Positions 1-24,000 of a stretch of 24,000 nucleotides of DNA are shown here, piece after piece. The position numbers and the translations under genes are program-made. The DNA is from an uncultured Clostridiaceae bacterium (lineage in GTDB: Bacteria; Bacillota; Clostridia; Clostridiales; Clostridiaceae): positions 3,709,701 to 3,733,700 of the forward strand of contig CAWAAR010000003.1 of the NCBI GenBank assembly GCA_963780135.1, given 5' to 3'. Each line of letters opens with the position of its first letter. Positions within the stretch are counted from its first letter, which is position 1. The notes under the pieces are model-generated. The model ran no database searches and was not told where the DNA came from. It saw nothing but the letters and a program-made list of their open reading frames with translations.

Positions 1-292
1 CAGCATCTGGATTTACCGTTTCTAACATCTCTACTACAATACAATCTTTTGGAAAACCTTCAATAACTTCTGGCCTTAAAAGATCTTTATCAAAATTTAT
101 AAATGCTGGCTTTCCTTCTGTAATCTTATCAAATCCTATAATTGAAAAACTATTTTTAATTACATCTAAAGTTGGATTTGAATTTTCTATAGAAATAAAT
201 TTATTGATATTGTTATTTCTAAAAAGAAGTTCATACGCTATTACCTGTTTGTTTATATCAAATATTGCTTGTCTAGCTACATATACTTCCAT
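1..292 (-). CDS. EAL-domain c-di-GMP signalling protein of the COG3434/YuxH type (EAL, usually followed by HDOD). N-terminal fragment; the gene runs off the left edge
   Basis: Absent from the ORF track because it is open at the window edge. On the reverse strand: GGAG (304-301), 8 nt, ATG at 292, then MEVYVARQAIFDINKQVIAYELLFRNN...GFPKDCIVVEMLETVNPDA with no stop down to nt 1. The ARQxIFD...YELLFR opening and the VVE(M)LE block at the EAL-motif position are the family signature. Confidence 0.6.
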   Translation of the reverse strand, partial: MEVYVARQAIFDINKQVIAYELLFRNNNINKFISIENSNPTLDVIKNSFSIIGFDKITEGKPAFINFDKDLLRPEVIEGFPKDCIVVEMLETVNPDA

Positions 293-394
293 TTTACATA
301 CTCCTAAACTAATATTTTTTTATTACATTAAAAATTCTCTAATCATTGATTGGTATAACTTTTTTAAAGTATTCATTTATTTTTCTATTTTAAA

Positions 395-1450
395 TCAGCT
401 TATTATCACGCAGTTCCCACCATTATTTTTAGCTTTATAAAGTGCTCTATCTGCTCGTTTAAACCAGCATTCAAAAGATTCTGACTTTCGTCTTTCAGCT
501 ACACCTATACTAGCAGTTACTTGTCCCATATTTGGATACAAAGTTGACATAATAGATTGGCGCAATTTTTCTGCTAATATACGTCCTCTACTTAAATCTA
601 TTTGTGGTGCTAATATGGCAAATTCATCTCCACCCCATCTTGCAAATATATCATATTCACTGATTAATTTAATGCCTATATCTGCTACCTTCATCAAAAC
701 CTTATCCCCGGCGTCATGTCCACAAATATCATTAACACTTTTAAATTGATCTATATCTAAAAGAATTAATGTAAGTGGATCACTGTTGCTATTAGGTTCT
801 TCTATCTTTTCTATTATCTTTTTCTCAAAGAAATATCGATTATACAAATTAGTCACTTTGTCAGTAATAGCAATATTTTTTAGATGTTTGTTTTTATCAA
901 ACAATTCTTTCGTTAATCTAGATAGCTTTTTTTCTGACTCTCTCAAATTTTTAATAACTTCATTTTTTTCATGGATTTCATTTTTTAATCTTAATTCAAA
1001 TTTTTTTCTTTCTGTTAAATCTCTCGATACACCTAAAATATCCACATAATTTGTCTTTTCATTAAATACAAGTTTTGTAGATATTTCTATTGTCTTTATT
1101 TTTCCATCCTTACAGTATTGTTGAAACTCATCAATGCTGGATAAGATTTCTGAACTTTTGCTCCCTTCTAAAAACTCCTGTATTCTTTTTTCATTAATAA
1201 TTATTGATATCTTTTCTAAAGATTCTGGTGTTAATGAATCTTTAAGTTTTTCTTTCATTGCTTCGTTAGCATCTATTCCTCGTAAATCGATAATAGAAGG
1301 ACTAATATATTTAAAACACTTATTTGCTAAATCAAATAGCCATATACATTCAACTGTGTTTTCCACAATTAATTTATATATTTCAATACTTTCTAAACTA
1401 TCTTCTCCTTCACATTCTCTATTTTTTATTTTCTTATTTAAAATTTTCAT
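395..1450 (-). CDS. PAS-domain diguanylate cyclase (PAS, coiled coil, GGDEF)
   Basis: 351-aa ORF with AAGGTAGG 8 nt before ATG 1450. The GGDEF domain has an intact active site (TNLYNRYFF, LLDIDQFKSVNDICGHDAGD, ARWGGDEFAIL, RADRALYKAKNNGGN). No RxxD I-site is visible just upstream of GGDEF. The N-terminal region is PAS-like (YKLIVENTVECIWLFD). Confidence 0.9.
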   Translation of the reverse strand: MKILNKKIKNRECEGEDSLESIEIYKLIVENTVECIWLFDLANKCFKYISPSIIDLRGIDANEAMKEKLKDSLTPESLEKISIIINEKRIQEFLEGSKSSEILSSIDEFQQYCKDGKIKTIEISTKLVFNEKTNYVDILGVSRDLTERKKFELRLKNEIHEKNEVIKNLRESEKKLSRLTKELFDKNKHLKNIAITDKVTNLYNRYFFEKKIIEKIEEPNSNSDPLTLILLDIDQFKSVNDICGHDAGDKVLMKVADIGIKLISEYDIFARWGGDEFAILAPQIDLSRGRILAEKLRQSIMSTLYPNMGQVTASIGVAERRKSESFECWFKRADRALYKAKNNGGNCVIIS

Positions 1451-1715
1451 TTTAGTAACCTACCTTAACTATAGCTTGTCCTTTTGCTGCTTAGTTTTAT
1501 ACCAAACAGTAAATTTGTTTCTAAAATTTAAAATCCGTTTTTTATGCACCTAAACTAGCCAAAATAAACATCCACATAACTATTGTTTTTACCTATTAAT
1601 ACTAATACCATAAATTTATTAAAAAACTCTTCCACTTTACATAAGCAAGCTCTCTTATGTAAAAAAACTAGTATAGCTAGATATATCATCATATGCAATA
1701 GAAGTATCCTGGTAG

Positions 1716-1766
1716 TTAAAAAAAGTGATTAGTATATGTTAATTTTCAAAATATATACTAACCACT
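1716..1766 (-). terminator. Rho-independent terminator after the PocR-MCP gene
   Basis: A 14-bp stem (1753-1766 atatactaaccact pairs with 1724-1737 agtgattagtatat, one G-U/mismatch) and a 15-nt loop. On the minus strand it is followed by a run of 7 T (plus-strand A-run 1717-1723). It sits 5 nt after the stop at 1771. Confidence 0.55.
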
Positions 1767-1770
1767 TATT

Positions 1771-2817
1771 TTATTTATGAGAGTTTGCTAAACCATTCAG
1801 CTCTTCTGTCAGTTCTGTAACTTCCTGTAAATTTGCAGTAACTTCTTGAATTGCAGCCGATTGCTGCTCTGTGGTTTCTAGTGTGGACTTAGACGATTCC
1901 ATAGTTTTATCCACCGATTCATGTATCTTACCTGTAAGTTCTGATATTTTTAAAGCTGTTTGCTTAGAGTTTTGAGATAACTTACCTATTTCTTTTGCAA
2001 CAACACCAAAACCCCTTCCTGCTTCTCCTGCTCTAGCTGCTTCTATGGATGCATTTAATCCAAGCATTTTAGTTTGGTCCGCTATGCTTTTTATTGAATC
2101 AAGTATTGAGTTAATTTCCGTAGATATATCTTTTACATTAACTATCTCTTGACTTAAAATATGTTGATTATTTGTAACATTAACTGATGATGCTGATAGT
2201 TCTTCCATAGTTGCTGAAATTTGATTAAAATTATCAGAAAGCACTCGAGACATGCTTTTTATTTTTAATTCTTCATATCCTGTTTTCGACAATGCATTGG
2301 CTATAATATACAGTACCTCTGCAGCTGCTTTCACGCTTTTTTCAGTAGTAACTTTTACTTTATTTACTACTTCCACATATCCATCTTCATTAACACCTAT
2401 TTCTTTTGCCGCTTCTCTATATTTTGATTCATTAGGTTTAGAAGTCAATAATTGTCCTCCTAAAATTGTTCCAATTTGCTTACCTTCTATTAATATAGGT
2501 GCAGCAAAATCAATTAGTCCTGCATGACAAGTGTAAACACATGGTCTTCCTGTTTTTGCAGCTTCTTCTCCGCCTTTTCTGTGAGATTCAGCACATCTAT
2601 CATAACCTACTTTAGTAGACTGTGTGAACTTCATACAAAAATCTGTATATGAACTAGGTTTAGTTACTGGATTTCCATTAACATCTACTGTTATACTAGC
2701 AATATCCATACTTTCTGAAAAATTGTCTTGAAATTTTTGAAGCAGTTCAATATCAATAACATCTTTTATTTCAAGTAAATTCAAATCAAAATCATTACCA
2801 TTAATTATTTTTAACAT
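1771..2817 (-). CDS. Soluble chemoreceptor: PocR sensory domain fused to a short MCP signalling hairpin
   Basis: PocR signature: [66 protein letters not shown] highly conserved tip: [30 protein letters not shown]. No TM segment and no HAMP. The ORF track starts at TTG 2832, but GGAGAAG lies 8 nt before ATG 2817 (MLKIINGND...), so 2817 is preferred. Confidence 0.85.
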
Positions 2818-2852
2818 AATAAACTTCTCCAATACAATAAAATTATTTAACC

Positions 2853-4550
2853 TTAGAGTTTAAATTTATTTAACTCTTTTGTTAATTGCTCTGCTGAACT
2901 AGTTAAACTTTGTGCAGTTTCAGATACAGAACCTGCAGAATTTTTCATCTCATGTGATGAAGCTGCAATTTCCTCTGCTGCTGCTGAATTTTCTTCTGAT
3001 ACAGCACTAGTATTCTCTATTTTCGATGCTACTGGCACCATATCACTATCCAATTTACTAATACCTACTGAAACCTTTTGTATATCAGGTATTATAATCT
3101 CTACAGCATCTATAATAGATTTAAATGAGTCTACAGCTGTATTTATTGTTGTTACTTCATTATTTAACTGTTTATTAACATCACCTGAGGTTTTTGCTAA
3201 ATTAGATGTCTCAGATGACACATTATTTAATAATCCACTAATTGTGTCAGAAGAATTTTTACTTTGATCTGCTAGCTTTCGGATTTCATCAGCTACCACA
3301 GAAAAGCCTCTTCCTGATTCTCCTGCCCTAGCAGCCTCAATTGCTGCATTAAGTGCAAGCAAATTTGTCTGTTCTGATATACTATTTATTAAGCTTGTTA
3401 TCTCATTAGCTTGATTTATGCTTATTTGAAGCTGTTTTATTCTATTTATTATTCCTTCAAAAGAATTGCTAATATTATTTAAGGATTCAACTAATCTTTC
3501 TAACTGCTTATTGCTTGTATTTGCCATACTGCCAATATTTCCTGTTACACTATTAGCTTCACCAATTAAAGTAGCAAACTCTTTTAGGGAAAAACCAAAT
3601 TCCTTTATAGAATCATTTACAAACATAAGTTCACCTGCCTGTTCAGTAGAACCATTAGCTACTTCTTCAATTGCTCCTGCAACCTCATCAGAGGTTGAAA
3701 ACATTTCTTCTGAAAGTGCATATAAACTCGATGCTCCTTGATCAATAGTGCAAGCAGTAGTTGTTATATTTCCTAATAAAGCTGCTATAGAATTTCTCAT
3801 ACTAAATAGCTGTTTATTCATATTGCCGAATTCTGTATTTGAAGAAGTATCTATTTCTGATGTAAAATCTCCTGAAGCTATTGTCTTTATAGTATTTGTC
3901 ATCTCATTTAAAAGCAATTTTAAATTAGAAACAAACAATACAGATATAAATAATAATAATAAAGTAGAAATAATTGCAACTATTATAAATGCTCTGTTAG
4001 AATAAATGGACTCTTTTTTATATTCTATGGTTTCAGCTGCTATAAGAGAGTTTTTATTTGCTATAGCACTTTTTATCCCTTCAGTAATGGAAGTCCCTTT
4101 CTTTGTAATTTGATCAGTCTGATTCTTAGTTATTTCAAGTCCTGATTTTTTTCTATTCTTCTCCTCATTATATATACTCATATAACTTGTATAATTATTT
4201 TCTATCTGTTTTACTTTTGCTGATTCATTATTATCTAATCCTATAGCTTTTATCTTTGTAAAACAGTCTTTCATTCTAGCATCTTCATTTTCAACATCCT
4301 TAATTTGTTCCTCTGAATAAGGTCTGTCAATAAATCTAGTCATGTATATCCTTAGTTCATTAAAATTTCCATTTATATCCCCATATCTCTCTATTACAGC
4401 AACATCACTAGAACTTAATTTAGTATAGTATTTATTAAGTTTTGAAGACGTTGTAAAACTAATAACTCCTATAAAGCTCAATGCTATAAATGATATAAGT
4501 ATCAAAGCCATAGTTCCCTGAATTAATTTTATTTTCTTTCTCAATTTCAT
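2853..4550 (-). CDS. Transmembrane methyl-accepting chemotaxis protein (two TM, ~150-aa extracytoplasmic helical sensor, HAMP, MCP signalling domain)
   Basis: TM1 is [21 protein letters not shown] and TM2 is [22 protein letters not shown]. The MCP tip is [33 protein letters not shown]. The ORF track starts at 4571, but GAAGGGGA lies 8 nt before the ATG at 4550 (MKLRKKIKL...), so 4550 is preferred. The stop is 35 nt upstream of the PocR-MCP start, so the two are probably co-transcribed. Confidence 0.9.
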
Positions 4551-4670
4551 TTGTTTATCCCCTTCATGCATTTTGTTTTGTAAATTTATATAGTTTAAAA
4601 TGATAGTATAAGACCAAAATTGTTTTCTACAAAATTATCCTTATTAATTCAAAAAAGCTGTTTAGTATGT

Positions 4671-4719
4671 AGAAAAAAGGATAATCGTGTATCCTTGTTT
4701 ACTATACACAATTATCCTT
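4671..4719 (-). terminator. Rho-independent terminator after the AraC-type response regulator gene
   Basis: A 15-bp stem (4705-4719 tacacaattatcctt pairs with 4677-4691 aaggataatcgtgta, 14/15) and a 13-nt loop. The minus strand continues with a T-run (CCTTTTTTCT). Confidence 0.55.
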
Positions 4720-4773
4720 ATTAATTTAATGAAAAATATCATGTTCTTACCCTGAAATTTGTTAGATTATATG
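4717..4773 (-). repeat. Copy A of a ~57-bp intergenic motif shared with 6025-6082
   Basis: cttattaattta-atgaaaaatatcatgttcttaccctgaaatttgttagattatatg aligns with cttattaatttaaatgaaaaatatcatgtttttatcctgatttttgttggattttatt, about 50 of 57 positions identical by hand alignment. Both copies have the same orientation and both lie just 3' of a minus-strand stop codon. The core aattatccttattaatt also recurs perfectly at 4633-4649 and 4710-4726. Confidence 0.6.
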
Positions 4774-4816
4774 TAAAACCTATTTAGAAAAATATCTAAA
4801 ATGTTAGTGTTCTCAT

Positions 4817-5923
4817 CTAATTTGTTTTAGATATGCACTCACATTTAAAATTTGATGGTGATGTTCCTGTATATTTTTTAAATAATTTACCAAAATATTC
4901 AACATCTTTATATCCTAATTTATCAGCAATCTCATAATTTTTCATATTTCTATCCACCAATAACATTTTTGCTCTTTCCATTTTAACCATGGTTATATAC
5001 TCAACAAGAGATATTCCTGTATTTTTTTTGTATACTGTACTTAGATAGGAGCTATTTAAAAACATTTTATCTGCAATATTTCTAACAGAAATTTCAGTAT
5101 CAGTATTTTCAAGAACTACTTTGCATATTTGCCTGGTCATACTATTGACTGCGTTTCCAAAATCAAACTTTTTGACATTTATAATAAGCTCATTTATTAT
5201 TTGCAAAAAAGTTGTTCTGCTACCAGAAAAGTCAGAACACCTTGTAAAATCAATATCAATATACTTTGAAATATTTATAAACTTATGTAACCATGGATAT
5301 ATTCGCTCCATGTCTTCAATTAAATCTTCTACCATTTTATTTAAAACGTATGCCATTTTCATGGAATCATAATTAATAGCAGCAGCTGTAGTTTCAACTA
5401 AATTTGAAGCTACTTCAAGTACTCTTAAATCTGCATCCTTAAATAATCTGATTACTTTCTCGAGATCTTCTCTTTTATATAAAGTTTCTATTTTTTCTTC
5501 AAGCTGAACTTCCAAATTTTCGATTTTTTCCTTTTCCAGTCTTTTTGCAGTTATGTATTTTGAAGTCCTCTGCAGTAAATACTCCATTTTTTCCTCATCA
5601 ACAGGTTTTACAATATAATCAAAAGCTCCATATACAAGACCTTGCCTTGCATACTCAAACTCAGTATATTCACTTAAAAAAATAACACAAAGGCATAATT
5701 CTTTTTGGATAACCTTTTTCAAAAGATCTACACCATCCATAATTGGCATTTTTATGTCTGTGATTATAAGATCTACAGTTCTTTTTTCTAGCTTTTTAAG
5801 AGCTTCTTGTCCATTTTTAGCTTCATCTACAATAACAAATCCAGTTTGATCACCCCATACTTTTAATCTTTTTAGCTCTCTTCTCATAATTTCCATATCA
5901 TCTACAATCATAACCTGAAACAA
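4817..5923 (-). CDS. Response regulator with an AraC-type HTH output (YesN-like: REC, linker, HTH_AraC)
   Basis: The REC domain has MIVDDMEIMRR and the phospho-acceptor context DLIITDIKMPIMDG. The C-terminal AraC HTH has SVRNIADKMFLNSSYLSTVYKKNTGISLVEYITMVKMERAKMLL...YEIADKLGYKDVEYFGKLFKKYTGTSPSNF. TTG start at 5923 with GAGGTGAGG upstream. The internal ATG at 5911 is 16 nt from the RBS, which is too far. Confidence 0.9.
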   Translation of the reverse strand: MFQVMIVDDMEIMRRELKRLKVWGDQTGFVIVDEAKNGQEALKKLEKRTVDLIITDIKMPIMDGVDLLKKVIQKELCLCVIFLSEYTEFEYARQGLVYGAFDYIVKPVDEEKMEYLLQRTSKYITAKRLEKEKIENLEVQLEEKIETLYKREDLEKVIRLFKDADLRVLEVASNLVETTAAAINYDSMKMAYVLNKMVEDLIEDMERIYPWLHKFINISKYIDIDFTRCSDFSGSRTTFLQIINELIINVKKFDFGNAVNSMTRQICKVVLENTDTEISVRNIADKMFLNSSYLSTVYKKNTGISLVEYITMVKMERAKMLLVDRNMKNYEIADKLGYKDVEYFGKLFKKYTGTSPSNFKCECISKTN

Positions 5924-6024
5924 TCTGCCTCACCTCTTTTACTGACAATTATCAAACCATACTAAAATCTTCTAAAATTTATGTATTGAATTTTATTTTA
6001 CTGTTAATATTATACTAATTTTTA

Positions 6025-6082
6025 CTTATTAATTTAAATGAAAAATATCATGTTTTTATCCTGATTTTTGTTGGATTTTATT
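6025..6082 (-). repeat. Copy B of the ~57-bp intergenic motif (see 4717-4773)
   Basis: Same sequence family and same orientation as copy A. It lies 12 nt after the REC-kinase stop (6095) and about 100 nt upstream of the AraC-RR start (5923). Confidence 0.6.
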
Positions 6083-6094
6083 ATAATTTGTCAT

Positions 6095-7222
6095 TTAGTC
6101 AGTAATATTAGGTAAAGTGAAATATACTGTTGCTCCTTCATTTAATTTACCCTCAATCCAAGTTTTTCCTCCATGCTTTTGAACTATTTTACGAACAGCA
6201 GCAAGTCCTATTCCACTCCCCTCAAATTCATCTGAGGAATGTAAACGCTCAAATATTCGAAATAATTTTCCTGAGAACTCCATATCAATACCCACACCAT
6301 TATCCTTTACATAGAAAACATACTCACTAACACCTCTTTTGCATCCAGCAATTATAAGTGCTTTTTCTCTATTTCCAGTAAATTTTATGGCATTGGAAAT
6401 TATATTATAAATTACTTGTTTTATCATAATTACATCTGCAAAAACAAGAGGCATTCCTGTTTCAAATTCAAATTCAATGGCTCTTTTTGAATAAATTGAT
6501 TTAAGTTCTTTAAAAGCCGAAGTGAACATTTCACTTATATTTACACTTTCTTTGCATATCTCTAGACGATTAGTTGTTGAATATTGTAGTAATTTTCCAA
6601 CCATAGTAATCATATCTCTACATATATCTTTTATATTAGAAACCATTTCACTAGCATCTTTATCTAGTAATGTCCTATAATCTTCAAGAATTATTTTGCT
6701 GTATCCTTGAATAGCCCTTAAGGGTGATTTTAAATCATGAGACACAGTATATGAAAAAGATTCAAGTTCATTAACAGCAGCTTCAAGCTCTAATTTTTTT
6801 TCTTCAAGAATTTCATTGCGCTGTGCTAACTCATACTGAGCAAGCTTCAACGACAAATGAGTATGTACCCTAGCTTTAACTTCAAGAATTTCAAAAGGTT
6901 TAGTTATATAGTCAACAGCACCTAATTCAAAACATTTTGTTTTACTGATTATATCTGTCATGGCAGTTAAAAAAATTATAGGTATGTCTTTTGCTAATTT
7001 ATTTTCTTTGATTCTCTTACATACTTCATATCCATCCATAATAGGCATCATAATATCTAATAAAATTATATCTGGAATCTCTATTTCTAAACTTTCTAAT
7101 GCAGATTTTCCATCCGTTGCAACTGAAATTTCATAATCATCACCAAAAGCTTCTACAAGAATATCAATATTTTCTTCTGTATCATCAACAATCAGCACTG
7201 TACACTCTGAAAGTTCTTTCAT
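6095..7222 (-). CDS. REC-histidine kinase (N-terminal receiver, coiled coil, HisKA, HATPase_c)
   Basis: REC: [39 protein letters not shown]. HisKA H-box: [20 protein letters not shown]. HATPase: [33 protein letters not shown]. The ATG at 7222 overlaps the upstream stop (TAATG), indicating translational coupling. Confidence 0.9.
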   Translation of the reverse strand: [375 protein letters not shown]

Positions 7223-9519
7223 TATATTTCCTCCCCTTTAAGATTATTCATTAATACTTCAAGTATATCAAGTGCTTCCTTAAATTTATATTTCAAAACA
7301 AACCTCTCAATTTCTGCAGCATTTTTTTGGATTTCTACCGGCCATACTAATTTTCTATATTCTTTCATAACTTCAGCACATTTTTTAGGTTTTCGAGTTT
7401 TCAAATAAGGTTTAAGCTCATTCATAATTTTTAATATTTCATTTTTGGATGAAACATTACCAGTTACCATAGCCACCTGCTCATCTTCTGGAAGTACACT
7501 TTCAAGAGCTTTTATCATTTTACTAAGCATAACACTTGTCTCTCTCAACATGGTGTTAAGTATATCAGAAGAAATCCTTTTTTTAATGGCCTCTTCTAAA
7601 CTAGCTGCCTTTTCCTGAATAACCACAGCACCAATAGTTCCAGATACCCCCTTTAAAGTGTGCGCAATACGTTCTGCAGTAAGAAAGTCCCCCTCTGAAA
7701 TCACTTTTTCAATTTGCATAATTGCATCCTTTTGTCCTAACACATATTTTTTCAATAAATTTATATATGATTTTTTCTTTCCAAGTACCCTTCTTAACCC
7801 AAGTGATGTATCAAGTCCAGGAATGCCTACTACAAAGTCATCTGAACATGTATTTACTGAAGCTTTAAATTTTACTTTTTCAGTACTTACTTTTCTAAAT
7901 GGAATCCATTTTAAAAGTATTGAAAACAACTGATTAGGATCTATAGGTTTAGATATATAATCATTCATACCTGCTTGTATACACTTATTCTGATCATTGG
8001 TCATTACATTAGCAGTCATTGCAATAATAGGTAATGCTAATCTCTTTATATTTCTTCTAATTTCTTTTGTTGCTGTTACACCATCCATTACTGGCATCTG
8101 CATGTCCATAAGTACAATATCGTATTTATTCTCCCTAACTTTATCCACTGCAATTTTTCCATTTTTAGCAAAATCTATTGAAAACTCGCCTTCTTGTAAT
8201 AGGTCAACTGCAACCTGCACATTTAGTTCATTATCTTCCACTAATAATATCCGGGCTCCACTGATTACTGTAAGAGATTCATTGTTTTTTAAAGGTTCAT
8301 CCATCTTTTGTGTTGCTTTACCAATACCAAGTTTTGCAGTAAACCAAAAAGTACTTCCTATTCCAAGTTCAGTTTCAACTCCAACCTGGCCTTCCATTAG
8401 AGTTGCCAATTCTTTAGAAATAGCAAGCCCCAGACCTGTACCTCCATACTTTCTAGTTATAGAAGTATCGGCCTGTTGAAAGGATTGAAAAAGTTCACCT
8501 TTTTGTTCTTCAGTCATACCAAGTCCTGTATCCTGAACCTCAAACTTTATTACACACTGATCAAGTAATTCTTCTTCTTTGCGAATTCTTACAACTATTT
8601 GTCCTTTTTCAGTGAATTTAACTGCATTGCTTACATAATTAATAAGAATTTGTCCTACTCTTAAGGGATCACCGCATAAATTCTTTGGTAATTCAGTATC
8701 TAAATCAAAGATTAGTTGAAGACCCTTTGAAGCACATTTGTCACCAATAAGATTTTCTAGATTATCTAGTACCTCAGCCAGTTTAAAACTGGTTTTCTCA
8801 ATTTTAAGCTTTCCTGCTTCGATTTTAGAAAAGTCCAATATATCATTTATTACACCTAACAAATGCTGATTGGATTGGGATATCTTGTTAATATAATCCC
8901 TTTGTTTGGTATTTAGATCTGTTTTTTCAATTAAATAAGTCATTCCCATAATAGCATTTATTGGAGTTCGAATTTCATGACTCATATTTGCTAAAAAATC
9001 CGACTTCGTTTTAGCAGCCTCCTCAGCACGTTCCTTAGCATCCCTTAATTCTTCTGCTTGTACTAGCAATTTATCATTCTTTTTTTTAAGCTCAACCATA
9101 AGTTCTTGTCTTGATGGTATGGATAGTACTTTTTTTAACTCTTCTATTTCTTCTTTACTAATAGAAAATTTCATATCTTTTATGTAAGAAAATGCTTCTA
9201 TAATTAATGAATTATCCTCTAATTTCCTTATAAAGTAATTATCAAAAATTTCATTACCAAATTCAAGATTCTCTTTAGTTACTATTTTCGATAATTTAAA
9301 TAATAAAGCTTTTTTTTCATATATATCTGTTATAAAAATTGAAATCAGTATATCTTTATTATTGCAATAACATCTACGACATATTTCCGATATAGCAACT
9401 TCAATTCTTGTGGTTTTTATATCAGTATACCCAAAGCTTGTAACTAGTCCTCGTATTTTCTTTCTAGCTTCAATTATAGAATCGATGTTCATTATTTTGA
9501 GAATGCCTAATTCAATCAT
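7222..9519 (-). CDS. Soluble hybrid sensor histidine kinase: unassigned ~135-aa N-terminal domain, coiled coil, HisKA, HATPase_c, REC, Hpt
   Basis: H-box FLANMSHEIRTPINAI (His181). HATPase: VSNAVKFT, QDTGLGM, GGTGLGLAISKELATLMEG. REC: ILLVEDNELN, DIVLMDMQMPVMDG, AMTANV, ISKPI. Hpt: AHTLKGVSGTIGA. No hydrophobic TM stretch is visible. AAGAGGT lies 8 nt before ATG 9519, and the start is 22 nt after the rsbX-like stop. Confidence 0.9.
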   Translation of the reverse strand: MIELGILKIMNIDSIIEARKKIRGLVTSFGYTDIKTTRIEVAISEICRRCYCNNKDILISIFITDIYEKKALLFKLSKIVTKENLEFGNEIFDNYFIRKLEDNSLIIEAFSYIKDMKFSISKEEIEELKKVLSIPSRQELMVELKKKNDKLLVQAEELRDAKERAEEAAKTKSDFLANMSHEIRTPINAIMGMTYLIEKTDLNTKQRDYINKISQSNQHLLGVINDILDFSKIEAGKLKIEKTSFKLAEVLDNLENLIGDKCASKGLQLIFDLDTELPKNLCGDPLRVGQILINYVSNAVKFTEKGQIVVRIRKEEELLDQCVIKFEVQDTGLGMTEEQKGELFQSFQQADTSITRKYGGTGLGLAISKELATLMEGQVGVETELGIGSTFWFTAKLGIGKATQKMDEPLKNNESLTVISGARILLVEDNELNVQVAVDLLQEGEFSIDFAKNGKIAVDKVRENKYDIVLMDMQMPVMDGVTATKEIRRNIKRLALPIIAMTANVMTNDQNKCIQAGMNDYISKPIDPNQLFSILLKWIPFRKVSTEKVKFKASVNTCSDDFVVGIPGLDTSLGLRRVLGKKKSYINLLKKYVLGQKDAIMQIEKVISEGDFLTAERIAHTLKGVSGTIGAVVIQEKAASLEEAIKKRISSDILNTMLRETSVMLSKMIKALESVLPEDEQVAMVTGNVSSKNEILKIMNELKPYLKTRKPKKCAEVMKEYRKLVWPVEIQKNAAEIERFVLKYKFKEALDILEVLMNNLKGEEI

Positions 9520-9541
9520 TTTAACTTACCTCTTTAAAGTT

Positions 9542-10141
9542 TCATATTAAATATTTTAGCACAATGCAAGATTCATCATCATTTTTTTTACTAAATTTTT
9601 CTAATATTCCTTGTGCAATATTTTCAGCATTTTCTTTTAGTAATCCTCTACATTCAAAGGATTCAAAATGTTCTTTAATACCATCTGAATGCAAAAGTAA
9701 AATTTCTCCTCCATGAAGTTTTAAACTGTGTTTGTGAGGATTGGTTATTCTATAGCCAATGACACCACCTTTTGATACAAACCTAATAGGCTTTGGCCAC
9801 ATAATTCTAACAGTAATATTTCCTATTCCAACATAACTGAGTTCACCAGTTACCATATCTAAATTACATATTGCTGCAACAGCTCCTCTGGTTCCCTTTA
9901 AATGTTCATGCAGACCATTCATAATGTCCACTATGTCCTTACAATAATTATTCTCCAAGTATGTTTTTGCATATAGTGCTACTTTTCTTGCTTCTGATCC
10001 ATGTCCAAGTATATCAACTAAAGCCAAAAAACAATTATTTCCATACTTTTTAATAATACCTATATCACCACACTCTGATTCGTCTCCAAGTAATGCTTTG
10101 TAAACCATGCCTAACTCAATATCTGACATTATCTCTTCCAT
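9542..10141 (-). CDS. rsbX: RsbX-like PP2C/SpoIIE-family serine phosphatase
   Basis: About 195-199 aa, a single PP2C-like domain (GDIGIIKKYGNNCFLALVDILGHGSEA, GAVAAICNLD, LLLHSDGIKE). It sits fourth in an R-S-T-X gene order. The start is ambiguous: ATG 10141 overlaps rsbT by 13 nt, while ATG 10129 forms a TAATG overlap with the rsbT stop. Confidence 0.75.
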   Translation of the reverse strand: MEEIMSDIELGMVYKALLGDESECGDIGIIKKYGNNCFLALVDILGHGSEARKVALYAKTYLENNYCKDIVDIMNGLHEHLKGTRGAVAAICNLDMVTGELSYVGIGNITVRIMWPKPIRFVSKGGVIGYRITNPHKHSLKLHGGEILLLHSDGIKEHFESFECRGLLKENAENIAQGILEKFSKKNDDESCIVLKYLI

Positions 10142-10590
10142 TTACGTGCAAGCACACGCGTTCCCTTTCCTAATATAGCTTCAATATAAAATTCGTCCAT
10201 TATCCTTTTCACACTTGGCAGTCCTAAGCCTAGGCTATGAGGTAAAGAACTGTACTGTTCTTGCATGGCAAGCTCAATATCCATTATTCCAGGACCATTA
10301 TCCTTAGCAAATATTTCAATACCTACACGGCCATCATTTATATTTCTTATAAAACTAATAGTTATTTCACCTTTTTTTGCATATCGAATTATATTTGTTG
10401 ATAATTCAGATGCTGCAGTAGCAATCATAACCTCATCCGTACGCATAAAACCAGCTTTTACAGCCATCTGCCTTGTAACAAATATGATATGCCCATTATT
10501 ATGATCTTCTGCAAGCTTAACAAGAACCATATCCAATAAGCTCACAGTTTTGCCTGCAAAAATAGTAAAGCCATCTTCTATTTCATCCAT
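10129..10590 (-). CDS. rsbT: RsbT-like GHKL serine/threonine protein kinase (anti-sigma-regulatory-factor type)
   Basis: 153 aa. N-box-like ATAASELSTNIIRYA, G1 DNGPGI, G2 GLGLPSVKRIMDEF. It has no HisKA or dimerisation His domain. AGAGGTG lies 7 nt before ATG 10590. It immediately follows two STAS genes. Confidence 0.8.
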   Translation of the reverse strand: MDEIEDGFTIFAGKTVSLLDMVLVKLAEDHNNGHIIFVTRQMAVKAGFMRTDEVMIATAASELSTNIIRYAKKGEITISFIRNINDGRVGIEIFAKDNGPGIMDIELAMQEQYSSLPHSLGLGLPSVKRIMDEFYIEAILGKGTRVLARKWKR

Positions 10591-10616
10591 TAATAAGCAC
10601 CTCTGATTTTATTAAA

Positions 10617-10985
10617 TTAAGTCTTTGATACTAGTTTAAATCCCTGTTCTAAGTTAATAGCAGCTTTTATACCACTAACATCTACATTTAAATCTAATAG
10701 TGCTGACACAACTCCGGGTTTAAGACCAATCCATACAACATTAACTCCCATAAGTGAAATTGCTTTTGAAGCTTTTTGTAAAAACTTAAATGTATAAGAA
10801 TCCATTCCTTTTAACATACTTAAATCAAGTATAGCACTAACTATTGAAACGTTATTAGCTTTTGTTATTATTCTGCTAATACCTAGTTCTATCTCTTTAT
10901 CAGTAATTTCACTTGGCAGTGTTACAATAAGACACCCTTCTACTACTGTCACTGATGTTTTAAAATCATAATCAAACTCTATCAT
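10617..10985 (-). CDS. rsbS: RsbS-like single-domain STAS protein
   Basis: 122 aa, STAS only. The conserved phosphorylatable serine context is ILDLSMLKGMDSYTFKFL (Ser63), comparable to the RsbS Ser in the D-S-F/Y motif. AAGGAAG RBS overlaps the rsbR stop. Confidence 0.8.
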   Translation of the reverse strand: MIEFDYDFKTSVTVVEGCLIVTLPSEITDKEIELGISRIITKANNVSIVSAILDLSMLKGMDSYTFKFLQKASKAISLMGVNVVWIGLKPGVVSALLDLNVDVSGIKAAINLEQGFKLVSKT

Positions 10986-10995
10986 AGCATCTTCC

Positions 10996-11808
10996 TTATA
11001 ATTCTTTTTTATGTTTCACTTCTAAATTAAGTATTGAAAAAGCTTCAGCCAAGGCATCGCTTAAAGTAGCCTTTGTTTTTATGCTTTCCATGTCAATTCC
11101 TAGTTCAATAATAGTTTGTGCCACTGCTGGAGATATCCCAGAAATTATACATTCACAGCCCATAAGTTTTGTAGCCTTCGTTATTTTAATAAGATGATTT
11201 GCTACAGCAGTATCTACAGCAGCAACCCCATGAATATCCATTATTATAACTTTAGAATATGTTTCCATTATTTTGTTTAGCATACTTTCCATCATATGCT
11301 GTGCTCTCATAGAATCAACCACACCTACAACCGGAAGAACCAGAACTCCTTCCCATAATTCTATAGTCGGTGTTGACATCTCACGTATGGTTTGGCTTTG
11401 TTCCCTTACTCTTTCTTCATATTGAACTCTTTCCATTATATCAATGATAAACTCAAGACCTCCAATTATATTATCATTTTCATCTTTTAAAGGAACAGAA
11501 AAATATTCCATAGGCATTTTCAAGTTATTAATTGTTACTTCATTTCGTGCAGAACACATTTTTCCACTTTCAATAGCTTTAATCATACAACACTGCTCCG
11601 TATTACAATGCAATGAATTAAAAAGGTCACAACACCTTTTGCCTAAAATGTCCTCCTTGCTTTTCTTTACAGTTTTTTGTCCCGCCTTATTTATATAAGT
11701 TACTCTTAATTCTTTATCCACTGCCATTACTGTAGTTGGTATTTGATCAAGAATCTGCATTTTTATCGTACTATTTGCTTCCTCAAAATTTTCAGTGATA
11801 TTATCCAT
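10996..11808 (-). CDS. rsbR: RsbR-like stressosome sensor: Cys-rich PAS domain plus C-terminal STAS
   Basis: 270 aa. The linker/STAS block TPTIELWEGVLVLPVVGVVDSMRAQ...IIMDIHGVAAVDTAVANHL...ISGISPAVAQTIIELG is typical of RsbR paralogues. Thr200 (in VDT) and Thr232 (in AQT) sit in the motif contexts of the two RsbT-target threonines of B. subtilis RsbRA. The N-terminal PAS (LDQIPTTVMAVDKELRVTYINKAG...) carries CC-x6-HC-x4-CC-x10-C. AGGAGGAAAAG precedes ATG 11808. Confidence 0.8.
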   Translation of the reverse strand: MDNITENFEEANSTIKMQILDQIPTTVMAVDKELRVTYINKAGQKTVKKSKEDILGKRCCDLFNSLHCNTEQCCMIKAIESGKMCSARNEVTINNLKMPMEYFSVPLKDENDNIIGGLEFIIDIMERVQYEERVREQSQTIREMSTPTIELWEGVLVLPVVGVVDSMRAQHMMESMLNKIMETYSKVIIMDIHGVAAVDTAVANHLIKITKATKLMGCECIISGISPAVAQTIIELGIDMESIKTKATLSDALAEAFSILNLEVKHKKEL

Positions 11809-11875
11809 CTTTTCCTCCTAATAATTTTTTATTTACTCATAACTAACCACTCTAATACTCCTATCTTATTAAGTT

Positions 11876-11904
11876 AATATAACATATCATACTCTCAATC
11901 TCAA
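11876..11904 (-). promoter_or_regulatory. Candidate sigma-A-type promoter for the rsbR operon
   Basis: On the minus strand: TTGAGA (11904-11899), a 17-nt spacer ending in TGT, then TATATT (11881-11876, extended -10 type). It lies about 70 nt upstream of ATG 11808. Pattern match only. Confidence 0.3.
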
Positions 11905-12062
11905 TTTATTTTTCAACTATCTAGTTTCCATATAATACAACTTATAACAAAGGTGTTTTTTTGTTTTTATTTTAGTTTACTTTAAATTTTAATTTACATA
12001 ATATTATATTTGTTAACTGCACTTAATAAAGCTTTTAATACTAAAAAATATTACATTAAATT

Positions 12063-12115
12063 GAGAAAAACTCACCTTCATTGTCCTCTGTCAATTGATC
12101 TCTCAAAAAAAGTTG
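12063..12115 (+). repeat. Solo copy of the terminal repeat of the MITE-like element at 19458-19741
   Basis: gagaaaaactcaccttcattgtcctctgtcaattgatctctcaaaaaaagttgtg aligns with the right arm gaagaaaacttaccttcactgtcctctgtcctatgtcaattgtcctctaaaaaatgcttcg. Most positions match, with a 7-nt gap. No convincing opposite arm is seen nearby. Confidence 0.5.
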
Positions 12116-12124
12116 TGTCACATC

Positions 12125-12153
12125 TTGCTTAAACTGCGAAAATTAAGTAATAT
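12125..12153 (+). promoter_or_regulatory. Candidate sigma-A-type promoter for the REC-HD-GYP gene
   Basis: TTGCTT (12125-12130), a 17-nt spacer, then TAATAT (12148-12153). It lies about 65 nt upstream of ATG 12219. Pattern match only. Confidence 0.35.
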
Positions 12154-12170
12154 AAGTTTAAGTAAACACA

Positions 12171-12198
12171 AAGTTTGTTAAAATCTAGCAACAAACTT
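12171..12198 (+). promoter_or_regulatory. Perfect 9-bp inverted repeat (AAGTTTGTT-N10-AACAAACTT) abutting the RBS of the HD-GYP gene: operator or 5'-UTR hairpin
   Basis: aagtttgtt (12171-12179) and aacaaactt (12190-12198) are exact reverse complements. AGGGAGG (12201-12207) follows 2 nt later. Confidence 0.35.
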
Positions 12199-12218
12199 AA
12201 AGGGAGGTGCAAAATAAC

Positions 12219-13337
12219 ATGAAAAAACTTTCTGAATGTATGGTGCTTATTGTTGATGATACGGAAGCTAATGTGGATATCCTTGTAGAAGCCTTTGGTG
12301 ACGATTATGAAATATCCGTTGCTATGGATGGAGAATCTGCTCTTGAAAATATAGGAATGGAATTGCCTGACATAATTTTATTGGATATTATGATGCCTGA
12401 TATGGATGGGTATGAACTATGCCGCCGTATCAAAGAAAATAAAGCTACTGCAGAAATTCCTATTATATTTTTAACAGCCATGACAGATATAGTAAGCAAA
12501 ACAAAAGGCTTTGAACTTGGTGCAGTGGATTATATAATTAAACCTTTTGAAATTCTTGAGGTAAAAGCTAGGGTACATACCCACCTGTCCTTGAGACTTG
12601 CACAATATGAGTTATCAAAGCAAAATGAACTTCTTGAGATAAAAGTAATAGAAAGAACAAAGGAGCTTAATCTTACCCAAGAAGCAACTATTGAAGCAAT
12701 GGCTTGTCTAGCAGAATATCGTGATCCTGAAACTGGAGGTCATATAAAACGCACAAAAAATTATATAAAAATATTGGCAGAGGAACTAAAAAAAACTTCA
12801 AAGTTCAAGGATATTTTGCTTAACGAAACCATAGAACTTTTGTACAAATCCGCACCTCTCCATGATATCGGCAAAATAGGTATAAGAGATGATATTTTGC
12901 TTAAAAATGACAAATTAACCCCTGAAGAATTTGAAGAAATGAAAAAACATACACTTTTAGGATATTACTCACTGTTAAAAGCTTCTTCAAAACTTGGTAA
13001 TAATTCTTTTTTAAAATGTGCAATGGAACTTACGCGCTCTCATCAAGAAAAATGGGATGGAACAGGTTATCCAGATGGTCTAAGGGGAGAAGATATTCCT
13101 TTACCTGGAAGACTTATGGCAGTGTCAGATGTTTATGATGCACTTATCAGTAAACGAGTCTACAAACCTGCTTTTTCTCATAAAAAAGCTGTTCAAATAA
13201 TTCTTGAAGGTAGGGGCCATCACTTTGATCCTGAGATTGTTGATGCATTCATGAATATTCATGAAGAATTCCGAAAAATTGCATATAAATATGCTGATTG
13301 TGAGGAAGAACGTACTGCCCTGAATAATTCAATTTAG
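12219..13337 (+). CDS. Response regulator with an HD-GYP c-di-GMP phosphodiesterase output (RpfG-like, REC + HD-GYP)
   Basis: REC: VLIVDDTEANVDIL, IILLDIMMPDMDG, FLTAMTD, IIKPF. HD-GYP: GGHIKRTKNY, APLHDIGKIGI, HTLLGY, SHQEKWDGTGYPDGL, RLMAVSDVYDALISKRVYK. The ORF track begins at GTG 12207, which lies inside the RBS AGGGAGG. ATG 12219 sits 11 nt after that RBS and is preferred. Confidence 0.9.
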   Translation: MKKLSECMVLIVDDTEANVDILVEAFGDDYEISVAMDGESALENIGMELPDIILLDIMMPDMDGYELCRRIKENKATAEIPIIFLTAMTDIVSKTKGFELGAVDYIIKPFEILEVKARVHTHLSLRLAQYELSKQNELLEIKVIERTKELNLTQEATIEAMACLAEYRDPETGGHIKRTKNYIKILAEELKKTSKFKDILLNETIELLYKSAPLHDIGKIGIRDDILLKNDKLTPEEFEEMKKHTLLGYYSLLKASSKLGNNSFLKCAMELTRSHQEKWDGTGYPDGLRGEDIPLPGRLMAVSDVYDALISKRVYKPAFSHKKAVQIILEGRGHHFDPEIVDAFMNIHEEFRKIAYKYADCEEERTALNNSI

Positions 13338-13358
13338 TTTTCAGCACCAAAAATTAAA

Positions 13359-13396
13359 CGGCTCTTGAAATCAAATTCAAGGCCGCTTGTTTTTTG
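13359..13396 (+). terminator. Rho-independent terminator between convergent genes, possibly bidirectional
   Basis: cggctcttgaa (13359-13369) pairs with ttcaaggccg (13376-13385) with one bulge, over a 6-nt loop, followed by cttgtttttt. The minus-strand reading is also followed by a T-rich tract. Confidence 0.6.
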
Positions 13397-13411
13397 TTAA
13401 CAATATAAATT

Positions 13412-13612
13412 CTATTTATTATAAGATTTTTTTATTTCTCCAATATCCTTTCCACCAATACCAATATTCTCATCATCAAGTTCATGAATTACAACAGTAA
13501 ATGACTCCTTTGGAATCTTTGTAATTTCTGCTGTAGTTTCTGTGATGTTTTTGATAATTTCTCTTTTTTGTTCTTTTGTTAGTTTACCTATTTCTAATGA
13601 TATAACTGGCAT
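13412..13612 (-). CDS. 4-oxalocrotonate tautomerase family protein
   Basis: 66 aa beginning MPVISLEIGKLTKEQKREIIKNITETTAEITKIPKESFTVVIHEL (catalytic Pro after the initiator Met, beta-alpha-beta fold length). The ORF track starts at GTG 13621, but GAAGGGAAG lies 7-8 nt before ATG 13612, which exposes Pro1. Confidence 0.8.
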   Translation of the reverse strand: MPVISLEIGKLTKEQKREIIKNITETTAEITKIPKESFTVVIHELDDENIGIGGKDIGEIKKSYNK

Positions 13613-13684
13613 AAAAAGCACTTCCCTTCATTTATATTTTATAATATCTTTAAATAATAAACAAATCATTATATACATTGTATC

Positions 13685-13728
13685 AAAGGAAAAACAGTTC
13701 AAAACACATTCAGTATTTTGAACTGTTT
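13685..13728 (-). terminator. Rho-independent terminator after the DUF2167 gene
   Basis: A perfect 13-bp stem (13692-13704 aaacagttcaaaa with 13716-13728 ttttgaactgttt) and an 11-nt loop. The minus strand continues CTGTTTTTCCTTT. It lies 10 nt after the stop at 13738. Confidence 0.6.
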
Positions 13729-13737
13729 CTTAAATTA

Positions 13738-14736
13738 TTAATCTTTATTTTTTTCTTCAGTATCATTTATATGCTTATTGTCTTCTTGATTCTTTTCTTC
13801 AACATCATTTATTTGCTTATTGCCCTCTTTATTCTTTTCTTCATTATCATTTATATGCTTAAAAACATCATCTTCTTTTTCAGAAGGTTTCTTTTTAAAT
13901 ACACTTAATATTTTCTTAAATAATCCACCTATACCTAGAATTACTACTATCCATATTTTTTTAAATATAATTAATATTTTCGCAAATAAACCAGCTTTTA
14001 CAGCAGCCGCTCCTGCACCTCCTGCTATCAATGCTGTTAAACCTAAATCAGAAACTTTATCACCTTTCATGTAATCAGTGTATTTCTTACCTTCTTTGTA
14101 AGAATATTTACTGATTATCTTTTCTAATTGAGGTTTAACTTTGTCCATTTCATCTTTTCCTGCAACTAAAGTAACTTCAGTCACTCCACCACGTCCAAGA
14201 ATTCTTACGTTATAATTTACTAATTTTCCTTTATCATCACTACATAAAGTTGACCAAACCAGGTTATGGGTTTTTTCGTCATAATGTGGTTTTTCATCCC
14301 ACCCAATTACATTTAAGGTAGGTTGTCCTTTTTCCTTTCTCTTCTTATTATCTTCTTCTGTTCCCTCTTTTATATCTTTTAATAATTTGTCAGCATCTAT
14401 TTTTTTCCCTTGGTTATCTTTAACATACCCTATGGAATCAAATTCAAATAAAATATACCAATTCTGATTTTCATCTTTTGAAAAAACTATTCCCTGTTCT
14501 ATTCCAGTAACAGTGTTGTCCATTTTTTTCATTAACTTTTTTGCATCTTCTCCATTAGCAAAAATATAATCCTCTGGTAAATCCAATTTTCCTAAGTTGC
14601 TTCCTACATCTACTGTTTTAGGACCTTCTATCCATTTTACATCCGTTGGCGAAGATTCTCCCGCTGCACATACAGAACCTATATTAAATATGATTGCAGT
14701 TAGAATTAGTAATAAACATGTTAATTTCTTTTTCAT
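13738..14736 (-). CDS. DUF2167-family membrane-anchored protein with a repetitive acidic/lysine-rich C-terminal tail
   Basis: Signal peptide MKKKLTCLLLILTAIIFNIGSVCAAGE. DUF2167-like core: WIEGPKTVDVGSNLGKLDLPEDYIF...NWYILFEFDSIGYVKD...IGWDEKPHYDEKTHNLVWS...NYNVRILGRGGVTEVTLVA. C-terminal TM region: LTALIAGGAGAAAVKAGLFAKILIIFKKIWIVVILGIGGLF. AAGGGGAGA RBS. Confidence 0.75.
   Translation of the reverse strand: MKKKLTCLLLILTAIIFNIGSVCAAGESSPTDVKWIEGPKTVDVGSNLGKLDLPEDYIFANGEDAKKLMKKMDNTVTGIEQGIVFSKDENQNWYILFEFDSIGYVKDNQGKKIDADKLLKDIKEGTEEDNKKRKEKGQPTLNVIGWDEKPHYDEKTHNLVWSTLCSDDKGKLVNYNVRILGRGGVTEVTLVAGKDEMDKVKPQLEKIISKYSYKEGKKYTDYMKGDKVSDLGLTALIAGGAGAAAVKAGLFAKILIIFKKIWIVVILGIGGLFKKILSVFKKKPSEKEDDVFKHINDNEEKNKEGNKQINDVEEKNQEDNKHINDTEEKNKD
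13741..13860 (-). repeat. In-frame 42-bp tandem repeat, about 2.9 copies, encoding K(H/Q)INDxEEKNxExN units
   Basis: Units at 13741-13776 (truncated), 13777-13818 and 13819-13860, e.g. attgtcttcttgattcttttcttcaacatcatttatttgctt versus attgccctctttattcttttcttcattatcatttatatgctt. Confidence 0.8.
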
Positions 14737-15094
14737 AAGTTGTCTCCCCTTACTATTTTGATTTACGAAACCTTTTACACAATAAATACAAAATAAGACT
14801 TAACTTTACAATTTTTGAATTATTTATTGCTAGAAAATTATACCATGGATTTTTCACTAATGCAATATAAAATATTTAATCTTATTCAACTTTACATTAA
14901 AATAAATATATAACAATTTAAAAATGCCTTAAAGATTATTTCATGCTCAAATATGGTGCTTTTAATACTCATGTGCAGTGCATTAATAATAAACCTTCTA
15001 TGTTATTTGATTTTTTTATTATGGAATACAAATATGATAAATTTTTGATATACTTAAAATATGTATAAAATACTATTATTAAAGGAGAAAAACT

Positions 15095-15778
15095 TTGGAG
15101 AAAACAATAAGAGAAAAACTTTTTGAATTGTCAGATGAGGAGTATAAAAAATTTCACAGCAAATTGTGCCCTGGTACTTATAATATTATAGGAGTGAGAT
15201 TGCCTCTATTAAGAAAACTTGCTAAAGAAGTAGCTAAAGATAATTGGCGAAAATACATAAATGCAGCACAAAATGAATATTATGAAGAAATTATGCTTCA
15301 AGGTATAGTGCTTGGCTGTGCAAAAGCTGATGCTAACGAAAGGCTAAGTTACATTACAGATTTTATACCCAAAATTTATAATTGGGCTATTTGTGATAGT
15401 TTTTGTGCTGGGTTAAAATTTACAGAGACAAATAGATCAATGGTTTTAGAGTATCTTAAACCTTACTTATCTTCTGAAAAAGAATTTGAAATGCGTTTTG
15501 CTATTGTAATGCTTCTTGATTTTTATATAAAAGAAGACTATATAGACCAAGTATTGGTTCTATTAGATTCAGCAAAACATGAAGGCTATTATGTTAAAAT
15601 GGCTGTTGCTTGGGCTATTTCTCTTTGTTATATTAAATTCCCTGAAAAAACCATGGAATATCTAAAAAATAATACCTTAGATGATTTTACCTACAACAAA
15701 GCTTTGCAAAAAATCACAGAATCACTAAGAGTAGATAAGGAAACAAAAACTCTCATTAGGAGTATGAAGCGTAAATAA
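15095..15778 (+). CDS. DNA alkylation repair protein (AlkD-like HEAT-repeat family)
   Basis: 227 aa. IREKLFELSDEEYKKFHSKLCPGTYNIIGVRLPLLRKLAKEVAK and WAICDSFC are typical of the PF08713-type family. TTG start at 15095 with AAAGGAG 7 nt upstream. Confidence 0.75.
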   Translation: MEKTIREKLFELSDEEYKKFHSKLCPGTYNIIGVRLPLLRKLAKEVAKDNWRKYINAAQNEYYEEIMLQGIVLGCAKADANERLSYITDFIPKIYNWAICDSFCAGLKFTETNRSMVLEYLKPYLSSEKEFEMRFAIVMLLDFYIKEDYIDQVLVLLDSAKHEGYYVKMAVAWAISLCYIKFPEKTMEYLKNNTLDDFTYNKALQKITESLRVDKETKTLIRSMKRK

Positions 15779-15855
15779 TAATACAAATATAGTATTTTAT
15801 TTAATTACAAAATAGATGTGTTTTACCCATATATTGTACAGTTGATTTTAAATTC

Positions 15856-15912
15856 AAATAACATAACAATCACTGTAAATTGCTTATCTACACTGCTTGT
15901 TATGTTATTTTT
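15856..15912 (+). terminator. Hairpin between convergent genes, possibly a bidirectional terminator
   Basis: A perfect 14-bp stem (aaataacataacaa at 15856-15869 with ttgttatgttattt at 15897-15910) but a large 27-nt loop. T-rich on both sides. Confidence 0.4.
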
Positions 15913-15935
15913 CAAAATATTTAATAATGCAAAAC

Positions 15936-16436
15936 TTAGTTATCAAAAAATTCTTTGTGTGAAATATTTATATTATTATTAGCGCTTATTTTTAAATTAA
16001 AATTACCACCAGCATCTTTTCCAACAATTCTAACCAGATACTTTCCATTTTTAGGTGTAGTAAAATTTATATTTCCTTTATCTTCTGTTTCACTTTTTTT
16101 AGATACAATGTTATAGTCTGAATCTAAAACTACCACATAAAATTTACCTTTATTAATTTTTGTATTGTCATTTATAGTTACTTTATTGCCTTTGTCTGAA
16201 TTGAACTCCATTAAAGACCACTTACCTGTAAATTTACCAAAATCAAAACTTTGACCATCTTTAGTAATTTTTTCATTTTCATGACAATCAATACTTTTTT
16301 CATCTTCATTTCTACTTGATAAATAGCTATCTGAGATAATATAAGAAGAACTATTTTTATACATCTTTATTCCTATTACAGACCCTATTAATATAGCTAT
16401 CAAGCAAAAAATAACTATCTTGTTTCTTTTTTTCAT
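15936..16436 (-). CDS. Hypothetical N-terminally anchored extracytoplasmic protein (beta-rich, no recognisable family)
   Basis: 166 aa. N-terminal anchor KIVIFCLIAILIGSVIGI, then a Lys/Asn/Asp-rich sequence. Weak GGTG RBS. It is the last gene of the minus-strand run after the sensor kinase. Confidence 0.55.
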   Translation of the reverse strand: MKKRNKIVIFCLIAILIGSVIGIKMYKNSSSYIISDSYLSSRNEDEKSIDCHENEKITKDGQSFDFGKFTGKWSLMEFNSDKGNKVTINDNTKINKGKFYVVVLDSDYNIVSKKSETEDKGNINFTTPKNGKYLVRIVGKDAGGNFNLKISANNNINISHKEFFDN

Positions 16437-16564
16437 TGTATTATCACACCATTTCTACGTATTATTAGCTTATAAGTAAATGATATACTTCTTAAAATAT
16501 AAAATCAAGTAACTTTTTGTATTTTCAATTACTTAATCTATATATCCATAGCTTATAATTTTTT

Positions 16565-17986
16565 TCATACTGTTTCTATTTCCACTATCACCTTGGCTCC
16601 ACCTTTTTCATTATTTTTAACTTCAATACTTCCATTAAATTTATCTACTAAAGTTTTAACTATGTAAAGACCAAGTCCTGAGTGACCTTTTTCCTTTGAT
16701 CTTGATTCATCACCTTGATAAAATTTCTTAAAAATACTCCGAGTATCCTTGCTTGAAAATCCGCAACCTGTATCTGAAATGGAAAAAATCATTTTTTCTT
16801 CAGTTAAAGTTAAATTTAAATCTATACTTCCTCCTTCTGGAGTAAATCTTATACTATTAGAAATTAAATTATCTAGTATTTGAGAAAGTACATAACAATC
16901 CATATTTATTAGACTACTGCTTCTTTCGTCCCGAATTATACACTGAAAATTTATTTTTTTATTTTCTGTGAGTATATTATAATCAAAAGTTTTATCATTT
17001 ATAAATTCAATTATATTGCACTTTTTAAATTTAAGAGTAAAATCTGATTTTTCAATTTTAGTCAAAATATTCATTTTTTCTATTAGTTTAGTCATTCTAT
17101 CTGCATTCTTATTAATTAAACCTAAATATCTGTAAACTTTATCTTCTTCCAATCTTTTACTATCTATAAGACCTTCAACATGACCTTTAATTATAGTAAT
17201 TGGTGTTTTTAAATCATGAGCAATTGCAGATACCATTTCTTTTCTTTCTTGTTCCATTTGCCACTGCTGATTTAAAGATTTTTTAAGCTCAGATCTCATT
17301 TCCTCAAAGGATTTACAAAGCTTTCCTAATTCATCTTTACTATTGTAATTTATAGTAAAATCTAAATCTTTATTTTTTATTTTTTCAGCACCATCCATAA
17401 GCTGCTTTAAGGGTATTTTTAATTTTTTATTAAGTCTAGATGCAAAAATAGCAGTAAAAATTATAATATATATAAATGGAGATAAAATCATTATATTTTC
17501 TGAATACTTAACTATCCAATTATATTTAGGGTTAGAAGCACTACTTCTTAAATAATACTTAAAAATAACCATTCCTTGTACTTTACTTTTATATATAATA
17601 GGTACATATTTTATCATCTTTGGCGAGCTGCTTTTATCAATTTCAGCTTCTTTTCTTAATTTAACTGGATTAGGTACAATGTTTTCTTTAAAATATCCAT
17701 ATAATAATTCTCCTTTTGAATCTACTACTTCATATTCTATTCCTTGAAGAGATATTTTACTTTCCAAATTCTTTTTGAAATCCTTATTTAAAACTTTTTC
17801 TTTGTTTTCATTTATATATTTTTCAGCCTCTGGAACAAGGGCTTCATAATAGTTTGATTGTAATATTATACCTTTTTCTGTTAGCTTTAAATCTATGTAA
17901 ATTCCTACAAAAGTAAATACTATGCTCAAAATTAATACTGACAATATAGAAATAATAAATTGTTTTTTCAAAGTAATATTTTTCAT
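16565..17986 (-). CDS. Sensor histidine kinase (two TM with a ~125-aa extracytoplasmic loop, HAMP, HisKA, HATPase_c), OmpR-partner type
   Basis: TM1 FIISILSVLILSIVFTFVGIYI and TM2 IMILSPFIYIIIFTAIFASRL. H-box MVSAIAHDLKTPITIIKGH. HATPase: LISNSIRFTPEGG, SDTGCGF, HSGLGLYIVKTLVDKFNG. AAGGTAGG RBS. Confidence 0.9.
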   Translation of the reverse strand: MKNITLKKQFIISILSVLILSIVFTFVGIYIDLKLTEKGIILQSNYYEALVPEAEKYINENKEKVLNKDFKKNLESKISLQGIEYEVVDSKGELLYGYFKENIVPNPVKLRKEAEIDKSSSPKMIKYVPIIYKSKVQGMVIFKYYLRSSASNPKYNWIVKYSENIMILSPFIYIIIFTAIFASRLNKKLKIPLKQLMDGAEKIKNKDLDFTINYNSKDELGKLCKSFEEMRSELKKSLNQQWQMEQERKEMVSAIAHDLKTPITIIKGHVEGLIDSKRLEEDKVYRYLGLINKNADRMTKLIEKMNILTKIEKSDFTLKFKKCNIIEFINDKTFDYNILTENKKINFQCIIRDERSSSLINMDCYVLSQILDNLISNSIRFTPEGGSIDLNLTLTEEKMIFSISDTGCGFSSKDTRSIFKKFYQGDESRSKEKGHSGLGLYIVKTLVDKFNGSIEVKNNEKGGAKVIVEIETV

Positions 17987-18010
17987 TTACATCCTACCTT
18001 TTTATTTTTA

Positions 18011-18047
18011 TATACAAAACAAGCAAATTATATTACAATCTGCTTGT
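18011..18047 (-). terminator. Weak hairpin/terminator after the esterase-family gene
   Basis: A 7-bp stem (acaagca at 18019-18025 with tgcttgt at 18041-18047) and a 15-nt loop. The minus strand then reads TTTGTATAT. The call is marginal. Confidence 0.3.
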
Positions 18048-18058
18048 CTCATAAACAT

Positions 18059-19384
18059 CTAGTTTGGTTCAGAACTATTTGTCTTATCTACATATATTAA
18101 TCCATCATAACATTGATCCAAAATATCAATTTTATAACTTCTATTATCTCCAAGAAAATCAGCACCAAAATCACGACAGCTCTGAGGACTAGATATAAAA
18201 TCCTTAACATATTTATTTTCCCCTGCTGTTTTAAAATCTATAAAAAATAAAGGATTAACTTTAGATAAAACATATGGAACTGATCCTTCTTTTGCTTCGG
18301 GCAAAGTGCATTTCTTAGGAATGCTTGTTTCTTTCTCTTTATTTATGCTTTTATCCACTGCTGTAACAGTACCCTCACTAAACTGAAATCCAATAATATA
18401 TAATTTGTCCTTATACATATCATATAGATTTGAACCCATTCTTTTTACATTATAATCAGGATGGTCTCTATTTTCTAGTTCTTTGCTAACATGTGTATTG
18501 TGCGCCCAAAGCATAATCTTTGCATCCTTACCCTCAAAATCTAATATCCATTTAACATTTTCAGCCATATATTTATCTCTTTTCGTTTCCATTTGAAAGT
18601 TACTTTGCTTTCCACTTAACATATCATAAGCTTGATATATAATGTTTAAATTTTGTTTATACATCTCATATTCTTCTTTAGAAGACTTACTTATATATTC
18701 ATCTTTATTCTTTTCAAATATAGTGATTATTTCTTTAATTTTATCTCCTTTAAGCTGTGTATTATTATCTTGAAACACGTTTGGATTCCTAAACTTTGCA
18801 AGTACATTATCTATTTGACTCTCATAAGTTCCATCCACCTTTTTTAGATATTCTGTAACCTTTGATGCTGCTGTAACAGATGACTGCATATCAAATCCAT
18901 AAAACTTAACTTTTTTAGTATGATTTTTATTATATTCTCTCATCCATTCTACCATATCAACTACTTCCTTTGTATCCCATGTCCAAAATCCCATTCCTTT
19001 AATAACCTGCTTTACATCCCCCTTTCCATATAAAATGTAATCATTAATAGCCATGCAGTCACTCATACATGCTTCTATTCCAAAAACATTATAGCCCTCC
19101 TCTTCTACTAAAAATTCAAACATTCTATGTTTCATTTCAAAAAATTCCTTTGTTCCGTGAGTAGCTTCCCCCATTGCTACAATCTTCTTATCTTTTAATA
19201 TTTTTTTTAAAGGCATTAAATCTTTAAAATCATTTCCTGCCTTTACTGTGTTTATGTATACTGCTTTACCTTTCAAAGCTTGGACATCCTTGTTATCTTT
19301 GTATTTTCTATACTGATTATTCATTGTAAAAACTCCTAAAATCAAAACCAAAGCACAAACTAATATAGTTACTATTTTCTTCAT
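18059..19384 (-). CDS. Erythromycin esterase (Ere/Bcr136) family protein with an N-terminal signal anchor
   Basis: 441 aa. Family blocks: IVAMGEATHGTKEFFEMKHRMFEFLVEEEGYNVFGIE, VEWMREYN, KFYGFDMQ, MLWAHNTHV. N-terminal hydrophobic segment IVTILVCALVLILGVFTM. GGGAG RBS 8 nt before the ATG. Confidence 0.8.
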   Translation of the reverse strand: MKKIVTILVCALVLILGVFTMNNQYRKYKDNKDVQALKGKAVYINTVKAGNDFKDLMPLKKILKDKKIVAMGEATHGTKEFFEMKHRMFEFLVEEEGYNVFGIEACMSDCMAINDYILYGKGDVKQVIKGMGFWTWDTKEVVDMVEWMREYNKNHTKKVKFYGFDMQSSVTAASKVTEYLKKVDGTYESQIDNVLAKFRNPNVFQDNNTQLKGDKIKEIITIFEKNKDEYISKSSKEEYEMYKQNLNIIYQAYDMLSGKQSNFQMETKRDKYMAENVKWILDFEGKDAKIMLWAHNTHVSKELENRDHPDYNVKRMGSNLYDMYKDKLYIIGFQFSEGTVTAVDKSINKEKETSIPKKCTLPEAKEGSVPYVLSKVNPLFFIDFKTAGENKYVKDFISSPQSCRDFGADFLGDNRSYKIDILDQCYDGLIYVDKTNSSEPN

Positions 19385-19457
19385 TTAAAGCACTCCCTCA
19401 TATAAATTAATAATTCAAATTTGTTAATTTCAAAATTAATCACAAAATAAGCATAAT

Positions 19458-19741
19458 GCGAAGCATTTTTTTTGAGAGGACAGAGGACAGTGAAGGAGGA
19501 TTTTTCTCCGCTACACTACGAAAAATCTTTAATTTAAAAGAAACTCCTGCTCTTTTGTTTCTCAGGGCTACTCTCTGAGTAAGCGATTATATGAAAATCA
19601 TAGATTTTAGATGCCTTCTTAAGCTATGTTTTGCATTAGCAAAACAAGCCTAAAAAATAAATTAGTTTTCCGACGTAAGGAAGAAAACTTACCTTCACTG
19701 TCCTCTGTCCTATGTCAATTGTCCTCTAAAAAATGCTTCGC
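19458..19741. mobile_element. MITE-like non-coding element (~284 bp) bounded by long imperfect terminal inverted repeats
   Basis: The left end is gcgaagcattttttttgagaggacagaggacagtgaagg. The reverse complement of the right end is gcgaagcattttttagaggacaattgacataggacagaggacagtgaagg. The first 14 nt and the 15-nt agaggacagtgaagg block are identical, separated by one indel. Weaker complementarity continues to about 75 nt per arm. There is no credible ORF inside. A solo arm copy lies at 12063-12115. Confidence 0.6.
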
Positions 19742-19760
19742 AATTTTTTTAAATTCACTA

Positions 19761-20534
19761 TCAATAAGGATAATCTTTTTTCATCCACACACCCATACTT
19801 ATAGCAAGTCCAGCTATTATTCCTAATACAATGGTAATGTGATTACTTAATGGTGCCATGTGTCCTAAAGTATAAAAACAATATTTAGCAGTTCTCCATA
19901 AAAAGTCGAATGCTTTCATAAAGTAGACTAAAATTACAATAGATCCAATTACAGAAAAGATTGAAATTATAGGATTAGGTATTATAACCGAAATAACAGA
20001 TGCTATAGAAAGAATAAATAATGCTACTAAAAACTGTACCATGTAAAACCTTATAATATATAATAAAGCTCCTAAAGAATTAAAGCTTTGCTGTATATTA
20101 TAAAATTTAACAGTTGACACCTTGGGCATAAACAAATATCCAAAAACAGTACTAACTACAAATGTTGTAAATAGTAATATAAGTGTAGTTAAAGCTAAGC
20201 TTATCCATTTTGATATTATAAATTCATACTTTTTATAAGGTCTTGTCATATACATTCTAAAAGCCCCTATGGTTTGTTCATAACTTATTGAATCGATAAA
20301 TATAACAGGTAACACTATGTATAGCAACATTAAATCTACTTCCTGACACACAAAAGGTGAAAAATTTAATGAATTTAGCTTTACGCTATAATCCACTGCA
20401 TTATAAGATCCTGCTGGGCTCATTAATCTAAATACACAATTTATTATTGTAGATATTATAGTTAATGCTAGTAATACACTTGTTTTTTTGTTAAGCCATA
20501 TTCTTTGTAATTCAGATATTATCAGTTTTTTCAT
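19761..20534 (-). CDS. ABC-2 type transporter permease (second permease, lantibiotic-immunity E/G-like)
   Basis: About 6 predicted TM stretches. The N-terminus MKKLIISELQRIWLNKKTSVLL is paralogous to the upstream permease. The ORF track starts at 20618, inside the upstream gene. GGGAGGAA lies 6 nt before ATG 20534, which gives a 13-nt intergenic gap, so 20534 is preferred. Confidence 0.8.
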   Translation of the reverse strand: MKKLIISELQRIWLNKKTSVLLALTIISTIINCVFRLMSPAGSYNAVDYSVKLNSLNFSPFVCQEVDLMLLYIVLPVIFIDSISYEQTIGAFRMYMTRPYKKYEFIISKWISLALTTLILLFTTFVVSTVFGYLFMPKVSTVKFYNIQQSFNSLGALLYIIRFYMVQFLVALFILSIASVISVIIPNPIISIFSVIGSIVILVYFMKAFDFLWRTAKYCFYTLGHMAPLSNHITIVLGIIAGLAISMGVWMKKDYPY

Positions 20535-20547
20535 GTTAATTCCTCCC

Positions 20548-21360
20548 TTATATATAACAGTCTTGATCATTAAGTAAAGTAAATGCAATTGAAAAAAATA
20601 CTCCAATATATAAAGCAATTATAAATATTATTAATCCTACATCTTGTGGATTTTGTGCAAGCACGCTTAATATACCATGATCTTCAATTGATACTAAAGA
20701 TGGATAATCTATTATTGGACTCATTTTATTTAAGAATAATTCACATATTGTTGGATAAAGTACTGATGTCACTATAAAAGTTAAACTTCCTGCAACTGCA
20801 CCTGTAGTAGTCTTACAATTTATACATATAAACATGATAACTGATGCCACAGCAGTTAATGTTATAAATGCAATAATATAATACTTAAGGTTATATAAAA
20901 TACCTTCACTTACTGTAAAAGAATATCTGTAACTTATAAAATTAGATGTTTTATGTGGGAAATACAAACATCCTAAAACAGTACTTATAACAAAATGAGT
21001 ACTTAAAAATATGAATACGGTACTTAAAATTACCAAAAACTTTGCTTTCATTATGTCTCCAAAGGATACTGCCCTTATCATAATCATTCTTAATTGTCCA
21101 CTTCTATATTCACTAGTTAAGGACATGATTATTAGAAGTATAACCACAATATTAAAAAACATCAAAAGATTTATCCTAAGTACTGCACTTGGGAATTTTA
21201 AAAATGTAATATATTCAGCATTACCAGATGTAAATTTAAGATTTGATTTAAGATAATATTTAACAAACATAAATACTATAATTGGTATTAAACCAAAACA
21301 AGACCAGGTAGACTTTCTATTCCACATTCTCTGCCATTCACTTAAAAATAGTTGTTTCAT
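20548..21360 (-). CDS. ABC-2 type transporter permease (first permease, lantibiotic-immunity E/G-like)
   Basis: 270 aa and polytopic. N-terminus MKQLFLSEWQRMWNRKSTW. AAGGGAGGAA RBS. It starts 25 nt after the ATPase stop. Confidence 0.8.
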   Translation of the reverse strand: MKQLFLSEWQRMWNRKSTWSCFGLIPIIVFMFVKYYLKSNLKFTSGNAEYITFLKFPSAVLRINLLMFFNIVVILLIIMSLTSEYRSGQLRMIMIRAVSFGDIMKAKFLVILSTVFIFLSTHFVISTVLGCLYFPHKTSNFISYRYSFTVSEGILYNLKYYIIAFITLTAVASVIMFICINCKTTTGAVAGSLTFIVTSVLYPTICELFLNKMSPIIDYPSLVSIEDHGILSVLAQNPQDVGLIIFIIALYIGVFFSIAFTLLNDQDCYI

Positions 21361-21385
21361 TTATTATTCCTCCCTTTAATTGTCA

Positions 21386-22123
21386 CTAATCTTCAAATAA
21401 CCTGATAAATGCATCCTCTAACCTTCCGCTTTCCCCTGAGCTTTTTAACAATTCTTCCTTGCTCCCCTGCCATATAACCTGTCCCTTATTTATTGCAATA
21501 AACCTATTACACATCTGCTGAAGTTCATCTAAAAGATGACTTGATATAAAAAACGTTATTTTTTTTTCTTCTCTAAGTTTTAAAATAAGTTGTCTTAAAT
21601 CCCTCATTCCCATAGGATCAAGTCCATTAGCTGGCTCATCTAAGATAACTATTTCAGGATTATTTAAAAGTGCTTGAGCAATACCTAATCTTTGTTTCAT
21701 CCCTAGAGAATAAGTTTTAACTTTGTCATCTCCTCTATCTTCTAGATCAACTATTTTTAGTACCTCTTCAACTTTTTCTCTTTGCTCTTCCTTTACCATG
21801 TTAGGATTTAGCATTGCTAAGTTTCTTAAATTTTGTCTACCTGTCATATAGGGGAAAAATATTGGTTCTTCAACAATTGCTCCAAGCTTAATAAGTGCAG
21901 CCTTTCTATCTTCATTAACATTTACTCCTGTTATATTTACTTCACCTTCTGTAGGTGAAATTAAATTTGTTAAAACCCTTATTAATGTGGTTTTTCCTGC
22001 ACCATTAGGTCCTATAAAGCCGCATATATCTCCTTCATAAACATCAAAAGAAATATCTTCTAATATAGTTCTCTTTCCTATTTTTTTAGTAATATTTTTA
22101 ACTTCAATTTTTTTGTTTAACAT
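21386..22123 (-). CDS. ABC transporter ATP-binding protein (BcrA / lantibiotic-immunity F-like)
   Basis: Walker A GPNGAGKTT, Q-loop context, signature YSLGMKQRLGIAQAL, Walker B IVILDEPANGLD, H-loop SSHLL. GGAGG RBS before ATG 22123. Confidence 0.9.
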   Translation of the reverse strand: MLNKKIEVKNITKKIGKRTILEDISFDVYEGDICGFIGPNGAGKTTLIRVLTNLISPTEGEVNITGVNVNEDRKAALIKLGAIVEEPIFFPYMTGRQNLRNLAMLNPNMVKEEQREKVEEVLKIVDLEDRGDDKVKTYSLGMKQRLGIAQALLNNPEIVILDEPANGLDPMGMRDLRQLILKLREEKKITFFISSHLLDELQQMCNRFIAINKGQVIWQGSKEELLKSSGESGRLEDAFIRLFED

Positions 22124-22341
22124 CTTAAATGCCTCCTAAATTTTTAATCATTGTTGGAACTTTATGTTTTTCATTACTCTTTATTAATGGAAATCTTTAC
22201 TGCTCCTTAATTTTAATAGGTATTTTTAAAGTTTTTATAAACTTTTCAAAAAATAAAAAGCTTGCATCTTTAAATTAAAAGATACAAACTTAACCATTTA
22301 ACATTCATATTCTAAATTTTTGCAACAACTTCTGCTGACTT

Positions 22342-22373
22342 GTTTACACTTTTTACTTTGTTACTGTTTTTAC
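22342..22373 (-). promoter_or_regulatory. Direct repeat pair between the response-regulator gene and the ABC operon: candidate regulator box
   Basis: The minus strand reads GTAAAAACAGTAAC-AAA-GTAAAAAGTGTAAAC, two ~14-nt units with a 17-nt period. The pair lies 23 nt after the RR stop and about 220 nt upstream of the ATPase ATG. No experimental consensus is available to me. Confidence 0.25.
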
Positions 22374-22395
22374 ACATATATAACAATTTAAGTGG

Positions 22396-23079
22396 CTAAC
22401 TTTCCCACTTATATCCTACTCCCCATACAGTAGAAACATATTCTCTGTCTTTATCGTATTTTTTTAGCTTACATCGTATTTTCTTTACATGTTCGGCTAC
22501 TGTTGCTGAATCTCCTTCTGCATCATAGCCCCATATTTTTTCATATATTTGTTCTTTTGAAAATACTTGTCCACAATTCACTGATAGAAATTCTATTATC
22601 TCAAATTCTTTTTTAGTCAAAACCACAGCTTTTCCCTTACAATACAACGTTCTTCCCTTTAAATCTATATTTAAATCTCCAAAATATAAATTAACTTTGT
22701 TTTCATTATTAAAGCTTCTTTGGTCTCTTCTTAAATGCGCACTTATCCTTGCTTTTAATTGTCTTAAACTAAAAGGCTTAGAAATATAATCATCTCCACC
22801 TGCTCCAAGTCCCCTAATTATATCCTCATCTTCTCCTTTTGCGGTTAAAAAAATAATAGGACAGTCTACTCTATCTCTTATTTCTCTACATATTTCATAT
22901 CCGCTTTTATCTGGCATCATAACATCTAATAATATTAAATCAGGACAAAGCTTTATTCTTTCAACAGCTTCATTGCCGTTATATGCAGTGAAGACTTCAT
23001 AATCTTCATCTTGCAGTGAGTCCTTTAAGAATGAAATTATGTCCTCTTCATCATCTACAATTAATATCTTTTCATTCAA
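22396..23079 (-). CDS. OmpR/PhoB-family response regulator (REC + winged-helix Trans_reg_C)
   Basis: REC: ILIVDDEEDI, LILLDVMMPDKSG, FLTAKGE, ISKPF. wHTH: LTKKEFEIIEFLSVNCGQVFSKEQIYEKIWG...VAEHVKKIRCKL...VSTVWGVGYKW. TTG start at 23079; the in-frame alternatives are worse. Confidence 0.9.
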   Translation of the reverse strand: MNEKILIVDDEEDIISFLKDSLQDEDYEVFTAYNGNEAVERIKLCPDLILLDVMMPDKSGYEICREIRDRVDCPIIFLTAKGEDEDIIRGLGAGGDDYISKPFSLRQLKARISAHLRRDQRSFNNENKVNLYFGDLNIDLKGRTLYCKGKAVVLTKKEFEIIEFLSVNCGQVFSKEQIYEKIWGYDAEGDSATVAEHVKKIRCKLKKYDKDREYVSTVWGVGYKWES

Positions 23080-23118
23080 TATTTATCACATCCAACCTTA
23101 TATAAAATAATCAGTATA

Positions 23119-23703
23119 CTATAGGACAAATAAGTCGTTGTTTTTGTCAGAATTCCAAACATATTCAATACTTTCAGCAATATCCGTTGCTTTTTTAAAA
23201 CCAATTCTATCTGCTACAAAGCCTAAAGCCATATCTATACCTGCTGATATACCAGAGGAAGTATAAAACTTACCATCTGCTACCCATCTAGCACGATTTA
23301 TCCACTGAACATTAGGATTCATAGATTTTACCCATTCAAAAGCTCTCTTATTTGAAGTTGCCTTTAGACCATTTAATAGATTTGTTTTAGCAAGTAATGC
23401 AGAGCCTGTACATACAGTAAGACAATATTTTGACTGAGTAGCAATTGTAGTTAGCTTTTCAATAAAATCACTATCATTAACCAAAGGCCTTGTGCCTTGT
23501 CCACCTGGAACAAATATTATACCTGAAAAATCAGCATCTTTTAGTGGTTCAGTTATAATTTGTGTACCTTGTTTGCTTAAAATAATACCGCCATCTACAG
23601 AAAAGTAACGTAGATTGTATTCTTCAACTTGACCCAGTATTTCAACTGCACCAAATGTATCCAATGTTTCAAAATCAGAAAATAATAAAATATTTACATC
23701 CAT
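23119..23703 (-). CDS. DJ-1/PfpI family protein (class I glutamine-amidotransferase-like fold)
   Basis: 194 aa. LLFSDFETLDTFGAVEIL, IIFVPGGQGT, and the nucleophile elbow LTVCTGSALLAKTNLL. AAGGGAAG RBS. Its stop is only 39 nt before the RR start, so the two may be co-transcribed. Confidence 0.8.
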   Translation of the reverse strand: MDVNILLFSDFETLDTFGAVEILGQVEEYNLRYFSVDGGIILSKQGTQIITEPLKDADFSGIIFVPGGQGTRPLVNDSDFIEKLTTIATQSKYCLTVCTGSALLAKTNLLNGLKATSNKRAFEWVKSMNPNVQWINRARWVADGKFYTSSGISAGIDMALGFVADRIGFKKATDIAESIEYVWNSDKNNDLFVL

Positions 23704-24000
23704 AAAATATCTTCCCTTCTTTTCTTAAATAAAATAAAATTCATTACAACTCATTTTATCATAACACAGAATCACATCAATTTCTTAACGTGCAAACAAT
23801 GGATACATTTTCTTAACTTCTAAAAGTGTATATATTGTATATATTATAGTAACACCGTCTTATTTCTAGTCCTTAACCATTCTAAAATATATTGGAATCT
23901 TCTCTGGTTTTTCAACATGTATAAATCAAATAATGTTTTAAGCGAAAGAAAATAATTTTAAACAAATTTAAACGGCATCAGTCCTATAGAGTTAAAGACT

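Follow-up and report, generated by a model that had tools for sequence, protein, structure and literature searches.

Genes of the locus

The window, that is, the whole stretch of 24,000 nucleotides analysed here, has a GC content of 29%. Among named organisms, Clostridium tagluense, Clostridium sp. JS66, and Clostridium sp. AWRP are nearest to it. A search of the window for Rfam families gave no match.

A contiguous RsbR-RsbS-RsbT-RsbX module lies on the minus strand, directly upstream of the gene for a hybrid histidine kinase. The RsbR-like sensor (10996..11808) carries an N-terminal PAS domain (Pfam PAS_4, residues 20-128) and a C-terminal STAS domain (residues 150-252), as expected for an RsbR-type protein. 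It is followed by an RsbS-like single STAS protein (10617..10985; Pfam STAS, E = 5e-7), an RsbT-like serine/threonine switch kinase (10129..10590; Pfam HATPase_c_2 and HATPase_c), and an RsbX-like PP2C phosphatase (9542..10141; Pfam SpoIIE/PP2C, E = 5e-10), the stressosome feedback phosphatase. The R-S-T-X gene order is the same in seven related loci, the position of the RsbX-like gene is conserved across all related loci, and the RsbT-like protein is 54-88% identical across eight loci. An earlier sequence-only reading of this DNA did not recognise these upstream genes as a stressosome module.

The hybrid histidine kinase (7222..9519, minus strand) consists of an N-terminal domain (residues 1-135), followed by the Pfam domains HisKA (172-236), HATPase_c (283-397), Response_reg (424-534), and a C-terminal Hpt (599-657). 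Its phosphorylation sites are visible in the translation, namely SHEIR in the H-box, the receiver aspartate in LMDMQMP, and HTLKG in the Hpt. Conservation of the N-terminal domain extends over eight loci. Neither RsbU_N nor any other Pfam family is detected, at E-values up to 10, in residues 1-173 of the hybrid kinase or in the eight orthologous N-terminal domains. A single-sequence AlphaFold model of the domain has a pLDDT of 49, and comparison with RsbT profiles points only weakly to a GHKL-like helix (probability 8%, P = 0.004). D1 of Vibrio is likewise without a recognisable RsbU_N, and an interaction between RsbT and D1 was not detected there (PMC9237108).

The stop of the hybrid kinase gene overlaps the start of a REC-histidine kinase gene (6095-7222, minus strand) by 1 nt. 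The encoded protein begins with a receiver and linker helix (copy A, residues 1-139, 6806..7222; Pfam Response_reg residues 9-119, E = 4e-27), in which the acceptor residues D13/D14, D56, T86, and K108 can be read from the sequence, and continues with a kinase core (6095..6805; Pfam HisKA 154-216 and HATPase_c 263-371). The gene immediately downstream encodes a REC-AraC transcription regulator (4817..5923, minus strand; Pfam Response_reg, HTH_18, and HTH_AraC), and the same arrangement is found in five of five related loci (L082, L083, L084, L085, and L087). The REC-AraC protein is thus the second kinase's own conserved partner, which had also been overlooked, and we propose it as the cognate target of the REC-kinase. 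Pfam identifies three more minus-strand genes downstream of the cluster, encoding an MCP (2853-4571), a PocR-MCP (1771-2832), and a PAS-GGDEF protein (395-1450). Judged by linkage, these genes (395..4571) probably belong to the same cluster; at least one MCP gene follows the cluster in five of five related Clostridium loci.

On the plus strand, 2.7 kb from the hybrid kinase gene and divergent from it, lies the gene of a REC-HD-GYP protein (12219-13337). Residues 1-139 form a second receiver and linker helix (copy B, 12219..12635; Pfam Response_reg 9-119, E = 8e-27), again with D56, T86, and K108. The HD-GYP output domain (12636..13337; Pfam HD_5, E = 5e-28, and HD, E = 2e-16) is predicted to act as a c-di-GMP phosphodiesterase. 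Among solved HD-GYP structures, those of PA4781 (4R8Z, E = 1e-50) and PmGH (4MCW, E = 2e-42) are closest to it, and its motifs align to both. In particular, the HD (LHDIGK) and GYP (WDGTGYP) motifs are intact, whereas the HHE motif of 4R8Z and 4MCW reads HQE, as it does in most members of the REC-HD-GYP family. HHE is a metal-binding motif, and its replacement counts against the branched relay proposed below.

The shared receiver and linker cassette

The two receivers had been described as near-identical over about 139 residues, with about 26 differences and about 80% identical DNA. An ungapped comparison of the REC-kinase and REC-HD-GYP proteins gives 113 identical residues of 139 and exactly 26 differences, and the cassette coding sequences match at 337 of 417 nt (80.8%). 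BLASTP aligns the two proteins with 117/151 identities (E = 4e-80). The similarity of the cassettes is far beyond chance. The imperfect inverted repeat of about 420 bp, with copies 5 kb apart, is likewise recovered: the arms (6789-7229 and 12212-12652) span 441 nt, are 80% complementary, and are separated by 4982 nt.

As the sequence-only reading had noted, the similarity covers the linker helix and then ends abruptly. Identity is 9/10 at residues 121-130, 6/10 at 131-140, 2/10 at 141-150, and 1/10 beyond, and nucleotide identity past the end of the cassette drops to 8/30. In an alignment of 36 REC-kinase and 42 REC-HD-GYP homologues, none of columns 1-133 is diagnostic of either family and the columns from 143 onward are fully diagnostic, which fixes the divergence point at residues 134-143. 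Therefore, the cassette junction lies in the post-REC helix.

The other three receivers of the window, those of the hybrid kinase, the REC-AraC protein, and an OmpR-type protein, are far more divergent, as had been claimed. They are 27-45% identical to the pair and to each other (31-33% between the REC-AraC receiver and the shared cassette), compared with 83% between the RECs of the pair. However, the window kinase REC shares 73-90% of its residues with the RECs of orthologous kinases and 75-83% with those of many HD-GYP proteins in other organisms. Since RECs of this type are unusually well conserved wherever they occur, the 81% identity of the pair is unexceptional within the family.

These comparisons bear on the proposal that the pair arose by domain duplication. 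Common descent as a REC and linker cassette stands, but a recent or local duplication does not. In a REC tree, the kinase REC and the HD-GYP REC each group with their own orthologues (97% and 79% bootstrap, respectively), copy B doing so with the RECs of the HD-GYP orthologues P0242 and P0243. We rejected a recent duplication in place: none of 300 bootstraps places the two RECs as sisters, and about half of the synonymous sites between the cassettes have changed (pS 0.50, compared with 0.57-0.67 between species and slightly under the between-species kinase values of 0.57-0.61). The REC-kinase and REC-HD-GYP pair is also present in other Clostridium genomes, and the dN/dS of the cassette pair is about 0.15. 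Monophyly of the kinase RECs receives 12-22% bootstrap only, from 131 columns. Across the genomes compared, the pair is old and under purifying selection; it is sometimes gene-converted, and sometimes only its kinase branch is left.

Gene order and a proposed branched phosphorelay

RsbRSTX, the hybrid kinase, and then REC-HD-GYP form a six-gene operon in a Marinisporobacter MAG, Acetobacterium woodii, and Clostridium sp. JS66, and the same six-gene order is found in the metagenome locus L101. The gap between the hybrid kinase gene and REC-HD-GYP is 1-3 nt in JS66, Marinisporobacter, A. woodii, and the P0332 locus. A proteobacterial-like homologue on a metagenome contig (64% identical) directly follows a CHASE-PAS hybrid kinase with an Hpt. 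Of 64 more distant REC-HD-GYP loci among the matches listed (metagenome relatives, 40-60% identical), at least 25 have an Hpt immediately upstream, a count that is a lower bound because the Hpt profile was built from eight close sequences. As judged from gene order, RsbRSTX, hybrid kinase, REC-HD-GYP is the ancestral layout, with HD-GYP as the ancestral output and the kinase as a derived addition.

In the window, L082, and L085, the REC-kinase fills the slot behind the hybrid kinase with a tight junction. The window HD-GYP gene has moved to the opposite strand and is no longer co-transcribed with the hybrid kinase. Just upstream of it lies a relic of a hybrid-kinase 3' end (12190..12218, plus strand; AACAAACTTAAAGGGAGG...), identified by alignment with the corresponding gene ends in L085, JS66, and AWRP. 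By within-window comparison alone the relic is weak (p about 0.08); a hybrid-kinase 3' relic is also found upstream of the relocated HD-GYP gene in L085. The kinase core is unrelated to the HD-GYP protein, and its nearest non-orthologous relatives are PAS-histidine kinases (53-62% identity). As comparison with other genomes shows, the cassette was duplicated in a Clostridium lineage together with about 30 nt of the hybrid-kinase 3' end, and one copy was fused to a kinase core of PAS-kinase origin.

Our best explanation of the locus is a multistep phosphorelay that is controlled by the stressosome and ends in two receivers of one type; we consider it reasonably probable. Because the receiver of the HD-GYP regulator is also found on a second kinase, one stress-sensing relay can probably feed two outputs. 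The sequence-only reading had named the Hpt of the adjacent hybrid kinase as the obvious common donor, and gene order agrees with this choice, since REC-HD-GYP relatives directly follow hybrid kinases that end in an Hpt and the REC-kinase occupies that slot here. From the gene neighbourhood, the Hpt most likely feeds both receivers, giving c-di-GMP hydrolysis on one branch and a kinase-to-AraC transcription branch on the other. In such a relay, RsbR would sense the signal, RsbT would be released, and the hybrid kinase would be activated. Phosphate would pass from His to Asp to His of the Hpt within the hybrid kinase, and the Hpt would then phosphorylate D56 in both receivers. Phosphorylated REC-HD-GYP would cause c-di-GMP to fall. 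Phosphorylated REC-kinase would switch its own kinase core, leading to phosphorylation of REC-AraC, which would alter transcription; the neighbouring chemoreceptor and GGDEF genes are plausible targets.

The kinase may, however, have taken the place of the HD-GYP protein instead of being added beside it, since the HD-GYP branch is dispensable. In L082, the closest relative, two deletions have cut the HD-GYP gene to a 66-aa remnant, and C. tagluense and Clostridium sp. AWRP have no HD-GYP gene within 10 kb of the cluster. According to this explanation, REC-kinase and REC-AraC took the receiver slot, and the displaced HD-GYP protein, out of the operon and on the opposite strand in the window, is a decaying or independently wired leftover, so that in practice the signal goes to one output. 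Yet the window HD-GYP gene is intact and under purifying selection (pN 0.04-0.10 against orthologues). In addition, the window, L085, and JS66 each have both genes in the cluster, in three different arrangements, and in JS66 the HD-GYP gene retains the slot behind the hybrid kinase while the REC-kinase is present too. We regard such a replacement in progress as unlikely, though still to be reckoned with.

A second alternative concerns the residues that face the partner. The branched relay draws on the earlier claim that the two receivers share their specificity residues. The partner-facing segments are indeed almost the same, which favours a shared donor: the beta4-alpha4 loop is identical, alpha1 has two differences (E17A and I19V), and the beta5-alpha5 loop has one (T107I). 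Position 17 of alpha1, E in one copy and A in the other, is a known specificity position, and position 61, beside the active site, is I versus D; both differences count against a shared donor. Among the 36 REC-kinases and 42 REC-HD-GYPs, position 17 tends to differ between the families (MI 0.30), and the partner-facing positions 17, 19, and 88 show family tendencies with MI 0.30-0.44. These tendencies favour inherited conservation only, in which the REC type evolves slowly and the two proteins, insulated by a few substitutions, have different donors. The same explanation accommodates the 60-86% identity of the REC-HD-GYP family across Clostridia, Acetobacterium, and proteobacterial-like sequences, and the fact that the kinase REC is as close to foreign HD-GYP RECs as to that of its own genome. 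Nevertheless, we find it rather unlikely. The cluster holds no second Hpt-bearing candidate donor, the REC-kinase is translationally coupled directly behind the Hpt-bearing kinase, and the window kinase REC has HD-type residues at positions 19, 88, and 95. Moreover, insulated two-component paralogues normally diverge at interface residues after duplication. Such divergence is not seen in the cassette pair, which makes the locus a directly testable case of maintained shared input.

The history of the copies themselves allows a further possibility. In L085, the cassettes are 92% identical in amino acid sequence and have a pS of 0.32, versus 0.60-0.67 to orthologues, as left by gene conversion between the two copies. 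The HD-like residues scattered in the window kinase REC would be explained equally by gene conversion in the window lineage or by a lineage that branches near the base of the kinase group. It is conceivable, but distinctly unlikely, that the cassette is a mobile specificity module, kept alike by recurrent gene conversion that preserves recognition by a single Hpt, with recombination at the cassettes repeatedly rewiring the output that is co-transcribed with the stressosome operon. If this were true, the three gene orders and the kinase 3' relic would be accounted for, and concerted evolution would keep cross-talk, the opposite of the usual insulation after duplication.

The shared receiver and linker could instead let the two proteins form heterodimers, joined at the alpha4-beta5-alpha5 face and along the helical linker, in which kinase and phosphodiesterase would regulate one another by direct contact. 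The identity runs through the whole linker helix to residues 134-142, and segment 101-125 is nearly invariant in both proteins, but plain homodimers would be expected to show the same conservation, and the kinase family persists in genomes with no HD-GYP gene nearby. Heterodimerization is accordingly an improbable reason for the similarity. Inversion of the 5-kb rsbRSTX-kinase segment between the repeat arms, which the sequence-only reading had raised and which would switch the output co-transcribed with the stressosome operon, is hardly credible: by the coordinates, a crossover within the two RECs would restore the canonical operon with REC-HD-GYP at its end and leave REC-kinase and AraC divergent, gene order around the cassettes varies between species, and L085 shows exchange between the copies, but the arms are coding sequence and just 80% identical, their longest perfect run of 21 nt is reached in 58% of shuffled arms, no annotated gene within or near the cluster encodes a recombinase, an independent Logan contig (100% identical) and the relative L082 share the window orientation, and no locus with the inverted arrangement was found.

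Related genomes show the pathway in several states: the ancestral HD-GYP output only, both branches, homogenised copies, and loss of the HD-GYP branch. The cluster suggests that several Clostridium species have added a second arm, a transcriptional one made by reusing the receiver and linker of the regulator on a kinase, to the known route from stressosome through hybrid kinase to HD-GYP. The locus would then be a clean natural example of a pathway branch gained by domain shuffling, in which a sequence relic of the event survives. Stressosome outputs are poorly understood outside Bacillus and Listeria, and in anaerobes, industrial acetogens among them, this cluster would tie stress sensing to chemoreceptor genes as well as to the turnover of c-di-GMP.

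Comparison with known systems

In Vibrio vulnificus, RsbR-S-T-X is accompanied by the downstream two-component proteins VvD1 and VvD2 (Pane-Farre 2005; PMC9237108; PMC10014275). RpfC/RpfG (PMC3749722) and the Vibrio vulnificus RSTX-D1-D2 system (PMC9237108, PMC10014275) work, or are proposed to work, by a relay of the kind described here. Compared by layout, the window resembles the Vibrio system in that directly after RSTX come a hybrid sensor kinase and a response regulator with predicted c-di-GMP-degrading activity. Both are without SigB and RsbU, and in both the downstream kinase is without a recognisable RsbU_N. The canonical six-gene cluster of A. woodii, Marinisporobacter, and JS66 has the Vibrio vulnificus layout. 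In contrast, the window RsbR has a PAS domain where that of Vibrio has a globin sensor, the window adds a REC-kinase with a copy of the D2-type receiver as well as a REC-AraC protein, and its HD-GYP gene has moved to the opposite strand.

The hybrid kinase shares its HisKA-HATPase-REC-Hpt architecture with RpfC of Xanthomonas campestris (PMC3749722), and the terminal REC-HD-GYP corresponds to RpfG (PMC3749722), whose type is a phosphorylation-activated c-di-GMP phosphodiesterase, an activity that is predicted here. The input differs, since RpfC is a membrane DSF sensor and the window input is a cytoplasmic stressosome module. In addition, the HHE motif of the window protein is HQE, and the window has a further receiver of this type, which leads on to a kinase.

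Phosphorelays of the one-to-many kind include CckA-ChpT, which acts on CtrA and CpdR in Caulobacter, and CheA, which acts on CheY and CheB. As in these systems, one histidine phosphodonor is proposed to serve two receivers with different outputs, although here we infer the branching. Unlike in these systems, the window receivers are about 80% identical copies, linker included, and one branch would go on through a further kinase to a transcription factor. In Moorella thermoacetica, a stressosome with a GGDEF output was reportedly described by Quin and colleagues in 2012. Both cases would concern a Gram-positive anaerobe in which an RsbRSTX-type module controls c-di-GMP and no sigma factor. Whereas the Moorella module is reported to act directly on a diguanylate cyclase, the window module would act through a His-Asp-His-Asp relay that leads to a phosphodiesterase and a kinase.

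Receiver pair and gene neighbourhood

A repeat search of the window finds two inverted arms (6789-7229 and 12212-12652; 441 nt, 80% complementary, 4982 nt between them). Each arm is the 5' end of a gene. REC-kinase (6095-7222, minus strand; 375 aa) has Response_reg, HisKA and HATPase_c domains, and REC-HD-GYP (12219-13337, plus strand; 372 aa counted from an ATG with a Shine-Dalgarno sequence) has Response_reg and HD_5/HD domains. Over the receiver and linker helix (residues 1-139, the cassette), the ungapped comparison gives 113/139 identical residues and 337/417 identical nucleotides, and BLASTP of the two proteins gives 117/151 identities (E = 4e-80). Identity falls away at residues 131-150, within the post-receiver helix, and the remaining three receivers of the window are 27-45% identical to this pair. 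These values confirm all four factual claims of the sequence-only reading: about 26 differences in the first ~139 residues (exact), an imperfect inverted repeat of ~80% DNA identity ~5 kb apart, similarity that stops abruptly after the linker helix, and far more divergent receivers elsewhere in the window. Both cassettes carry the acceptor residues D13/D14, D56, T86, and K108, and their β4-α4 loops are identical. They differ at E17A and I19V in α1, T107I in the β5-α5 loop, and I61D beside the active site.

The window has a GC content of 29%, and its closest named orthologues are in Clostridium tagluense, Clostridium sp. JS66, and Clostridium sp. AWRP. Read downward from 11808 on the minus strand, domain searches identify an RsbR-like PAS-STAS protein, an RsbS-like single-STAS protein, an RsbT-like HATPase_c_2 kinase, an RsbX-like PP2C phosphatase, a 765-aa hybrid kinase (7222-9519; HisKA-HATPase_c-REC-Hpt), REC-kinase, with its ATG sharing one base with the stop codon of the hybrid kinase, a REC-AraC regulator, two chemoreceptors, one with a PocR sensor, and a PAS-GGDEF protein (395-1450). 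REC-HD-GYP and rsbR are oriented divergently. The domain order R-S-T-X indicates that the rsb genes spotted earlier are a complete stressosome module (RSTX). In L082, a relative with ~91% nucleotide identity, an EAL-HDOD gene (17009-18220) also lies behind the cluster besides PAS-GGDEF, so the stressosome relay has several c-di-GMP enzymes and chemoreceptors clustered with it.

The N-terminal domain of the hybrid kinase (residues 1-135; 9115-9519, minus strand) is conserved from Acetobacterium to Clostridium (29-79% identity, 25 invariant residues). It matches no Pfam family. A faint and unconfirmed likeness links it to the N-box helix region found in RsbT-type GHKL kinases, and it is a candidate for the domain where the stressosome output docks.

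In the HD-GYP domain, the HHE motif reads HQE (13120-13160, residues ~300-312), with the second histidine of the pair changed to glutamine. The relay-linked family (P0241-P0360) mostly has HQEKWDG[ST]GYP and solved enzymes HHERWDG.GYP; some homologues retain HH (e.g. P0245-P0247, P0279, P0301).

Related loci and origin of the pair

In the Logan metagenome contig L085, the order is RSTX - hybrid kinase - REC-kinase - REC-AraC - MCP - REC-HD-GYP on a single strand. In Clostridium sp. JS66 (L087), it is REC-kinase - REC-AraC - RSTX - hybrid kinase - REC-HD-GYP - MCPs, with REC-HD-GYP starting 2 nt past the hybrid kinase. A Marinisporobacter MAG and Acetobacterium woodii (L088, L089) have six genes only, RSTX - hybrid kinase - REC-HD-GYP. 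In L090 and L091, where the stressosome is absent, a 64% identical homologue, with close relatives named Candidatus Contendobacter or Gammaproteobacteria, overlaps the end of an Hpt-containing CHASE-PAS hybrid kinase. Among the matches listed are 64 more distant loci whose REC-HD-GYP gene has sufficient sequence upstream; in at least 25 of them an Hpt ends ≤450 nt ahead of the gene, and two or three of the more distant loci have an RSTX module. The rule drawn from these arrangements is that a hybrid kinase with an Hpt precedes a cassette-type receiver. Every locus carrying REC-kinase has REC-AraC behind it. Some relatives have lost the HD-GYP branch. C. tagluense and Clostridium sp. AWRP (L083, L084) have the JS66 order with no HD-GYP gene within 10 kb. 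L082 has the gene order of the window, and two deletions at 4964-5273 (window 11924-13232) destroy its REC-HD-GYP gene: one removes window 12459-13232, and in the other 108 nt stand in place of 11924-12355, leaving a 66-aa receiver fragment.

In the window (12190-12218) and in L085, a stretch of about 30 nt ahead of the relocated HD-GYP gene matches the 3' end of hybrid kinase coding sequences and their junction to the next gene. The common sequence is AACAAACTTAAAGGAG..., and the window copy agrees with the L085 kinase 3' end at each of its first 14 nt; farther upstream, similarity is lost. The signal is weak within the window alone (p about 0.08), and alignment across species is what makes it convincing. 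By this relic, the receiver copy formerly sat immediately behind the hybrid kinase, and the unit that was duplicated or relocated took the end of the kinase gene with it.

The domain duplication proposed from the sequence stands insofar as two outputs share a cassette, but it is neither local nor recent. In bootstrapped neighbour-joining trees (131 columns), the two window receivers are sisters in 0/300 bootstraps; orthologues P0121/P0122 join the kinase receiver (97%), and P0242/P0243 join the HD-GYP receiver (79%). Kinase and Clostridium-type HD-GYP receivers group apart from Acetobacterium-type ones (70%), and monophyly of the kinase receivers has 12-22% support. The window pair has a pS of 0.50 and a pN of 0.11 (Nei-Gojobori; ratio ~0.15). 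Between kinase orthologues of different species, pS is 0.57-0.67, which makes the pair almost as old as those species. The REC-HD-GYP family retains 60-86% full-length identity across distant taxa, and the REC-kinase receiver is 73-90% identical to those of its orthologues and 75-83% to those of many foreign HD-GYP proteins. The duplication is an ancient one that spans the family, and HD-GYP is the ancestral output.

Between kinase and HD-GYP homologues, none of alignment columns 1-133 tells the output type; columns 134-135 separate the two strongly, and those from 143 on completely. The nearest non-orthologous relatives of the kinase core are PAS-histidine kinases. Together, the column switch and the core show REC-kinase to be a chimera with its join in the linker helix.

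The L085 receivers are 92% identical (pS 0.32), and each is much further from its orthologues (pS 0.43-0.67). The kinase receiver of L085 falls among HD-GYP receivers (68% bootstrap), and the remainder of that protein is orthologous to the window REC-kinase. This pattern has the signature of gene conversion. The JS66 pair is only 73% identical, and for the window lineage the indications of conversion are equivocal.

Inversion and other repeats

The repeat was also put forward as a possible mediator of inversion, and as far as geometry goes, crossing over inside the receivers would restore the canonical operon. The longest perfect run between the arms is 21 nt, no more than shuffled arms give; no recombinase is seen near the cluster; and only one orientation is found, in L082 and on a Logan contig that carries the exact sequence and is collinear with the window across both arms. 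A programmed inversion switch is very unlikely; a rare evolutionary rearrangement at the cassettes is possible.

Other repeats lie nearby. A 53-nt motif (89% identical; AATCYAACAAA..TCAGG.TAA.AACATGATATTTTTCATTAAATTAATAAG) at 6025-6077 and 4717-4768 lies upstream of two minus-strand genes, REC-AraC and the first MCP; 4623-4659 holds another AATTAATAAGGATAATT copy. The long REC-kinase/AraC gap that holds it occurs only in the window and L082 (1-47 nt in other relatives). A promoter or operator may have been duplicated here, perhaps the site of the AraC regulator itself. A ~235-bp element at 19477-19711 has terminal inverted repeats of 20-33 nt (AGGACAGAGGACAGTGAAGG...) and may be a small repeat of the dispersed or mobile kind. 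The Logan contig stops 5 nt before it, and a solo end copy in the rsbR/HD-GYP divergent intergenic region (12067-12092) lies inside the stretch replaced in L082. The DUF2167 gene (13738-14736, minus strand; different genes take its place in L082) has at its 3' end three tandem 42-nt repeats (83% identical, 13742-13867), which encode a repeated acidic/lysine-rich tail (…NDxEEKNKE…).

Proposed relay

The His-Asp-His relay of the hybrid kinase needs a terminal receiver. We propose, from gene content and order, that the stressosome would control the hybrid kinase via RsbT, that phosphate would then reach its Hpt, and that the Hpt would phosphorylate D56 of both cassette-bearing proteins. REC-HD-GYP would lower c-di-GMP, and REC-kinase would phosphorylate REC-AraC, adding a transcriptional arm. 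One Hpt serving both receivers is the best reading, and we hold it with moderate confidence. The branch suggested earlier is kept to that extent, but its duplication is ancient, its HD-GYP output is ancestral, and its kinase comes with an AraC partner of its own.

The relay resembles two known systems. In Xanthomonas campestris, RpfG lowers c-di-GMP after transfer from RpfC (PMC3749722), and we assign REC-HD-GYP a putative RpfG-like role after phosphotransfer. In Vibrio vulnificus, where two-component proteins D1 and D2 lie downstream of RSTX, a c-di-GMP-lowering role is proposed for VvD2 (PMC9237108, PMC10014275), which would correspond to that of REC-HD-GYP. The proposed window relay is a variant of this RSTX-D1-D2 and RpfC/RpfG-like type, to which it adds REC-kinase with its putative AraC partner.

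What the first reader, a model, noticed from the sequence alone, without database searches (positions are those of the whole stretch)
9115..9519. Unassigned ~135-aa N-terminal domain of the soluble hybrid kinase: candidate RsbT docking/input domain
Seen in the sequence. The 765-aa hybrid kinase has no TM helix and no PAS, GAF or HAMP that I can recognise. Residues 1-135 (MIELGILKIMNIDSIIEARKKIRGLVTSFGYTDIKTTRIEVAISEICRRCYCNNKDILISIFITD...LIIEAFSYIKD) precede the coiled coil and H-box (His181). The stretch IKTTRIEVAISEICRR resembles the helix carrying the N-box of RsbT/RsbW-type GHKL kinases (compare RsbT here, VMIATAASELSTNIIRYA). The Asn and the G-boxes are missing, which suggests a degenerate, non-catalytic GHKL-like or novel fold.

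Inference. This domain sits where RsbU carries its RsbT-binding N-domain in Bacillus, so it is the logical point where the stressosome signal enters the phosphorelay.
Basis: inference. Interest (0 to 1): 0.65.

Follow-up and report, generated by a model that had tools for sequence, protein, structure and literature searches.

The report
Kinase-dead RsbT copy as input domain
The first ~140 residues of this soluble hybrid histidine kinase are a degenerate copy of the stressosome kinase RsbT that has lost its ATP site. It belongs to an unannotated domain family found only at the N-terminus of signalling enzymes encoded right after rsbR-rsbS-rsbT, so it probably links stressosomes that lack an RsbU-type adaptor to their outputs.

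Summary
Residues 1-~140 of the 765-aa hybrid kinase (window 9519-7222, minus strand) match no Pfam or NCBIfam model.

**What the domain is**
- It is homologous to RsbT: hhalign gives 97% probability, E 5e-11, over 114 columns.
- Its predicted fold (pLDDT 87) best matches RsbW, SpoIIAB and UsfX in the PDB.
- A ~20-residue deletion removes G1, the ATP lid and G2, and the N-box Asn is lost. It is therefore a pseudokinase.

**The family**
- About 200 representatives at 50% identity were found.
- In 138 of the 150 listed, the domain starts within the first three residues.
- A linker that keeps one heptad register joins it to histidine kinases, PP2C phosphatases, cyclases or GGDEF domains.

**Gene context**
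- In all 28 distinct loci with upstream DNA, the gene directly follows rsbT or rsbX of an rsbRST(X) module. These include bacteria of several phyla, archaeal MAGs and metagenomes.
- The cognate RsbTs lack Arg19 and Arg38. The pseudo-domain and other RsbT-like kinases keep them.

**Verdict**
- The reading "point where the stressosome signal enters" is well supported.
- Which partner it binds is untested. My odds are about 45% for the RsbR/RsbS STAS domains and about 30% for RsbT.
- No description of this domain turned up in the libraries and papers searched.

The parts
9175..9519 (-). Pseudo-RsbT core, residues 1-115. Elements: b1 2-9, a1 12-28, a2 33-50, b 57-66, b 69-79, short helix 86-90, b 94-99, b 105-112. 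Conserved R19, K21, R38, S44, E45, F92, D93. N-box Asn replaced; G1, lid and G2 deleted.
   Evidence: hhalign against RsbT 97.1%, E 4.9e-11; AF2 pLDDT 86.7, pTM 0.81; Foldseek top 17 hits are RsbW, SpoIIAB and UsfX; conservation.
9007..9174 (-). Connector, residues 116-171. It holds the conserved FxP(T/S)xxFI segment, helix 122-133 and the SRxEL..KN signalling helix that runs into the DHp. The swappable cassette ends near residue 147.
   Evidence: AF2 helices 122-133 and 137-149. The L140-to-His distance falls in one heptad register in 68 of 98 family members, at 26/33/40/47/54/75 residues; this protein has 40. P0039 and P0167 are 80% identical over 1-147 only.
8812..9006 (-). HisKA (DHp), residues 172-236, with phospho-accepting His181
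   Evidence: Pfam PF00512 E 1.4e-21; His position
8329..8673 (-). Catalytic HATPase_c domain of the histidine kinase, residues 283-397
   Evidence: Pfam PF02518 E 5.3e-25
7918..8250 (-). Receiver domain, residues 424-534
   Evidence: Pfam PF00072 E 1e-28
7549..7725 (-). Hpt domain, residues 599-657
   Evidence: Pfam PF01627 E 1.9e-08
9542..10141 (-). rsbX-type PP2C phosphatase (199 aa). It ends 22 nt before the kinase start codon and overlaps rsbT.
   Evidence: Pfam SpoIIE E 5.2e-10; ORF list
10129..10590 (-). rsbT (153 aa), an intact GHKL Ser/Thr kinase with N-box Asn66, G1 and G2. It lacks the Arg19/Arg38 equivalents (Ile36, Met55).
   Evidence: Pfam HATPase_c and HATPase_c_2; alignment; residue table
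10617..10985 (-). rsbS (122 aa, STAS only)
   Evidence: Pfam STAS E 4.8e-07
10996..11808 (-). rsbR (270 aa, PAS + STAS). The STAS domain carries the invariant GxxDSxR motif.
   Evidence: Pfam PAS_4 and STAS; STAS alignment
6095..7222 (-). REC-HisKA-HATPase_c protein (375 aa). Its start codon overlaps the hybrid kinase stop codon; it is the likely next step of the relay.
   Evidence: ORF list; Pfam

Best explanation
Residues 1-~147 are a kinase-dead paralogue of the stressosome switch kinase RsbT. The domain keeps the RsbW/SpoIIAB-type GHKL fold but has lost the N-box Asn, and a deletion removes G1, the ATP lid and G2. It is a portable N-terminal input cassette. A coiled-coil signalling helix that keeps one heptad register joins it to whichever output enzyme follows, here the DHp of a hybrid histidine kinase. 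This identity and its role as the link to the stressosome are shown by the evidence (about 0.9).

The partner it binds is inferred. My preferred mechanism (about 0.45) is a division of labour. Canonical RsbT is both the kinase and the partner-switching protein. In these systems the free RsbT keeps only the kinase role. The fused pseudo-RsbT keeps the switching role: through its retained a1/a2 surface (R19, R38, S44, E45) it binds unphosphorylated STAS domains of RsbR/RsbS, and it is released when RsbT phosphorylates them. RsbX resets the system. Whether the domain is bound or free is passed down the coiled coil and sets autophosphorylation at His181. From there the signal runs His181 to REC to Hpt, and then to the REC-kinase at 6095-7222 and the REC-HD-GYP protein at 12207-13337.
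For: **Homology and fold**
- hhalign of the N-domain profile against the RsbT profile gives 97.1%, E 4.9e-11 over 114 columns.
- The N-domain HMM hits RsbT ORFs, and the RsbT HMM hits N-domain-only fragments.
- The AF2 model is confident (pLDDT 86.7).
- The 17 best Foldseek PDB hits are all RsbW, SpoIIAB or UsfX, with target TM-scores of 0.55-0.81, highest for RsbW (0.71-0.81).

**Loss of the ATP site**
- The alignments show this directly.

**Modularity**
- Of the 150 listed relatives, 138 start the domain within residues 1-3.
- Outputs among 71 full-length members are HisKA + HATPase_c in 63, cyclase in 3, SpoIIE in 2, GGDEF in 2 and HD in 1.
- A PP2C protein and a hybrid kinase share 80% identity over residues 1-147 only.

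**Coiled-coil coupling**
- 68 of 98 linkers share one heptad register, against about 14 expected by chance.

**Link to the stressosome**
- rsbT or rsbX lies directly upstream in all 28 distinct loci.
- The two further hits in the four genomes searched whole are the adjacent rsbT genes, at E about 1e-4.

**Support for the STAS-binding reading**
- The near-invariant R19, R38, S44 and E45 sit at the positions of RsbW R23, D42, S48 and E49. Those RsbW residues hydrogen-bond to RsbV, and E49 contacts the phospho-acceptor Ser56 (PMC7340262).
- E45 is kept even though there is no ATP site.
- All 23 cognate RsbTs lack Arg19 and Arg/Lys38, and their positions 19 and 21 vary. Of 11 other RsbT-like kinases, 10 have Arg19 and 9 have Arg/Lys38.
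- The STAS domain of RsbR has an invariant GxxDSxR Asp at the position of RsbV Asp23.
- Heinz et al. 2022 could not detect a VvRsbT-VvD1 interaction and note that most outputs lack RsbU_N (PMC9237108).
Against: - No interaction was predicted or measured.
- The ATP lid contributes to STAS binding in RsbW (Tyr118), and it is deleted here.
- The cognate RsbTs must still bind and phosphorylate RsbS without Arg19/Arg38, so these residues are not strictly needed for STAS binding.
- In B. subtilis RsbT, R19, R23 and N24 are reported as RsbU-binding residues (PMC12143880).
- The conserved basic residues might instead pack against the domain's own conserved acidic helix 122-133. I could not inspect model coordinates to check this.
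- A pseudo-RsbT and RsbT competing for the same STAS site would need dynamic exchange.
- The loci come from a few related subfamilies, so the counts of 28/28 and 23/23 are not independent events.
- Whether VvD1 carries this domain was not established.
Confidence: 0.45

Rival explanations
1. This is the first reader's model: RsbT docks on the domain. RsbT released from the stressosome binds the pseudo-RsbT domain, for instance as a kinase/pseudokinase heterodimer through the b1/a1 interface that RsbW and SpoIIAB use to homodimerise. Binding stiffens or re-registers the coiled coil and switches the kinase, as RsbT does with RsbU_N and the RsbU linker.
For: - The domain is positionally equivalent to RsbU_N. 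It is N-terminal, it has a coiled-coil linker, it lies directly after rsbRST(X), and in some relatives it is fused to a PP2C as in RsbU.
- RsbT activates RsbU by binding its N-domain and linker (PMC12143880).
- RsbW dimerises through b1 and a1 (PMC7340262). The b1 start MIELG is nearly invariant and lies at the very N-terminus in most members.
- The a1 surface of the cognate RsbTs differs from that of other RsbTs, which could reflect retuning to a new partner.
Against: - The cognate RsbT residues at positions 19 and 21 vary rather than being fixed to complement the invariant R19 and K21 of the domain.
- In a dimeric kinase the two N-domains are held together and would be expected to homodimerise through the same b1/a1 face.
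- The conserved residues map to the STAS-contact positions of RsbW, not to its dimer face.
- Heinz et al. could not detect VvRsbT binding to VvD1, although it is untested whether VvD1 has this domain.
Confidence: 0.3
2. The domain is mainly a structural or dimerising cap. It is a decayed remnant of a second RsbT/RsbW-like kinase gene that fused to the downstream gene. It now only stabilises the N-terminal end of the coiled coil or auto-inhibits the enzyme, and it has no specific stressosome partner. The signal would then reach the kinase by another route, for example RsbT phosphorylating it or input through the receiver domain.
For: - Several other stressosome-like modules carry two RsbT-like kinases in tandem, or kinase-PP2C fusions, which are plausible precursors (L036-L038, L041, L042).
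- Heinz et al. propose transient phosphorylation of the downstream kinase by RsbT.
- The conserved basic residues could pack against the domain's own acidic helix.
Against: - Surface-type residues (R19, K21, R38, E45) are strongly conserved across phyla at 25-35% overall identity.
- The domain is always coupled to rsbRST (28/28 loci).
- The cassette is reused on at least five output types.
- The linker keeps one heptad register.
- No conserved Ser/Thr in a kinase-substrate context stands out.
Confidence: 0.12
3. The domain senses a small molecule or a nucleotide, so the kinase has its own signal input independent of the stressosome.
For: GHKL folds bind nucleotides, and many N-terminal domains of soluble kinases bind ligands.
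Against: - The nucleotide pocket is gone: the N-box Asn is lost and G1, lid and G2 are deleted.
- There is no match to PAS, GAF or other sensor folds.
- The strict synteny with rsbRST would be left unexplained.
Confidence: 0.03

Closest known systems
RsbT, the stressosome switch Ser/Thr kinase (B. subtilis and the co-encoded RsbT at 10129-10590)
   Same: It is the closest sequence relative (hhalign 97%, E 5e-11) and is about the same size. The order of secondary-structure elements is the same. Residue numbering matches B. subtilis RsbT as I recall its sequence through residue 49 (R19, R23, R38, S44, E45, R48). Both are tied to rsbR-rsbS.
   Different: The pseudo-domain has no N-box Asn, G1, ATP lid or G2, so no kinase activity is expected. 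It is not a free protein: it is fused through a coiled coil to an output enzyme. It keeps R19 and R38, which its own cognate RsbT has lost.
RsbW / SpoIIAB / UsfX anti-sigma GHKL kinases (PDB 6m36, 6m37, 1th8, 1l0o, 8ih8)
   Same: These are the best structural matches (Foldseek E 1e-5 to 2e-3; target TM-scores 0.71-0.81 for RsbW). The conserved residues sit at the positions these kinases use to contact their STAS partner.
   Different: Those proteins bind ATP, phosphorylate STAS proteins, sequester sigma factors and stand alone as homodimers. This domain lacks the ATP site, and no sigma factor is encoded in the locus.
RsbU N-terminal domain (Pfam RsbU_N, PF08673), the known RsbT-binding input domain of RsbU, MtG and some proteobacterial kinases
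   Same: It occupies the same position (N-terminal, before a coiled-coil linker) and has the same gene context (after rsbRST). It is reused in the same modular way on PP2C, GGDEF and histidine kinase outputs (PMC12143880, PMC9237108).
   Different: The fold is unrelated: RsbU_N is a helical dimerisation bundle, whereas this domain is an a/b GHKL sandwich. There is no Pfam RsbU_N hit at E <= 1. RsbT binding is demonstrated for RsbU_N and untested here.
Vibrio vulnificus stressosome locus rsbRSTX-VvD1-VvD2
   Same: It is an rsbRSTX module followed directly by a hybrid sensor kinase and a second two-component protein, with no sigma-B cascade. The published open question of how the signal reaches an output that lacks RsbU_N is the one this domain speaks to (PMC9237108, PMC10014275).
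   Different: I could not obtain VvD1, so I could not test whether it carries the pseudo-RsbT domain. Vibrio RsbR has a globin sensor, whereas here it has a PAS domain.

Membership tests
RsbT/RsbW/SpoIIAB-type GHKL Ser/Thr kinases (Pfam HATPase_c_2, PF13581) | Bergerat a/b sandwich fold with the family's order of b1-a1-a2-b-b...b-b elements | tested here: met
   AF2 pLDDT 86.7. The Foldseek top 17 PDB hits are RsbW, SpoIIAB and UsfX at probability 1.00.
RsbT/RsbW/SpoIIAB-type GHKL Ser/Thr kinases (Pfam HATPase_c_2, PF13581) | Detectable sequence homology to family members | tested here: met
   hhalign against an RsbT alignment gives 97.1%, E 4.9e-11. Reciprocal HMM hits were found. The curated Pfam model itself does not detect it: 0 of 38 members hit at E <= 1.
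RsbT/RsbW/SpoIIAB-type GHKL Ser/Thr kinases (Pfam HATPase_c_2, PF13581) | N-box Asn that coordinates Mg-ATP (SELxxN) | tested here: not met
   The window has SEICRR, and the family consensus is SEICR-x. All RsbTs have N at this column.
RsbT/RsbW/SpoIIAB-type GHKL Ser/Thr kinases (Pfam HATPase_c_2, PF13581) | G1 box (DxGxG), ATP lid and G2 box (GxGL) | tested here: not met
   The profile alignment places a ~20-residue gap exactly over RsbT D97-G-P-G-I ... L-G-L-G-L-P. The N-domain alignments contain no such motifs.
RsbT/RsbW/SpoIIAB-type GHKL Ser/Thr kinases (Pfam HATPase_c_2, PF13581) | ATP-dependent phosphorylation of a STAS-domain Ser/Thr | not testable with these tools
   This needs biochemistry. 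The sequence predicts no activity.
RsbU_N (PF08673), the RsbT-binding input domain | Helical-bundle fold or Pfam RsbU_N signature | tested here: not met
   No PF08673 hit at E <= 1. The model is an a/b sandwich.
RsbU_N (PF08673), the RsbT-binding input domain | N-terminal position, coiled-coil linker to the effector, gene placed after rsbRST | tested here: met
RsbU_N (PF08673), the RsbT-binding input domain | Direct binding of RsbT | not testable with these tools
   No multimer prediction or binding assay was available.
Stressosome output module (protein encoded directly downstream of rsbRST/rsbRSTX) | Conserved synteny with rsbR-rsbS-rsbT(-rsbX) across distant lineages | tested here: met
   All 28 distinct loci with upstream DNA have rsbT or rsbX directly upstream. 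They comprise the window, L002, L003, L011-L018, L020, L021, L022-L034, L043-L046 (one gene) and L047. They include Clostridia, Nitrospira, Desulfobacterales, Atribacteria, Dehalococcoidia, Legionella, a Patiriisocius MAG, Methanomicrobia, Methanobacteriaceae and Woesearchaeota MAGs.
Sensor domains coupled to the DHp by a signalling helix | Linker lengths that differ by multiples of seven residues | tested here: met
   The distance from L140 to the H-box His is 26/33/40/47/54/75 in 68 of 98 members. The sequences are related, so this is a pattern and not a statistical test.
Small-molecule sensor domains (PAS, GAF, HAMP-linked) | Recognisable sensor fold or profile match | tested here: not met
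   No Pfam hit and no such fold among the Foldseek hits.

The most novel reading that the evidence does not exclude
In a widespread but rare class of stressosomes, the two jobs of RsbT have been split between two polypeptides. The free RsbT is only the kinase. A kinase-dead RsbT copy fused to the output enzyme is the partner-switching element. The output enzymes (histidine kinases, PP2Cs, cyclases, GGDEFs) would then themselves be parked on the RsbR/RsbS STAS surface of the stressosome and released, or switched, by phosphorylation. No diffusible RsbT messenger or RsbU_N adaptor would be needed.
Probability: 0.4. Interest if true: 0.8.

Novelty: new variant of a known kind. Interest (0 to 1): 0.68.

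Why it matters
Stressosomes occur in many bacterial phyla and some archaea. The route from the complex to its output is understood only where the output carries RsbU_N, as in Bacillus RsbU, Moorella MtG and a few proteobacterial kinases. Heinz et al. 2022 state that most downstream proteins lack RsbU_N, and they could not detect RsbT binding to the Vibrio output kinase.

This domain is a concrete, testable candidate for the missing link in one class of such systems. It is apparently undescribed and is absent from Pfam and NCBIfam. It derives from RsbT, it is fused to at least five kinds of output, and in the loci examined it always sits directly after rsbRST(X).

It would also be a bacterial example of a pseudokinase reused as a signalling adaptor. 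The complementary loss of Arg19/Arg38 in the cognate RsbT suggests a simple mutational test. In practice, a family model built from the alignments here would let genome annotation flag stressosome outputs that are now labelled only "response regulator" or "hybrid sensor kinase".

Tried and rejected
- **Single-sequence and small-profile searches of the PDB.** These gave only chance-level hits (FMDV VP1, HGF). One weak but sensibly aligned hit was the YycG catalytic domain at E 0.46. Sequence alone against solved structures is not sensitive enough here.
- **The search for related loci with the broad 38-sequence alignment.** I used two subfamily alignments instead, so the loci are clustered by subfamily.
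- **Finding a Vibrio genome to test VvD1.** Looking up ten ~1050-aa family representatives gave no Vibrio names. VvD1 membership therefore stays untested.
- **Comparing the RsbS residue at the RsbV Asp23 position between systems with and without the domain.** The alignment register in RsbS is ambiguous and the residue varies in both groups. I draw no conclusion from it.
- **Recent stressosome cryo-EM papers.** Neither gives residue-level RsbT contacts, so neither helped decide the partner.
- **Readings rejected.** An RsbU_N-like fold (no profile hit, a/b fold). A PAS/GAF sensor. A mis-called start codon: MIELG is conserved as the extreme N-terminus across the family.
Full report
**1. The observation**

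Pfam places HisKA at 172-236, HATPase_c at 283-397, a receiver at 424-534 and Hpt at 599-657. It finds nothing credible in residues 1-135, and NCBIfam also has nothing there. His181 lies in SHEIRTP. The most hydrophobic 19-residue window averages only 1.06 on the Kyte-Doolittle scale, so the protein is soluble.

The gene is the fifth in a tightly packed operon:
- rsbR (PAS + STAS, 11808-10996)
- rsbS (10985-10617)
- rsbT (10590-10129)
- rsbX-type PP2C (10141-9542)
- this kinase
- a REC-kinase whose start codon overlaps the kinase stop codon (7222-6095).

**2. What the domain is**

A word-indexed search found only five close relatives. A profile of these, searched against 1.84 billion representative proteins, found 199 proteins at E <= 1e-3 and 47 at E <= 1e-10. 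In 138 of the 150 listed, the match starts within the first three residues. The proteins range from about 350 to 1350 aa.

Among 71 full-length members the C-terminal parts are:
- HisKA + HATPase_c in 63, often with REC and Hpt, and with PAS in about 17
- adenylate/guanylate cyclase in 3
- SpoIIE-type PP2C in 2
- GGDEF in 2
- HD in 1.

The family consensus is MIELGxIxIxxxxSIVEARxKIRxLAxxLGFxxIxATRLETAxSEICR...FFD...AFKxLPD...SRxELxxELxxKN. The best conserved positions are R19, K21, R38, S44, F92, D93, E139 and L140.

When I scanned the ORFs of related loci, the N-domain HMM also hit the neighbouring RsbT proteins. I then compared profiles directly. hhalign of 38 N-domains against 12 RsbTs gives 97.1% probability and E 4.9e-11 over 114 columns, with N-domain residues 2-115 aligned to RsbT 19-153, nearly all of RsbT.

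The alignment shows what has been lost:
- The N-box Asn is gone (SELxxN in RsbT, SEICRx here).
- A gap of about 20 residues removes the G1 box (DxGPGI), the ATP lid and the G2 box (GLGLP).

Further support comes from three results:
- The RsbT HMM hits fragments that contain only the N-domain (L022, L032, L033).
- It hits the N-terminal region of 71 of 156 family proteins.
- In a 400-genome sample of the class that holds the Legionella MAG, the N-domain HMM picks up free-standing RsbT-like kinases at E 1e-7 to 6e-11.

An AlphaFold2 model of residues 1-150, built from a 16-sequence alignment, is confident (mean pLDDT 86.7, pTM 0.81). Its elements are b1 2-9, a1 12-28, a2 33-50, four further strands, a short helix at 122-133 and a helix from 137. 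Foldseek against the PDB returns RsbW (6m36, 6m37; E down to 1.1e-5, target TM-score 0.71-0.81), SpoIIAB (1th8, 1tid, 1til, 1l0o) and UsfX (8ih8, 8jzt) as its 17 best hits. Histidine kinase catalytic domains and SiaB come next.

The domain is an RsbT/RsbW-type GHKL fold whose nucleotide site has been removed, that is, a pseudokinase. Curated libraries do not detect it: none of 38 members hits Pfam HATPase_c_2 even at E <= 1.

**3. Its surroundings in other genomes**

I collected loci in four ways:
- Class-level genome samples. Full-length matches were found in 3 of 399 genomes of the window's own class (including the window's genome) and in 2 of 400 in the second class sampled.
- A scan of species-representative genomes with one subfamily alignment.
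- A metagenome scan with a second subfamily alignment.
- Exact look-ups of two PP2C-type members.

In every one of the 28 distinct genes with any upstream DNA, the gene immediately upstream is rsbX or rsbT, or a fragment of one at a contig end. rsbS and rsbR precede them wherever the contig reaches far enough. One further locus (L019) starts at the gene itself and is uninformative.

The named records include Nitrospira, Desulfobacterales, Atribacteria, Dehalococcoidia, Legionella, a Patiriisocius (Flavobacteriaceae) MAG, and Methanomicrobia, Methanobacteriaceae and Woesearchaeota MAGs. Four genomes searched whole each hold one full copy of the domain. The two further hits among them, at E about 1e-4, are the adjacent rsbT genes.

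These loci belong to a few subfamilies, so the count is not 28 independent events. Even so, the synteny holds across subfamilies, across phyla and across output types.

**4. Evidence that it is a working input module**

- *It moves as a cassette.* A PP2C + HATPase_c_2 protein (P0039) and a hybrid histidine kinase (P0167) are 80% identical over residues 1-147 and unrelated afterwards.
- *The linker keeps register.* The distance from conserved L140 to the phospho-accepting His is 26, 33, 40, 47, 54 or 75 residues in 68 of 98 kinase-type members, all in one heptad register. This protein has 40. This pattern is known for sensor domains joined to the DHp by a continuous coiled coil. It also matches the coiled-coil linker mechanism shown for RsbT/RsbU (PMC12143880).

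**5. How it most likely works**

Three things are shown: the domain's identity, the loss of its ATP site, and its coupling to rsbRST on one side and to a register-keeping helix on the other. Its binding partner is inferred.

Two results point to the STAS domains. First, in the RsbV-RsbW crystal structures, RsbW R23, D42, K44/S48, E49 and Y118 hydrogen-bond to RsbV, with E49 on the phospho-acceptor Ser56. RsbW dimerises through b1 and a1 (PMC7340262). By alignment, using the RsbW sequence as I recall it, the near-invariant N-domain residues R19, R38, S44 and E45 fall exactly on RsbW positions 23, 42, 48 and 49. The catalytic-base Glu is kept although there is no ATP site.

Second, the 23 RsbTs encoded upstream of a pseudo-RsbT output never have Arg at position 19 and never have Arg or Lys at position 38 (B. 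subtilis numbering). Their residues at positions 19 and 21 vary. Of 11 RsbT-like kinases from other modules, 10 have Arg19 and 9 have Arg/Lys38, as does the pseudo-domain itself. Arg19, Arg23 and Asn24 of B. subtilis RsbT are its reported partner-switching surface (PMC12143880 citing Hardwick 2007). The STAS domain of RsbR carries an invariant GxxDSxR Asp at the position of RsbV Asp23.

The simplest reading is a division of labour. The free RsbT kept the kinase function and let its switching surface drift. The fused copy kept the switching surface and lost the kinase function. On this reading the output enzyme itself binds unphosphorylated RsbR/RsbS and is released or switched when RsbT phosphorylates them, and RsbX resets the system. 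I give this about 45%.

It remains viable at about 30%. In its favour are the positional analogy to RsbU_N and the nearly invariant N-terminal MIELG strand. Against it are the variability of the cognate RsbT a1 helix and the likelihood that the two N-domains of a dimeric kinase pair with each other. A purely structural role (about 12%) and ligand sensing (about 3%) are less likely.

The STAS model has weaknesses:
- The ATP lid, which adds to the STAS interface in RsbW, is missing.
- The cognate RsbTs evidently still act on RsbS without Arg19/Arg38.
- The conserved basic residues could instead contact the domain's own acidic helix 122-133. I could not check this because model coordinates are not exposed.

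**6. Comparison with what is known**

The domain is a homologue of RsbT/RsbW/SpoIIAB but fails their defining catalytic features, so it should not be filed as a kinase. It works like RsbU_N in position and context, yet it has an unrelated fold and no profile match.

The literature I could search describes RsbU_N-bearing outputs. It says explicitly that most outputs downstream of rsbRSTX, including VvD1 of Vibrio vulnificus, lack RsbU_N and that the coupling mechanism is open (PMC9237108; PMC10014275). Searches for an RsbT-like or pseudokinase domain in stressosome outputs found nothing. I could not test whether VvD1 itself carries the domain.

**7. Verdict**

The domain is a previously unannotated, RsbT-derived pseudokinase input cassette specific to stressosome outputs. 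It is a new variant of a known kind. It bears directly on an open question and can be tested with ordinary biochemistry.

Noticed in passing
P0014 (family representative, 552 aa), residues 1-129 and 131-263: This protein carries two pseudo-RsbT domains in tandem before its output region. That would fit the domain acting as a dimer, but it was not analysed further.
   Followed up: no
L037 1477-2303, L038 1465-2276, L041 857-1686: Other stressosome-like modules in the second class sampled encode two RsbT-like GHKL kinases back to back after rsbR-rsbS. L036 and L042 have a kinase-PP2C fusion after rsbT. These may be the kind of arrangement from which the fused pseudo-RsbT arose.
   Followed up: partly
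RsbS ORFs of L011, L013, L014, L017, L018, L022-L031, L034: Many RsbS proteins in these systems are 150-175 aa long and end in a long tail rich in Asp and Glu. The window's RsbS (122 aa) lacks such a tail. Shorter acidic tails also occur in modules without the domain, so the link is unclear.
   Followed up: partly
L017 2024-2311 and 2196-3404 (Atribacteria MAG): The start of the N-domain gene is split into two overlapping ORFs, with a duplicated ...NRSKKMIELGKIPIK... segment. This is probably an assembly error or a frameshift.
   Followed up: no
L043-L045, genes upstream of rsbR: The Patiriisocius-type locus also holds a 112-aa single-domain STAS protein (RsbV-like) and a ~1590-aa SBP_bac_3-PAS-SpoIIE-HATPase_c_2 protein next to the rsbRSTX + pseudo-RsbT-PP2C-kinase genes. 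This suggests a second partner-switching layer.
   Followed up: no
L046 4080-8546: Downstream of the pseudo-RsbT-PP2C gene lie a TCAD9/tyrosine-phosphatase-like protein and a group II intron reverse transcriptase (RVT_1 + GIIM).
   Followed up: no
window 7222 and 10129-10141: The hybrid kinase stop codon overlaps the start codon of the REC-kinase gene, and rsbT overlaps rsbX by 13 nt. Both fit translational coupling along the operon.
   Followed up: no
L020 9992-11080 (Methanobacteriaceae MAG): In this archaeal member the pseudo-RsbT domain is followed by an HHRVKNNL-type (HisKA_2/HWE-like) kinase core rather than a HisKA type. This is a further output class that the HisKA-type query sequences used did not detect.
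   Followed up: no

What the first reader, a model, noticed from the sequence alone, without database searches (positions are those of the whole stretch)
11809..13337. Divergently transcribed REC-HD-GYP phosphodiesterase as the likely second-messenger output of the stressosome locus
Seen in the sequence. A 398-bp divergent intergenic region separates rsbR (minus strand) from a REC-HD-GYP gene (plus strand). The gene has intact HD (PLHDIGK) and GYP (WDGTGYPDG) motifs. Promoter-like hexamers face both directions. Together with the PAS-GGDEF cyclase (395-1450) and the EAL-type gene (1-292), there are three c-di-GMP turnover genes within 13.3 kb.

Established knowledge. HD-GYP domains with these motifs hydrolyse c-di-GMP, and RpfG-type proteins are activated through their REC domain.

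Inference. A stress signal sensed by the RsbR PAS domain lowers c-di-GMP. This would be analogous in logic, but opposite in sign, to the Moorella stressosome-GGDEF arrangement.
Basis: partly seen in the sequence, partly recalled or inferred. Interest (0 to 1): 0.6.

Follow-up and report, generated by a model that had tools for sequence, protein, structure and literature searches.

The report
Stressosome relay's displaced HD-GYP regulator
This gene encodes a phosphorylation-controlled enzyme predicted to degrade the bacterial messenger c-di-GMP, and in other bacteria it is the last gene of the same stress-sensing (stressosome) operon, so it is a real but already anticipated output that has moved to the other side of the operon here.

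Summary
The gene is real. It runs from ATG 12219 to 13337 and encodes a 372-aa REC-HD-GYP response regulator with its own terminator.

The link to the stressosome locus holds. In 29 of 41 assessable loci from several phyla, an orthologue (39-80% identical HD-GYP domain) directly follows rsbR-rsbS-rsbT-rsbX-hybrid kinase on the same strand. Three more loci carry it upstream. In this window the gene sits divergently upstream of rsbR. Its old slot holds a REC-kinase whose receiver is 77% identical to the HD-GYP protein's receiver, followed by a REC-AraC regulator. The relay is therefore probably branched.

This is the "Vibrio-type" stressosome with a two-component output (VvD1/VvD2), predicted since 2005 to degrade c-di-GMP. 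The kind is known.

Caveats:
- One of eight metal ligands is Gln (HQE, not HHE). Alanine at that position kills the enzyme PmGH. About half of the operon orthologues share Gln, but none of the genome's 16 other readable HD-GYP paralogues do.
- The nearest relative has a deleted remnant of the gene.
- The neighbouring GGDEF and EAL genes are not conserved partners.
- The direction of the c-di-GMP change is untested.

Earlier notes of this scan on the same window reached compatible conclusions about the duplicated receiver and the kinase's N-terminal domain.

The parts
12219..13337 (+). REC-HD-GYP response regulator gene (372 aa, P0001). It is the orthologue of the terminal gene of rsbRSTX-hybrid HK operons.
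   Evidence: ORF and translation. Pfam REC, HD_5 and HD. PDB matches to PA4781 at 1e-50 and PmGH at 2e-42. Orthologues in 32 related loci.
12243..12575 (+). Receiver (REC) domain, aa 9-119. It has D13, D14, phospho-acceptor D56, T86 and K108.
   Evidence: Pfam. Alignment to PleD REC. 77% identical to the REC of the REC-HK at 6095-7222.
12699..13238 (+). HD-GYP domain, aa 161-340. It carries the E/D-T-G type (DPETGGH), HD (PLHDIGK), HQE-x2-DGTGYP and RVYK motifs.
   Evidence: Motif meanings are from PMC4159591 and bioRxiv 10.1101/2021.11.05.467447.
13044..13046 (+). Codon CAA for Q276, at the position of metal ligand H277 of PmGH (HHE reads HQE).
   Evidence: Alignments. It is the only HQE among 17 readable HD-GYP paralogues of the genome. 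18 HQE against 17 HHE among the 35 aligned operon-type sequences, window included.
13348..13397 (+). Intrinsic terminator-like hairpin plus U-run directly after the stop codon. It makes the gene monocistronic.
   Evidence: RNA fold -18.1 kcal/mol, z -4.17, 0 of 200 shuffles as stable.
11809..12218 (.). 410-bp divergent spacer between rsbR and the HD-GYP gene. It contains the RBS GGGAGG at 12202-12207, a 9-bp perfect inverted repeat at 12171-12198, and a repeat-element-like stretch at about 12063-12131.
   Evidence: Sequence. No Rfam family. Promoter scan not above chance. Similarity to 19448-19508 and 19684-19733. Hairpin not significant. In L075 most of this spacer (window 11924-12355) is missing.
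7222..9519 (-). Soluble hybrid histidine kinase: RsbW/RsbT-like pseudo-kinase N-domain, HisKA, HATPase, REC and Hpt. It is the predicted phosphodonor for the HD-GYP regulator.
   Evidence: Pfam. H-box, receiver Asp and HxxKG of Hpt read. N-domain model pLDDT 87, with the top 19 Foldseek hits all RsbW/SpoIIAB/UsfX. It lies directly upstream of REC-HD-GYP orthologues.
6095..7222 (-). REC-HisKA-HATPase kinase occupying the operon slot that REC-HD-GYP holds elsewhere. Its REC is a paralogue of the HD-GYP protein's REC.
4817..5923 (-). REC-AraC transcription regulator, the likely partner of the REC-HK (second output branch).
   Evidence: Pfam. The REC-HK + REC-AraC pair is conserved in L003, L004, L075, L076 and L077.
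9542..11808 (-). Stressosome module: rsbR (PAS-STAS, 10996-11808), rsbS (10617-10985), rsbT (10129-10590) and the PP2C rsbX-like gene (9542-10141).
   Evidence: Pfam. RsbT homologues named as such by sources. The same gene order occurs in most of the 74 loci.

Best explanation
The gene at 12219-13337 encodes the response-regulator output of a stressosome-fed phosphorelay.

Proposed chain of events (all inferred):
1. A signal perceived by the PAS-STAS RsbR changes how the RsbR/RsbS complex holds the kinase RsbT.
2. RsbT acts on the soluble hybrid histidine kinase (7222-9519), probably through that kinase's N-terminal kinase-dead RsbT/RsbW-like domain.
3. Phosphate passes His -> Asp -> Hpt within the kinase, and then to D56 of the REC-HD-GYP protein.
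4. The HD-GYP domain then hydrolyses c-di-GMP, as in RpfC/RpfG.
5. The same Hpt most likely also feeds the nearly identical receiver of the REC-kinase (6095-7222), which in turn controls the REC-AraC regulator. One stress input would therefore drive both a second-messenger branch and a transcriptional branch.

Shown here:
- the domain content;
- orthology with the terminal gene of the conserved operon;
- constant adjacency of this subfamily to a hybrid HK-Hpt;
- the receiver paralogy;
- the relocation of the gene into its own monocistronic unit.

Inferred, not shown: every phosphotransfer step, the RsbT-kinase contact, the direction of the response, and catalytic activity.
For: Domains and catalytic motifs:
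- REC plus HD-GYP domains are present.
- The REC catalytic residues are complete.
- The protein matches the solved c-di-GMP phosphodiesterases PA4781 (1e-50) and PmGH (2e-42).
- It has the E-T-G trinuclear-type motif and the RxYK c-di-GMP-specificity motif.

Conserved neighbourhood:
- 29 of 41 assessable RsbT loci have RsbR-S-T-X-hybrid HK-REC-HD-GYP on one strand, and 3 more have the orthologue upstream.
- Clostridium sp. JS66 has the full set in one operon, with a 75% identical orthologue right after the hybrid HK.
- In a blind reverse sample of five P0001 homologues (64-69% identical), 4 sit directly after a hybrid HK with Hpt, and one of those is a full stressosome operon.

Receiver paralogy:
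- The REC is 77% identical in protein, and similarly close in DNA (alignment), to the REC of the in-operon REC-HK.
- No other REC in the genome comes close.
- The two are sisters in a REC tree, with support 95/83.

Literature: the Vibrio vulnificus locus with the same logic is co-transcribed, and its mutants lose motility and fleQ expression (PMC9237108, PMC10014275).
Against: - Q276 replaces the ligand equivalent to PmGH H277, and H277A abolishes PmGH activity. Hydrolysis is therefore not assured.
- The gene is no longer in the operon, and no promoter could be identified above chance.
- The closest relative (L075, about 90% nt identity, same synteny) has lost the gene to two deletions.
- C. 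tagluense keeps only a frameshifted REC remnant, and two Clostridium MAGs (L003, L004) lack the gene. In this lineage the output looks dispensable.
- Heinz et al. could not show a VvRsbT-VvD1 interaction in Vibrio.
Confidence: 0.7

Rival explanations
1. The protein is wired to the relay as proposed, but it is not a hydrolase. With Gln at a metal-ligand position it acts as a phosphate sink competing with the REC-kinase for the Hpt, or as a c-di-GMP-binding or protein-binding regulator. Degenerate RpfG-family members such as HnoD work this way.
For: - HQE replaces HHE.
- H277A kills PmGH.
- Inactive RpfG-family proteins that act through protein contacts are documented.
- P0001 is the only HQE among 17 readable HD-GYP paralogues in this genome.
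- It shares a receiver with a second branch, which is the topology a sink needs.
Against: - The other seven ligands, K219 (equivalent to PmGH K225), the GYP motif and RxYK are all intact. Known inactive members have several lesions.
- H and Q alternate among otherwise well-conserved orthologues across phyla. This suggests both forms work.
- A Gln side chain can still ligate a metal (general chemistry, not tested here).
Confidence: 0.17
2. The gene is a decaying leftover. After the rearrangement that put REC-HK and REC-AraC behind the hybrid kinase, the HD-GYP gene lost its operon promoter. It is poorly expressed or silent and is on its way to loss, as has happened in close relatives.
For: - L075 has a deletion remnant at the same site.
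- C. tagluense has a frameshifted REC remnant.
- L003 and L004 lack the gene.
- No promoter stands out above chance.
- A repeat-element-like fragment lies in the spacer.
Against: - The reading frame is complete at 372 aa, with no stops.
- All REC catalytic residues are present.
- The gene has a good RBS and a strong private terminator.
- Its REC has the shortest branch of its clade in the tree, 0.074.
Confidence: 0.08
3. The adjacency is coincidental. The HD-GYP regulator is served by an unrelated kinase elsewhere in a genome rich in such genes.
For: - The genome has 20 HD_5 matches.
- Homologues of about 50% identity in two same-genus genomes exist without any RsbT.
- One 64% homologue is an orphan.
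Against: - Orthology to the operon's terminal gene holds across phyla.
- The receiver twin lies inside the operon.
- 4 of 5 blind-sampled homologues follow a hybrid HK-Hpt.
Confidence: 0.05

Closest known systems
Vibrio vulnificus stressosome locus VvRsbR-S-T-X with downstream two-component module VvD1 (hybrid sensor kinase) and VvD2 (response regulator, predicted c-di-GMP phosphodiesterase). Sources: Pane-Farre 2005 as cited in PMC10014275, and Heinz 2022 (PMC9237108).
   Same: - RSTX module with the PP2C gene directly after rsbT.
- No RsbU and no sigma-B.
- The next gene is a hybrid kinase, and the output is a receiver-phosphohydrolase regulator thought to lower c-di-GMP.
- No RsbU_N domain on the kinase.
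- Patchy distribution within the genus. Here RsbT was found in 0 of 11 same-genus genomes searched. In Vibrio it is in 4 of 38 species.
   Different: - RsbR here has a Cys-rich PAS domain, not a haem globin.
- The kinase has an RsbW/RsbT-like pseudo-kinase N-domain, whereas a PAS domain is reported for VvD1.
- The regulator gene is displaced to a divergent, monocistronic position.
- An extra REC-HK -> REC-AraC branch is present.
- Direct sequence comparison with VvD1/VvD2 was not done here.
RpfC/RpfG of Xanthomonas campestris (hybrid kinase with Hpt feeding a REC-HD-GYP regulator), and the RpfG family COG3437.
   Same: Same phosphorelay topology (HisKA-HATPase-REC-Hpt to REC-HD-GYP) and the same domain order in the regulator.
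   Different: The input here is a cytoplasmic stressosome rather than a membrane DSF sensor. The kinase is soluble. The regulator carries HQE instead of HHE.
Moorella thermoacetica stressosome with a GGDEF output
   Same: A stressosome coupled to c-di-GMP metabolism instead of a sigma factor.
   Different: In Moorella, RsbT is reported to act on a diguanylate cyclase directly. Here a full His-Asp-His-Asp relay intervenes and the enzyme is a predicted hydrolase.
PmGH (PDB 4MCW) and PA4781 (PDB 4R8Z), solved HD-GYP phosphodiesterases.
   Same: Clear homology over the whole HD-GYP domain, at E 2e-42 and 1e-50. The E-T-G motif of the trinuclear subgroup, HD, GYP and RxYK are all present.
   Different: The residue equivalent to PmGH ligand H277 is Gln. 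PA4781 lacks the Glu ligand that P0001 has.

Membership tests
RpfG-type REC-HD-GYP response regulators (homology class) | Receiver domain with the acidic pair, phospho-acceptor Asp, Thr/Ser and Lys | tested here: met
   D13, D14, D56, T86 and K108. Pfam Response_reg 94 bits against a cut-off of 30. Aligned to PleD REC.
RpfG-type REC-HD-GYP response regulators (homology class) | HD-GYP domain recognised by profile, with HD and GYP motifs | tested here: met
   HD_5 98 bits against a cut-off of 27.2, and HD 61 bits against 22. PLHDIGK and DGTGYP are present. PDB matches at 1e-50 and 2e-42.
Catalytically competent HD-GYP c-di-GMP phosphodiesterase (PmGH type) | All eight metal ligands (PmGH E185, H189, H221, D222, H250, H276, H277, D305) | tested here: not met
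   Seven of eight are present. The H277 equivalent is Q276. H277A abolishes PmGH activity. The protein is therefore not filed as a proven active enzyme. 18 of the 35 aligned operon-type sequences (window included) share Q.
Catalytically competent HD-GYP c-di-GMP phosphodiesterase (PmGH type) | RxxK / RxY[K/R] motif that gives c-di-GMP rather than cGAMP specificity | tested here: met
   RVYK at aa 313-316. The meaning of the motif is from the bioRxiv 2021 survey.
Catalytically competent HD-GYP c-di-GMP phosphodiesterase (PmGH type) | Measured hydrolysis of c-di-GMP to pGpG/GMP | not testable with these tools
   Needs an enzyme assay.
Stressosome (RsbRST) module with two-component output, Vibrio type | Contiguous rsbR (C-terminal STAS), rsbS, rsbT and a single-domain PP2C (rsbX) | tested here: met
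   The genes span 9542-11808 on the minus strand, with Pfam STAS, STAS, HATPase_c_2 and SpoIIE. RsbT homologues are named RsbT by sources.
Stressosome (RsbRST) module with two-component output, Vibrio type | Hybrid histidine kinase encoded directly after rsbX | tested here: met
   Gene at 7222-9519 with HisKA, HATPase_c, REC and Hpt, starting 22 nt after rsbX.
Stressosome (RsbRST) module with two-component output, Vibrio type | Response regulator with a phosphodiesterase domain encoded directly after the kinase, in the same operon | tested here: not met
   In the window that slot holds a REC-HK, and the REC-HD-GYP gene is divergent upstream of rsbR. The feature is met in 29 of 41 related loci and in Clostridium sp. 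JS66, whose gene is the orthologue. The window is therefore a rearranged derivative.
Stressosome (RsbRST) module with two-component output, Vibrio type | Sequence homology of the kinase and regulator to VvD1/VvD2 themselves | not tested
   No Vibrio sequence was retrieved. The comparison rests on published domain descriptions.
Stressosome (RsbRST) module with two-component output, Vibrio type | Globin-coupled (haem) RsbR sensor | tested here: not met
   RsbR has PAS_4/PAS_9, not a globin. A Cys cluster lies in the PAS core.

The most novel reading that the evidence does not exclude
The His/Gln switch at one metal ligand (HHE/HQE) could be a functional toggle specific to the kinase-coupled REC-HD-GYP lineage. 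It recurs across phyla in stressosome-linked REC-HD-GYP regulators and is unique to this gene among the genome's 17 readable HD-GYP paralogues. It might change metal content, redox or O2 sensitivity, or turn the protein from a hydrolase into a phosphate sink or c-di-GMP sensor. In this rearranged Clostridium locus, the displaced HQE regulator would then tune how much phosphate reaches the duplicated receiver of the transcriptional branch, rather than simply degrading c-di-GMP.
Probability: 0.15. Interest if true: 0.55.

Novelty: new member of a known kind. Interest (0 to 1): 0.35.

Why it matters
Stressosomes outside the Bacillus/Listeria sigma-B paradigm are poorly understood. The c-di-GMP-degrading output of the Vibrio-type locus is still a prediction. 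This Clostridium locus extends that architecture to anaerobic Firmicutes with a PAS-type sensor.

The survey done here shows four things:
- The hybrid kinase plus REC-HD-GYP pair is a portable output cassette. It is used by stressosomes and, in the sampled loci, is also found behind a V4R protein or as PAS- or CHASE-bearing kinases.
- The receiver has been copied onto other outputs (kinase, GGDEF, stand-alone REC).
- The kinase has a dead RsbT-like domain that could explain how RsbT talks to it.
- The regulator carries a recurrent HQE variant worth an enzymological look.

The window offers a natural comparison set for testing what the HD-GYP branch contributes: JS66 intact in the operon, this genome relocated, and L075 and C. 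tagluense lost. None of this overturns current views.

Tried and rejected
- **Rfam.** A scan of the whole window, including the 410-bp spacer, found no riboswitch or other RNA family.
- **Promoter and terminator scan.** Promoter-like sites were not above shuffled expectation. The scan also missed the real terminator, which folding found.
- **5'-UTR hairpin.** The 9-bp palindrome at 12171-12198 is no more stable than shuffles, z 0.42.
- **Fossil of the hybrid-kinase 3' end upstream of the HD-GYP start.** Only about 40 nt around the RBS and one 21-nt stretch match (E 0.003-0.04). This is too weak to claim.
- **RsbU_N domain on the kinase.** No Pfam hit even at E 10. Profile-profile comparison with RsbT is only suggestive, at 22% probability. 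The structure comparison settled the fold.
- **Synteny in close relatives.** It was uninformative, because none of the 40 relatives searched, 11 of them in the same genus, has an RsbT. The 50% identical HD-GYP homologues there are paralogues.
- **GGDEF and EAL neighbours as part of the system.** Rejected. They recur only in L075.
- **Reconstructing the exact rearrangement path from a JS66-like ancestor.** The identity matrix of receivers does not separate the two paralogue lines well enough.
Full report
**1. The observation**

The window carries, on the minus strand:
- rsbR (PAS-STAS, 10996-11808)
- rsbS (10617-10985)
- rsbT (10129-10590)
- a single-domain PP2C (9542-10141)
- a soluble hybrid histidine kinase with HisKA, HATPase, REC and Hpt (7222-9519)
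- a REC-HisKA-HATPase kinase (6095-7222)
- a REC-AraC regulator (4817-5923)
- two MCP genes
- a PAS-GGDEF gene (395-1450)
- the start of an EAL gene (2-292)

On the plus strand, divergent from rsbR, lies the gene in question. ORF listing gives GTG 12207. However, ATG 12219 has a GGGAGG 11 nt upstream, and all orthologues start MKKLSEC. The gene is therefore 12219-13337 (372 aa) and the spacer is 410 bp.

Pfam finds REC (aa 9-119) and HD_5/HD (aa 161-340) well above the cut-offs. The REC has D13, D14, D56, T86 and K108. A strong hairpin plus U-run follows the stop codon at 13348-13397 (-18.1 kcal/mol, z -4.2). The gene is therefore its own transcription unit.

No Rfam family lies in the spacer. 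Promoter-like hexamers are no more common than in shuffles.

**2.

The metal-binding HHE motif next to GYP reads HQE. In alignments with PA4781 (SHHERWDG) and PmGH (EHHERWDG), the window protein reads SHQEKWDG.

The second His is PmGH H277, one of eight metal ligands. H277A essentially abolishes activity (PMC4159591). The other seven ligands are present, as are the E-T-G signature of the trinuclear subgroup and the RxYK motif that favours c-di-GMP over cGAMP.

In this genome, 16 of 17 readable HD-GYP paralogues are HHE. Only this one is HQE.

**3. Is the gene linked to the stressosome?**

Local counts alone are weak. The genome has 20 HD_5, 31 GGDEF and 8 EAL matches. Close relatives do not help either. 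None of the 40 relatives searched, including 11 of the same genus, has an RsbT. The best HD-GYP matches there are 50% identical paralogues.

I therefore collected 74 loci around RsbT homologues from species-representative genomes and mapped the window's domains onto them. The dominant architecture is RsbR(PAS-STAS)-RsbS-RsbT-PP2C-hybrid HK(-REC-Hpt)-REC-HD-GYP on one strand.

Counts among the 41 loci where a hybrid kinase is present and the flank is readable:

| Arrangement | Loci |
|---|---|
| REC-HD-GYP directly after the kinase | 29 |
| Orthologue upstream of rsbR (one, L059 from Victivallales, divergent as in the window) | 3 |
| No orthologue within the locus | 9 |

The orthologues' HD-GYP domains are 39-80% identical to the window protein and their receivers 40-89%. 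They come from Clostridia (Marinisporobacter, Vallitalea, Acetobacterium, Christensenellaceae, Oscillospiraceae), Treponema and Oceanispirochaeta, several Thermodesulfobacteriota, and Niveibacterium.

**4. Reverse test**

The loci above were chosen by RsbT, so I also searched with the HD-GYP protein itself. I looked up five homologues of 64-69% identity without regard to context.

| Protein | Context |
|---|---|
| P0199 | Full RsbRSTX-hybrid HK operon |
| P0156 | V4R protein, then PAS-hybrid HK-Hpt, directly upstream |
| P0231 | PAS-hybrid HK-Hpt directly upstream |
| P0214 | CHASE-PAS-hybrid HK-Hpt directly upstream |
| P0225 | Orphan |

The constant partner of this regulator subfamily is thus a hybrid kinase with an Hpt domain. 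The stressosome is one of several input devices placed in front of that two-gene cassette. This makes the kinase at 7222-9519 the most likely phosphodonor.

**5. The receiver twin**

The first 151 residues of the HD-GYP protein are 77% identical, without gaps, to the first 151 of the REC-HK at 6095-7222. The DNA sequences are similarly close (alignment). The similarity ends exactly where the output domains begin. No other receiver in the genome comes near.

In a tree of receivers the two are sisters (95/83) inside the clade of operon REC-HD-GYP receivers. The kinase's internal REC and the AraC REC are far away. The same receiver lineage is also found on kinases, on a GGDEF protein and as stand-alone REC in Thermodesulfobacteriota loci. 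Shared receivers imply a shared phosphodonor, so the relay is probably branched.

**6. How the window's arrangement arose**

- **Clostridium sp. JS66.** It has REC-HK, REC-AraC, RsbRSTX, hybrid HK, REC-HD-GYP (75% identical, also HQE), MCP and PocR-MCP, all on one strand.
- **C. tagluense.** It has the same start of the locus, but only a frameshifted REC remnant after the MCP.
- **L075.** This metagenome contig is about 90% identical in DNA and fully syntenic with the window. It has RsbRSTX-hybrid HK-REC-HK-REC-AraC-MCP-PocR-MCP-GGDEF-EAL/HDOD as here. At the divergent position it has only a 66-aa remnant. The stretches corresponding to window 11924-12355 and 12459-13232 are missing.
- **Two Clostridium MAGs (L003, L004).** They lack the gene.

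In the clostridial lineages that acquired the REC-HK/REC-AraC branch, the HD-GYP branch has therefore been lost repeatedly. The window holds an intact but displaced copy. The exact path of the rearrangement could not be reconstructed. A trace of the kinase's 3' end upstream of the HD-GYP start is too weak to claim.

**7. How RsbT may reach the kinase**

The kinase's first 159 residues have no Pfam match, and no RsbU_N hit even at E 10. They are conserved in the related operons. An AlphaFold model built on 18 orthologues (pLDDT 87) matches only RsbW, SpoIIAB and UsfX anti-sigma kinases in its top 19 PDB hits (E down to 3e-5). A profile comparison with RsbT is weakly positive.

Where RsbT has its conserved ELSTN segment, the domain's aligned helix reads SEICRR, and the stretch aligned to RsbT's Gly-rich DxGPGI region is absent.

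A dead RsbT/RsbW-like domain is a plausible docking site for RsbT or for STAS proteins. Heinz et al. noted that most such kinases lack RsbU_N, and they could not show VvRsbT-VvD1 binding. I tested it independently.

**8. Comparison with what is known**

The V. vulnificus stressosome locus is RsbRSTX plus VvD1 (hybrid kinase) plus VvD2. [quoted passage not shown] It is co-transcribed with the stressosome genes, and mutants lose motility and fleQ expression (PMC10014275, PMC9237108). The domain legend of the survey figure in Heinz et al. lists REC, HPT and HDc.

The window is therefore a new member of this known kind, with four local variations:
- a Cys-rich PAS sensor instead of a globin;
- a pseudo-kinase input domain on the kinase;
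- a displaced, monocistronic regulator gene;
- an added kinase-to-AraC branch.

RpfC/RpfG is the classical example of the downstream half.

**9. Verdict**

The gene is very likely an output of the stressosome-fed relay (about 0.7).
- Whether it hydrolyses c-di-GMP, and in which direction stress moves c-di-GMP, remains open.
- The GGDEF and EAL neighbours are not part of the conserved system.
- Interest is moderate to low, because the architecture has been predicted since 2005.
- The HQE variant and the natural series of intact, displaced and lost copies are the most useful leads.

Noticed in passing
window 9043-9519 (-): The N-terminal 159 aa of the hybrid kinase fold like RsbW/SpoIIAB/UsfX anti-sigma kinases. 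Where RsbT has its conserved ELSTN segment the aligned helix reads SEICRR, and the stretch aligned to RsbT's Gly-rich DxGPGI region is absent. The domain is conserved in the related operons. It is a candidate docking domain for RsbT or STAS proteins.
   Followed up: yes
window 6806-7222 (-) and 12219-12671 (+): The receiver plus linker is duplicated (77% aa identity, similarly close DNA) on two different outputs, a kinase and HD-GYP. The same receiver lineage is also fused to GGDEF or occurs stand-alone in Thermodesulfobacteriota loci (L028, L032, L038, L042).
   Followed up: yes
L075:7956-8156 (metagenome contig, about 90% nt identical to the window): The HD-GYP gene is reduced to a 66-aa remnant by two deletions, corresponding to window 11924-12355 and 12459-13232. 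The rest of the locus is syntenic.
   Followed up: yes
L076:15788-16155 (Clostridium tagluense): A frameshifted receiver fragment 75-81% identical to P0001 aa 1-123 lies after the MCP gene, with no HD-GYP domain. It is a second independent decay of this gene.
   Followed up: partly
window 11554-11634 (-), RsbR aa 59-85: A dense Cys/His cluster (C59, C60, H67, C68, C73, C74, C85) sits inside the PAS core of RsbR. It suggests a metal, Fe-S or redox cofactor. Conservation among orthologues was not examined.
   Followed up: no
window 12063-12131 versus 19448-19508 and 19684-19733: Part of the rsbR/HD-GYP spacer resembles both arms of a repeat element elsewhere in the window (74-76% over 50-69 nt, E 1e-6 to 2e-5). 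This part of the spacer is absent from L075.
   Followed up: partly
window 12171-12198 (+): A perfect 9-bp inverted repeat (AAGTTTGTT, 10-nt spacer, AACAAACTT) lies a few nt before the RBS region. As an RNA hairpin it is no more stable than shuffles (z 0.42), so if it is functional it is more likely a protein-binding site.
   Followed up: partly
window 1771-4571 (-); L077:14781-17595; L075:15632-18411; L076:14054-15751: An MCP gene, and in most cases a PocR-MCP gene, follow the stressosome/two-component genes in all four clostridial versions of the locus, whatever gene precedes them. Chemoreceptors may be part of the conserved neighbourhood.
   Followed up: no
L078, L081, L082: The hybrid HK-Hpt plus REC-HD-GYP pair (start and stop overlapping or a few bases apart) recurs without a stressosome. 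It lies behind a V4R protein (L078), or the kinase itself carries PAS (L081) or CHASE-PAS (L082) sensor domains. It behaves as a portable output cassette.
   Followed up: partly
window 10996-11808 (-): RsbR gives a sub-threshold match to the YtvA (LOV-STAS) family model (98.8 bits against a cut-off of 250). It shares the PAS-STAS architecture, but no NCRFLQ-type LOV motif was seen in the translation.
   Followed up: no
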